The notes beneath the pieces are model-generated. The model saw nothing but the letters and a program-made list of their open reading frames with translations. It searched no databases and was not told where the DNA came from. Of a stretch of DNA of 64,000 nt, positions 1 to 64,000 are shown piece after piece (positions within the stretch are counted from its first letter, which is position 1; each line of letters begins with the position of its first letter). The position numbers and the translations under genes were made by a program. The stretch covers positions 175,087 through 239,086 of the forward strand of contig NIVC01001335.1 in the NCBI GenBank assembly GCA_002269645.1. Reading direction: 5' to 3'. The stretch is from Macrostomum lignano. Lineage: Eukaryota.

Positions 1-182
1 ACTCCTCCCTCTAGACTCTACTCCTCCCTCTAGACTCTACTCCTCCCTCTAGACTCTACTCCTCCCTCTAGACTCTACTCCTCCCTCTAGACTCTACTCC
101 TTCCTCTAGACTCTACTCCTCCCTCTAGACTCTACTCCTCCCTCTAGACTCTACTCCTCCCTCTAGACTCTACTCCTCCCCT
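1..182. repeat. 19-bp tandem repeat (ACTCCTCCCTCTAGACTCT)n
   Basis: About 9 near-perfect copies read directly. Confidence 0.95.
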
Positions 183-1274
183 CTACTCTCCATCCCTTAC
201 AATCTATCCCTTCCCCCTATACTCTACCCCTCACTCTACTGTACCTGTCACCCTAAGCTCTACTCTCTCGCTACTCTACGACTACACCTCACCCTCTACT
301 CCACTCTCGCCGCGTTGCCTGTCCCCTTTTCGACTCTCTGCCAGCATAAGCGCATCTCTCACACGATGCAGACAGACCCGAGTAAACAAATCGCACAGCA
401 GGCCTAATACATCATGATTGTACAGGGACCTAATGAACACCGCAGCAGGCTAAGCTATGGACAGCACACGCGTAAGAGTCAGCAGCGATGACAGACAGAG
501 TGAAACAGTGAGGCATTGAGGATTGTCTCAAGACCGGGTGAGGTAGGGCGGCTTGAGCAGAGCGGCTCAGGATTTAATTAACAAGCGGCCACAGGCTGGG
601 AACAGACGCTCTGACCCTGGCTGAGCCGGGCGGAGGAGCTCGCGAAGAAAGCAATAAGAAAGTGAGACAGAGGGGAGAGAGAGATGGGTGAGCCAGATGA
701 AGCTGCTGGGCTCAATCCAGCCTCCCAGTGATTAAAGACAAAAGTCCGATTTGTCAATTTTTGCAGAGATAACCAAGAAGGACATTTCTTAGAAAATCTC
801 TATAGAGTTTGCTATAAAACTTTGCTTCATAGTTTCTTCCGATTAGAACTCGTGCATAAAAACTGAATAATTAACTGAGTTCCCTATTTTTGCACAGAGA
901 CAGCTTCCCCAAGACCTGAACCCGACACTCAGCATGAGGAAAAGAACAGACAGGGATTTCTCAGGTGATATTTGCTCAAGGGGATCGGGTAACAGGCTCA
1001 GGGAGGTGCGAGAACCATCGATCAGTGTTTGAGAACCCTTCCTTACGGCTCGCTGAGTACATATTAACTCAGGAAACAGCTTTGGGACAGAGCTGCTCAG
1101 TGCACTGCACAGTGTTGCTCAAGACCTGAGAATCCAACTTTGTTATTAACACATGAGGGGGAGCTTTTTGTATCGGTGAAACTCGTTTCTTGAGGATGCG
1201 AATCGGAGACTGTGAGAATCGCACGAATCAGTCCCGGTGAATAGCGATCAGCTCCATCCATCAATCACTACTAA

Positions 1275-1732
1275 TCAATAATAAACAAATCACTTAATCA
1301 ATCAATCAATCAATCGTCAATTTAGTTCGTATCAGTCATCAACCTATCAATCATAGATCAATCAATCAATCAATCAAACAATCACCCAATCAATCAATCA
1401 CCCAATCAGTCATTTAATCACTCAATCTAACAATCAATCGATCAATCAATCAACCAACCAATCAATCAATCATCAATCAATCAATCAATCATCAATCAAT
1501 CAATCAATCATCAATCAATCAATCATCAATCACTCAATCATCAATCAATCACTCAATCAATCAATCAAGCATCACTCTCAATCAATCAATCATCAATCAA
1601 TCAATCAATCATCACTCTCAATCAATCAATCATCAATCAATCAATCAATCATCACTCTCAATCAATCAATCATCACTCTCAATCAATCAATCATCAATCA
1701 ATCAATCAATCATCACTCTCAATCAATCAATC

Positions 1733-1765
<33 letters not shown>

Positions 1766-1808
1766 CAATCAATCATCAATCAATCAATCAATCAATCATC
1801 AATCAATT
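1275..1808. repeat. Interrupted (AATC)n microsatellite
   Basis: Read directly; lies just 3' of the ELKS donor at 1828. Confidence 0.95.
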
Positions 1809-1828
1809 ACTCAATCAGCCGGCCTCAC

Positions 1829-14334
<12,506 letters not shown>

Positions 14335-15382
14335 TGCGGCGACATGCTGGCTGAGACTGGCTGAGACGGTTGCTGCTGAGACTCACTTCTGGCTGGCAGT
14401 AGTTGAAGGAATTCAGCGGCAGCTTTAACAGCTGACTGGAGGGACAGCTGAGGGTTTGGCCAAAGAATGAGCAGATTGAGCTGACTTGTTTATCCCGAGC
14501 ATTGTGACAAACTCAGGTGCGTCTCTATTGGATGAAAGAGTAGTCACGTGACTGTTTGTAGCCAATAGCATGAGTAGGCGCGTTGATCCTATGTTGAGCA
14601 AGCTATGAATCAATTATTTTAATAAAAATATCTTACAGCCCTGCACAACAGAAGATTTAATAGCCTTCTTCTATAATATTTAATAGAAGATTTTCTTAAT
14701 TTTTTTAAAAAGACCAACATGTGCAAAGCATTCTATATTAGTATAATAGGTCAAAAAGATATGGCCAAGGGCAATAGAGCCTAATATTTTAGAGGAGGGG
14801 GCACCAAGCATAAAGCACAAGGGCAAAAATGTCTATATACTATTAATTATAGCCTAAAATCAGAAAAAGCACTAAAAATTATAGATATTAACTATTACTA
14901 AGCACTAAGATATATCATAAACTAAAAAATTCTGGGGCTCAATGTATTATATGCCACATAGACTCATTTTCTAGGGGGGAGGGCACATGCCCTCAGTGTC
15001 GAAAGCTCTCACTGCCTATGGATATGGCAATTTTTTTACTAAATGTCATTGTTTCTCCTAGTTTCTTATATCTGTTATATTGACAAAGGAAGAAAATGTA
15101 GCATTAAAGGACTTTGTCCTAGGTTTATATTTTTCTGTGATAGGGATGCTATATAGCATCTTGACTTACCTAGACTTTGTCTCTAAGCTATAGATAGAAA
15201 ATATATTTGTTTGTTATTTATACTTGTTCTTAAAAATTAATGAAAAATATAAAACTATTAAACATTATAATATAATATATATTATAAATATAAATATAAC
15301 TATATATTAGAAAGCAGTTTAGTTATTTAATAGGGAGTTATAGACTGGCAGTACCTCATTTGATAAGGCTGTTAATGTTAGT

Positions 15383-15683
15383 CATACATGCGCAACAGTC
15401 GGCCGAGTCAACGGACCGATTTGGCGGCCAAGCAATGAAGTCGCAAAAATGCCCACCCAAAAAATACCCAAGTAGTGGTACTAAGTAGCTGACAAGGCAT
15501 TTTGACTTAACAAGACAGTCATAGTTACTCCTGCCGTTTACCCAAAGTAGCGTTAATTTTGCTTTATGCTACTTACGCTAGGGTTTTTTTTACATGTAAG
15601 TCGCATTTTGGCCAAAAACTACATCACATTTTGTTAAAACTAAGTCGCATGCCCGACCGAATTTTGGAGGTTGCGCATGTATG
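15383..15683. mobile_element. Non-autonomous DNA transposon (MITE), hAT- or P-like
   Basis: Perfect 14-bp TIRs CATACATGCGCAAC/GTTGCGCATGTATG flanked by an 8-bp direct repeat ATGTTAGT (15375-15382 and 15684-15691). Confidence 0.85.
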
Positions 15684-17214
15684 ATGTTAGTCTACTAGGT
15701 AGGCATTTAACCATTTTTGGTCATAGAAATAAAATAGGTCATGCTTTAGAATAACTATAATTAATAAAAATGCTTTTTGCATTTCTAATAAACTTAGCAT
15801 TTATCAGATATATCCTTTCAAGAATATATGCACAATACCTGGCCAACCTGGCCAGCTAGTAAGAAGCCTAGCCAAGGTAAGTTACAAAAATGCCTACCTA
15901 CAAATTACAAATAGATACAATACTAATTAAATGATAAAGTATGTAGCCTTAATATTATAGTCATATTTAATCCTATCATTTACCCAAAATTACATGAATC
16001 CTTGTTTAGGTTTTTTCATAGGTATTAGGTAAGTCATATTTTTGGTCAAAAAGTAAGTTGCATGGCCAGTGTATATCAAAGGGGTTGTGTATATATCATG
16101 TATGCTTGCTTTTAGACCATAAAGAACTCAAAAAATTTTATGTTTTGCTGCTTTTGCAACATAATAATTAATAGGATTATCACTTATACCTTTTAGGCTA
16201 TAGAGATAGAAAACTTGGAAATTTTCTTTGCCATCTCAGCATTATAACTCAAATCTCACTGGCACAAGTACAAATTCAACTGAAAAGGAATTTTTTCAAA
16301 TGAAACTCCATTAGCTAATAATAGTAATAATATAATAATAGGCCTAGTAATAATAATACAAAATGCTAAATAATTTTACTTATATTATAAGCTTATGCTA
16401 GAATTAAAAATACCGAACTAGATTGAATATAGGCATAGCCAATGTAGTAATATGCAACATGACAATATTCAATTACATCAAATATTTGCATATAGTAAAT
16501 AAATTAGTAATACTGATAATTGATATGAATATGAAGTATAATTTAAATATATTATTTTTTTTGCATGGCTATCACTAAATTACACCTTAATACCTAAAAT
16601 TTATTGGAATTCTTCAGATATAGCTTGTATTAGACTTACATATCTAATGATAGGGCATTGCCATTAGCTAGTAATTACTAAATATACAATATAACATCAA
16701 CATTTTAACATATCTTATCTTCCCATAGCAGTTTATTTTAGCAGTTAACGGAGAGTTTACTAATTCTATTTAATAGTTTATTCAGCCCATGATCAAGTGT
16801 AAGATTGATTATTTAGAATTATCGAACTCTAACTCTGAGTCGCGGCATGTCGCGCCGTAGCGGTTAGAACTTAAATTAAGTGAATCTTCGAAAAATAGTT
16901 TTTCTTACCACATCGAAAAGGTGGGAAAACATTTTGCGTTTCTCAAGTGATAAAACAAAAAACCAAAACTCTTCGTAATTATTGCTATTCAGCGTTTGCA
17001 AGAATTAATTGGTTCAAATAAAAAATCCTCAACTTTTTTAAAAGATACGCTCTAGAGCTACATTAAATGAAAAGCATTATAAAGCCCGAACTAAGCAGTG
17101 CATTGCAGTTCAAGCCGTTTCCTGATATAATTTTGAAACTTAAAGTTTTCGTCGAGCTAAAAGTTAGTGATTTTAAATATAAAACAAAGTTAGGCATTAA
17201 ACAAAGCTGTATAT

Positions 17215-17427
17215 TGTGGCGGCCAGACTGGTGCACGGTTGAGAGCGGGGCCCGCCTGTGCACAGGCCCCTGCACGCCTGGCTGCTGGGGAGTTTTGCCC
17301 AGCCAGCCAGTTCGCTCTGACTCACACCTCCCTATTCTCTCAAGTATAAAGACTATGCTTAAACAAATATACACAAGATCTTTTGCTTGCTTGCTGCTTT
17401 TCAAGCTTCCACTCGCAAGCCGCTTCA
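17215..17427 (+). repeat. 5' LTR
   Basis: Direct repeat of 21320-21532. Confidence 0.97.
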
Positions 17428-17457
17428 TTGGTGAGCCCTACGCAGCCATTTCGTGCA

Positions 17458-20400
17458 ATGGCCCAAAAAACCGACTCTGCTGTGTCCCTGAAGCTGCCCA
17501 CGTTTTGGGCGGCCCAGCCTCGAGCCTGGTTCATCCAGGCCGAAGCTCAGTTTACCCTGAGAGGCATCACTCAGGACGAGACCAAGTACGCCCATCTGGT
17601 CGCAGCTCTTGACCAGCAGACAGCAGAGCGCCTGCTCGATGTGCTCGAGGCTCCTCCGGAGGCGAACAAGTACGCTCAGCTAAAGGAGCGCCTCAACAGC
17701 ACTTTCGATTTGACTCCTCAGCAGCGGGCCAGTCGCCTGCTCAGCATGTCCGGCCTCGGCGACCGGCGGCCTTCCGAGCTGATGGACGAGATGCTCGCCC
17801 TGCTGGGGAACCACCGCCCCTGCCTGCTGTTCGAGGAGCTGTTCCGCCAGCAGCTGCCACCGGAAGTACGTATGGCCATGACAACCGTCAGTTTCGCGGA
17901 CCCCGGGCAGCAGCGCAGGAGGCAGACAAGCTCTGGGCCAGCCGGCCGCAGCTGGTGGCGGCCTCCGTCCAGCAGCCGGCGGCAGACCCAGCCCAGCAAG
18001 TCCAGCCGGCAGTCTTTGCGGCCAGCAAGGGCGCCAAACAGAGACGGCCCCAGCAGCACCGCCCGGACGACGGCCTGTGTTTCTTTCACCGTCGTTTCGG
18101 TGCGAAAGCCCGCCGCTGTGAACTCCCGTGCAGCTTCCAGGGAAACGGGCAGGCCGGCCGTCAGTGAACAGCTCGACGGCCGGCAACACCAGCAGCCTGC
18201 TCCTCATCCCGGATGTGCAGACGGGCCGGCGTTTCCTGGTCGACACCGGCGCCGAGGTCAGCATTCTCCAGCAGCCGGTTCCGACGCCCGCCTGCACTCG
18301 CCAGGCCCGCCGCTTTTCGCAGCTAACGGCAGCCTCATCCGAACCTTCGGCACCCGCCAGCTCACGTTGGACCTCGGCATCCGGCGCTGCTCCTGGCCGT
18401 TCCTTCTGGCCGAGGTCTCCCGCCCGCTGATCGGCGCCGACTTTCTGCGGCACCACGGCCTGCTGGTGGACCTGCCGCACCGGCGCCTCCTGGACGCCCG
18501 CTCGCTCGCCAGCGTGCACCTGCTGGACGGCGCGGGGCCCGGACTGCAACTCGCCGCAGCCGCCGCTGCGGACCCGTACAGACAGCTGTTGGCCGAGTTC
18601 CCCGCCCTCACCGAGCCCAGTTTCCAGCGGGCTGAGCCACGACACGGGGTGGAGCACCACATCCCGACGCAGGGCCCGCCGGTCCATGCCCGCCCTCGCC
18701 GCCTGCCGCCGGACAAGCTGGCGGTGGCCAAGGAGGAGTTCCGGCTCCTGGAGCAACTCGGCATCGTTCGCCGGTCCAACAGCCCTTGGTCCTCGCCGTT
18801 GCATATGGTCCCAAAAGCCTCCGGTGGCTGGCAGCCCTGCGGCGATTTCAGGCGGCTAAACGACGCCACGGTGCCCGACCGCTACCCGGTGCCGCACATC
18901 CAGGACTTCTCAGTGCGCCTAGCCGGCTGCTCGGTTTTCTCCAAGATCGACCTGGTTCGTGGCTACCACCAGGTGCCCGTGGCCGCGGCCGACGTGCCCA
19001 AGACCGCCGTCACCACCCCGTACGGCCTCTTCGAGTTCCTGCGAATGCCATTCGGTCTCAAGAACGCCGCCCAGGCCTTCCAGCGGTTGGTGGACTCCGT
19101 CTGCCAAGACCTGGACTTTGTCTTCGCCTACATCGACGACTTCCTGGTCGCTAGCCACAGCCCACAAGAGCACCGGGAGCACCTGCGGACGCTTTTCCAG
19201 CGCCTGGCGGACAACGGCCTTATCGTCAACCCGGCCAAGTGCGAGTTCGGCCGCAGCGAGATCGACTTCCTCGGCCACCGGATCAGCGCCCAGGGAGCCG
19301 TGCCGCTGCCCGCTAAAGTCGACGCCATCGCCAGATTCGCACCGCCAGCCACCGTCAAGGGCCTGCAGGAGTTCGCCGGCATGGTGAATTTCTACCACCG
19401 CTTCGTGCCGCGCGCCGCCCAGCTGCTGCGCCCCATCCATGCGGCCATGGCCGGCAAGGAGAAGTTCGTCCGGTGGACGCCCGAGCTGACCGCCGCTTTC
19501 GATGGAGCGAAGCGGGCGCTGGCCTCCGCCGCCATGCTGGCGCACCCGCGGCCAGACGCGCCCATCGCCCTCACCGTCGAAGCCTCCGATACCGCGGTCG
19601 GGGCAGCGCTCGAGCAGCGGGTTGGCAGCGCCTGGCAGTCGCTCGCCTTCTTCAGCCGGCAGATGCGCCCGCCCGAGCAGAAGTACAGCGCGTTCGACCG
19701 CGAGCTTCTCGCCCTGTACCTGGCGGTCCGGCACTTTCGCTATTTCCTGGAGGGCCGCGCGTTCACCGCTTTCACGGACCACAAGCCGCTGGTCGCCGCC
19801 ATGTCCAAGATGTCCGATCCGTGGTCCGCCCGACAGCAGCGCCACCTGGCCTACGTGTCCGAGTTCACCACAAACATCCAGCACGTGGCGGGCAAGGACA
19901 ACTCGGTCGCAGACGCGCTGTCCCGCTGCACGATCTCTTCCGTGCAGCCCCGGCTGCTTCCCGGCGTGGATTTCGCGTCCATGGCCCAGGCGCAGGCGGC
20001 CGATACGGCCAGTCAGGCGGACGCCAGCCTCCAACTTGAGCCGCTGCAGCTCAGCCTCGGTGTCGCCCTGCTCTGCGACATCTCCACAGGCCGGCCGCGC
20101 CCGTTGGTGCCGCCGAATTTCAGACGCCCCGTCTTCGACGCCATCCACGGCCTCGCCCACCCGTCCGTCCGCAGCACGCGGCGCCTCGTGGCCGCCAAAT
20201 TCGTGTGGGCCGGCATGAACAAGGACGTTAGCCGGTGGGCCCGGTCCTGTGTCGCCTGCCAGACGGCCAAGGTGCACCGGCACGTCGCCGCCCCGGTTGG
20301 CAATATCCGCGTCCCGGACCAGCGCTTCGCCCACGTGCACGTCGACCTGGTGGGGCCGCTGCCGCCTTCGCAAGGCTTCACGCACCTGCTGACCATCGTG

Positions 20401-21032
20401 GACCGTTTCACCCGGTGGCCGGAGGCGATCCCGATGACCGACACCGATCCGCGGCCGCGTGCGCCTCCGCCTTCATCGCCCACTGGATCGCCAGGTTTGG
20501 AGTGCCAAGCGACATCACCTCGGACCGCGGCTCGCAGTTCACGTCGCTGCTGTGGTCCAACGTCTCACAGCTCCTCGGAATGCAGCTCCACCAGACAACG
20601 GCTTTCCATCCGCAGGCGAACGGGCTGGTCGAGCGTTTCCACCGGCAGCTGAAGTCCTCCCTCATGACGCGACTGGCCGGACCAGCCTGGGTCAGCGAGC
20701 TACCCTGGGTGCTGCTCGGCATCCGGACGGCCCCCAAGGAGGACCTGCCGGCATCGTCGGCCGAGCGGGTCTACGGAGCGCCCCTCTGCGTGCCTGGCGA
20801 GTGCCTGCAGCCCAGCCCGCCGGCCGGCGACCACGACCAGTTCCTCGCCCGGCTCCGCGGCGTCGTCCAGGCATTCCCGCCGACGTCCCGTCACGGCAGC
20901 CGCCCCACAGCTTGGCCGGCCGCCCTCGACGCCTGCCAGTTCGTTTTCGTCCGGCGCGACGGCCACCGCCCTCCGCTGCAGCGACCTTACGACGGCCCGT
21001 TCAAGGTCCTCGAGCGGGACGCCAAAGCTTGA
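17458..21032 (+). CDS. gag-pol polyprotein (Gag, protease, RT, RNase H, integrase with GPF motif); one programmed -1 frameshift plus three -1 lesions
   Basis: Motifs LKLPTFW, LVDTGA, DFRRLN, YIDD, DHKPL, integrase H-H-C-C, HVDLVGP, SDRGSQF, NGLVERFHR and PYDGPFKV. Confidence 0.92.
18140..18184 (+). promoter_or_regulatory. -1 programmed ribosomal frameshift signal (gag to pol)
   Basis: G GGA AAC heptamer in the gag frame, a 6-nt spacer, then a 10-bp stem GCCGGCCGTC/GACGGCCGGC. The -1 frame is the protease frame. Confidence 0.85.
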
Positions 21033-21319
21033 CGGATCTGACGCGACCGAGTGTCAGTGGAGAGACTGAAGCCAGCCGTCATCGACGCGGTCGACCCGTT
21101 CCCGACGCCGGCTCTGCGACCAAGAGGCCGCCCGCCGCGGCTGCCCGCTGAGCCGCCCCCAGCGCACTCTGCCGCCGACCCCGCCTCTTCAGCTGGCGAC
21201 ATTCCGCCGGCGGCCCAACGCACTGCTGCTTTCCCCAGCCGCCAACTGCCACCCCGCCGGTGCCGTCCGAGTCCGGCGGCCTTGGCCGAATTAGCTCGGT
21301 GCTGGGGGGGGGGGAGCTC

Positions 21320-21532
21320 TGTGGCGGCCAGACTGGTGCACGGTTGAGAGCGGGGCCCGCCTGTGCACAGGCCCCTGCACGCCTGGCTGCTGGGGAGTTT
21401 TGCCCAGCCAGCCAGTTCGCTCTGACTCACACCTCCCTATTCTCTCAAGTATAAAGACTATGCTTAAACAAATATACACAAGATCTTTTGCTCGCTTGCT
21501 GCTTTTCAAGCTTCCACACGCAAGCCGCTTCA
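21320..21532 (+). repeat. 3' LTR
   Basis: Direct repeat of 17215-17427, preceded by the polypurine tract. Confidence 0.97.
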
Positions 21533-22465
21533 ATATTGACTAAGGACTACTTCAGTAGAAGGACGCAACACTCGAAATCAGACTACCTGTGTATGTTTTG
21601 AAAGCCACTTTTTAGTGGCGTCATACGATGGGTAAATTGAAACAATAAACTGCTTAACTGACCTATTCATAAAATATATCGTTTAATTTAAATAAACTTT
21701 GTGGCTTAATATGCATGTCCGAGTATGTGCAAGTAAAGTATGATAAATTACAGAACAGGGTTACAAACTCGTTTACTTGAATAATATACTTTACTAAAGA
21801 GATTAGAGTTCCAGTATTTTTTCACAATATCTGCATTAAATAAATTAAAAAACAAGAAACATGTGAGAAAAAATTTCAACTACTAAGTGTCAACTACTTA
21901 TAGTGTATGGCATTTCTACTATTTGGACATCTCACTTTTGGCGAACTAATCAAGCACACATGCCACTCCAGGCTGATCTTACAAAGTGAACATTGAATTT
22001 AGCTGACAATGCAATGCATAGACGATGCATAGCTTCTAAAACAGTTTTTGTCTTCTTTACAAAAATATTTTACAAGACTGTAAACGCTGAAGCAAGAAAA
22101 TGTCTTCAATTCTGATCAACTGACCGGATCGACTCTGAGCATAATTTAATCGTTTTAAATGTTATACTCGAACATATTTATTTAGCAAAAGTAGCTAATT
22201 CAACTACTTCGAGTACAGCCGCAAAACATTTAAGCATATAAAAGCACCGCAGTATAAAGCAAATACAAGCTAATACTTTAGCCGAATTAGGTATAATATA
22301 AACACGGAACTTTTTAATTTAAAATCGGCGCCCACGAGCGTAAAATCATCAATAATCACTGGAGACGCAAAACGAAATGAAAGGTACTTGTATGCGTCCC
22401 GATTACCCACTGTTTCAGTGTCATTCTGAACATTTAAGCTGATTAAATGATTTTGTCAAACAGAC

Positions 22466-22690
22466 ACGGGGATCCGGGATCTGACTGAGCTCACTGATAT
22501 GGGGATCCGGGATCTGACTGAGCTCACTGATATGGGGATCCGGGATCTGACTGAGCTCACTGATATGGGGATCCGGGATCTGACTGAGCTCACTGATATG
22601 GGGATCCGGGATCTGACTGAGCTCACTGATATGGGGATCCGGGATCTGACTGAGCTCACTGATATGGGGATCTGGAATCTGAACTCAGCC
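22466..22690. repeat. 33-bp tandem repeat, ~6 copies (GGGGATCCGGGATCTGACTGAGCTCACTGATAT)
   Basis: Read directly. Confidence 0.95.
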
Positions 22691-22761
22691 CACTTAAGAA
22701 GGCTCAAGTTAACACTGCCCGCAAGCCGCAAGCTTAAAGACCCCGCTCAGGATCAAAACCT

Positions 22762-24254
22762 TCAACTCTTGACGCAATCGTCGTCATCTTCGCCGTCCTC
22801 GCCGTCATCGCCGCCGCCGTCGGCGCCATCGGCAGCGTCGAAAATTTCCTCGACCGTGGCGTCGATGAGGTGGCGGCGCAGGCCGGACAGCCGCTTGTCC
22901 AAGTCGGCCAGCGCCACCTCCGCCGCGGCCAGCCGCTCGGCTCCACGCCCGCAGGCGACCTCGGCGTCGCAGGCAAAAGCGGCAGCCACGGCGGAGTTGA
23001 GGGCCACCACGGCGGCGTCCGCGCGCCCGCGCAACCGGTGCAGCCGCGCCAATGCGGCGTTGGCGTTGGCGCGTGCTGCAGTCAGCCGGTCCGACACGGC
23101 GTCAGGCCGGCGGGCCAGCGGGGCGGATTCGGACAGGGCACGGCACTCGGACACAGCGGACTCGGCCGCAGCAGCCTCATTGTCCAGCGTCTGGAGCAGC
23201 AGGTCCAGCAGGCCAGAAGCCGCCGACACGGCGGCAGCGCAACCAAGTTTCACCTGGAATGAGGCAACAGCGGTCATGCGGCCATGTCATCCGTTTTGCT
23301 GGATCTGGGAGTCGGACTAGGGATCTGAGTGGTATTGGGGATTTGTTAGTAGGATTAGGGATCTGGGAGTGGGATTAGAGGGATCTGGGAGTGGGATTAA
23401 GGATCTGGAAGTGGGATTAAGGATCTGGAAATTGGATTAGGGATCTGGGAGTTGGATTAGATATCTGGGAGTGGGATTAAGGATCTGGAAGTCGGATTAG
23501 ATATCTGGGAGTGGGATTAAGGATCTGGGAGTGGGATTAAGGATCTGGAAGTCGGATTAGATATCTGGGAGTGGGATAAGGATCTGGAAGTGGGATTAGG
23601 GATCTAGGAGTTGGATTAGATATCTGGGAGTGGGATTAAGGATCTGGAAGTGGGATTAGATATCTGGGAGTGGGATTAAGGATCTGGAAGTGGGATTAGG
23701 GATCTGGGAGTTGGATTAGATATCTGGAGTGGGATTAATGATCTGAAAGTAGGATTAGGGATCTGGGAGTTGGATTGCAGATCTCTAAGTGGGATTGGAA
23801 ATCTGAGTGATATTGGGGATTTGGTAGTAGGATTAGGGATCTGGGAGTGGGATTAAGGATCTGGGAGTTGGATAGGGATCAGGAGTGGGATTTGGGAGTG
23901 GAATTGGTCTAGCATAGAGGATTTATTTCTGGAATTAAGAACATTTGACCCAAACCTGGGTCCTGGGATCTAGAAAGTCAGCATATAAAATATATCTGAG
24001 CCCAGTTTTCTACTCACCTGATTAGGTACAACATCAGTTGAATCTTGTGAATTGCCATGCAAATTATTACCAATAGATGATGCAGATGCAGACATCAAAG
24101 AGCTAGATTTAAGACCTGTTTTCACATGACTATGATGATCTCTCGCAGCTGTATGAATGGCGCAGGGCAGGCATGCCAATGCACTGGCACTACTAGCTGC
24201 TGCAATAGTGGCCCAGAAACATCTGCCGCCACTAAAATATTTAAATAGCCTATG
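22762..24254 (-). CDS. B-box-like plus coiled-coil protein with acidic C-terminus, probably 5'-partial. Exons: 24018-24254, 22762-23253
   Basis: GC-rich helical terminal exon with a TTCCAG acceptor. The upstream phase-0/0 exon has CAG|GTGAGT and the Cys/His pattern C...CLPC...HHSH. Confidence 0.5.
23320..23900. repeat. ~20-bp degenerate minisatellite (GGGATTAAGGATCTGGGAGT)n
   Basis: Fills intron 23254-24017. Confidence 0.9.
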
Positions 24255-25312
24255 CTGAAAAAGGTACAAATTTGAAACATGATATAAGATTATAAAATAT
24301 AAAGAACAATAATTAAATCAGGCAAGTCAACAGTCTAAGGATGAAATCTTGGTACAGGATTCTACATAACTAGGCCTAAGCATTTTGTGCCATGCTGTAT
24401 TGGGTGGCATATTACTATCCATTGAATAATGTCTCTATAACTAACTGAATATCATTCCTGCTGCATTTCTAATATTGTTTCCTCTCCCTTTTGGCCACAA
24501 ATATCATTTTCTAATGTGGCACTACATTGCAACACTGATTGAAACTTGAAAATAATATAGCAAAACAAACTGGAAGATTGCAAAATGTATTAAGTATAAA
24601 AGTCTCAATAAGCAAATATAATAATTATTAGCAATATTATAATATGATGCCATCATTGATGGTATTTATATATATATATATATACCTTGGTCTAACACTC
24701 TAATCTACAGACTATATATACAGTTGCACCCCTTCCACATTTAAATTTTTTAGATCTATCATTTATACTTAGTGATATATGGCTATTTACTAATAATAAT
24801 ATAGGCTTAATGGCTAACAATCAACATTAACATAGCCTATAGTTTTATTTTTCTTAAATACTTATTTGACAAAAACATGTTATTGTAGTGGGCCCCTACC
24901 TAGCTAAAAGCAAATTTAGTTTAGGCCCATCCCTATGTATTACATTTTTGTCTCATAATAAGGATTTTACTTATTAAAACCTAAAAAGAATGTAAATGTA
25001 ATGTAATGAAACGTAAGCAACCTAAATTAGCCTTAACCCTTAGAATCTTTATATAGCCTATAACAAGTAAGTTAGATAGCCCAACACTACACTATAAAAG
25101 CAAAAAAATTCTATTTAATTTTTCTATTTTTTATTTCTATTAATTTCTATTTTTAACTGGTTTAGCTTAGCACTTATTAGTGTTTATAGAATTCACATTA
25201 TAATCAAGACAAAAGTAGCAAAAGCATAGCAACAGTGTAAGTAGTCACCAGGTAACACTGGTCAGACATGTTATGCATAGTATTGCCTTGGGTCGGGTAT
25301 CCCTGTAAGTAG

Positions 25313-25706
25313 TAGAGGTCGGACGGGATCCCGATCCCGATCCCGAAATCTCGGGATCCCGAGGAAAATTGAATTCCCGCGGGACCAGACTCCCGACCCT
25401 TAAAAAACTCAAGATTCGGGAACAGGTCTTTTGAATAAAAATTTATAGAATTAGTGATTACTTGAATGTATTTTGCTTTAACTTGTACTTGTTACATTAT
25501 TTACTTTGTTGGTTACAAAACTTCATATCAGTTTCGGTGTGTTTTACTTCTTGATCTTTACAATCTTTTCTCAATTTTGTTTAACTTTACATGGACAATA
25601 CACTAAAAGACCTGATCCCGATTCCCGAATCCCGATCCCAATCCCGAGAAAAAAATTATTCCTGATCCCGATCCCGCCCGAAGATTTCAATCCCGTCCGA
25701 CCTCTA
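25313..25706. mobile_element. hAT-like MITE
   Basis: 17-bp TIRs TAGAGGTCGGACGGGAT/ATCCCGTCCGACCTCTA, 8-bp TSD GTAAGTAG on both sides, and subterminal GATCCC repeats. Confidence 0.9.
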
Positions 25707-25824
25707 GTAAGTAGGTAGGCCTATTAAGCCCTTTATTAACCCCTATTAAGGAAATAGCTAAAAAAAGAAAGAATCACCATGTCAACCATAAAAGAAGCGC
25801 TCTGTTGAACATAAAATACTCATT

Positions 25825-26420
25825 GGGAATTGCTAAGATGTCAAGGCTCATGTCTCATGATAGACATTCTTAGATGTCGTGTCAAGGCTCAAATTGCTTT
25901 GATGTTAAGGTTCATTAGGGAAATTGCTAAGATATCAAGGCTCATTAAAAATGCTTTGCTGTCAGTGTCAAGCCTCATGGAGATAATTACTGGAATGCTG
26001 TGGCTGTTGGGGGAATTGCCAACATTGTTAGGGTAAACCATAAATGAATTTGCGTTTCAAACATAAATTAATTGGGGAATTACTAAGATGTCAAGGCTCA
26101 TGGGGGAATCTGAATTATACTGTGGCTCAATGCTCAGGGGGAATTGTTGTGATTGCAACACATAGGGATATTGCCAAAATTTTGTCGCTCAAAAAGGAGT
26201 TGCTGAGATATCATGGCTCATTGGGGAATCGCTGAGATGTCAAAGCTAACGCGGATCCCTGTAATGCTGTAGGCTGTGACTCTTGGGTTATTGCTGAGAT
26301 GCTAAGGTTCACAGGGAAATGGCTGAGATTTCAAAGGCTCCTAAAAGAATAGCTGGAATTCACGAAATGTCAAGGTTAATTGGGTATTTGTTAAAATGCT
26401 CTGGTTCATAACTTCATGGT
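25825..26420. repeat. Old, degenerate tandem repeat (GGAATTGCTAAGATGTCAAGGCTCAT-like)
   Basis: Recurrent TGCT.AGAT.TCAAGGCTCA motif. Confidence 0.6.
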
Positions 26421-27679
26421 GAGAATTGCTGAAAGTGAAATGCTGTGACTTGGCAGGGTAGGGTTCAATCATAAGACATCATAAGTGCCAAAATGCCAAG
26501 ATAACATAGGTTAGTGCCGAAGTTAGTCGCTAAATTTTCAGGCTCATGGGCTCATTTTCAGGCTCAAATAAAAATAGCATTGCTTTACTCGTTAAGAACT
26601 TGTCTGCTACATCCTAATATTGTTATACCAATATCTTCACGATAAAATAATTAATATCAACTTTTAAACATGTATCGAAATAAGAATGACGTCCATAACC
26701 AGAGACCCAAGTACAGAACTGATCTGATCTAGCTTCTCTTTTATTGGCCAGACTTGAGAATTGAAAGAAAAGCTGTCACTTCTGCTCCTATTTCAGAAGT
26801 GATCTGGTTTGTCAGCTCAATTTGTTGATTGATTGCAGCCAATCTACACAAGGCCGATGTTACGTGTGATGAGAAAGGACGTGCAGACAAGAACTGGTGT
26901 GACACTCACAAAACATGGAAATACAGTTTATATTTATTTATTCATTATCTAAATGCATGTCCATATCTCCAGATCGGTTGCAGGTACGTATTCGAATACA
27001 TGTAGGTTAAAAGTTTCACCAGATTGTTCAAAATTTCAATTTCTTTTAAGTGAAGCAGTATGATTTACAGTTTTCATATACTAGGCGCAAGAAAAATGTG
27101 TAATAAATGATGCCCTATATTTTGTGCGTTTCAAAAATTATTGATGTACTTTAAAGCAGTGAAACAACTTCAGGCATACATGTGTGTGCATGTATGGTTC
27201 ATAGTTTGTTGCATATCGAAAGTTTGTTGCATATCGAATTTGTTTTCAAATTCAAAGATTCAAGCAGTTCAAGGATCTGCAAAATTCTCGACACTCATGA
27301 CATAAGTCATATATGTATACCTGTGGCATTGTGCACGTGCATCACGAGGTCTAATTAAATTTTGTGTAGCATATGAAAATGTTTAGAAAATGCTGAAGAC
27401 ATTAAAACATTAGAAAAACATTACGTTTTAATATATAACAGAAAACGCTTCCTGCTACCATATGAGTTGTATGACATATAGCTATTCTTTTTAACAGAAG
27501 CAAAAAAAATCAACTGAAATCCTACTACTAGTAGTCTCTTACGAAGGAAATTAAGAACTCATCTAAGATCGTGTAGCTCAATACACTATGTACTTTTCAA
27601 AGCTCAGTACACATTGACAAGTAGTATAAAAAGTAAGTTACCGAACTACCGTGCATCGTGTCCTTCAGCTTGAAAATAA

Positions 27680-28163
27680 TTATTCGGGTGAAACCTCGTA
27701 CACGCTATTGAAATTTTCCCCGCCGCAGTGCTCATCCATGCTACCGGAGCACACCTGGCCGCAGTCCCTCTCCGTGCCCTGGCCGTGTTTGCCGAACGAG
27801 TTGCCGCACCAACATTCATCTCCCTGTATGCCCATGTAGGTTGTTGCCAACGGGGTGCACAACTTTTGGCACTGCTCAGCGTCCATTCTGTTAATTCGTA
27901 GGCCGCCGTATTCAGTAAAGTCACGGTTGAGCACCTCGTCCTTGAAGCAGCCGATGAGCTTTGGCTTCGGCACTACGATAGCTTTTTTTACTGTGGCTAC
28001 AATTTTGTTGGTAGGGAGTTGCGGATAGAAAATTAACTGATTCCAGCAAATGTAGGAACGAGTAGAGGAGGTCTAGCTACAACTCACAGGTGCAACAATC
28101 GCCAGCAGAAAATAAAACCGCAAAGCACACACAAACTGCGATGACGACGGCTCGAGTCACCAT
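27680..28163 (-). CDS. Small secreted WSC-domain protein. Exons: 28088-28163, 27680-27996
   Basis: Signal peptide MVTRAVVIAVCVCFAVLFSAG; phase-1 91-bp intron; WSC pattern GCF.D...C.K.C......G......C.CG.......C...C.G.....CGG. Confidence 0.88.
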
Positions 28164-28401
28164 TAGAATAGCTGTAGCTTGCAAGTCGGAGACAGAGGCG
28201 GATTGTGAAAGTATTGGTGGGTAGAAAATATTCAACTTTTTTCTGAATTTTCATTTCAATCCATCTACTAAAATTTATGCTAAATTTTCCATTGCAGATA
28301 TGACTTCATTAAAGACCATAGACAAATTTGTCGAATCGAATTTCATGCTCATAAAAATACGAGTAAGTACATTTTAGCTAATTTAGCTGATAACATATTA
28401 T

Positions 28402-29125
28402 AGCCCATTTGGGCTTACGCGCATTTAATTTAATCCAAGATACGTTTGCCAATGTAACGGAGCTTTTGTCTATGGTAGCAAGGCTGGCTCAGCGGCATTT
28501 AATTTGGTCCAACAAGCATCCATTTGGTCCAAACACTCGTGAGCCATTGGACAAACTCTTGCCTTCTCTCAACCGTCTGCAGGTTGTTGCGCACCGCTGG
28601 AATGTCAGCGTCTCTACCAAAAATTTTCAGTTGCTTTTCCAGAGCTCTGCTGATAGTCGAAATCTGATAACCAACTGGAGCTGTTCCCTCAACTTCTGAT
28701 GTATTTCGGAAACGTCAACAAAGGGTTCGTCTCCACTGCATCGAGTAGCAGTTGGACCTGAGGCTCTCGAGCAACTTTCCTTGGCGATTGCCACCCTTTT
28801 GCAGGCAATCTCTGCCGGCAGAGTTTCAACGCGCTGCTGGATGCTGTAAACCACCTTTTCTTTTACATTCAGCAACCTTGCAATGTCCTTTGGGTGTTCA
28901 CCTCCGTCGAGTGCTTCGATCACAAGCCAATGACATTCGTTCAACAGCCTAGCATATGGTCCACAATTCTGGGACTGAGCTGCAAATGAACTAAATGGAC
29001 CAAATTGATGCTTGTTGGACCAAATTAAATGCCGCTGTGCCAGCCTTGCTACCATAGACAAAAGCTCCATTACTTTGACAAACATATCTTGGATTAAATT
29101 CAATGCGCGTAAGCCCAAATGGGCT
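28402..29125 (-). mobile_element. Internally deleted Tc1/mariner-IS630-like DNA transposon
   Basis: ~128-bp TIRs (28402-28530 and 28997-29125) with about 7 mismatches and internal ATTTGGTCCA direct repeats. The interior encodes an HTH-like segment (VIEALDGGEHPKDIARLLNVKEKVVYSI) and an RNNLQTVERRQEFVQW segment, but no DDE core. Confidence 0.8.
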
Positions 29126-29764
29126 GCAAAAAGCTATAGCTAACTTGTTGAAAAGAATTTACAGGTGCAAATCAAAATCAGCTAGTTTAAAAGGTTCGTG
29201 TTAATATCAGCGTAATAAAGCGTTAGGGACCGACCTGTTGTGTCTGGCTCATGGATGCGAGTAGCTTGAAATCTCTATTGCTATTTATTACCTGAGAGAA
29301 AGGTTAATGCAATTGTTACACACCTGTTGTGACTTAGCGGTTTCAGGGGTGTCCTCAGGGGTCAAGGGAAATGGACAAAACTGCGTGCTTTCTGGCAGCA
29401 TCGTAAAACTACATGCAACAACCCCATTAGTACAGTAATACATTTACACTTACATTAAACGGTCAAAACTTTTATTTACACTAGATTTCTGTAATTTGAC
29501 TCCGCAGTTGGTTTTAGAACTGACGCATACCAGTTATTATTTCAGCTAAATTTCAAAGTTGACCATCGCAGTGTTATCTTTAACTGTACTCGAAGGAAGC
29601 GAATGGCGGACCAGGAGGACCAGTTTTAGCGCAAACTGGCCAAATTAAAGCGCATTCAGAACTTCAGATTATTTATTTGAAAGTGGCACTTGCTATTAAG
29701 TGTTCCTGTGCAGACACAGTTTATGCAGATATTTTTCTGACCCCAATCTGACGGCCAAGAAACC

Positions 29765-32092
29765 ATGGGGTTGCAAAGAGTCACACCGAAACTGTTCTTG
29801 ATGCTGGCTTTATTCGCGTTTCTAGCCGTTGTCTCCGCGGTGCCATCGACGGATCAGTCTGTGACAGAAGAGGCTAACAACAGTTCTCAGCTGCCGCTCT
29901 GTCGAGAGCAATCGCGCAATCATGAACCAGCAACAAGCGTATGCCAAGCGTCAGCCTGTGTTGCACTGTCTGCCGCTGTTTCTAGCAAGATGAATTTCAG
30001 CGCAAATCCATGCGTTGACTTTTACAACTACGCATGCGGCAACTTTCCAGTGAACTACAAATACGACCCCGATGAGGTTTTCAAGTCATTAAAGCAAACT
30101 GGCCCGACCTTCTACCAGAACTCCTACTCTGTGATGCGAAATCAACTACGCAGCAATCTGTTCGAAGTGCTGATGCTGGACTGGGTAGTCAACAGCACGG
30201 ATCCGAAAGTTAGAGACTTGTACAACCTTACAAGGATGCTTTTTCGCAGTTGCACCAAATGGATGCGCTACAGATCCATGAAAAATGACACTGTTGCGGC
30301 TCAGCGTTTCTTCTCTAGCCTTCTTAAGCATCTTGTTGAAGCCATCAGTCCAAGACGGTATAATCGGACAATAGAATCAATCCTAGCCCGCATTGTGAAT
30401 ACGGATGTCCATACCATGTTTGATGTCCGCGTGCCCTCATCATACATTCGGGAGCTGAAGCGAGGCGACAGCAATAAGCTAAGAAAGGCTAGCAGAGTGG
30501 TTATTTCGGCAAGTACAAAGCTCTACCACTCAATGTCCAATTTCGAGCCCATATTAACATTTTTCAGTTCTATTGGCGGAGCGACTGTTCTGACCATCGC
30601 TAACGAGAGTTCCAGTTTCAGTCGAGTTCTAAAACAGATCCAGCAGTCCGAACGATACGCTAATTGGTCGGATGGCTGCAGCAAGCTTGCCAAGCAACAG
30701 CAGCACAAGATCCGTGATCTAGATACGCTTAGTCAATGTGCAAACCCAGCCGATCCATTTTCGTGGAGCCTATTCTTTGACGAGCTGCTTCAGTCTGACT
30801 ACGACCCCAATGCCTTGGTGGAGCTGGAGAATCCAAAGCGAGTAATTAACTTTTTGACGTACTTCAAAAAGAAATCAACATATTCAGCCAGTAGAAAGCT
30901 CTCCATCTACCAAAGCTTTCTTGTTGTTGACTGGCTGCTAAGTTTTGCGAGGTTCCTACCCATGCGTTTAGAGCGCATGTGGACTGAGTCCCCCCTGAGA
31001 GAAGATGTGATGGATAAAGCAGTGGGGGGACCGGTAGATGCATGCATGAAGCGCACTAAAGACTTGCTGTCTCCAGTAGTTGAGCGAATGTATCAGAAGG
31101 CCTACCATGCAGAGAACTTTGAGCATGTGCAGAATTTGATCGACCTCCTGGAGAATGCAACAGTTAACAGCGTGCTTAATCAGGACTGGATAGAGCCGGA
31201 TACAAAGGATCTTATTATTGAAAAGCTTCTGTCGCTCAAGCACACAATAGGGTTTGAGGTCTTGTCAGCCGACCAACTTTCTGCGTACTATTCGCCTGCT
31301 ATTAATTCCTTTCGAAAAGGCCGATATTCGAAAGTCTCAGTGGATAAGGATTTTGGCAGGTTGTTCTCCATTGCGCTCTGGGCATCAGCACGAAAAAAGT
31401 TCGGCGTGCTATCGACGGAAAACAGCTCGGCTACCACAGCCTTTCTCACTTTAAGTGGCCTTACAACTAATGCGTACAACTACATGCGGCGCAACGAGAT
31501 CGTGTTTCCCATGGGAATACTGTCGCCTCCGATGTACCATAGGGACTATCCTGACTACATGAACCTGGGCGGCCTGGGATTGGTTGTTGGTCATGAAATC
31601 GGTCACGCATTCGACATCAAAGGCCGCCAGCTCAGCAAGGAGGGCATCCATGGTAACCACTGGGACAACCGGACCACCGAGGAGTACCTGCGCCGGGTCG
31701 AATGCGTGCGCTCTCGATACGGCTCCTATGAGCTGGTGCCCGGCGTACCGCACGGCTCCAATACGACTCTGGGCAATGACATCGCTGATCTCCTTGGTCT
31801 GAACGCAGCTTTTGGTGCCATGCAATTACAGGGCGAGACTGGTCGCCGGTGGCAGCTGCCGAACCTGCCATCTGAACTGACGCCCGAGCGACTGTTCTTC
31901 GTTCAAGTGGCGCAGGCCTGGTGCACAAAGGCCGAGCCAGCGGCTCTAAAGCGGCGCTTCAAGAACATCAAGCACAGCCCGCCGCATCTGCGCGTTCGCG
32001 GAATGATGGAGAATAGCAAAGGATTTGCCCAAGTCTTCCAGTGCGGAGTCCGGCAGCCGATGAACCCGAGTGAAAAGTGCTCGTTTTGGTAA
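29765..32092 (+). CDS. Intronless M13 (neprilysin/ECE-like) zinc metallopeptidase with N-terminal signal peptide
   Basis: NPCVDFYNYACG, HEIGH, FFVQVAQAWC, HSPPHLR, C-terminal PMNPSEKCSFW. Confidence 0.95.
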   Translation: MGLQRVTPKLFLMLALFAFLAVVSAVPSTDQSVTEEANNSSQLPLCREQSRNHEPATSVCQASACVALSAAVSSKMNFSANPCVDFYNYACGNFPVNYKYDPDEVFKSLKQTGPTFYQNSYSVMRNQLRSNLFEVLMLDWVVNSTDPKVRDLYNLTRMLFRSCTKWMRYRSMKNDTVAAQRFFSSLLKHLVEAISPRRYNRTIESILARIVNTDVHTMFDVRVPSSYIRELKRGDSNKLRKASRVVISASTKLYHSMSNFEPILTFFSSIGGATVLTIANESSSFSRVLKQIQQSERYANWSDGCSKLAKQQQHKIRDLDTLSQCANPADPFSWSLFFDELLQSDYDPNALVELENPKRVINFLTYFKKKSTYSASRKLSIYQSFLVVDWLLSFARFLPMRLERMWTESPLREDVMDKAVGGPVDACMKRTKDLLSPVVERMYQKAYHAENFEHVQNLIDLLENATVNSVLNQDWIEPDTKDLIIEKLLSLKHTIGFEVLSADQLSAYYSPAINSFRKGRYSKVSVDKDFGRLFSIALWASARKKFGVLSTENSSATTAFLTLSGLTTNAYNYMRRNEIVFPMGILSPPMYHRDYPDYMNLGGLGLVVGHEIGHAFDIKGRQLSKEGIHGNHWDNRTTEEYLRRVECVRSRYGSYELVPGVPHGSNTTLGNDIADLLGLNAAFGAMQLQGETGRRWQLPNLPSELTPERLFFVQVAQAWCTKAEPAALKRRFKNIKHSPPHLRVRGMMENSKGFAQVFQCGVRQPMNPSEKCSFW

Positions 32093-32492
32093 AAGTCTGC
32101 TAAAATTCTACTGACAAAATCGAGTGAAGTTTTCAGAGCTGCAATTGTATAACTGTGGCATATGAACTTTGGCCTAACGATTTTCCGAAAATTGATGAAA
32201 CTACCTATGCGTAAAAGTATTCTTTCAATAAAACAGCTCGTAAATTCAATATTGTCTTGATTTCATTTTCATAGTTTCTAACGAATGAAAACACAGTTTT
32301 ACAAACAGTTGGAAAATTGCACTGATTAGGACGAAGTTTTATTTAATTATGAATGGTAAATGCTAAAATTGATGCAGGATGGCTGAAAACGCCGGCATCT
32401 GAGTTTTGTTAGGAATATGTGGAGGCCTATTACAATTGCAACGAAAAGTCAAAAAAAGCAACGGAAGTCTCGATTGCTTCTTATATTCCGAA

Positions 32493-33715
<1,223 letters not shown>

Positions 33716-35992
33716 ACAGATTTACATTCAGTGATGCAGTAAAACTAATTGGCTAAACACAAATTCGATCGATCGTCGATCGAAACTTAGGAAAAAATTC
33801 AACTCAAACTATTAGTTATAATGCATGCTTAATCATTTTCAACTTAACCAACCACAGTCAACCAGCTTAAACTATTTTCACATTTAGCTGTCTGTGCCAT
33901 ACTTTTCGTTGTAAAGGAAATCTATTGCAGATTTTGAAATCATTTTAAATTATACACTGTTGTATCAAAAGTGTCTAGATAGCTTTATTGTAATTTCGGT
34001 AATTTTTGGTAATCTTAACCAAAAAGCATTAAATAAGTTGCAGTTTTTGTTTTAGCTGTAAAAGTTTTTCGTGCCATATTTCAATTAATGGTCAGAGTAG
34101 TATATACTACTATAATAATATTGGATTTTTTAAAATTATATCAATATGCTTTTTAATTTTATAAAAAATAAAAATAAGAAACTTTCCTAAAGTTTAAACC
34201 AAAAAGGCCTAAAAACTTTTCTGGGCTTTTTAAAGATAGAAATGTTAGTGAAAAATTAGCATTTTAAGCCTAAACCCTCATTGAGCTTTTAAATATAAGA
34301 CCAAGAATAAAGAAAGGAAACCAAAAGTTATAAGAAACTTTAAAAAGTTACTAAAAAAGAAATAATCATTGTATTAATTATTACTAGTTTACTAGTTTAC
34401 TATTTACTAGTTTACTATTATTATTACTAATAATTACTAGAATATATCATTATCAGAAGCTTGCATTTCATTTTGTTTGCATACAGTTATATTTTTATTA
34501 AAGCTGCTTGATACATATAACTAATAATAACTACAAAACAAAATAGCTTTATTGTTTATTGTATGATATCAAACTGCAAACTACTATATTTTCAGCTCAT
34601 GGTGATTTAATTGCATAAACAAAAGCTGCAATGTATAGCTACTACACGTTGGTAGTTTGAATATGTTATGCACAATATCAGTATTAAGACTCCAATGTTG
34701 TTTATATTTATTAAATTATTAATAGTTAATATATTACAGTACAATTAGGATAGTACTAATTTTTGTATGTAAGATAATATAATATCAAGCGTCAATAGAA
34801 TAAATAGTACGAGTAAGTAAGTTTTGTATGTGAAAGTTTACAGTTACTCGCAGATAACGATAAGTAAAGCAAAGCAAAGAAATCGCGCATTTCTAAACTC
34901 CAGGAGTCCTGGTTAACCCTAAGCAGCTAGCACGTGCGCTAAATGTAAACCTCGAATCGAAAATGCAGAAAATAATTTGAAATTCGCGTTCTATCCTTTT
35001 CGCGGAACTATCTAAAACAAAACATATACTCCTTATAATTGAAAAAAGCAGATAACGTCAAAATTATAGCTTTTTAATTAAGCGGCTTATGAAATTTATA
35101 GTTTATATTTCCGTAAAATGTGCAAAGTCGTTAAAAAGACTGGCTTCTTCGCCATGACTTGTAGATTGCTTTGATAACAATGCCAAATTGGCCGTCTCGA
35201 ATTTAGCACCCGTATATACACGTTAGGCGGTATAGAACACGGCAAAAACCGCCTATAAAGCGGTCCGTGTCATGCTATATGATACGGTAGCATGCTATTG
35301 ATTGCCTTTTGTATGCGCACTTAGGCCCCAAAATGGCACCTTTTGGGGCCTAGCAAAATTTGGGGCTTTTGGGCCTTTTGGGGCTTTGCTGTTGTCTATA
35401 CGGCTGAATTTAGGCTAAGGTTTACACCGATATCAAGTAAATGTAAGCTATTAGATCACCCGACAGATGAAAAACATGACAGGAAAGTATAGAACTCGTA
35501 TTTTAACTGAAAAAATAGGAATCATAGGAAAACAGCTAGTGTAAACGTGAAATGTATTATTTTGTTGTGTACGAGCGTAATTACGTGCATTAGCGCTCAC
35601 TCGCCTCAGTTCCAAAGGAGTCACGGTTGCTGATGCTGCTGGAATCATGCCGGTAAGGTATGTGCATAATTAGTGCGATTATCTTCTCATGATTCTGTCG
35701 TTCTGAAATTGCACTGCGAGTACCTGCGGCCTGTTTTTTACCCTTAAGTATATCATTTGCTTTGTTTTGCCAATTTATTTTTTTAGTCAAAATGTCACCT
35801 TTGATACAGGTATTTTACACGCAAGTACATTTTAATTTCATTGTTGAGTTCGCTAAAATGTTTTTGGAGTTGTGTAAATTTATTTCCACATGCGGTTGAG
35901 ATCATACGAAAGTTTAGATTTCCAAATTCCGAGTAAGGGTAGAAGAATAAAACCGTTCGTTTAGAAATTATCTTTGTCAGTTTTAATAGCCG

Positions 35993-38900
35993 TCATTTCA
36001 TGACCACACCGCCAATGATGCCGCCTACAATGCAGATAAGCACGACCAACAGGCAGACCAGTAGAATGATCTTTTTCTGCAATCGGGGGTTGATAAATGC
36101 ACGTAATAACTAGTGAATGCACATGCCAACCATGCAGAAGTTTTCAGTTCAATCACCTTTCGAGCCTTGCTCTGATATTTGACGGCCTTTTTAGTGTCTC
36201 TCTTGGCAGCCTCGACATAGTCAACAGCCTGCTGCACGTTGTACTCGATCCGATCAACCATTTCACCCTGGCATGCATAAGAGGTCGTTGAATTTTTAAA
36301 GCAGATCAAATAAAATTCAAATAAACCTCATACCTGGCTCTCTACAAGCATGGCCATGTCTAGAAACATGTCGTGCAGCTCTTTGATGCTCTTTTCCAGT
36401 TTTATGATATCCTCGTGTCGGGCCTCAATGTCTGCCAGGGACTGCTTGGCCTGTTGAGTGTCGGTCATGATCTGCGGAAATAAAAAATAGTCTTATGTTT
36501 GGTTTGTAACCTTCGGGTTAGTTGGTAACCTTCGTATTTGATAACCTGGTTTATTGGTGACCTAGTTGAAAGCATTCTGGTAAGTTGGTAACCTGGTTAG
36601 TAACTTTCTGGTTGATAAACTTCTGGTTGGCGACTTTCTTGTTAGTGACTTTCTGGTTGGTGACTTTCTTGTTAGTGACTTTCTGGTTGGTGACTTTCTA
36701 GTTGGTGACTTTCTGGTTGGCGACTTTCTTGTTAGTGACTTTCTGGTTGGTGACTTTCTTGTTAGTGACTTTCTGGTTGGTGACTTTCTAGTTGGTGACT
36801 TTCTTGTTAGTGACTTTCTTGTTAATGACTTTCTGGTTGGTGACTTTCTTGTTAGTGACTTTCTGGTTGGTGACTTTCTTGTTAGTGACTTTCTGGTTGG
36901 TGACTTTCTTGTTAGTGACTTTCTTGTTAGTGACTTTCTTGTTAATGACTTTCTGGTTGGTGACTTTCTTGTTAGTGACTTTCTGGTTGGTGACTTTCTT
37001 GTTAGTGACTTTCTGGTTGGTGACTTTCTTGTTAGTGACTTTCTGGTTGGTGACTTTCTAGTTGGTGACTTTCTGGTTGGTGACTTTCTAGTTGGTGACT
37101 TTCTGTTTGGTGCTTTCTGTTTGGTGACCTTCTGGTTGGGGATCTTCTGGTTGGCAACCCTTGATTCGTCAAATTCAATCTGGTATCCGCCCTTGTTGGA
37201 ATCCATCCTAGATGTTACATCCGTTCTACATGTAAATGTTCTCAGTACACTTACTGCTGGTATCTATCCTAGCTGGTACATCCCCTAGCTGCTAACATCC
37301 CTAGCTGGTATACCTGGCTGCTCTCTTACCAGCAACCATCCTAGAGGCCAAAGTGCAACTTACTCCCTGGGTGAAGATGGCGAGGTTGCCGGATTCAATC
37401 ATTTCTTCCAGTTCAGCATCGGTTGTTTGCCGACCGGCTAAAATGGAAAAATATGAAGCGTTCTTTAATCTACTTTAAGTAAGAGTGGATGAATATTGAA
37501 CATTTTTTTGCTTTAATTTGCAGAAGCACTCTAATAATAGTTTACAAATATAGCATGTTCGAAGCAGAAAAAAGACAGACGAGCGGAAACATTTTCTTTT
37601 ATACCAGAAGAACGGGCCACAAGCAGCGGAAATAGCAAATATTTCTTCTAGCAGCAGAAATGAATTCTCAAAAAATTTTTCAAGCTCTGTAGTTCGCGAG
37701 CACTCAGTATTGTTGAAAAATGGCTGGGCGGCGCCTGTTAACAACAGAATGTGCTGCTCCAAAGCCACAAAAAGACATAAAAATAACAAAGCACCGTGCA
37801 ATGCAACAAACAATCAAGATTCGAGCGGGCACAAGCCTGAATGCTTCTCAAGCTCAAAGACACGAGCTCGCATAGCAGCTTTCTTACTGAGCGCTAAATG
37901 GCGAGAAATCTTCGCCTTGCAGCCCTGCCTGAAGGCGATCTGGCAGGCGTTGTAGCGGCTGATGGCGTCCACAAATTTGCGGGACAGCGTCAGGTGCTGG
38001 AATTGCGGTGGGTGCGGGCCGCGCTGCTCTGACTGACGGCTTCACTAGAGAAAGCTCTGCATGTCGGTAAGATCTGAGGGAGCTAAGGGAGAGATCTAAT
38101 GGTGAGAGATCTGATGCAGAGAGATCTGATGCAGAGAGATCTGATGCAGAGAGATCTGATGCAGAGAGATCTGATGCAGAGAGATCTGATGCAGAGAGAT
38201 CTGATGCAGAGAGATCTGATGCAGAGAGATCTGATGCAGAGAGATCTGATGCAGAGAGATCTGATGCAGAGAGATCTGATGCAGAGAGATCTGATGCAGA
38301 GAGATCTGATGCAGAGAGATCTGATGCAGAGAGATCTGATGCAGAGAGATCTGATGCAGAGGATCTGATGCAGAGAGATCTGATGCAGAGAGATCTGATG
38401 CAGAGAGATCTGATGCAGAGAGATCTGATGCAGAGAGATCTGATGCAGAGAGATCTGATGCAGAGAGATCTGATGCAGAGAGATCTGATGCAGAGAGATC
38501 TGATGCAGAGATCTGATGCAGAGAGATCTGATGCAGAGAGATCTGATGCAGAGAGATCTGATGCAGAGAGATCTGATGCAGAGAGATCTGATGCAGAGAG
38601 ATCTGATGCAGAGAGATCTGATGCAGAGAGATCTGATGCAGAGAGATCTGATGCAGAGAGATCTGATTCAGAGAGATCTGATGCAGAGAGATCTGATGCA
38701 GAGAGATCTGATGCAGAGAGATCTGATGCAGAGAGATCTGATGCAGAGAGATCTGATGCAGAGAGATCTGATGCAGAGAGATCTGATGCAGAGAGATCTG
38801 ATGCAGAGAGATCTGATGCAGAGAGATCTGATGCAGAGAGATCTGATGCAGAGAGATCTGATGCAGAGAGATCTGATGCAGAGAGATCTGATGCAGAGAG

Positions 38901-41900
38901 ATCTGATGCAGAGATCTGATGCAGAGAGATCTGATGCAGAGAGATCTGATGCAGAGAGATCTGATGCAGAGAGATCTGATGCAGAGAGATCTGATTCAGA
39001 GAGATCTGATGCAGAGAGATCTGATGGGGATCTGATGGGGATCTGATGCAGAGCGATCTGATGCAGAGAGATCTGATGCAGAGAGATCTGATGGGGATCT
39101 GATGGGGATCTGATGCAGAGAGATCTGATGGGGATCTGATGGGGATCTGATGGGGATCTGATGGGGATCTGATGGGGATCTGATGGGGATCTGATGGGGA
39201 TCTGATGGGGATCTGATGGGGATCTGATGGGGATCTGATGGGGATCTGATGCAGAGCGATCTAATGGTGAGAGATCTGATGCAGAGAGATCTGATGCAGA
39301 GAGATCTGATGCAGAGAGATCTGATGCAGAGAGATCTGATGCAGAGAGATCTGATTCAGAGAGATCTGATGCAGAGAGATCTGATGGGGATCTGATGCAG
39401 AGAGATCTGATGGGGATCTGATGGGGATCTGATGCAGAGCGATCTGATGCAGAGAGATCTGATGGGGATCTGATGCAGAGAGATCTGATGGGGATCTGAT
39501 GGGGATCTGATGGGGATCTGATGCAGAGAGATCTGATGGGGATCTGATGGGGATCTGATGCAGAGAGATCTGATGGGGATCTGATGGGGATCTGATGCAG
39601 AGAGATCTGATGGGGATCTGATGGGGATCTGATGCAGAGCGATCTGATGGGGATCTGATGCAGAGAGATCTGATGGGGATCTGATGCAGAGAGATCTGAC
39701 GGAGAAATCGGAGGGAGGAGATATGGAGAGAGGTCTGAGAGAGAGGTGGGAATGAGTTAGGTCTCTAAGATATCTGGGCAGCTTCTGAAAATGATTTAAA
39801 ATTTCACTTTCAACTGACAGTTTTGATTGGATTTTTCTGCAATCGGCTGTCGTGCAAATTAATAATGCAACGACAAGTCACTGGAAGTGAAGTGGGGCGT
39901 CACTCAACAAGCGGCCACATCGAATAGCGCAGTCAATCAAATTGAGGCTTCAGCAGTTTGGCACGCAGGCATTCAGTTCAGCCTGGTGCCTGCTGCAAGC
40001 TTTTTATGACGCTCTTCTGCCGCTCAGCGCCCCAGTGGGATTCCCAAGAAATCCCGCACTCTCCAAAAAACAGAAGCCAGCTTTTATACCTGTTATTGAG
40101 CCAGACGCAGATTCGGGTGAACACAAGGCTACTAAAATTATTTTTATGAAAAGACACTTTTCTAAATAATATTGTGCTTCGAAGAAAAATATGGGAGGGA
40201 CGCGGGATAAAACCATCAGCCACTGAGTTAAATCAAGTGTGTACAGAGAGATAAGAACCCGCAGCCACTGAGTTAAATCAAGTGTGTACAGAGAGATAAG
40301 AACCCGCAGCCATAGAGTTCAATCAAGTGTGTACAGAGAGATAAGAACCCGCAGCCACTGAGTTAAATCAAGTGTGTACAGAGAGATAAGAACCCGCAGC
40401 CATAGAGTTCAATCAAGTGTGTACAGAGAGATAAGAACCGGCAGCCACTGAGTTCAATCAAGTGTGTACAGAGAGATAAGAACCGGCAGCCACTGAGTTC
40501 AATCAAGTGTGTACAGAGAGATAAGAACCGGCAGCCACTGAGTTCAATCAAGTGTGTACAGAGAGATAAGAACCCGCAGCCATAGAGTTCAATCAAGTGT
40601 GTACAGAGAGATAAGAACCGGCAGCCACTGAGTTCAATCAAGTGTGTACAGAGAGATAAGAACCGGCAGCCACTGAGTTCAATCAAGTGTGTACAGAGAG
40701 ATAAGAACCGGCAGCCACTGAGTTCAATCAAGTGTGTACAGAGAGATAAGAACCGGCAGCCATAGAGTTCAATCAAGTGTGTACAGAGAGATAAGAACCC
40801 GTAGCCATAGAGTTCAATCAAGTGTGTACAGAGAGATAAGAACCGGCAGCCATAGAGTTCAATCAAGTGTGTACAGAGAGATAAGAACCCGCAGCCATAG
40901 AGTTCGATCAAGTGTGTACAGAGAGATAAGAACTGGCAGCCATAGAGTTCAATCAAGTGTGTACAGAGAGATAAGAACCCGCAGCCATAGAGTTCAATCA
41001 AGTGTGTACAGAGAGATAAGAACCCGCAGCCATAGAGTTCAATCAAGTGTGTACAGAGAGATAAGAACCCGCAGCCATAGAGTTCAATCAAGTGTGTACA
41101 GAGAGATAAGAACCGGCAGCCACTGAGTTCAATCAAGTGTGTACAGAGAGATAAGAACCGGCAGCCACTGAGTTCAATCAAGTGTGTACAGAGAGATAAT
41201 AACTGGCAGCCATAGAGTTCAATCAAGTGTGTACAGAGAGATAAGAACCCGCAGCCATAGAGTTCAATCAAGTGTGTACAGAGAGATAAGAACCGGCAGC
41301 CATAGAGTTCAATCAAGTGTGTACAGAGAGATAATAACTGGCAGCCATAGAGTTCAATAAAGTGTGTACAGAGAGATAAGAACCCGCAGCCATAGAGTTC
41401 AATCAAGTGTGTACAGAGAGATAAGAACCGGCAGCCATAGAGTTCAATCAAGTGTTTACAGAGAGATAAGAACCGGCAGCCATAGAGTTCAATAAAGTGT
41501 GTACAGAGAGATAAGAACCGGCAGCCATAGAGTTCAATCAAGTGTGTACAGAGAGATAATAACTGGCAGCCATAGAGTTCAATCAAGTGTGTACAGAGAG
41601 ATAAGAACCCGCAGCCATAGAGTTCAATCAAGTGTGTACAGAGAGATAAGAACCGGCAGCCATAGAGTTCAATCAAGTGTGTACAGAGAGATAAGAACCC
41701 GCAGCCATAGAGTTCAATCAAGTTTGTACAGAGAGATAAGAACCGGCAGCCATAGAGTTCATTTAATTGTGCACAGAGAGAGAAGAATTCATTAAAATTA
41801 ACCGCTTAACAATCGCACCAATAGGGGCCCAGTGTGCAACTTATATCTGGTAAATATTTTTCCTTCACCAGTGCCACCAGTCAGCACAGGAGTCTAGCCA

Positions 41901-43731
41901 AATCGAACTAATCCTCGGATTACTGATCTCCATCTGGCGTCTAATCCGAGCCTTGCAGCCGCCGCGGTACTCCAACTGGGCCCTGTTGTACTCGCTCATT
42001 GTCTCTATGAACTTTCGCGTGATTGTCGAGTGCTGCAAAGCAATAATGCTTTAATACTTTCTGATATTTGGGAGATTTTAGCTAAAGAATTTAAGCGAAA
42101 ATTTTTAAGAGGCTCTTGTGTTGGACTGAACGGGAAAGCCGATTAATTTCTTTCCTGTTTTTCTGTCAGAATCTGCAACAGTAAAAGCAGAAATTTACCT
42201 GGGTTTTGCGGATTCGCACGTCGGCTGTGGATCCACCGTCGGACAGCTCACTCTGCTCAAGACCCTGCTCAATGGCTGGAGATTCGATGGGAGTCGGTTG
42301 CTATGGGACCTGACTGTCAGCTGTTTATGAATGGGATAATGATCCAAATGAACTCTGGTGGAGGATAATGAACCCAATGAACTCTGGTGGGGGGATAATG
42401 ATCCCAATGATCTCTGGTGGGCGGGATAATGATCCCAATGAACTCTGTGGGTTACTGATCCCAATGAACTCTGTGGGTTAATGATCCCAATGAACTCTGG
42501 GGGTTAATGATCCCAATGAACTTCGGGGGGATAATGATCCCAATGAACTCTGGGGGTTAATGATCCCAATGAACTCTGGGGGTTAATGATCCCAATGAAC
42601 TTCGGGGGGATAATGATCCCAATGAACTCTGGGGGATAATGATCCCAATGAACTCTGGGGGATAATGATCCCAATGAACTCTGGGGGTTAATGATCCCAA
42701 TGAACTTCGGGGGGTTAATGAGCACCAATGAAATCTGGTTGGGGGATAATGATCCTAATGAGTGGCGGGGCGATAATGATCCCAATGAGCTCTGGGGGGA
42801 TGATGATCCCAATAAACAGTAGCCACGAACCTTTGAGCTTCATTCGCACTTTGTTAGCGTTGGTCTTGATGTCCTGCATCAGGACTTCAAGTTCTTCCTT
42901 TGTTTCTGCAACAAATAGATTTGGGTCCTGAATAATGAAGATTTGAAGCAGAAACTACTGCCTGCTCAATAGTGGGTGAATTCACTCCGATCAGTCAAGA
43001 GTCTAAAGAGTGATTTCACTCCGCAGAAACTCACTCTGGTCGTTGTTCGGCGAGGCCAGGATGTGCGAGTGCTTCATCCTGACGCTGCAGACGCTGGCTT
43101 CGATTTCGTTAATCAGGCGACGGACAGCGTCGACGTCAGCGAAAAAATCGTCCATGAAGCCTTCGGAGTTGCGCGGCCGCTGCCAGCGTTCGGGGTCTCC
43201 GCGCCTCCCCGGCTGATCGTCCGGTTCCATCGAAAAGTTCTCGTCGCCAAGCTCTTCTTCGTCTGGCACGATCTTAGCGCAAATTTGCAAGGCGCAAAAG
43301 AGTCCCACTGTGAGATAGTCCCATTGTGAGATAGTCCCACTGTCAGATAGTCCCATTGTCAGACAGTCCCATTGTCAGACAGTCCCATTGTCAGACAGTC
43401 CCATTGTCAGACAGTCCCATTGTCAGACAGTCCCATTGTCAGACAGTCCCATTGTCAGACAGTCCCATTGTCAGACAGTCCCATTGTCAGACAGTCCCAC
43501 TGTCAGATAGTCCCATTGTCAGATAGTCCCATTGTCAGATAGTCCCATTGTCAGACAGTCCCATTGTCAGACAGTCCCATTGTCAGACAGTCCCATTGTC
43601 AGACAGTCCCATTGTCAGACAGTCCCACTGTCGAGCAGTCGCACTGGTCAATCAGATGCAGTTCTCACCTGAGCAGCATCCTCCCCTAAAGCCATCGCCC
43701 GCCTCAGGTCTGGCAGTCTGTCTCGCGACAT
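35993..43731 (-). CDS. STX1: Syntaxin-1-like t-SNARE. Exons: 43669-43731, 43035-43272, 42831-42905, 42199-42275, 41924-42032, 37364-37437, 36334-36471, 36157-36267, 35993-36076
   Basis: MSRDRL N-peptide; FMDDFFADV...[10 protein letters not shown]; [12 protein letters not shown]; H3 SNARE motif [43 protein letters not shown]; [13 protein letters not shown] plus TM anchor. All introns are GT-AG and in phase. Confidence 0.97.
36600..37135. repeat. 15-bp minisatellite (GTGACTTTCTGGTTG / GTGACTTTCTTGTTA)n
   Basis: Lies in syntaxin intron 36472-37363. Confidence 0.95.
37888..37996 (-). CDS. STX1: Alternative (mutually exclusive) syntaxin Hc-helix exon, [36 protein letters not shown]
   Basis: 109 nt, phase 0 to 1, TTCCAG acceptor and A|GTAAGA donor. 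Same length and phase as, and homologous to, exon 41924-42032. Confidence 0.88.
38095..39700. repeat. 15-bp (AGAGATCTGATGCAG)n grading into 11-bp (GATCTGATGGG)n
   Basis: Read directly. Confidence 0.95.
40222..41760. repeat. 45-bp minisatellite, ~34 copies
   Basis: Unit AGTTCAATCAAGTGTGTACAGAGAGATAAGAACCGGCAGCCATAG; period 45 (for example 41041 to 41086). Confidence 0.95.
42340..42810. repeat. ~22-bp minisatellite (ATAATGATCCCAATGAACTCTGGGG-like)
   Basis: Fills intron 42276-42830. Confidence 0.9.
43301..43630. repeat. 16-bp minisatellite (AGTCCCATTGTCAGAC)n
   Basis: Fills intron 43273-43668. Confidence 0.95.
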
Positions 43732-44264
43732 TCTCAGACGATTCTGTTGAATATTTTGCAAGATTTTCTTTTTGCAGATTTTTTAGCAAATTATCCGCAA
43801 GGCCTCGCTGAAAGGAGTGAAGATTTAAACTGATTCTTAGAATTTTTGCTGTTTAAAATTCCGCCCAAACCGAAAATAACGACTGCGTGAGGACATTGCA
43901 CCGGAAATAAATATTGGATACTGTTTGTTTTATTATGAAGCGTTGGAAAAGCTTGAAAAAGTGTTTTATTGTCTGATTAAGGAAACAAACTGACATGATT
44001 AATTCCAGTCAAAAAAATTACCTTGAGCTCAAGCAGAACAATTTTTATTTATTAATATTAATATTTTTTACATGTAACAAACTTATTAACAGAGCTGTCC
44101 GGTTACCATAGTTATCGAGAATAAAGTCTCGAGATAAATTGTTAGGCTATGCTAAAAGTGTGAGACGCATTTAGTGATCATAAATCTCACAATCTTCACC
44201 TGACTGATTGGACTGAGACTTCTTGTGACATAAAAAACAGCTTTTAAACTCGAGCACAACACAC

Positions 44265-46138
44265 AAAATCCCAAAACACCCACGGAATCCCAAAACACCC
44301 ACGGAACCCCAAAACACCCACGGAACCCCAAAACACCCACGGAACCCCAAAACACCCACGGAACCCCAAAACACCCACGGAACCCCAAAACACCCACGGA
44401 ACCCCAAAACACCCACGGAACCCCAAAACACCCACGGAACCCCAAAACACCCACGGAACCCCAAAACACCCACGGAACCTCAAAACACCCACGGAACCCC
44501 AAAACACCCACGGAACCCCAAAACACCCACGGAACCCCAAAACACCCACGGAACCCCAAAACACCCACGGAACCCCAAAACACCCACGGAACCCCAAAAC
44601 ACCCACGGAACCCCAAAACACCCACGGAACCCCAAAACACCCACGGAACCCCAAAACACCCACGGAACCCCAAAACACCCACGGAACCCCAAAACACCCA
44701 CGGAACCCCAAAACACCCACGGATCCCAAAACACCCACGGATCCCAAAACACCCACGGGATCCCAAAACACCCACGGGATCCCAAAACACCCACGGAACC
44801 ACAAAACACCCATGGAATCTCAAAACACCCACGGGATCCCAAAACACCCACGGAACCCCAAAACACCCACGGAACCCCAAAACACCCACGGAACCACAAA
44901 ACACCCATGGAACCCCAAAACACCCACGGAACCCCAAAACACCCACGGGATCCCAAAACACCCACGGGATCCCAAAACACCCACGGATCCCAAAACACTC
45001 ACGGAACCCCAAAACACCCACGGAACCCCAAAACACCCACGGGATCCCAAAACACCCACGGAATCCCAAAACACCCACGGAATCCCAAAACACCCACGGA
45101 ACCCCAAAACACCCACGGAACCCCAAAACACCCACGGGATCCCAAAACACCCACGGAACCCCAAAACACCCACGGAACCCCAAAACACCCACGGAACCCC
45201 AAAACACCCACGGAACCCCAAAACACCCACGGAACCCCAAAACACCCACGGAACCCCAAAACACCCACGGAACCCCAAAACACCCACGGATCCCAAAACA
45301 CCCACGGGATCCCAAAACACCCACGGGATCCCAAAACACCCACGGAACCACAAAACACCCATGGAATCTCAAAACACCCACGGGATCCCAAAACACCCAC
45401 GGAACCCCAAAACACCCACGGAACCCCAAAACACCCACGGAACCACAAAACACCCATGGAACCCCAAAACACCCACGGAACCCCAAAACACCCACGGGAT
45501 CCCAAAACACCCACGGGATCCCAAAACACCCACGGATCCCAAAACACTCACGGAACCCCAAAACACCCACGGAACCCCAAAACACCCACGGGATCCCAAA
45601 ACACCCACGGAATCCCAAAACACCCACGGAATCCCAAAACACCCACGGAATCCCAAAACACCCACGGAACCCCAAAACACCCACGGAACCCCAAAACACC
45701 CACGGGATCCCAAAACACCCACGGAACCCCAAAACACCCACGGGATCCCAAAAGACCCACGGATCCCAAAACACTCACGGAACCCCAAAACACCCACGGG
45801 ATTCCAAAACACCCACGGGATCCCAAAACACCCACGGAATCCCAAAACACCCACGGAATCCCAAAACACCCACGGAATCCCAAAACACCCACGGAACCCC
45901 AAAACACCCACGGAACCCCAAAACACCCACGGAACCACAAAACACCCACGGAACCCCAAAACACCCACGGAACCCCAAAACACCCACGGGATTCCAAAAC
46001 ACCCACGGAACCCCAAAACACCCACGGAACCCCAAAACACCCACGGGATCCCAAAACACCCACGGAACCCCAAAACACCCACGGAACCCCAAAACACCCA
46101 CGGAATCCCAAAACACCCACGGAATCCCAAAACACCCA
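44265..46138. repeat. 19-bp minisatellite (CACGGAACCCCAAAACACC)n with higher-order block duplication
   Basis: Period 19. The rare variant CATGGAATCTC recurs at 44811 and 45360. Confidence 0.95.
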
Positions 46139-46245
46139 GATGTCCGGCCATAGCAGCAGTCGTTTATCGTTCGTCCATCGTCAATCACTGCTCATGCCTT
46201 CAGAAAGTGACATCCTTCAAGCCCGAGTCGCCTCTGGCCTTCGCC

Positions 46246-46665
46246 CTACAGCGGCAGCGGCAGGAACGGTGGCAGCATGCGGTTGGACTCAACCAGCCGG
46301 CGCAGCTGCTCAGCTTCGGCGACCCCGCCGGGGAACAGGCCGCTCTCCACCAGCAGCTGGCGGTGCTCCGCGAACCCGCAGAATCTCACTGGCCGCCGCG
46401 ACGGCCGCGGCTGCAGCAGTGCGATGACGAGTTCGCGGTAGACTCGGCTCACCTTGTTAGCAAACGCGCGCTCGAGCTCGGCGAAGCCCCGGCCAGCCAT
46501 GTGGCTGGCGAAGTCGGCGATGTCGGTGACAAATCTCGGCGGCACAATGGGAAAACGGCGGTGCAGCAGCCAGAAGGCCAGCGTACCGTAGCTGAACCAG
46601 TCAGCGCTGCAGCCCACGGCCTGGGGTGGGTAGGGATCGAACATGGCATAGTTATTGAGTCAGTC

Positions 46666-46739
<74 letters not shown>

Positions 46740-46750
46740 CTAGTTGGTTG

Positions 46751-46819
<69 letters not shown>

Positions 46820-48322
46820 CTAGTTAGCTAGTTAGTTAGTTAGTTAGTTGGAATCTCATACAAGGCCCTTCAGCACCTCGGGCGGCAGGTGGCAGGAGCG
46901 GAGGCCCACTGGCAAGCGGGTTGTCGAACGGCCGCTCAGCATCTCCTGCGAGTAGCCAAAGTCGCACAGCCTCACGTGGCCGGTGGACGAGATGGCCACA
47001 TTGTCCGGCTTGAGGTCCAGGTGCAGCACGCCGAGCGAGTGCAGGAAGTCCAGCGCGCACGCCACCTCAGCCAAGTAGAAGGTGGTCTCGACCTCTTTGA
47101 AGCCTCTACCGATCTTGGCGAGGCCCTTCAGCAGGCTGTGCAGCGTCCCGCCGGTAGCCAGCTCCAGCAGCAGGCAGCCGTAGGAGCCGCCCGTTCGGGG
47201 GTTTTTGCACAGCAGGAAGTCCTCCATCCACAGCACGAAGCCAGGGTGTTGGACGTCCTCCGAGCGGCCCTGCTGCAGCCTGCGGTAGATTTTCCACTCG
47301 GTCTCGCACTGGCGCAGCCACTTGCTGCACTTCAACGCCCTTGGCGACGCGTCCAGTTTGAAGCCAGCGGCATTCACGCAGCCTTCGGCCAGCCGCCGCA
47401 CCCGGCAGAAGTGCACGCTGCCCGAGCAGCCGGAGCCCAGGCGGAAAGTCGCCTCGAGCACCATCGACCGATTTGCGGCGAATATCTTCTGGCAAGAAGT
47501 CGCTTTGTCGCTGCTTCGCTGCGGCTTCCCGTGGCAGACCGACTTGAAAAAGGTCGGCGACCAGAGCCGCGGCAGACAGCCACACCGGCTGAGCAGGCAG
47601 GCGAGGAGGCCGCGGGCTGCCAGGCCGTCCGGAGCGCCCGGCGTCAGTACAGAGGCGTCCCGGACGTCGAGGAACCGCGCCCGCAGGCGGCTGCCGCGGG
47701 TGACCCGGGAGGCCGGCGTGGCCGAGCCGCCGCCGCTGCCGGAGCTGCCGTCGAAGTCGGACGCGGCGGCGCGTTGCGAAACGACGCGGCTGCTGCCGGG
47801 TGGCTGCGGCGAGCGCGGGCGGAGCGGCAGGCTGGCAGGCGGGCGGCTCGTCTTCGCCGACCAGACCGGGTAGCCGGGCGACGGCGGCGCGAAAAGCTGA
47901 GCCGACGGCGGCGTCGTTTTTGACGCCTCCGAGACGCGTCGTTGTGGCGAAGCCGAGCAGCTTCGAGCGCGAGACGCCTGCGGCGGCGGAGGGGCCAGAC
48001 GCGATGAAGCTCGGGATCCCGGAAGCTGGAGAGCCACTGAGTTCCGCTGCACACCCAGACCCCGGTCCGACCGGGCTCTCGGAGACTCCGGAGACGGCGC
48101 GACTCTTGTCGCACAGCCGATGGCGCTGGAGCTGGTGCTGATCGTCACCGTCAGCTGAATTTTGGCGAACTCGGCGCCGAGGCTGCTCGCATTGGCGGCG
48201 CTGTGTTCAGCTGGCGGATGGCCCGAGCTCTGCTCGATCGTCACTGGCACGTCGGATGACACCAAGATGGTTACCATGGTTACTCTGCTTGCCGGCCCCC
48301 GCTCGCTTGTTTCCAAGGACAT
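46246..48322 (-). CDS. Divergent Ser/Thr protein kinase (AGC/CAMK-like, non-RD). Exons: 46862-48322, 46246-46620
   Basis: LGSGCSG loop, ALK lysine, LELATGG, HLDLKPDN, DFG, LPPE, and DWFSYG after a phase-0 intron filled by (TTAG)n. Confidence 0.9.
46650..46850. repeat. (TTAG)n microsatellite
   Basis: Fills the kinase intron. Confidence 0.95.
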
Positions 48323-48734
48323 GTTAATTTTTGATTTCTTTGATTTTTCACCTCCGAATGCGGCTGCTTCAATGGTAAAATGAATTTCTTTGTCGATTTT
48401 TCTTTTTTATTTTGAAGTTTTCCCTGCGCGATTGAAATTCCCTTGGGGACCCGGAGCAGAGCGGAAATGCGAGATGGCGCTCATGCGGAATTTCGATAGC
48501 CAGCTTCACCTGGCCAAGCCCGTCATAATCCCATTGCTGGGCAGAATACCTGGATGCCTCCCAGCTGCCTGCCTTGTTGGAAGCTCCTTCAAGCCTGGCT
48601 GAGGCGCTCCGGGATTCGCCTTTCAAAGGGCTGAGCAGCAGGGGATCAGGCAGCTGGCTGCTAAGAATAAGCTCTCACGGGTAGACTAATGGATTTACGT
48701 GTTGGCATTTTTGTTTATTTAAGATAGATCTTTA

Positions 48735-49008
48735 GTTAATTGATTGATTGAATGATTGATTGATTGGTTGAATCATTGATTGATTCACTGATTGATTGAT
48801 TGACTGATTGATTGATCCATTGGTCCATTGATTGATTGGTTGAATCATTGATTGATTGATCCTTTGATTAATTGGTTGAATCATTGATTGATTAATTGAT
48901 TAATCGATTGATTGATTGATTGATTGATTGATTAATTGATTAATTGGTTTAGATTGATTGATTGATTGATTGATTGATTAACTGATTGATTGATTGATTG
49001 ATTGATTA

Positions 49009-49059
<51 letters not shown>

Positions 49060-49244
49060 AATTGATTGGTTGAATCATTGATTGATTCACTGATTGATTG
49101 ATTGATTGATTGATTGACTGATTGATTGATCCATTGATCTATTGATTGATTGGTTGAATCATTGATTGATTGATCCTTTGATTAATTGGTTGAATCATTG
49201 ATTGATTGATTGATTGATTAATCGATTGATTGATTGATTGATTA

Positions 49245-49280
<36 letters not shown>

Positions 49281-50167
49281 GTTGATTGATTATCGATGGA
49301 TTGATTGATTGATTGTTTAGCACGACCTCCGGAGTGCTACAGGGTGACACTCTGGCACCCTTTCTCTTCGTGCTGGTGATGGACTGGGTGCTCAGGACCG
49401 GCCTGCCGACATCAGAGGACGGCTTTCTGCTGCAAAGGCGCACCAGTAGACGGCACCCGGAGAAGAAACTGTCTGTCCTCGGCTACGCGGACGACCTCGC
49501 CCTGCTGTCTTCGACGGCCGAAGGCGCCCAAGTGCTGTGCCGAAGTGCTGGACGGCCTGACTGAGGCGGCGGCGAGGGTCGGTCTCGTCATCAACGCCAG
49601 GAAGACCGAGGTGCTGACGGTGCCGCATGATCTACCCGCCGAGATTCGACTTCGAGACGGCGACGGCCCCGGGACGGCGCTCCCGAAGTGCCTTCAGTTC
49701 GTCTACCTCGGCGGACTGGTGCCTGACGTCGGCGACGACCTAGCGAGACGGCGTGGCAAGGCCTGGGCTGCCTTCCGATCTGTGCGGGCGGTGCTGCTCT
49801 CCGAGGCCCTGTACAAGCGCACAGGCCTGACGCGGCCTTCTGCCCTGCTGAGTCAGCGGCGCCTGCGGCTGGCCGGACATGTCATCCGGGACGAAGCCTA
49901 CTGCCCAGAGCCGCTGCAGGACGTCCTGCTGTGGACCCCGCAGGGACCGCGCAGGCGTGGCCAGGGACGATCAGCCCGCTACGTCGACCGCCTTTTTGAA
50001 GATGCGCGAGCACCCAGCCAGGCGGCCGGTGTGAAGCACGTTAGAGACCCGGCTCTGAAACCCGCGATTTGACGCTCCCCCCTTTTGGCCACTCCCGTGG
50101 CTGGCGTGGGGCGTAACTATTATATTATTATTATTATTATCATTGATTAATTGATTGGTTGATTAAC

Positions 50168-50202
<35 letters not shown>

Positions 50203-50230
50203 GTGATTGATTGATTGATCGACTGATTAA
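48735..50230. repeat. (GATT)n microsatellite interrupted by a LINE fragment
   Basis: Array at 48735-49312 and again at 50140-50230. Confidence 0.9.
49313..50135 (+). mobile_element. 5'-truncated RTE-like non-LTR retrotransposon with (TAT)n tail
   Basis: GVLQGDTLAPFLF, YADD, GLVINARKT, FVYLG and RRLRLAGHV motifs; frameshift near 49530; internal deletion; TATTATTAT tail. Confidence 0.9.
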
Positions 50231-50412
50231 ATGATAGACGCCGGAAACATAAGCTTACAAGAATTTGTAACCATTGGTAACCTTCGCTTCTCATGAACCC
50301 GATCTGCCATAGACAGCAGGACCTCTAGTTAGCAAGAAATCCAAAGCTACAACAAAATTTTCGAAGCTGTAGTATCAGTAGACCCGCTAATCCCGGTCGC
50401 TAATCCGGCGCA

Positions 50413-52903
50413 ATGACCACAAGATTTATCGCGGCAAGCTGCTACATCCTTGTTATGCTGAGCGGCGCCACGCTGACAATTTTCACGGTGCTGTCGCAGA
50501 GCCTCAGGCGCAAAGTGCGCACCAAGGACATTTCCAAGGACGTGTCCAACATCGACTGCATCATGTACAAGGCCACCATGCTCGGCTTCGTGATCAACGG
50601 GGAGAGCATGGCGGGTAAGACAAGGGCGTGGTTTTGGGGATGGCAGTAGGTAATGGCACAGGGGATGGCAGAGGGGATGGCAGAGGGGATGGCAGAGGGG
50701 ATGGCAGTAGGTAGTGGCACAGGGAATGGCACAGGGGATGGCACAGGGGATGGCACAGGGGATGGCACAGGGGATGGCACAGGGAATGGCAGTAGGTAGT
50801 GGCACAGGGAATGGCACAGGGGATGGCACAGGGGATGGCACAGGGGATGGCAGAGGGGATGGCACAGGGGATGGCACAGGGATTGGCACAGGGAATGGCA
50901 CAGGGGATGGCACAGGGGATGGCACAGGGGATGGCACAGGGAATGGCACAGGGAATGGCAGTAGTTAATGGCACAGGGAATGGCAATAGGTAATGGCACA
51001 GGGGATGACAGTAGGCAATGGCACAGTGAATGGCAGTAGGTAATGGCACAGGTAATGGCACAGGGGATGACAGTAGGGAATGGCATAGGGAATGGCACTG
51101 GGAATGGCACTGGGAATGGCACTGGGAATGGCACAGTGAATGGCACAGGGAATTGCACAGGGAATGGCAGTAGCTGGTGACGCAGCAGGTCTTTCACCCC
51201 ACCTGCTCAACGCCCAGTCGGCCTGATGGGCTTCTTTGCCACGGTGCTTCGCTTTCGCCAAGTTGAAAATGTGGTGTGCGGCCTGAGCTTCCTGCTGGCC
51301 AACGTGTACATCCTGATGACCGTGGCCATCACCAGGACCGACCCGCTGGTGCCCAAACTGCTGGGTAAGCGCCTGCTCTGCTGCTTGGAACTGGAACAGG
51401 AACCGGACAGAATGGGGACAGGAACCGGACAGAATGGGGATAGAAACCGGACAGAATGGGGATAGAAACCGGACAGAATGGGGACAGAAACCGGACAGAA
51501 TGGGGATAGAAACCGGACAGAATGGGGATAGAAACCGGACAGAATGGGGATAGAAACCGGACAGAATGGGGATAGAAACCGGACAGAATGGGGATAGAAA
51601 CCGGACAGAATGGGGACAGAAACTGGAAAGAATGAGGACAGGAACCGGACAGAATGGGGATAAAAACCGGACAGAATGGGGGCAGAAGCCGGGCAGAAGC
51701 CGGGCAGAAACTGGACAGAAACTGGACAGGAACCGGACAGAAACCGGACAGAATGGGACCAGAAGCCGGACAGAAACTGGAAAGGAACTGGACAGAAACT
51801 GGGCAGAAACTGAACAGAAACTGGACAGAAACTGGGCAGAAACTGGGCAGAAACTGGACAGAAACTGGACAGAAACTGGGCAGAAACTGGACAGAATGGG
51901 GGCAGAAGCCGGGCAGAAGCCGGGCAGAAACTGGACAGAAACTGGACAGGAACCGGACAGAAACCGGACAGAATGGGACCAGAAGCCGGACAGAAACTGG
52001 AAAGGAACCGGGCAGAAACTGGACAGGAACCGGACAGAATGGGGGCAGAAGCCGGACAGAAACTGGAAAGGAACCGGGCAGAAACTGGACAGGAACCGGA
52101 CAGAATGGGGGCAGAAGCCGGACAGAAACTGGACAGAAACCGGACAGAAACTGGACAAAATGGGGGCAGAAGCCGGACAGAAACTGGACAGAAACCGGAC
52201 AGAAACGGGATAGAAACCGGACAGAATGGGAACGAACAGAAACAGGACAGAAACTGGACAGAATGGGGGCAGAAGCCGGACAGAAACTGGACAGAAACCG
52301 GACAGAAACGGGATAGAAACCGGACAGAATGGGAACGAACAGAAACAGGACAGAAACTGGACAGAATGGGGGCAGAAGCCGGACAGAAACTGGACAGAAA
52401 CCGGACAGAAACGGGATAGAAACCGGACAGAATGGGAACGAACAGAAACAGGACAGAAACTGGACAGAATGGGGCAGAAGCCGGACAGAAACTGGACAGA
52501 AACCGGACAGAAACGGGATAGAAACCGGACAGAATGGGAACGAACAGAAACAGGACAGAAACTGGACAGAATGGGGGCAGAAGCCGGACAGAAACTGGAC
52601 AGAAACCGGACAGAAACGGGATAGAAACCGGACAGAATGGGGGCAGAAGCCGGACAGAAACTGGACAGAATGGGAACAGAAGCCAAATGCTACTCCGCAC
52701 TGCTCTTAGAGAGAAATTTTCTATTGGACGACGTCAACGTGGAGGTGGTGCAGAAGTGCCTCGAATTGGTGCCGTGGCCCGTCGACTCAGTCGTGGTGGT
52801 GGTGCTGCTGCTGTGCTACCTGAGAGTTTTCCAGTCCATCTGCTGTCTGCTGTACCTGAGGAACAGCTCATTGCTGCCTTACTACTTCGCCTCGGACAAT
52901 TGA
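50413..52903 (+). CDS. Four-transmembrane tetraspanin-like protein. Exons: 50413-50614, 51218-51364, 52710-52903
   Basis: Phase-1 GT-AG introns (G|GTAAG donors) join into one ORF with four hydrophobic helices, including a GLMGFFA TM2 motif. There is no CCG motif. Confidence 0.65.
50638..51172. repeat. 12-bp minisatellite (GGCACAGGGGAT)n
   Basis: Fills intron 50615-51217. Confidence 0.95.
51395..52680. repeat. Composite 11/22-bp minisatellite (AACCGGACAGA / AACTGGACAGA / ATGGGGATAG) with ~100-bp higher-order blocks
   Basis: Fills intron 51365-52709. Confidence 0.95.
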
Positions 52904-53213
52904 AAAGTTGACAGTTAACAACAGCAGTTATTTACAGTTTGCTTATTAAAGCGTTCATATTTAAAATATTTAGCCAATAAATCTCAAATCCGGCTTTGCA
53001 AATTGTTGTTGCGTTTGTCTACTATAAGTAGCCTAGACTGATGAGGATAACTTTTCCTTAAAGACCAGATGAAAATTGTATTTATAAAGTGAGCCTTACA
53101 AGTAGATACTCGTAATTATTACTCGTAATTGGTTATAAATCGCGAGCTTATGAAACAGTCAACAACGTCGCTCATTTACGCATGATCAGGTTAACTTCAG
53201 GTACCCAGCAGCT

Positions 53214-53708
53214 TCACGGGTACTTGATGATGGTGATCTCCATGTCGCGGTACTCGAAGGTGCCCTCCTGAAGGTTCACGTAGTAGGCGGTGTCGGTGAT
53301 GTAGGAGACGCCGTCGCCGCGCAAGGAGGCCGACACGGACACCGAGTGGGGCATGAAGGGCGTGTCCGCGGGAATCACCGCCTCCAGGCTGAAGGGGATC
53401 CGGCGGTCGGCGTTGTATCTCGTCGACACCGCGTTGAGCGTCTGGCTGCCAAGCAGCTTCGACGGCGCGTCCATCAGCGAGATGTCCTGTAGGCGAACTT
53501 CGAGACGGGCGTTGACTGGCAGCTGCTGCGGTGCCGGGTTCAGCAGGACGTAGCCGGAAACGCGGACGGTGCGGCCGGAGCCGGAGTCGGTGATGGACTC
53601 GGAGCCGGAGCCGCCCCTGTTGCCGCTGTTGCAGCTGTGGCCTGTCCGCAGCGAGGCAGCCAGCACGGTGAGCGCCAGAGCCAGACTGAGCTGCAGTTTG
53701 AGCGCCAT
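53214..53708 (-). CDS. Intronless secreted protein with a YbaY/YscW (pilotin-like) domain
   Basis: Signal peptide, Gly/Ser linker, then VSG.V...LP.NARLEVRLQDISLMDAPSKLLG...IPFSL...SVSASL..DG..YITDT, matching the recalled bacterial YbaY motifs (LxDVSLADAPSKVL, PFxF, FITDT). Confidence 0.8.
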   Translation of the reverse strand: MALKLQLSLALALTVLAASLRTGHSCNSGNRGGSGSESITDSGSGRTVRVSGYVLLNPAPQQLPVNARLEVRLQDISLMDAPSKLLGSQTLNAVSTRYNADRRIPFSLEAVIPADTPFMPHSVSVSASLRGDGVSYITDTAYYVNLQEGTFEYRDMEITIIKYP

Positions 53709-54233
53709 TCCGAGACTTGCAGGGGGTTCTAAGTAAAGCTTGCTTGTGTTAAAAAATCAGCTAAGAAGGGCCGGCTCTCTGAGTTGTCGGAGCTGGCCGC
53801 GAGTTGCCGCGCCATAAATACAGAGCTGGCACCGTGCGAGATTTCTTATCTAATCAGCTTGTTGTTTTTGCTGGCCTCTCTTATCGAGCTCGAGAGCAGA
53901 CTGTTTTGGCGCAGATTTGCCTGCAGGTGACCCACTCTGCAGAAATGCTTATGCGCACTAGATTGCACTGCTCTGCATTGTTCTGCGGTGCGGGGTGCAC
54001 CGGAAAAGCATGGTGCTGCCCTCTGACTCTCTCATACACACACCTGTCAGCAGGTCACTGTAGAGGTGACTAAGCTTGACCCGATCGATAGGCATCGAGG
54101 CTTCGCTTCGATTTGCTTGGCAGCCCTGCTGCCGGGGAAAAATTCGCCGGATTGGCCGCCGAATGGCTGACCGAATCAGAAATGCACGAGCGGGCCCTGA
54201 CTGGCCTGGATTTGGGCAGGTCAGCTGCGGGCG

Positions 54234-56964
54234 ATGTGCCGGTCTGCCGCCAGCCTGCCAGCTCGTCCTAGCCTCTCCATGCTCATCTCCCTAATGCTGC
54301 TACAGCAGCTTCTGCTGGCGGCTCACTGCCGCCAGCAGCTGTTCTGTCGCGACGGCGTCTTCAACTTGGCCATCGTGCAGAATTCTGAGTTCAACTGCCT
54401 GGCCAGCGCCGAGGCGGAGTTTCCCATCACGGAGGCGCAGTTCTTGCGAGGACTCGCCGTCCACTTTGCTGTCGACAGAATCAACAGGGAGCAGCTGCGC
54501 CCGGAGCTGCGCGCACGTGGATGGACGTTCGGCTTCGTCCATTTGGACCCCTGCATGTCGTCAGCCGCAGCCGTCAGTCTGACGAAGAACCTGCGCCCTG
54601 CCTGGCAGCACGGCGCCCTTGCAGCCGGAGGCGCCTTCTGCTCTCAGCGGCTCAGCGGCATCGAGGAGTCGGTCTATCTCATTCAGGCCGCTGCGGCCGC
54701 CTGGTACAGCAGCACCACGGACATCGTGTCACGTCTGCTGTCGCCCTACCAGCTGCCGCAGGTGTCCACCGAGTCCAGCAGCGACGCGTTCTCGGACCGG
54801 GAGCGGTACCCGAACGTCTACCGGCTGGTGTCACCGGATCGCCACCAGGCCAGAGCCGCGGTGCAGCTGGTGCGCCACTTCGGCTGGACCTACGTGGCCA
54901 TCATCCACAGAGACGACGTGTACGGGAGGGGCCTCGCGCACAACACCAGGCTCCTACTGGCTGCAGCACCGAGCGAAGGAGGCAACTCCAGCGAATCCGC
55001 TGCACCGGTGTGCGTTGCCTTCACCCTGGCGTTGAACCAGCTCACTTCCGTATCCGACGCGCTGGACGCCATCGACTCTCGGCAAAACTTGACCGTGTTT
55101 CTCGTGTACGAACTATTCAGCCTGGTGCCCGACAGGCTGCTTGCCCGCATCGCCTCCCGCGGTGGCACCATCATCACCTCCGACACGAACGCCGATTCGT
55201 ACAAAGACTACACTCGGGGCGCCTTCTACGTAGCCTTTCCGCAGTTTCCCGTGCCAGACTTGCTCCGCTTTTACCACTCGTTGAACCTCGCCCAGCTGGT
55301 GGAGTTCCCGTTCGGCTTTCAGCTGCAGAAGGTTCTCTCCGTTGGCAATTGCACAGCTGCTGGCAACGTCACATCAGCTGGGTGCAGTGCCAAGGTCGCC
55401 TCTCTGTCGCGTTTAAGCCTCAACGTTAAAGTGGCTCCGCTGGCTCGCATGCTGGACTCGCTGACGCTCATCGCCGACAGCGTCCAATCGGTCGCCCTAA
55501 GCGAAGAGTGTCAGCCGAGCGTCGCAGAGGGAAACCTCAGCCAGCTACTCAGCTGCATCACTGGCCCTCGAATTTCCACCCTCATTGCTGCGTCAAATTT
55601 TTCAACAACAGCTCGCCGGCATTTTATCGCTGACTTTGACGGCTTCGACTCCAGCGGCGATGCCGCGCCTGCCTACGACGTGCGCCGCGAGGAAGCCGAC
55701 AGCGAGCTCAAATTGTTCGCCCGATGGACGCAGCGCTCCAGCCTGAGGGTTTGGGACAACGAAACTGCCGCACCGGCGGCCTCGTTCTGCAGCCCGCCCT
55801 GCCCAGCCGGCCACATCCGGGTGCCCAGCGACGCCTGCTGCTTCACCTGCCGCGCCTGCTTCCCGGGCGAAATCGCCGGTTCGGACGGCCTCGCCTGCCT
55901 GCCCTGCCCAACGTTCCTCTGGCCAGAGGCCGAGACCTGCCAGCGGTTGCCTGTCGCCGGCTGGAACGAAGATCTCCTGCTGCCGGGGCTCCTGGTGTGC
56001 GCGGCCCTCCTGGCCACACTGACACTGACTGCGCTGCTGTTGCTGCTGCACCGGCGGGAGCATCGGCTAGTCAAGGCGTCCTCGGTGCAGCTGTCGGTAA
56101 GACTGGTGGCATTTGTTAGTGTGGAACTCGAACTACCATTTTAAATTGTTTCCGACAGGTGGCCTGCCTTTGCGGCAGCCTTCTCGGTCTGTCCGGCCTG
56201 GCACCCATCGCAGTTGAGGCTTCCGACGTCGCCTGCTGCTGCGCGAACGCCGCCACCCAGCTGGGCCTGTCGGTTTGCTACTGCAGCCAGCTGGTGAAGA
56301 CACTGCGCATCCTGCTGGTGTTCAGAGCGTCCGGGGCGGGCCGGCCGACGCCGCAGTTGGCAAGGCAGCGCCCGATTTCTGCGATGCTGGCTGGTCTCGT
56401 CCTGCTGATGGTGAGGCATGGGGATCTGGGATGCTGACCGGCCTTATCAACCCAACAACTACCTGTCCATTTATACAAAACATTGCAGACTGGCATCATC
56501 ATTGGGCTCAGTCTCCGCTGGCCCGTGCAGTCGCGCATCCGTCAGTCGGCCTCGACAACGTCTGACTCAAAGCCGTGGGTGGAGCGGCAGTGCGACCTCA
56601 TGACCGTCAGCTTCTGGGCTCCGCTAGGCTGCAACTTGACCCTACCGGTATTGGGCACCACCTGCCTGCTGGCGCTGCGGACCCGTCAACTGCCCGACAA
56701 TTTTCACGACAGCAAGTGCATCCTGGCGGCCGGCGCCTCCGCGCTCTTCCTCTGGGCGGCATTCACCCGGCTGCGTTGACGGCAACCACATTGGCCACCG
56801 CCGTCAAGTTGATGGTGTTCTCTTGCGTGCTGACCCACGGTCTGCTGCTGGCCATCATGTTCGCGCCGAAGCTTTACGCAGCCTACGCCGTGCCAGAGGC
56901 GCAGTGCAACGTCAAGTTCTACACCGCCAATAACGGCGTATCTTGCAGCAACGAGATGGCCTGA
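54234..56964 (+). CDS. Class C GPCR (mGluR/CaSR/taste-receptor-like: Venus flytrap, nine-cysteine domain, 7TM). Exons: 54234-56096, 56159-56410, 56489-56964; one -1 lesion near 56765
   Basis: PQVS...SDRERYPN..R, FGWTYVAII...DVYG, nine-Cys CSPPC...CCFTCRAC...CLPC...C, LVKAS, LVKTLRI, RQLPDNFHDSKCI and FAPKLY. The start may be ATG 54279. Confidence 0.93.
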
Positions 56965-56994
56965 AATACAAAAATCATAAGTCTTCAATAACTG

Positions 56995-57465
<471 letters not shown>

Positions 57466-58639
57466 TAATGATAACATAAATTGGCAAAATTGATACGTAT
57501 AAAATGCATGTATTTGAAGCACTATTAAATTACTAAGCTCCACAGCCCAAATCTGAAACAGAGGGTTCTGGTGCCTGATTCTCATTGACCCCCTAGGGGT
57601 TTGGAATTATGTTGTTTTCGTCACACAGACTGGGTAATTAGCTGATCTCTGCAGGTAGCTGCCTCAGCTACTCGAGAATGTACAGGTAGAACTGAAGCTC
57701 GCAACTTTGCCTGCTGCATAAATTGTTGACAGGCCTGCTGTAAACACAGCTAAATAATAAGGCTGTAAAGCGGCTGCATCCGGCAACAGGAACGGCGCAT
57801 TAATGGATGCGGACTCGGCTTGGTTTATTGAGCAGCCCCTGCCTCAGCGAAACTGCGTTGTTCGGCTTTTCTCTTTTCTTCTTTATTGATTTTAGCGGAC
57901 TAAGAGTTGGCTGAGAAGCTGAATGAGTCTGAAGGAGATGAGCTGCCATTATTGCCAGCAGCCTGAGCGATTCAGGCAGCGGCTTCCTCATGCGGTTCAG
58001 AGATAAAATTAAAAGTGCACACAGTAATGCGAGCCGAGATGCAATTTGCAATTAGAGCAGAATGAAATGAGTCGGTAAATTTAGGGAGTTTGCAGATTTT
58101 CAGCATTAAATTCCAAATAGCTCAGCTCAGACTGATTTGTTTTTTGCGAGGTTCAGGCGTACTTTATCAAGCAAGCGACCGGGACCGCAGCCCAGCGGTC
58201 TGGGGGGCGCTGCTCTGATGTGCCAGCGGCCCAGGCTCGATTCCAAGTGCAGTCACATTAATTTGCGGCTAAATTGGAACTTTGGCTTGGCTCTGCTCGA
58301 GCAATTAACGTCACTGAGAGCCAACCCCCAAGGCACAGTGAAGTGTGCATGCCTAACGATAAATAAAGTTAGGGCCGCTGTACACTCCTGTGTGATTGTG
58401 TGCCTGTTCAAAGGAGTCGGCGGAGTGGGCAATAATATTCGGCAGTCACTTCTCAGTTTTGAGAATGCGAGACTCCTAACTTGAAAGAAGTTTAAAGAAT
58501 AGGTGCTCAAATAACAAAGCCTTCTCTGAGTACAAATAAAGGTTGATGGTTGATGAGGTTGTTCCTACAAAAGAGTAGGAAGTGCTCAAAACACCGAGCT
58601 TTGATGGGTAGCAACACAAACTTAGAGACAGAAGCGTCC

Positions 58640-59195
58640 ACCAAAAGACAGGGGGCGCGCACCAAGAGATAGAGGCGCCCACCAAGAGACAGGGGCGCCC
58701 ACCAAGAGATAGAGGCGCCCACCAAGAGACAGGGGCGCCCACCAAAAGATAGAGGCGCCCACCAAGAGACAGGGGCGCCCACCAAGAGAAGGGCCCCTAC
58801 CAAGAGGCAGGGCCGCTCACCAAAAGACAAGGGCGCCCACCAAGAGATAGAGGCGCCCACCAAGAGATAGAGGCGCCCACCAAGAGATAGAGGCGCCCAC
58901 CAAGAGATAGAGGCGCCCACCAAGAGATAGAGGCGCCCACCAAGAGATAGAGGCGCCCACCAAGAGACAGGGGCGCCCACCAAAAGATAGAGGCGCCCAC
59001 CAAGAGACAGGGGCGCCCACCAAGAGAAGGGCCCCTACCAAGAGGCAGGGCCGCTCACCAAAAGACAAGGGCGCCCACCAAGAGATAGAGGCGCCCACCA
59101 AGAGATAGAGGCGCCCACCAAGAGATAGAGGCGCCCACCAAGAGATAGAGGCGTCCACCAAGAGATAGAGGCGCCCACCAAGAGACAGGGGCGCC
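58640..59195. repeat. 20-bp minisatellite (GAGGCGCCCACCAAGAGATA)n with a ~238-bp block duplication
   Basis: The variant block GAAGGGCCCCTACCAAGAGGCAGGGCCGCTC appears twice. Confidence 0.95.
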
Positions 59196-60380
59196 CTTTT
59201 CCAAGCTAAGGGATAAAATCCCAAACGTCTTTGGCGCCTAAAATTCCGAGAAATCTGATGGAAATGTCCTATTTTTTCAAAGGTCAACACCGATTGTGCA
59301 AGTACACACCAAGGAGGCTCTTAAGTTCATTGTTGCGCAGTGGTGCCACTTAGAGTTTGATCGGTACTTTAATTCCACCCCTTGCGGAAATGATTGCTCA
59401 CAAGCACCAGACCAGGGCGTGTCCGTGGCGCCCCTTCGCACAAAGGCCAGCAGCCTATTCTCTGACATTTAGCCTTTTGTTGATCAATCTCGCTCTTCCG
59501 TGATAAACTTTGACACAAAGGCCGCAGCGGAAGAGCCAAGCCTCTGGGCGAGCTCAGGGCTTGTTGCGGAAGTAGACGCCCACACAACAGCAGCAGGTCC
59601 ATTGTTTGTTCATCCCACCCCCGCTGCATTGTGCGAACAGTCCGTGTACTCTTTCCTCATCCGGGAGGGAGGTGGGCAAACTTTCTAGAAAACCGCAACG
59701 CATCCGTCAGCGCGCTGAGCCTTCCGCCCGGCGACCTTCGTCCGATACCCACAGACGCAGTGCCACCCACGCGTAGCTGCTCACCTCAAGGTGAGCTTGA
59801 ATTCACCTTGGCGCCATCAGCTCGAGTTCTTGTTTCCCCTAAGTGAATGCTTCTTTGTTAGCCTAGAAAGCTCTTTGGTCTGCTTTGTCATGAATCAGCA
59901 TCAAGAATCCAAAAAATGCTTGAACGTCTACGAAATCTGGGTTGTAATAAGCATTTACACGTCTACTATAACCTTATCCCTTTTCCTGTGGGAATCGGTT
60001 AACCTTCAGTTCTTACAGGCGGTCTCTCCAATCCCAATGGTCAGGTTTTGTCGGCCGTTGTCATGGTGATCGGGGCTATCAAAAATTTGCTTTGAAATTT
60101 TGGACGGCAAAAACTACCGAGGAAGCGGTGGGAGGGTTGGGTAGTTGCTAGTTGGTTGCCGGATGTCTCACAATGGCTTAGTTGAATTAGAGACAGGAAG
60201 GCGAGGGAGGCAGTGAGGAATGATGAGGTGTGTTGGTGGCTTTTCAGGGGCCAAAACAACTTTTTATTGAGCCGGAATTCATTATAAATACGCCGGGCAA
60301 CCAGTGTTGAGAAGTGCCCTCGCAGCTTGTGCGTAGGAGTATCCTGAGCTAAGAGTTCCATAAAAAAATCCACTGATCTG

Positions 60381-61920
60381 ATGGAGAGCCAAAACAAAAG
60401 CGGCGGGAGCGAAACGGAGCGAGGAGTTAAGCTGGGCGTCGATCTCGGACTCGGACTGTGCGCTGGAGTCCTGATTTACCTTCTGGTGTGGCTCTGGGTC
60501 AAGGTGGCGAGCGTACTGGCCGCGCCACTCATCTGCACCGGAGTCAAAGGTCAGCACGGACCGTGGGGCTTCCCGGTGATCGGCCACCTGCCCAGGTTGG
60601 GCACCCAGCCGCACATCCGCCTGCTGGAGTGGTCGCGAGTGTACGGCAACATTTATTTCATCCGAATGGGTCTCTGGCCTGCTCTGGTGGTCAACGGCAC
60701 GGCTGCGATCCGACATGTGCTCACCGAGCACGGCAGGGACATCTGCGACCGGCCGGACTGGAACACCTTCCGCACAATCAGCGGCGGCCGCTCAGTTGCC
60801 TTCGGTTCTGGCAGCTGGTACCTGCGCGATCGCCGCCTCATGCACGCCGGGCTGATTCGCTACGACAGGCGCTACTCCGGCCTGGTCGAGGAGCTCGCCT
60901 CCGAGGAGACGGCGCGCCTTGTCGATGGACTTCTAGGCGAAGGCACCGACGGCCCAGTGAGCAGCATGCGCCACTTGAAGAAGTGGATGAGCTCCATCCT
61001 GTACTCTGTGCTGCACGCTCGCACTCCGGGCTGGTTCGAGAGGTGCATCAGCAACCCGGACTCGCCGTTCACGAAGGTGGTTGACGCGGTGCACTCGCTA
61101 GGAAACAACAACTCCCTGCTGCTCTGCCTGGCTGACATGGTGCCGCCAGTTGCCCGCCTGCTGCCGGGTCGGCTGGCCGAGTTCAAGAGCGTGTCCGACC
61201 AAGTCGACTCGGCAATAGTGGACCTGGTCCATCGCGACGCCGAGAGCCGTCAACCGGGGGAGGCGGCTCGCTGCCTATCGACGAGTTTGGAGACGTCTGC
61301 AACAACGAAACGGCCGGACGGCTGCTCACGGACATCATGGGCGCCTCGGTCAGCACCACGGTGTCGGTTGTGCGCTGGATTCTGTACTACCTGGCGATGC
61401 ACCCAAACTGGCAGGCCAGTGTAGTCGACGAGCTTCGGGAGCAGCTCGGACCGGGCCGGACCGCCATCAGCTGGGCGAGCGACAGCAGCTGCCGAAGCTG
61501 CGCGCCTTTATTGCCGAGGTGCTGCGGCACTCATGCGGCCTGCTGTTCCTCATCCCGCACTGCGCTGTGAGGGACTTCACGCTGGAGTGCGGCACCAGGG
61601 TGGCCAAGGGAACCATCGTGCTCTGCAACATGTGGTCGGCCAGTCGGGACGCCTCGCTGTGGTCCGAGCCGGACGCCTTCCAGCCAGGGCGCTTCCTGGA
61701 CGAGGAGGGCGCCTTCCTAGAGGCGGCCGGCGCCGCGTTTCCCGCATTCGGGGCCGGCTTCCGCAAGTGCGCCGGCAGTAAGCTGGCGATGCAGCTGCTG
61801 TACAATTTCACTCTGCGCCTGCTGCTCGAGTGCCGGGTGGAGTCCACCGGGGGGCCCATGCCCTTCCACTACGACGTGTCGCCACTGGGAATCGAGGCGC
61901 CCGAGTTCCGCTGCGGCTGA
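60381..61920 (+). CDS. Intronless cytochrome P450, clan 2 (CYP1-like), with two -1 lesions (~61285, ~61480)
   Basis: TM anchor, GPWGFPVIGHL, RPDW, I-helix DIMGASVSTT, K-helix EVLR, PGRF, and heme motif FGAGFRKCAG. Confidence 0.92.
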
Positions 61921-62656
61921 CCCGACGCGGCAAGAGCAAGGAGTGACGTTGGGCGGATTTTTGAGACAATTGGACAATAAAAAGTTTTACTCAATTTCAT
62001 CTTGTTTATTCATCTGCAGCGCGTCCAGGCCTTAGTTTTTGCGGATTAGTTTTGCGTTATATTTTAATCACTGGTTTGATTAAACTCTGAAACATATTAG
62101 CTATCATATATGCATGTATTTTATCTACACTTACTCAACTTTGTTAAAAGTGTCATCTTTCTTAGAAATGTTAAACTCATAGATTTTACCCGTGAAAAAT
62201 GATTCAGTTCTTCGATTTCAGATTTCCGATATTTTTCCCCACTATTTTAGCCTTAGAATTCGCTGATCCAATTTATTTTCAACTTAATAAAAAGTGTAAA
62301 AACATCGTAACATTCACTCTTCGGCTTTTGGAGTAGTTAGGAGCGTAGAACCAGGAGAGAATTCAATAGTCATGGATGAAATTTTCAACAAAAAACGATC
62401 CATACTACTAGCTCGAAAGTAGGATAGCAGTATTGAATAAGAGTTAATTATATCAAACCATTAAAAATCAATGGGAGTTCAACTAAGATGTCGTTGTTGC
62501 GCTCTCGCGGAGCTCAGCCCAGAGTCATTTCGCTTCGCAGCTTGGCGGACTCCTCCGGCGGCATCAGCAGGGCGCCAAGGCAGCCGGTGTGGCCGTTGGA
62601 CAGAAAGCGGACGGTCACAGGGCTCTGCGGCGGCGGCGCGGGTTCGGGGCGAGGAG

Positions 62657-62783
62657 TTTCACTTCCAGAGTTACAGACTGATCGGGAACCAACATTTGAG
62701 TTTCACTTCCAGAGTTACAGACTGATCGGGACCAACATTAATCTTCACTTCCAGAGTTACAGACTGATCGGGGACCAACATTT
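62657..62783. repeat. ~42-bp tandem repeat, 3 copies
   Basis: TTCACTTCCAGAGTTACAGACTGATCGGGA.CCAACATT, three times. Confidence 0.9.
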
Positions 62784-62949
62784 GACTGGCAGCCATTTAA
62801 ATGCCAATGGTTTGGGTTTGGGGTTGCAATAAAATGCACCTTCAGACGAAATTTTAGACACTGGACCGTATGAATAAAGTGAGCAATTGCTCAAACTCGA
62901 AGAAAATCTCAATTTGATGAGAAATAGAGTGAGTGCTTGCTTGCTTGCT

Positions 62950-63250
62950 AGGGGTTGTAGATTAGTGGTCTAGTGAGCGTGGGACTCACAACTGAAATTT
63001 AGGCACTCGGAACAGTTAGTGCTCCTTGAGCAAGACACTTAACTCTGCATTACTTCAGTTCACCTAGCTGTAAAATGGGTACCAGGTGCCAGCATTAGCT
63101 GGGGTAATTTAGGGGGTGTGGCGACCCCCAGTCCTTGGACTGAACAGCCGTACGCAGGTCTTCAGATGCACCGCGCAGTTTTAGCTGCGGCTGAGCTGTC
63201 GGTTGCACATCCGGCCCAATTGGGGCAGGTGTAATCAGTTATTTTTTTTG
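62950..63250 (+). mobile_element. tRNA-derived CORE-SINE-like remnant
   Basis: A-box-like TAGTGGTCTAGTG, then CCTTGAGCAAGACACTTAACTC...GCTGTAAAATGGG, resembling the recalled MIR/CORE consensus; T-rich tail. The B box is not evident. Confidence 0.5.
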
Positions 63251-64000
63251 CTTCTGAACTACTAGGACTACTAGACTAGAAGGACACAGCACTTGCAAAT
63301 CGTAGAAAAATAGTTGAAGGCCGATTATTTAAATGTCGGTATCTTTACTTTTTCATGCAATTCTCTACGAGTATCTCGATAATGTAAACGACGACGAAAA
63401 TCGCCTCAGTTTACCTCGGTATTGTGCCTTTAATCAGCCCTCAAATATTCATACAAGCCATTGCAGTCGTAAATTTTCAAATGTACACAATGCAATCAAG
63501 GACAGCGTTTCTTAGAAAACGTTTATGAGCTGCTTTTTGTGGAAAAATACACTGCGTTTTAATTATTTTATTAAGTTTTCATATTTCAGCACAAAATTTA
63601 TTGTTGTTTTCGATAGCAGGCAGTCCCAATGCTATCTTTTGATATGCTGCGCCTTTCTTATAGCTCTATTGATATTCATAAAGCTTTGCGTTCAGAAAAT
63701 TTGGATTCTGGTTACTTCTTTGTTCCACGCACAACTGCACATGGCCTGTGTCGAAAAACCATTAAAATGGCACGGCTCAGCTCATTGGTTTTATGAATCT
63801 ATTTTGTCATTGTTAGCTCGCTGTGTAACAACATGTGTAACAGAATTAAAAAAATAGATTCTTACAACTAATGAATCCAGCTGTGCCGTGCATTTTATGA
63901 AAGTGTACGTAGAATAAAAATTTACACAGAATCCTGATTTTCTGAACGAAAAGCTTTATGAATATCAATAGAGCTATAAGGAAAGGCACAACATATCAAA

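What the first reader, a model, noticed from the sequence alone, without database searches (positions are those of the whole stretch)
37888..42032. Duplicated, mutually exclusive Hc-helix exon in syntaxin-1
Seen: two homologous 109-nt exons, A (41924-42032, [36 protein letters not shown]) and B (37888-37996, [36 protein letters not shown]). Both are phase 0 to 1 with good splice sites and no stops despite heavy divergence, which implies selection. Including both or neither shifts the frame. B is absent from the ORF track. Established: this segment forms the Habc Hc helix that packs on the H3 SNARE motif and contacts Munc18 in the closed state. Inference: two isoforms with different open/closed equilibrium. 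I know of no described mutually exclusive exon pair at this position.
Basis: partly seen in the sequence, partly recalled or inferred. Interest (0 to 1): 0.75.

Follow-up and report, generated by a model that had tools for sequence, protein, structure and literature searches.

The report
Conserved alternative exon pair in flatworm syntaxin-1
A flatworm (Macrostomum lignano) syntaxin-1 gene carries two interchangeable 109-base versions of one exon, a pair that is conserved across flatworms, annelids, brachiopods, nemerteans and molluscs and is already modelled in other species' annotations, so it is real and old but not a new kind of thing.

Summary
On the minus strand lies a nine-exon syntaxin-1-like gene (35993-43731). 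Exon 5 occurs twice, as A (42032-41924) and B (37996-37888). Each copy is 109 nt with AG/GT sites, and using both or neither shifts the frame.

The window is Macrostomum lignano: its only database protein for this locus uses A, and B is unannotated.

B is not a chance ORF. A second M. lignano paralog keeps the same pair in the same order. Between the paralogs B has dN/dS of about 0.16, against about 0.12 for A, and similarity stops at the exon borders.

The same two exon types, "type 2" upstream and "type 1" downstream, lie side by side in Dimorphilus and Lingula. They separate RefSeq isoforms of Lineus, Octopus and Dreissena, and two cDNA contigs of one unidentified species. B is the canonical type, like the vertebrate, insect and Aplysia exon. 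A is the type found in squid s-syntaxin (PDB 1S94).

The exon encodes rat Stx1A H120-I155, which is the distal Hc helix plus the start of the linker, including the Munc13-binding residues R151/I155.

No M. lignano transcript data could be reached, so splicing of B here remains inferred, and any functional difference between the isoforms is untested. I found no paper describing the pair.

The parts
35993..43731 (-). Syntaxin-1-like gene of Macrostomum lignano, nine coding exons, 322 aa with either exon-5 copy
   Evidence: Exon model assembled from splice sites and homology. Pfam Syntaxin PF00804 (E = 1.6e-34 with B, 7.3e-37 with A) and SNARE PF05739. The best solved-structure matches are all Syntaxin-1A (E = 1.5e-92). 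UniRef protein P0028 of M. lignano is an exact substring of the A isoform, residues 127-322.
42199..42275 (-). Exon 4 ([26 protein letters not shown]). Its donor at 42199 must choose between the acceptor of A and that of B.
   Evidence: Single copy in the window.
41924..42032 (-). Exon 5A, 109 nt, [36 protein letters not shown]. This is 'type 2', the spiralian-specific form also found in squid s-syntaxin, and it is the exon used in the existing protein model.
   Evidence: It carries the type-2 residue at 5 of 6 diagnostic positions. P0028 contains it. PDB 1S94 squid s-syntaxin carries the type-2 exon.
37997..41923 (-). Intron between A and B, 3927 nt, mostly two minisatellite arrays (38089-39699 with a 15-nt unit; 40206-41787 with a 45-nt unit)
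   Evidence: No inverted repeats that could act as docking/selector pairs, apart from matches inside the satellites. No Rfam match in 35000-45000.
37888..37996 (-). Exon 5B, 109 nt, [36 protein letters not shown]. This is 'type 1', the canonical form shared with molluscan, insect and vertebrate syntaxin-1. It is unannotated.
   Evidence: It carries the type-1 residue at 5 of 6 diagnostic positions and no type-2 residue. It is 25/36 identical to the unannotated type-1 exon of paralog locus L002 (27998-28106), with dN 0.18 and dS 1.17. Only the exon is conserved between the two loci.
37364..37437 (-). Exon 6 (completes the Thr codon, then [24 protein letters not shown]). Common acceptor for A and B.
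   Evidence: Both frameshifted products (A+B, or neither) reach a stop codon inside this exon.

Best explanation
Exons A and B are the two members of an old, tandemly duplicated alternative exon 5 of syntaxin-1, inherited from an early spiralian ancestor.

How it works. The donor of exon 4 joins either A or B, and the chosen exon then joins exon 6. Each copy is 109 nt, which is not a multiple of 3. A transcript with both or neither is therefore frameshifted and stops in exon 6, three junctions before the end, so only single-inclusion mRNAs can make syntaxin. This part is shown by the sequence. Removal of the faulty mRNAs by nonsense-mediated decay is inferred.

The products. The two proteins differ at 20 of 36 residues, in the distal Hc helix and the first turn of the Habc-H3 linker (rat Stx1A 120-155). 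B is the canonical version. A is the spiralian-specific version.

Function. The likely role is to give cells two syntaxin-1 forms that differ in how readily the closed, Munc18-bound state is opened, for example by Munc13, whose binding residues R151/I155 lie in this exon. This is inferred, not tested.
For: Anatomy:
- Same length, same phases, AG/GT sites, frame kept only by single inclusion.

Conservation within M. lignano:
- Paralog locus L002 (60% identical protein) has a type-2 exon followed 1.7 kb later by an unannotated 109-nt type-1 exon with a tttgcag/gtaagg frame. It shares the unusual CKAKI.RHLAL tail with B.
- dN/dS is about 0.16 for B against about 0.12 for A, and both are 25/36 identical between the paralogs.
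- Between the two loci, DNA similarity covers only the exon.

Conservation across phyla:
- Type-2-then-type-1 pairs of 109 nt each occur in Dimorphilus (annelid) and Lingula (brachiopod) genomes.
- Isoform pairs of Lineus, Octopus and Dreissena, and the cDNA contigs P0049/P0110, differ only inside these 36 residues.
- Six diagnostic positions sort every sequence into two classes, with B in type 1 and A in type 2.

Region:
- The alignment to Stx1A structures and the R151/I155 MUN-binding site (PMC8728020).
Against: - No transcript or protein containing B from M. lignano was found. Neither full-length isoform is in the 15-billion-protein collection, and the only model of this locus uses A.
- B replaces three residues that are invariant in 31 other syntaxin-1 sequences (M131I, Y141F, I155L). 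It also has more radical changes than A (D/E133R, D140A).
- Two other M. lignano paralog loci (L001, L010) have lost the type-1 exon without trace, so loss does happen in this genome.
- Lymnaea keeps only type 1.
- The dN/dS value integrates both lineages since the paralogs split, so it cannot exclude recent inactivation.
- No functional difference between the isoforms was tested.
Confidence: 0.75

Rival explanations
1. B is a relic. The pair was a working alternative exon pair in the ancestor, but in this fast-evolving paralog B is no longer spliced and is starting to decay. The gene would then make only the A isoform.
For: - Only the A form is modelled (P0028), and no B-containing protein exists in the collection.
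- B changes three otherwise invariant residues and has several charge-changing substitutions.
- Paralogs L001 and L010 have lost type 1 completely.
Against: - Length, frame and both splice sites are intact.
- The number of window-specific amino-acid changes is about the same for A (about 9) and B (about 10) when each is compared with its own type consensus and the L002 copy. I counted these by hand from the sequences printed.
- dN/dS is 0.16.
- The flanking intron has diverged beyond recognition while the exon has not.
- The absence of transcripts says little, because the reachable collection appears to hold no RNA-derived Macrostomum proteins at all. The clusters of P0024, P0027 and P0028 hold only NCBI/UniRef genome models.
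Confidence: 0.17
2. Chance or artefact. B would be a fortuitous open frame, or a fragment of a pseudogene or retrocopy, that only resembles exon 5.
For: A 36-codon frame without stops is not rare by itself. The surrounding intron is repetitive.
Against: - tblastn gives E = 4e-8 against human STX1A within 64 kb.
- Exact length and phase match A, with canonical splice sites.
- Neighbouring exons E4 and E6 are not duplicated, so it is not a retrocopy or segmental copy.
- An orthologous exon sits in the same position in L002, Dimorphilus and Lingula.
- No competing long ORF on either strand.
Confidence: 0.01
3. The pair is spliced, but mainly as a dosage switch. Regulated double inclusion or double skipping would produce frameshifted, degraded mRNA and so lower syntaxin output, and the protein difference between A and B would be secondary.
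For: - Both non-productive patterns give premature stops in exon 6.
- An annotated M. lignano model (P0141, PAA71003.1) is exactly such an exon-5-skipped, frameshifted product, in a locus that still has the type-2 exon.
Against: - A dosage switch would not require two coding versions to be kept under purifying selection, with type-specific residues conserved across phyla.
- P0141 may be an annotation artefact.
Confidence: 0.07

Closest known systems
Exon-5 isoform pairs of spiralian syntaxin in NCBI gene models (Lineus longissimus X2/X5, Octopus vulgaris, Dreissena polymorpha X1/X2)
   Same: It is the same exon, with the same 36-residue extent and the same two sequence types. The isoforms differ nowhere else. 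In the genomes I could read (Dimorphilus, Lingula, M. lignano L002) the order is type 2 then type 1, as in the window.
   Different: In M. lignano the type-1 copy is unannotated. The window gene is a divergent extra paralog (about 60% identical to P0024/P0027), and both of its exon copies have drifted further from the type consensus. I could not read the Lineus, Octopus or Dreissena loci themselves, because the look-ups found no record.
SNAP-25 exon 5a/5b (vertebrates)
   Same: A tandem exon duplication in a neuronal plasma-membrane SNARE that gives two mutually exclusive variants of one protein segment (abstract of PMC2581893, seen).
   Different: It is a different gene and a different region, and it arose in vertebrates rather than spiralians. 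For SNAP-25 the functional difference has been shown genetically in mice, whereas here none has been tested.
Alternative C-terminal exons of syntaxins (C. elegans unc-64 exon 8a/8b; also seen in the spiralian isoform lists)
   Same: Alternative splicing of a syntaxin-1 gene that gives neuron-type-specific isoforms (PMC4946901). Lineus, Mya and Mytilus models likewise vary in the transmembrane exon.
   Different: Those events swap the membrane anchor, not the Habc/linker region. The window gene has only one transmembrane exon and one exon 8.
Rat syntaxin-1A closed conformation with Munc18-1 (PDB 3C98) and squid s-syntaxin Habc (PDB 1S94)
   Same: They give the structural frame. Exon 5 corresponds to residues 120-155. 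Rat Stx1A has a type-1-like exon and squid s-syntaxin has the type-2 exon.
   Different: These are single isoforms from different species. No study compares the two exon types within one species.

Membership tests
Syntaxin-1 family (plasma-membrane Qa-SNARE) | Habc (Syntaxin N-terminal) domain and SNARE motif | tested here: met
   PF00804 at 119-127 bits and PF05739 at 71 bits, for both isoforms.
Syntaxin-1 family (plasma-membrane Qa-SNARE) | Closest relatives are syntaxin-1 rather than other syntaxins | tested here: met
   The top solved structures are all Syntaxin-1A, E = 1.5e-92. The best database hits are proteins named syntaxin or syntaxin-1A, at 56-69% identity. No formal phylogeny against syntaxin 2/3/4 was made.
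Syntaxin-1 family (plasma-membrane Qa-SNARE) | N-terminal Munc18-binding peptide (DRL motif), zero-layer Gln, C-terminal membrane anchor | tested here: met
   Read from the model: MSRDRLPDL at the start, LVESQGEM aligned to Stx1A, and [27 protein letters not shown] at the end. Binding itself was not tested.
Mutually exclusive exon pair from tandem exon duplication | Two adjacent homologous exons of the same length and phase with their own splice sites | tested here: met
   109 nt each, phase 0 to 1, AG/GT sites, 16/36 identical residues, nothing but intron between them.
Mutually exclusive exon pair from tandem exon duplication | Only single inclusion gives a functional reading frame | tested here: met
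   A+B or neither gives a frameshift with a stop in exon 6.
Mutually exclusive exon pair from tandem exon duplication | Both copies kept by selection in other genomes | tested here: met
   M. lignano L002, Dimorphilus and Lingula loci. dN/dS is 0.12-0.16.
Mutually exclusive exon pair from tandem exon duplication | Transcripts of this gene contain exactly one of the two, and each is used | not testable with these tools
   No M. lignano RNA data were reachable, and the isoA and isoB sequences are absent from the collection. Shown only in other species: cDNA contigs P0049/P0110 and the RefSeq isoform pairs.
Mutually exclusive exon pair from tandem exon duplication | A dedicated exclusion mechanism (competing RNA pairing, steric hindrance, or incompatible spliceosome types) | tested here: not met
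   No candidate docking/selector inverted repeats. The A-B intron is 3.9 kb, so steric hindrance is ruled out. All sites are GT-AG. That leaves exclusivity by reading frame plus regulated exon choice, which does not disqualify the pair.
Spiralian syntaxin exon-5 type-1/type-2 cluster | Type-specific residues at positions 1, 2, 4, 9, 18, 34 (H/Y, A/S, L/I, V/I, C/A, L/M) and gene order type 2 then type 1 | tested here: met
   B scores 1.1111 and A scores 122222. A lies upstream of B.

The most novel reading that the evidence does not exclude
Spiralian animals share an alternative exon pair in syntaxin-1, more than 500 million years old and never described in the literature, that swaps the distal Hc helix and the Munc13-binding start of the linker.

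On this reading the classical 'squid syntaxin' (type 2) and 'Aplysia syntaxin' (type 1) are alternative isoforms of one orthologous gene. The two forms differ in how easily Munc18-bound closed syntaxin is opened. In Macrostomum, gene duplication then let some copies keep the switch (the window gene and L002) while others froze as type-2-only (L001, L010).
Probability: 0.4. Interest if true: 0.6.

Novelty: new member of a known kind. Interest (0 to 1): 0.45.

Why it matters
Syntaxin-1 opening is the gating step of synaptic vesicle priming. It has been probed mostly with artificial mutants (LE, RI). A natural, selected pair of Hc/linker variants within one gene would be a ready-made tool for asking which residues set the closed/open balance and Munc13 dependence, and which cells need which setting.

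It also means that comparisons between squid, Aplysia and leech syntaxins in the older literature may have compared different isoforms rather than species differences.

For M. lignano annotation, it adds a missing coding exon in at least two syntaxin genes.

Tried and rejected
- Fragment search with E4+B+E6. It returned only 22 short genomic ORF fragments, all arthropod or vertebrate type 1, and was uninformative about B.
- Exact look-up of the full-length A and B isoforms. Neither is in the collection.
- Any B-containing protein of about 190 aa or more would have outscored P0028, and the clusters of P0027 and P0028 hold one member each. The collection therefore evidently lacks Macrostomum RNA-derived proteins.
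- Look-ups of RefSeq isoforms of Lineus, Octopus and Ptychodera found no record, so gene order in those species was not read.
- Inverted-repeat search for docking/selector RNA pairing found only satellite matches.
- Rfam on 35000-45000 found nothing.
- Search for a decayed type-1 exon in L001 at protein and DNA level found none.
- Search for other duplicated exons, or extra transmembrane exons, in the window found none.
- P0061, a type-1 cDNA with a Macrostomum-like H3 region, turned out no closer to Macrostomum (74%) than to molluscs or nemerteans (79%). It is not flatworm evidence.
- Nine literature searches found no paper on an Hc/linker alternative exon in syntaxin-1. Subscription-only papers are not covered.
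Full report
**What is in the window**

The minus strand between 35993 and 43731 carries a nine-exon gene whose product is a syntaxin-1 family protein.
- I fixed the boundaries from the splice sites: E1 43731-43669 (MSRDRLPDL...), E2 43272-43035, E3 42905-42831, E4 42275-42199, exon 5 in two copies, E6 37437-37364, E7 36471-36334, E8 36267-36157, and E9 36076-35993 (membrane anchor and stop).
- With either exon-5 copy the product is 322 aa. It matches Pfam Syntaxin and SNARE, and its best solved relatives are all Syntaxin-1A (E = 1.5e-92).

**The observation**

Exon A (42032-41924) and exon B (37996-37888) are each 109 nt. Both begin in phase 0 after an AG and end one base into a codon before a GT.
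- A and B share 16 of 36 residues.
- Using both, or neither, shifts the frame and gives a stop in exon 6.
- The match of B to syntaxin is not chance (E = 4e-8 in 64 kb).
- B is not part of a retrocopy or segmental copy, because no other exon of the gene is duplicated.
- Nothing else explains the B region. There is no longer ORF on either strand and no Rfam family.
- The 3927-nt intron between A and B is mostly two minisatellites.

**Source organism**

A full-length search returned P0028, a UniRef protein of Macrostomum lignano. It is an exact substring of the A isoform, residues 127-322.
- The window is therefore M. lignano or something indistinguishable from it.
- The gene is a divergent extra paralog. 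The two more canonical M. lignano syntaxin-1 proteins, P0024 and P0027, are about 60% identical to it.

**Is B a real exon? Evidence within the genome**

I fetched the loci of the paralogs from assembly GCA_002269645.1.

In the P0027 locus (L002):
- The annotated exon 5 ([36 protein letters not shown]) lies at 26146-26254.
- It is followed 1.7 kb later by an unannotated 109-nt exon at 27998-28106. That exon is framed by tttgcag and gtaagg and encodes [36 protein letters not shown].
- This exon shares the unusual ending CKAKI.RHLAL with window exon B.

Comparing the two loci:
- A and B are each 25/36 identical to their L002 counterparts.
- Nei-Gojobori estimates are dN 0.18 and dS 1.17 for B, and dN 0.18 and dS 1.58 for A. 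That gives ratios of about 0.16 and 0.12.
- At the DNA level the only similarity around B is the exon itself plus a few bases on each side.

That is the signature of selection on a coding exon, not of a neutral remnant.

By contrast, two further paralog loci (L001 and L010) have only the upstream type and no trace of the other. So loss does occur in this genome, and when it does it leaves nothing recognisable.

**Evidence across phyla**

Among the 120 best database hits, the 36 residues after RIRKTQ fall into two sharply separated classes in spiralians:
- "type 1": [36 protein letters not shown]
- "type 2": [36 protein letters not shown]

NCBI isoform pairs of Lineus longissimus, Octopus vulgaris and Dreissena polymorpha differ only inside these 36 residues. 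So do two roughly 1-kb cDNA contigs of one unidentified species, P0049 and P0110.

I read three further genomic loci:
- Dimorphilus gyrociliatus has type 2 at 4999-5107 and type 1 at 5846-5954.
- Lingula anatina has type 2 at 21962-22070 and type 1 at 22345-22453.
- All of these are 109 nt with AG/GT sites, and all are in the same order as in the window.
- Lymnaea has only type 1.
- A myriapod locus has a single exon.

Six diagnostic positions classify every sequence. B is type 1 at five of the six and type 2 at none. A is type 2 at five of the six.

Insect, hemichordate and vertebrate sequences are type-1-like. The crystallised squid s-syntaxin (PDB 1S94) carries type 2.

**What the exon encodes**

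By alignment to Stx1A the exon is H120-I155.
- From established structural knowledge, Hc runs to about residue 144. The exon therefore covers the distal two thirds of Hc and the first part of the Habc-H3 linker.
- The linker residues R151 and I155 are the reported binding site for the Munc13-1 MUN domain, which opens syntaxin (PMC8728020).
- In B, R151 is kept, I155 is Leu, E154 is Ala and Q152 is His. The last three changes are shared with the L002 type-1 exon.
- B alone also changes M131, Y141 and I155, which are invariant in 31 other syntaxin-1 sequences, all conservatively.

**Mechanism**

Shown:
- Two competing acceptors lie downstream of one donor, and the frame tolerates only single inclusion.

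Inferred:
- Faulty double or zero inclusion is cleared by nonsense-mediated decay.
- Exon choice is regulated by trans-acting factors. I found no RNA pairing elements, the intron is too long for steric exclusion, and all sites are GT-AG.
- Both alternative acceptors have poorer pyrimidine tracts (10 and 12 of 18) than the neighbouring constitutive exons E6 and E7 (15 and 14 of 18). This fits regulated exons, but the sample is tiny.

Not tested:
- Whether the two proteins differ in Munc18 binding, closed/open balance or Munc13-dependent opening.

**What is missing**

I found no RNA evidence from M. lignano.
- The exact isoforms are not in the protein collection.
- A B-containing protein would have topped, and none did.
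- The relevant clusters hold only genome-derived models, so this absence says little.

**Comparison and novelty**

The closest known thing is the same exon pair in other spiralians' NCBI models. The window adds a flatworm member whose type-1 exon is unannotated.

In kind it resembles SNAP-25 exon 5a/5b (PMC2581893). It differs from the known syntaxin splicing events, which swap the membrane anchor (unc-64 exon 8a/8b, PMC4946901).

Nine literature searches found no description of an Hc/linker alternative exon in syntaxin-1. Subscription journals are not covered.

I rate it a new member of a known kind, of moderate interest. The pair is real, old and unstudied, but it is neither a new mechanism nor unknown to databases.

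Noticed in passing
L010:16209-16317 (M. lignano NIVC01001189.1) and protein P0141 / PAA71003.1: This paralog locus has the type-2 exon 5 in the genome, yet its annotated product joins exon 4 directly to exon 6 (...RIRKTQLAGTSRTKTWRT, frameshifted, 146 aa). The model skips exon 5 in a locus that has no type-1 exon. It is either a real non-productive transcript or an annotation artefact.
   Followed up: partly
L001 (NIVC01002116.1) and L010, intron after exon 5: Two M. lignano syntaxin-1 paralogs, both next to a BTB-Kelch gene, keep only the type-2 exon. The 4-kb downstream intron holds no recognisable type-1 remnant. After gene duplication some copies lost the switch while the window gene and L002 kept it.
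   Followed up: yes
L008:15271-24403 (Lingula anatina LFEI02000153.1): The block of exon 3, exon 4, type-2 exon and type-1 exon is present twice, with identical exon sequences. This is either an assembly duplication or a very recent tandem duplication.
   Followed up: no
window 36593-37154, 38089-39699, 40206-41787, 42333-42817, 43301-43632, 44270-46000+: Nearly every intron of the syntaxin gene, and the region upstream of it, is filled with minisatellite arrays (units of 15, 15, 45, 26, 16 and 19 nt). They cause the strong local GC/AT skews in the composition profile.
   Followed up: no
window 17383-20652 (+): A 1089-codon open frame with reverse transcriptase, RNase H and integrase zinc-binding domains. 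It is the pol of an LTR retrotransposon, apparently intact over this stretch.
   Followed up: partly
window 29765-32092 (+): An uninterrupted 775-aa ORF with both Peptidase M13 (neprilysin-like) domains. It appears to be an intronless gene lying about 4 kb downstream of the syntaxin gene's 3' end, on the opposite strand.
   Followed up: no
window 46856-48322 (-), 54234-56144 (+), 60381-61424 (+): Long exons or ORFs with a protein kinase domain fragment, a family-3 GPCR ligand-binding region (ANF_receptor + NCD3G) and a cytochrome P450 fragment. These are the neighbouring genes of the locus.
   Followed up: no
window ~57040-57480: A long GTN trinucleotide run that translates as poly-Val on the minus strand.
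   Followed up: no
Proteins P0032, P0036, P0037, P0040, P0041, P0073 (Lineus longissimus isoforms): Besides exon 5, the Lineus models vary in the exon after the SNARE zero layer (GEMIDRIEYNVEQSVDYIETAKMD... versus GEMIDRVEYNVEQSVNYVETAVAD...) and in four different membrane-anchor exons. One syntaxin gene there has three variable exon clusters.
   Followed up: no

What the first reader, a model, noticed from the sequence alone, without database searches (positions are those of the whole stretch)
53214..53708. Bacterial-type YbaY/YscW pilotin-like domain in an animal gene: horizontal-transfer candidate
Seen: an intronless 164-aa ORF with signal peptide, Cys26, Gly/Ser linker and a beta-rich domain, embedded between spliced animal genes and with similarly GC-rich codons. 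Established (recalled): LxD(I/V)SLxDAPSK, PFxL/F and (F/Y)ITDT are hallmarks of bacterial YbaY lipoproteins related to T3SS pilotin YscW. The bacterial lipobox is not canonical here (GHSC). Inference: an ameliorated bacterial gene repurposed as a secreted animal protein of unknown function. Its distribution in other eukaryotes must be checked before claiming novelty.
Basis: partly seen in the sequence, partly recalled or inferred. Interest (0 to 1): 0.8.

Follow-up and report, generated by a model that had tools for sequence, protein, structure and literature searches.

The report
Flatworm gene with bacterial YbaY domain
A small secreted-protein gene of the flatworm Macrostomum lignano does carry a domain otherwise typical of bacterial envelope lipoproteins, but it belongs to a small, undescribed animal family that reef corals also have, so it is not a fresh bacterial import.

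Summary
Window 53214-53708 (-) is an uninterrupted 164-aa ORF with a hydrophobic leader, Cys26, a Gly/Ser linker and a beta domain. The domain passes Pfam YscW/YbaY (36.1 bits; cut-off 22.6). Its AlphaFold model matches only the Vibrio cholerae pilotin-type lipoprotein 5wec. It is a real M. lignano nuclear gene: three collinear copies lie on three large contigs, flanked by spliced animal genes, with host-like codon usage and transcript-derived gene models. The reading "a bacterial gene that entered this flatworm" is only partly right. Domain for domain, its closest relatives are animal proteins: a second, leaderless M. lignano paralogue (in tandem pairs) and a multi-copy family of membrane-anchored coral proteins (Montipora and unnamed relatives). 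A mosaic protein from an unidentified eukaryote, with Kazal and thyroglobulin-1 domains, also belongs. These form a clade (NJ bootstrap 0.85) apart from 51 bacterial domain segments. Bacterial relatives span many phyla at 28-41% identity, so no donor is visible. An ultimately bacterial origin is plausible but old. Pilotin function is unlikely. The nearest bacterial relatives are orphan YbaY-type lipoproteins, often fused to MliC or META. The most likely role is a secreted, non-catalytic binding module, possibly a hydrolase binder or inhibitor. That function is inferred, not shown.

The parts
53214..53708 (-). Complete single-exon CDS (164 codons plus TGA) of the YbaY/YscW-domain protein; GenBank models BOX15_Mlig025402 on the homeologous copies
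   Evidence: ORF listing. An exact product is called on NIVC01001335.1. An in-frame stop lies 17 codons upstream. pN/pS is 0.24 against the homeologous copy.
53634..53708 (-). N-terminal leader, residues 1-25: MALK, then the hydrophobic core L5-S19, then RTGHS. Predicted secretory signal peptide, with cleavage after S19 or S25 (inferred).
   Evidence: The most hydrophobic 15-residue window is 5-19, mean 1.89. pLDDT is below 50 for residues 1-34. The -3/-1 rule was applied by eye.
53571..53633 (-). Cys26 plus the Gly/Ser-rich, probably disordered linker (residues 26-46). 'GHSC' does not fit the bacterial lipobox L-[AS]-[GA]-C.
   Evidence: Sequence; low pLDDT.
53217..53570 (-). YbaY/YscW-type beta-sandwich domain (residues 47-164, 8 predicted strands)
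   Evidence: Pfam PF09619 over residues 48-148, 36.1 bits. AlphaFold2 model. Foldseek 5wec_A E 2.6e-7, TM 0.75 normalised to the target.
53457..53492 (-). Family hallmark motif LQDISLMDAPSK (residues 73-84), in the turn between predicted strands 2 and 3
   Evidence: Conserved in bacterial, fungal and animal-type members (alignments).
53217..53252 (-). Last beta strand with the animal-type signature: Y153 and Y163 in 'EY..DMEITIIKY'
   Evidence: Y153 is present in 94% and Y163 in 100% of the other 18 animal-type segments, and in 0 of 51 bacterial segments.
53709..54233 (.). 525-bp head-to-head intergenic region shared with the class C GPCR gene; presumed promoter and 5'UTR. A TATA-like TATTTAT lies at 53814-53820 (minus strand), 106-112 nt upstream of the ATG (inferred only).
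   Evidence: Sequence. The region is conserved in the other two copies. No sigma-70-like promoter or intrinsic terminator was found in 52900-54250.

Best explanation
**What it is.** This is a genuine, transcribed nuclear gene of Macrostomum lignano, present once in each of three homeologous genome copies. It encodes a small secreted protein made of a signal peptide, a Cys and Gly/Ser linker, and one YbaY/YscW-type beta-sandwich domain.

**Where it belongs.** It is the 'A-type' member of a small, previously undescribed animal-type branch of this otherwise bacterial domain family. Other members of that branch are:
- a leaderless 'B-type' paralogue in M. lignano, found as tandem pairs;
- a multi-copy family of type II membrane-anchored proteins in stony corals;
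- repeat and mosaic proteins (thyroglobulin-1, Kazal and YscW-like units) from an unidentified eukaryote.

**Origin.** The branch most likely descends from an old bacterium-to-eukaryote transfer. The gene has since acquired eukaryotic targeting signals and host codon usage. It is not a recent import into the flatworm.

**How it most likely works (inferred).** The leader directs the protein into the secretory pathway and is cleaved. The roughly 14-kDa beta-sandwich is released outside the cell and acts as a non-catalytic binding module. Animals have no secretins, so it cannot act as a pilotin. Judging by its fusion partners, the most likely target is an extracellular hydrolase, which it would bind, inhibit or shield against. 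The partners are the lysozyme inhibitor MliC in bacteria and the protease-inhibitor domains Kazal and TY1 in the eukaryotic mosaic.

**My sub-probabilities.**
- Domain identity: above 0.95.
- Real flatworm gene: above 0.95.
- Member of the animal-type clade: about 0.75.
- Ultimately bacterial origin: about 0.7.
- Hydrolase-binding or inhibitor role: about 0.25.
For: **Identity**
- Pfam YscW 36.1 bits against a cut-off of 22.6.
- PDB 5wec by sequence and by fold. Its two chains are the only Foldseek hits with E below 1e-3.

**Real gene**
- Three copies lie on contigs of 239, 244 and 109 kb, with flanks collinear over about 20 kb at 93-98% identity. This fits the three subgenomes reported for this line (PMC10733133).
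- Between two copies there are 6 synonymous and 4 non-synonymous differences, giving pN/pS 0.24.
- The GenBank models of this assembly derive from RNA-seq transcripts (PMC5730564).
- RSCU correlation with the flanking genes is r = 0.88.
- No bacterial promoter or terminator signals surround the gene.

**Animal-type clade**
- The exhaustive phmmer search found a second M. lignano paralogue, Montipora proteins and related unnamed proteins.
- The profile search returned 23 hits: 22 coral-type proteins, of which 21 are 43-96% identical over full length to the Montipora protein (the other, P0088, reads 44% but was listed twice, so it is unverified), plus the M. lignano copy P0001.
- Single-domain scores are coral 48.0 bits, paralogue B 43.7 bits, best bacterial 39.5 bits.
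- NJ bootstrap for the animal-type clade is 0.85.
- Two Tyr residues are shared with 94-100% of animal-type segments and 0 of 51 bacterial segments.
- Paralogue B is 39-40% identical to coral proteins (E about 1e-25) and 35% identical to the window protein.

**Old origin, no donor**
- 123 bacterial or archaeal loci from many phyla matched. The 80 best kept are 28-41% identical.
- No relatives were found in viral contigs or in BFVD.

**Function**
- Of the 80 nearest bacterial genes, 15 are fused to MliC and 17 to META.
- No secretion-system family is among the 25 most frequent of the 94 families hit by 112 flanking ORFs.
- P0095 has the layout TY1-Kazal-YscWL, Kazal-YscWL, TY1-Kazal-YscWL.
- The bacterial P0035 lies 47 bp downstream of an astacin protease gene.
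Against: - The tree is neighbour-joining on about 117 columns of a short, divergent domain. Branching inside the clade is unresolved (MLIG+CNID bootstrap 0.02).
- The margin between the best animal and the best bacterial single-domain score is modest (48.0 against 39.5 bits).
- The window protein keeps three bacterial-like residues (A66, Q89, E157) and lacks the 'NVGW..W.KGD' insertion that all other animal-type members share. It could therefore be a separate acquisition from a related donor.
- Whole-protein E-values rank the multi-repeat proteins first: P0003, which is animal-type, then the bacterial repeat lipoproteins.
- A vertical history needs many losses across animals.
- Only Montipora is named among the coral-type proteins. 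The organism behind P0003 and P0095 is unknown.
- Coverage of other flatworms in the searched collections is unknown.
- There is no direct evidence of expression, secretion or a ligand.
- The hydrolase-inhibitor idea rests only on domain co-occurrence and one gene adjacency.
- B-type paralogues lack a leader, so the family is not uniformly extracellular.
Confidence: 0.6

Rival explanations
1. Recent, lineage-specific horizontal transfer of a bacterial ybaY-like lipoprotein gene directly into the Macrostomum lineage, followed by amelioration.
For: - The gene is intronless.
- A Cys directly follows the leader, like a lipoprotein +1 Cys.
- The window protein scores better against Pfam YscW (36 bits) than the coral proteins (about 21-25 bits) or paralogue B (24 bits).
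- It lacks the animal-type insertion and keeps three bacterial-like residues.
- Whole-protein E-values favour bacterial proteins over the named coral cluster, 4e-10 against 9e-6.
Against: - The best single-domain hits are animal proteins.
- The animal-type clade has bootstrap 0.85.
- Y153 and Y163 are shared only with animal-type members.
- No bacterial relative exceeds 41% identity, and no phylum stands out.
- Codon usage is fully host-like.
- All three homeologous copies carry the gene in conserved synteny, so it predates the genome duplication.
- A divergent paralogue exists at another locus.
Confidence: 0.15
2. Independent acquisitions, or eukaryote-to-eukaryote spread. Corals, the flatworm A-type, the flatworm B-type and the unknown eukaryote each obtained the domain separately from closely related, unsampled marine bacteria or from each other. 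Under this view there was no single ancient animal gene.
For: - The distribution is extremely patchy: only corals, one flatworm, one unknown eukaryote and, as a separate clade, Mortierellales fungi appear among 1.84 billion representatives.
- The fungal clade (bootstrap 0.84) shows that eukaryotes acquired the domain at least twice.
- Genes are intronless in both corals and the flatworm.
- Some short bacterial proteins (P0035, P0030) carry a shorter insertion at the same place, ending in the same 'GD(Y/W)'.
Against: - The shared derived Tyr residues and the shared insertion are absent from all 51 sampled bacterial segments.
- No viral carrier was found.
- Grouping of P0030 and P0035 with the animal clade has only 0.27 support.
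Confidence: 0.2
3. Assembly artefact or contamination: a bacterial read or contig wrongly joined to flatworm DNA.
For: The Mlig_3_7 assembly is reported to have many chimeric scaffolds between subgenomes (PMC10733133).
Against: - Three independent contigs carry the gene in the same place, with flanks collinear for about 10 kb on both sides.
- GC3 and RSCU are host-like.
- The flanks are AT-rich eukaryotic sequence with minisatellites.
- The gene models are transcript-derived.
- The nearest bacterial identity is at most 41%.
Confidence: 0.01
4. A true pilotin-like chaperone: the protein binds a secretin, for example of a bacterial symbiont or pathogen, either as a decoy or to help assembly.
For: - The only solved structural relative is annotated as a T2SS pilotin.
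- The Pfam family is named after the T3SS pilotin YscW.
- A secreted host protein that mimics a pilotin could in principle interfere with secretin assembly.
Against: - No secretion-system genes lie near the gene.
- None appear among the 25 most frequent families in 112 ORFs flanking its nearest bacterial relatives.
- Those relatives are YbaY-type orphan lipoproteins fused to MliC, META or NlpE.
- From general knowledge, secretins assemble in the periplasm, which a host protein cannot reach.
- There is no lipid anchor.
Confidence: 0.03

Closest known systems
PDB 5wec, 'alternative pilotin from the type II secretion system of Vibrio cholerae' (a YbaY-like lipoprotein), and the chromosomal Vibrio ybaY-like genes (L011-L014)
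   Same: - About 28% identity, with the same hallmark motifs (LQDVSLADAP, SVSARI, FITDT).
- Same beta-sandwich fold: TM 0.75 normalised to the target, E 2.6e-7.
- Vibrio genes are the best named bacterial matches, at 37-39% identity.
   Different: - The bacterial proteins are lipoproteins with a lipobox; the flatworm protein has a eukaryote-type leader and 'GHSC'.
- The flatworm protein carries the animal-type Tyr signature in the last strands.
- The genomic setting is animal genes, whereas the Vibrio genes lie next to the acyl-CoA thioesterase gene tesB.
E. coli YbaY and the wider bacterial YbaY-like lipoproteins (single-domain, multi-repeat, or fused to META, MliC, NlpE or fasciclin)
   Same: - Same Pfam domain (PF09619).
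- Extracytoplasmic location.
- Non-catalytic small beta domain.
- Orphan genomic context without secretion systems.
   Different: - The function of YbaY itself is unknown, so nothing functional can be transferred; literature searches found nothing.
- The flatworm protein is single-domain, unlipidated and eukaryotic.
T3SS pilotins YscW (Yersinia) and ExsB (Pseudomonas), the namesakes of PF09619
   Same: Homologous domain according to Pfam.
   Different: - Pilotins are defined by lipidation, outer-membrane targeting and a cognate secretin encoded in a T3SS cluster. None of this applies here.
- ExsB did not appear among the top 50 Foldseek matches listed.
Coral 'uncharacterized proteins' (Montipora capricornis XP_068754246, M. 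foliosa XP_068699677 and unnamed relatives) and M. lignano paralogue B (PAA66317, PAA94389)
   Same: - Same animal-type clade (bootstrap 0.85).
- Shared Y153/Y163 signature.
- Full-length domain alignment at 27-36% identity.
- Single-exon genes.
   Different: - Coral proteins have an N-terminal cytoplasmic tail and a transmembrane anchor (Kyte-Doolittle about 3.2) in place of a cleavable leader.
- B-type has no leader at all.
- Both have the 'NVGW..W.KGD' insertion that the window protein lacks.
- Most score at or below the Pfam cut-off, so they are largely unannotated.

Membership tests
Pfam PF09619 (YscW / YbaY-like domain family) | Significant match to the family HMM above the curated gathering score | tested here: met
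   36.1 bits against a cut-off of 22.6, E 8.9e-9; residues 48-148 match profile positions 4-98 of 107.
Pfam PF09619 (YscW / YbaY-like domain family) | Hallmark motifs L-x-D-[VI]-S-L-x-D-A-P, P-F-x-[LF] and [FY]-[IV]-[TS]-D-T in the right order | tested here: met
   LQDISLMDAPSK at 73-84, IPFSL at 104-108, YITDT at 136-140. They align with bacterial, fungal and animal members.
Pfam PF09619 (YscW / YbaY-like domain family) | Beta-sandwich fold like a solved member | tested here: met
   AlphaFold2 model of the domain (10-residue block pLDDT 69-93, mostly 78-93). Foldseek 5wec_A E 2.6e-7, TM 0.75 normalised to the target; its two chains are the only hits with E below 1e-3.
Bacterial YbaY-type outer-membrane lipoprotein | Lipoprotein signal peptide with a lipobox (L-[AS]-[GA]-C) and a lipidated +1 Cys | tested here: not met
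   The residues before Cys26 are G-H-S, which does not fit the lipobox. From general knowledge, animals lack the Lgt/LspA lipoprotein pathway.
Secretin pilotin (YscW/ExsB of T3SS; 5wec-type of T2SS) | Encoded with, and acting on, a cognate secretin of a T2SS or T3SS | tested here: not met
   The neighbours are a class C GPCR, a P450, an M13 peptidase, a kinase and a retroelement. No secretion-system family is among the 25 most frequent in 112 ORFs flanking the nearest bacterial relatives.
Secretin pilotin (YscW/ExsB of T3SS; 5wec-type of T2SS) | Binds the secretin S-domain and promotes outer-membrane assembly | not testable with these tools
   This needs binding and assembly assays.
Animal-type YscW-like clade (proposed here: M. 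lignano A and B types, coral family, P0003/P0095) | Groups with these sequences, apart from bacterial and fungal ones, in a phylogeny | tested here: met
   NJ bootstrap 0.85 for the clade of 20 segments. The nearest sequences by distance and by single-domain score are paralogue B and coral proteins. NJ only; no ML tree was available.
Animal-type YscW-like clade (proposed here) | Signature Tyr residues in the last two strands ('EY' and the final '[KR]Y') | tested here: met
   Y153 is in 94% and Y163 in 100% of the other animal-type segments, and in 0 of 51 bacterial segments.
Animal-type YscW-like clade (proposed here) | 'NVGW(K/C)..(5-7)..W(I/V).(K/R)GD' insertion before the [FY]xTDT strand | tested here: not met
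   The window protein has 'SLRGDGVSYITDT' with no insertion. This fits an early-branching or derived member, and it is the main reason membership is not certain.
Horizontally transferred gene of bacterial origin (recent, lineage-specific) | Closest relatives are bacterial; the gene nests inside a bacterial clade; it is absent from other animals | tested here: not met
   The closest single-domain relatives are animal proteins. Homologues occur in corals and as a second flatworm paralogue. Bacterial identity is at most 41%, spread over many phyla.

The most novel reading that the evidence does not exclude
A bacterial envelope-lipoprotein domain (YbaY/YscW) was captured early in animal evolution, or spread among marine invertebrates. 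It then founded a new family of secreted, membrane-anchored and cytosolic beta-sandwich proteins. The family survives only in a few lineages: stony corals, macrostomid flatworms and at least one unidentified eukaryote. Its conserved job, in bacteria (MliC fusions) and in eukaryotes (Kazal/thyroglobulin-1 mosaics), would be to bind or inhibit extracellular hydrolases. That would make it a new class of proteinaceous hydrolase inhibitor shared across kingdoms.
Probability: 0.15. Interest if true: 0.7.

Novelty: new variant of a known kind. Interest (0 to 1): 0.5.

Why it matters
The YbaY/YscW domain is treated as a bacterial envelope module, and the searchable literature describes no eukaryotic members. 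This work shows a coherent animal-type branch. It has its own sequence signature, eukaryotic targeting variants (cleavable leader, type II anchor, none) and mosaic architectures, and it sits in bona fide animal chromosomes.

That gives three things:
- A clean, testable case of domestication of a prokaryotic domain in animals, with an unusually patchy distribution.
- A handle on the unknown function of YbaY itself. Its partner domains in both kingdoms (MliC, Kazal, TY1) point to hydrolase inhibition.
- A practical caution for HGT screens. Whole-protein E-values and alien indices are inflated by repeat-containing bacterial hits. They can make an old, family-level event look like a recent lineage-specific transfer.

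M. lignano is amenable to transgenesis and RNAi, so function can be tested directly.

Tried and rejected
- **NCBIfam scan of the protein:** no family matched.
- **Word-indexed homologue search with the single protein:** found only the M. lignano copies, so the exhaustive HMMER search was needed.
- **Viral vector idea:** there are no relatives in 2.9 million viral contigs and no BFVD structural match below E 1e-3. Rejected.
- **Bacterial regulatory relics:** no sigma-70-like promoter or intrinsic terminator around the gene, and no Shine-Dalgarno-like AGGAGG before the ATG.
- **Identifying the organism behind P0003 and P0095:** the search gave only P0095. The transcript-like contigs show no shared 5' leader or poly-A tail. 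The organism remains unknown.
- **Upstream exon for a coral-like membrane anchor:** tblastn found none upstream of paralogue B or of the window gene.
- **First bacterial-genome scan:** alignment A3 failed for lack of a conserved stretch. It was repeated with A4.
- **Biopython bootstrap:** it timed out and was replaced by a numpy NJ bootstrap.
- **C-terminal tail as an animal-specific extension:** I first thought so. The alignments show it is the homologous last strand, differing only in its signature residues.
- **Literature:** searches on YbaY, PF09619, Mlig025402, M. lignano HGT and pilotins found nothing on eukaryotic members or on YbaY biochemistry.
- **Conserved gene neighbourhood of bacterial relatives:** nothing recurs beyond tesB and ogt in some lineages.
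Full report
**1. The observation**

Window 53214..53708 (minus strand) is an ATG-initiated ORF of 164 codons. An in-frame stop lies 17 codons upstream of the ATG.
- a hydrophobic leader (L5-S19, mean Kyte-Doolittle 1.89);
- Cys26 in 'GHSC';
- a Gly/Ser-rich stretch at residues 27-46;
- LQDISLMDAPSK at residues 73-84, IPFSL at 104-108 and YITDT at 136-140.

**2. Whose genome, and is the gene really part of it?**

The protein is 98% identical to the Macrostomum lignano hypothetical protein BOX15_Mlig025402g1. The exact product is called on contig NIVC01001335.1 of assembly GCA_002269645.1, so the window is M. lignano.

Two further copies lie on contigs NIVC01001733.1 (244 kb) and NIVC01003246.1 (109 kb). 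All three loci are collinear for about 10 kb on each side, at 93-98% identity. This fits the three homeologous subgenomes (S, L1, L2) described for this inbred line (PMC10733133).

The window around the gene is clearly animal:
- A class C GPCR (ANF_receptor + NCD3G) starts 525 bp away, head-to-head with the gene. Its 7TM segments continue in other frames.
- A cytochrome P450 is split over two ORFs.
- There is also an M13 peptidase, a protein kinase, a gypsy-type pol and many minisatellites.

Codon usage matches the flanking genes (RSCU r = 0.88; GC3 0.90 against 0.58-0.83), and the immediate flanks are 34-55% GC. No bacterial-type promoter or terminator signals are present.

Two copies differ by 6 synonymous and 4 non-synonymous changes, giving pN/pS 0.24. 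The counts are small, but the direction indicates constraint. The third copy has a 1-nt deletion in the CDS, which explains the frameshifted GenBank model 'g2'. This could be a PacBio indel or a real pseudogene.

The GenBank annotation of this assembly was built from RNA-seq-derived transcripts (PMC5730564). The existence of gene models is therefore indirect evidence of transcription. Contamination or a chimeric join is effectively excluded.

**3. What the domain is**

- Pfam YscW (PF09619) matches residues 48-148 at 36.1 bits, against a gathering cut-off of 22.6 (E 8.9e-9). NCBIfam has no match.
- The only PDB sequence hit is 5wec (E 2e-4).
- An AlphaFold2 model built on a 24-sequence family alignment gives a confident eight-strand beta domain. 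pLDDT is below 50 for residues 1-34 and block means are mostly 78-93 for residues 51-164.
- Foldseek against the PDB returns only the two chains of 5wec with E below 1e-3 (E 2.6e-7, TM 0.75 normalised to the target). 5wec is annotated as 'alternative pilotin from the type II secretion system of Vibrio cholerae'. Everything else is generic beta-sandwich similarity.

**4. Relatives**

An exhaustive phmmer search of 1.84 billion cluster representatives gave 36 hits with E at or below 1e-3. Only the M. lignano copies scored below 1e-10. The other hits fall into three groups:

- **(a) Bacterial YbaY-type lipoproteins.** Most have 2-5 tandem copies of the domain; a named example is an Anaerolineae MAG protein.
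- **(b) Two-repeat proteins of the mucoromycote fungus Gamsiella multidivaricata** and unnamed proteins that group with them.
- **(c) Animal-type proteins.** This group holds:
  - a second M. lignano protein (PAA66317 and PAA94389, here called 'paralogue B');
  - a cluster containing Montipora capricornis XP_068754246 and M. foliosa XP_068699677, on scaffolds of more than 70 Mb;
  - related unnamed proteins on ENA contigs of 0.6-1.6 Mb;
  - P0003, a 956-aa five-repeat protein from a JGI sample.

A profile search with the animal-type alignment returned 23 hits, 22 of them coral-type proteins. 21 of these are 43-96% identical over their full length to the Montipora protein (P0088's 44% appears twice and is unverified). 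Two further coral-type sequences in that comparison, P0032 (41%) and the shorter P0011, come from the exhaustive search. All share an N-terminal basic tail followed by a strongly hydrophobic anchor, which is type II topology by the positive-inside rule (inferred).

On the large coral-like contigs these genes are single uninterrupted ORFs and occur in several copies, some of them domain-only.

Paralogue B lies next to a Meis/PKNOX homeobox gene and has an unannotated tandem twin 0.9 kb upstream (88% identity). Both copies start MSQQPIRVHG shortly after an acceptor-like (T)nCAG. The upstream copy has an in-frame stop between that site and the ATG. B-type proteins therefore have no leader.

**5. 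Where the window protein sits**

Whole-protein E-values seem to favour bacteria. The best bacterial hit is 4e-10 and the Montipora cluster is 9e-6, an 'alien index' of about +10. This is an artefact of summing over repeats.

When every domain copy is scored on its own, the order reverses:
- coral proteins 48.0 and 45.5 bits;
- paralogue B 43.7 bits;
- best bacterial segment 39.5 bits.

A neighbour-joining tree of 78 domain segments (117 columns) places the window protein in a clade with paralogue B, the coral proteins and the P0003 repeats. Bootstrap support is 0.85. The fungal proteins form a separate clade at 0.84. Branching inside the animal-type clade is unresolved.

A tree-independent test agrees:
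- Y153 and Y163 in the last two strands occur in 94% and 100% of the other animal-type segments, and in 0 of 51 bacterial segments.
- Conversely, the window protein keeps three bacterial-like residues and lacks the 'NVGW..W.KGD' insertion that all other animal-type members share.

Paralogue B is closer to coral proteins (39-40% identity, E about 1e-25) than to the window protein (35%). The simplest reading is that the window gene ('A-type') is an early-branching or fast-evolving member of the animal-type clade.

**6. Origin**

The domain is widespread in bacteria. A scan of one genome per species found 123 loci, and the 80 best were kept. They come from Vibrio, Variovorax, Caulobacter, Inquilinus, Microbulbifer, Rhodococcus, Acidobacteriota, Chloroflexota and Longimicrobiaceae, plus one Methanosarcinaceae MAG. 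Identity is only 28-41%, usually over query residues 19-112.

No donor lineage stands out, and no viral carrier was found. Given the breadth in bacteria and the patchiness in eukaryotes, a bacterium-to-eukaryote direction is the reasonable inference, and it happened at least twice (fungal and animal-type clades). For the animal-type clade the event is old. My data cannot decide between one ancient acquisition followed by many losses and repeated transfer among marine lineages.

It is wrong as a statement about a recent event in this flatworm.

**7. How it most likely works**

*Shown:*
- The domain has no catalytic signature. It is a compact beta-sandwich behind a flexible linker.
- The A-type has a leader.
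- There is no lipobox.
- No secretion-system genes are nearby.

*From the bacterial side:*
- Among the 80 nearest bacterial genes, 67 match YscW. Of the 80, 17 are fused to META, 15 to MliC (the membrane-bound inhibitor of C-type lysozyme), 2 to NlpE_C and 1 to fasciclin.
- The 112 flanking ORFs hit 94 Pfam families. None of the 25 most frequent is a secretin or another T2SS/T3SS component.
- These relatives are therefore orphan YbaY-type envelope lipoproteins, not pilotins.

*From the eukaryotic side:*
- P0095, from the same sample as P0003, is a mosaic of three units. Each combines Kazal, with or without thyroglobulin type-1, and a YscW-like domain.
- One leaderless bacterial member lies 47 bp downstream of an astacin protease gene.

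*Inference:*
- The flatworm protein is secreted. After leader cleavage it acts as a non-catalytic binding module.
- The recurring company of proteinaceous hydrolase inhibitors (MliC, Kazal, TY1) makes hydrolase binding or inhibition, or protection against hydrolases, the best single guess. I put it at about 0.25.
- A generic role in binding microbial or matrix ligands is the fallback.
- The single Cys26 could mediate disulfide dimerisation.
- A pilotin-like role is very unlikely.

**8. Comparison with known systems**

By sequence and fold it is a member of PF09619. It fails the defining features of a bacterial lipoprotein (lipobox) and of a pilotin (cognate secretin). It is therefore 'a YbaY/YscW-domain protein', not 'a pilotin'.

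Within the family it belongs, with one unmet feature (the insertion), to an animal-type branch that I could not find described anywhere. Searches for YbaY, PF09619, the gene identifier and HGT in M. lignano found nothing relevant.

Most coral members score at or below the Pfam cut-off and are annotated only as 'uncharacterized protein'.

**9. Caveats**

- The phylogeny is NJ on a short domain.
- Only Montipora is named among the coral-type sequences.
- The organism behind P0003 and P0095 is unknown.
- Coverage of other flatworms in the searched collections is unknown. The word-indexed searches evidently miss some known members, so absence elsewhere in animals is not proven.
- The signal peptide was not tested with a dedicated predictor.
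- Expression is inferred from how the annotation was made.

**10. Verdict**

This is a new, eukaryotic variant of a known bacterial domain family. It is of moderate interest as a domestication case and as a lead to the unknown function of YbaY.

Noticed in passing
window 54234-~57000 (+): A class C GPCR gene (ANF_receptor + NCD3G in a 636-aa first exon; 7TM segments continue in other frames) sits head-to-head 525 bp from the YbaY-like gene. It is not among the genes called on this contig in the public annotation.
   Followed up: partly
window 60381-61920 (+): A cytochrome P450 is split over two ORFs (Pfam profile positions 3-249 and 332-438). It is also absent from the called-gene list for the contig.
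   Followed up: partly
window 29765-32092 (+): An M13 (neprilysin-like) peptidase is encoded by one uninterrupted 775-aa ORF. Intronless genes are therefore not exceptional in this window, and intronlessness is not in itself a sign of HGT here.
   Followed up: partly
window 17383-20652 (+): An intact 1089-aa gypsy-type retroelement ORF (DUF7041, RVT_1, RNase H, integrase zinc-binding domain), with 68% GC.
   Followed up: no
window, throughout (e.g. 6048-7927, 40206-41787, 44270-46138, 50636-51169, 51396-52670, 57075-57464): The window is riddled with long minisatellite arrays (31 TRF rows with score of at least 400; units of 3-238 bp, up to 147 copies). They produce many long spurious ORFs and extreme GC/AT skews. 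The annotated 180-aa gene just downstream of the YbaY-like gene (window ~50413-52903) spans two such arrays.
   Followed up: no
L003 10001-10570 (contig NIVC01003246.1): The third homeologous copy has a 1-nt deletion in the CDS (GGAGGCGGTG to GGAGGC-GTG) and another in a C-run of the 5' UTR. This explains the frameshifted GenBank model Mlig025402g2. Whether it is a PacBio indel error or a real pseudogene is undecided.
   Followed up: partly
L007 9078-9482 and 10023-10423 (contig NIVC01001569.1): Paralogue B occurs as a tandem pair, and the upstream copy is unannotated (134 aa, 88% identical). Both lack a signal peptide. Each is preceded by an acceptor-like (T)nCAG, which suggests trans-spliced, possibly polycistronic, expression. 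A Meis/PKNOX homeobox gene lies upstream.
   Followed up: partly
L010 373-2778 (P0095) and L008 109-2979 (P0003), JGI sample 3300061880: An unidentified AT-rich eukaryote encodes two relatives. One is a mosaic protein of three units, each with Kazal, with or without thyroglobulin-1, and a YscW-like domain. The other is a five-repeat Cys-rich YscW-like protein. IMG annotates both as 'lipoprotein YbaY'.
   Followed up: partly
L009 794-2894: A leaderless bacterial single-domain member (P0035) lies 47 bp downstream of a 563-aa astacin metalloprotease gene on the same strand. This may be a protease/partner pair.
   Followed up: no
L004 (960-1823, 8001-8864, 15612-16007) and L006 (8001-8813, 14027-14410, 15427-16506): Coral-type loci carry several copies within about 15 kb, including domain-only copies without the membrane anchor. 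In L006 an ORF with a YqaJ-like recombinase domain lies next to one copy.
   Followed up: no
P0008, P0025, P0027, P0036 (Gamsiella multidivaricata KAG0368272 / XP_051411312 and unnamed relatives): Two-repeat YscW-domain proteins, named for Gamsiella (Mortierellales) only in the P0008 cluster, form their own clade (bootstrap 0.84). This is a second, independent eukaryotic occurrence of the domain.
   Followed up: partly
L049 (JAHREI010000002.1, labelled Bacillus subtilis strain SK6B4): This contig carries a YscW-META gene and neighbours at the same coordinates as the Pseudochrobactrum and Rhizobiales loci L050-L052. The record may be mislabelled or contaminated.
   Followed up: no
L015, L025, L058 and 12 further bacterial loci: MliC (lysozyme inhibitor) and YscW domains are fused in one lipoprotein in Candidatus Acidoferrales (MliC first) and in Zobellella (YscW first). 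Alphaproteobacteria have YscW-META fusions instead.
   Followed up: partly
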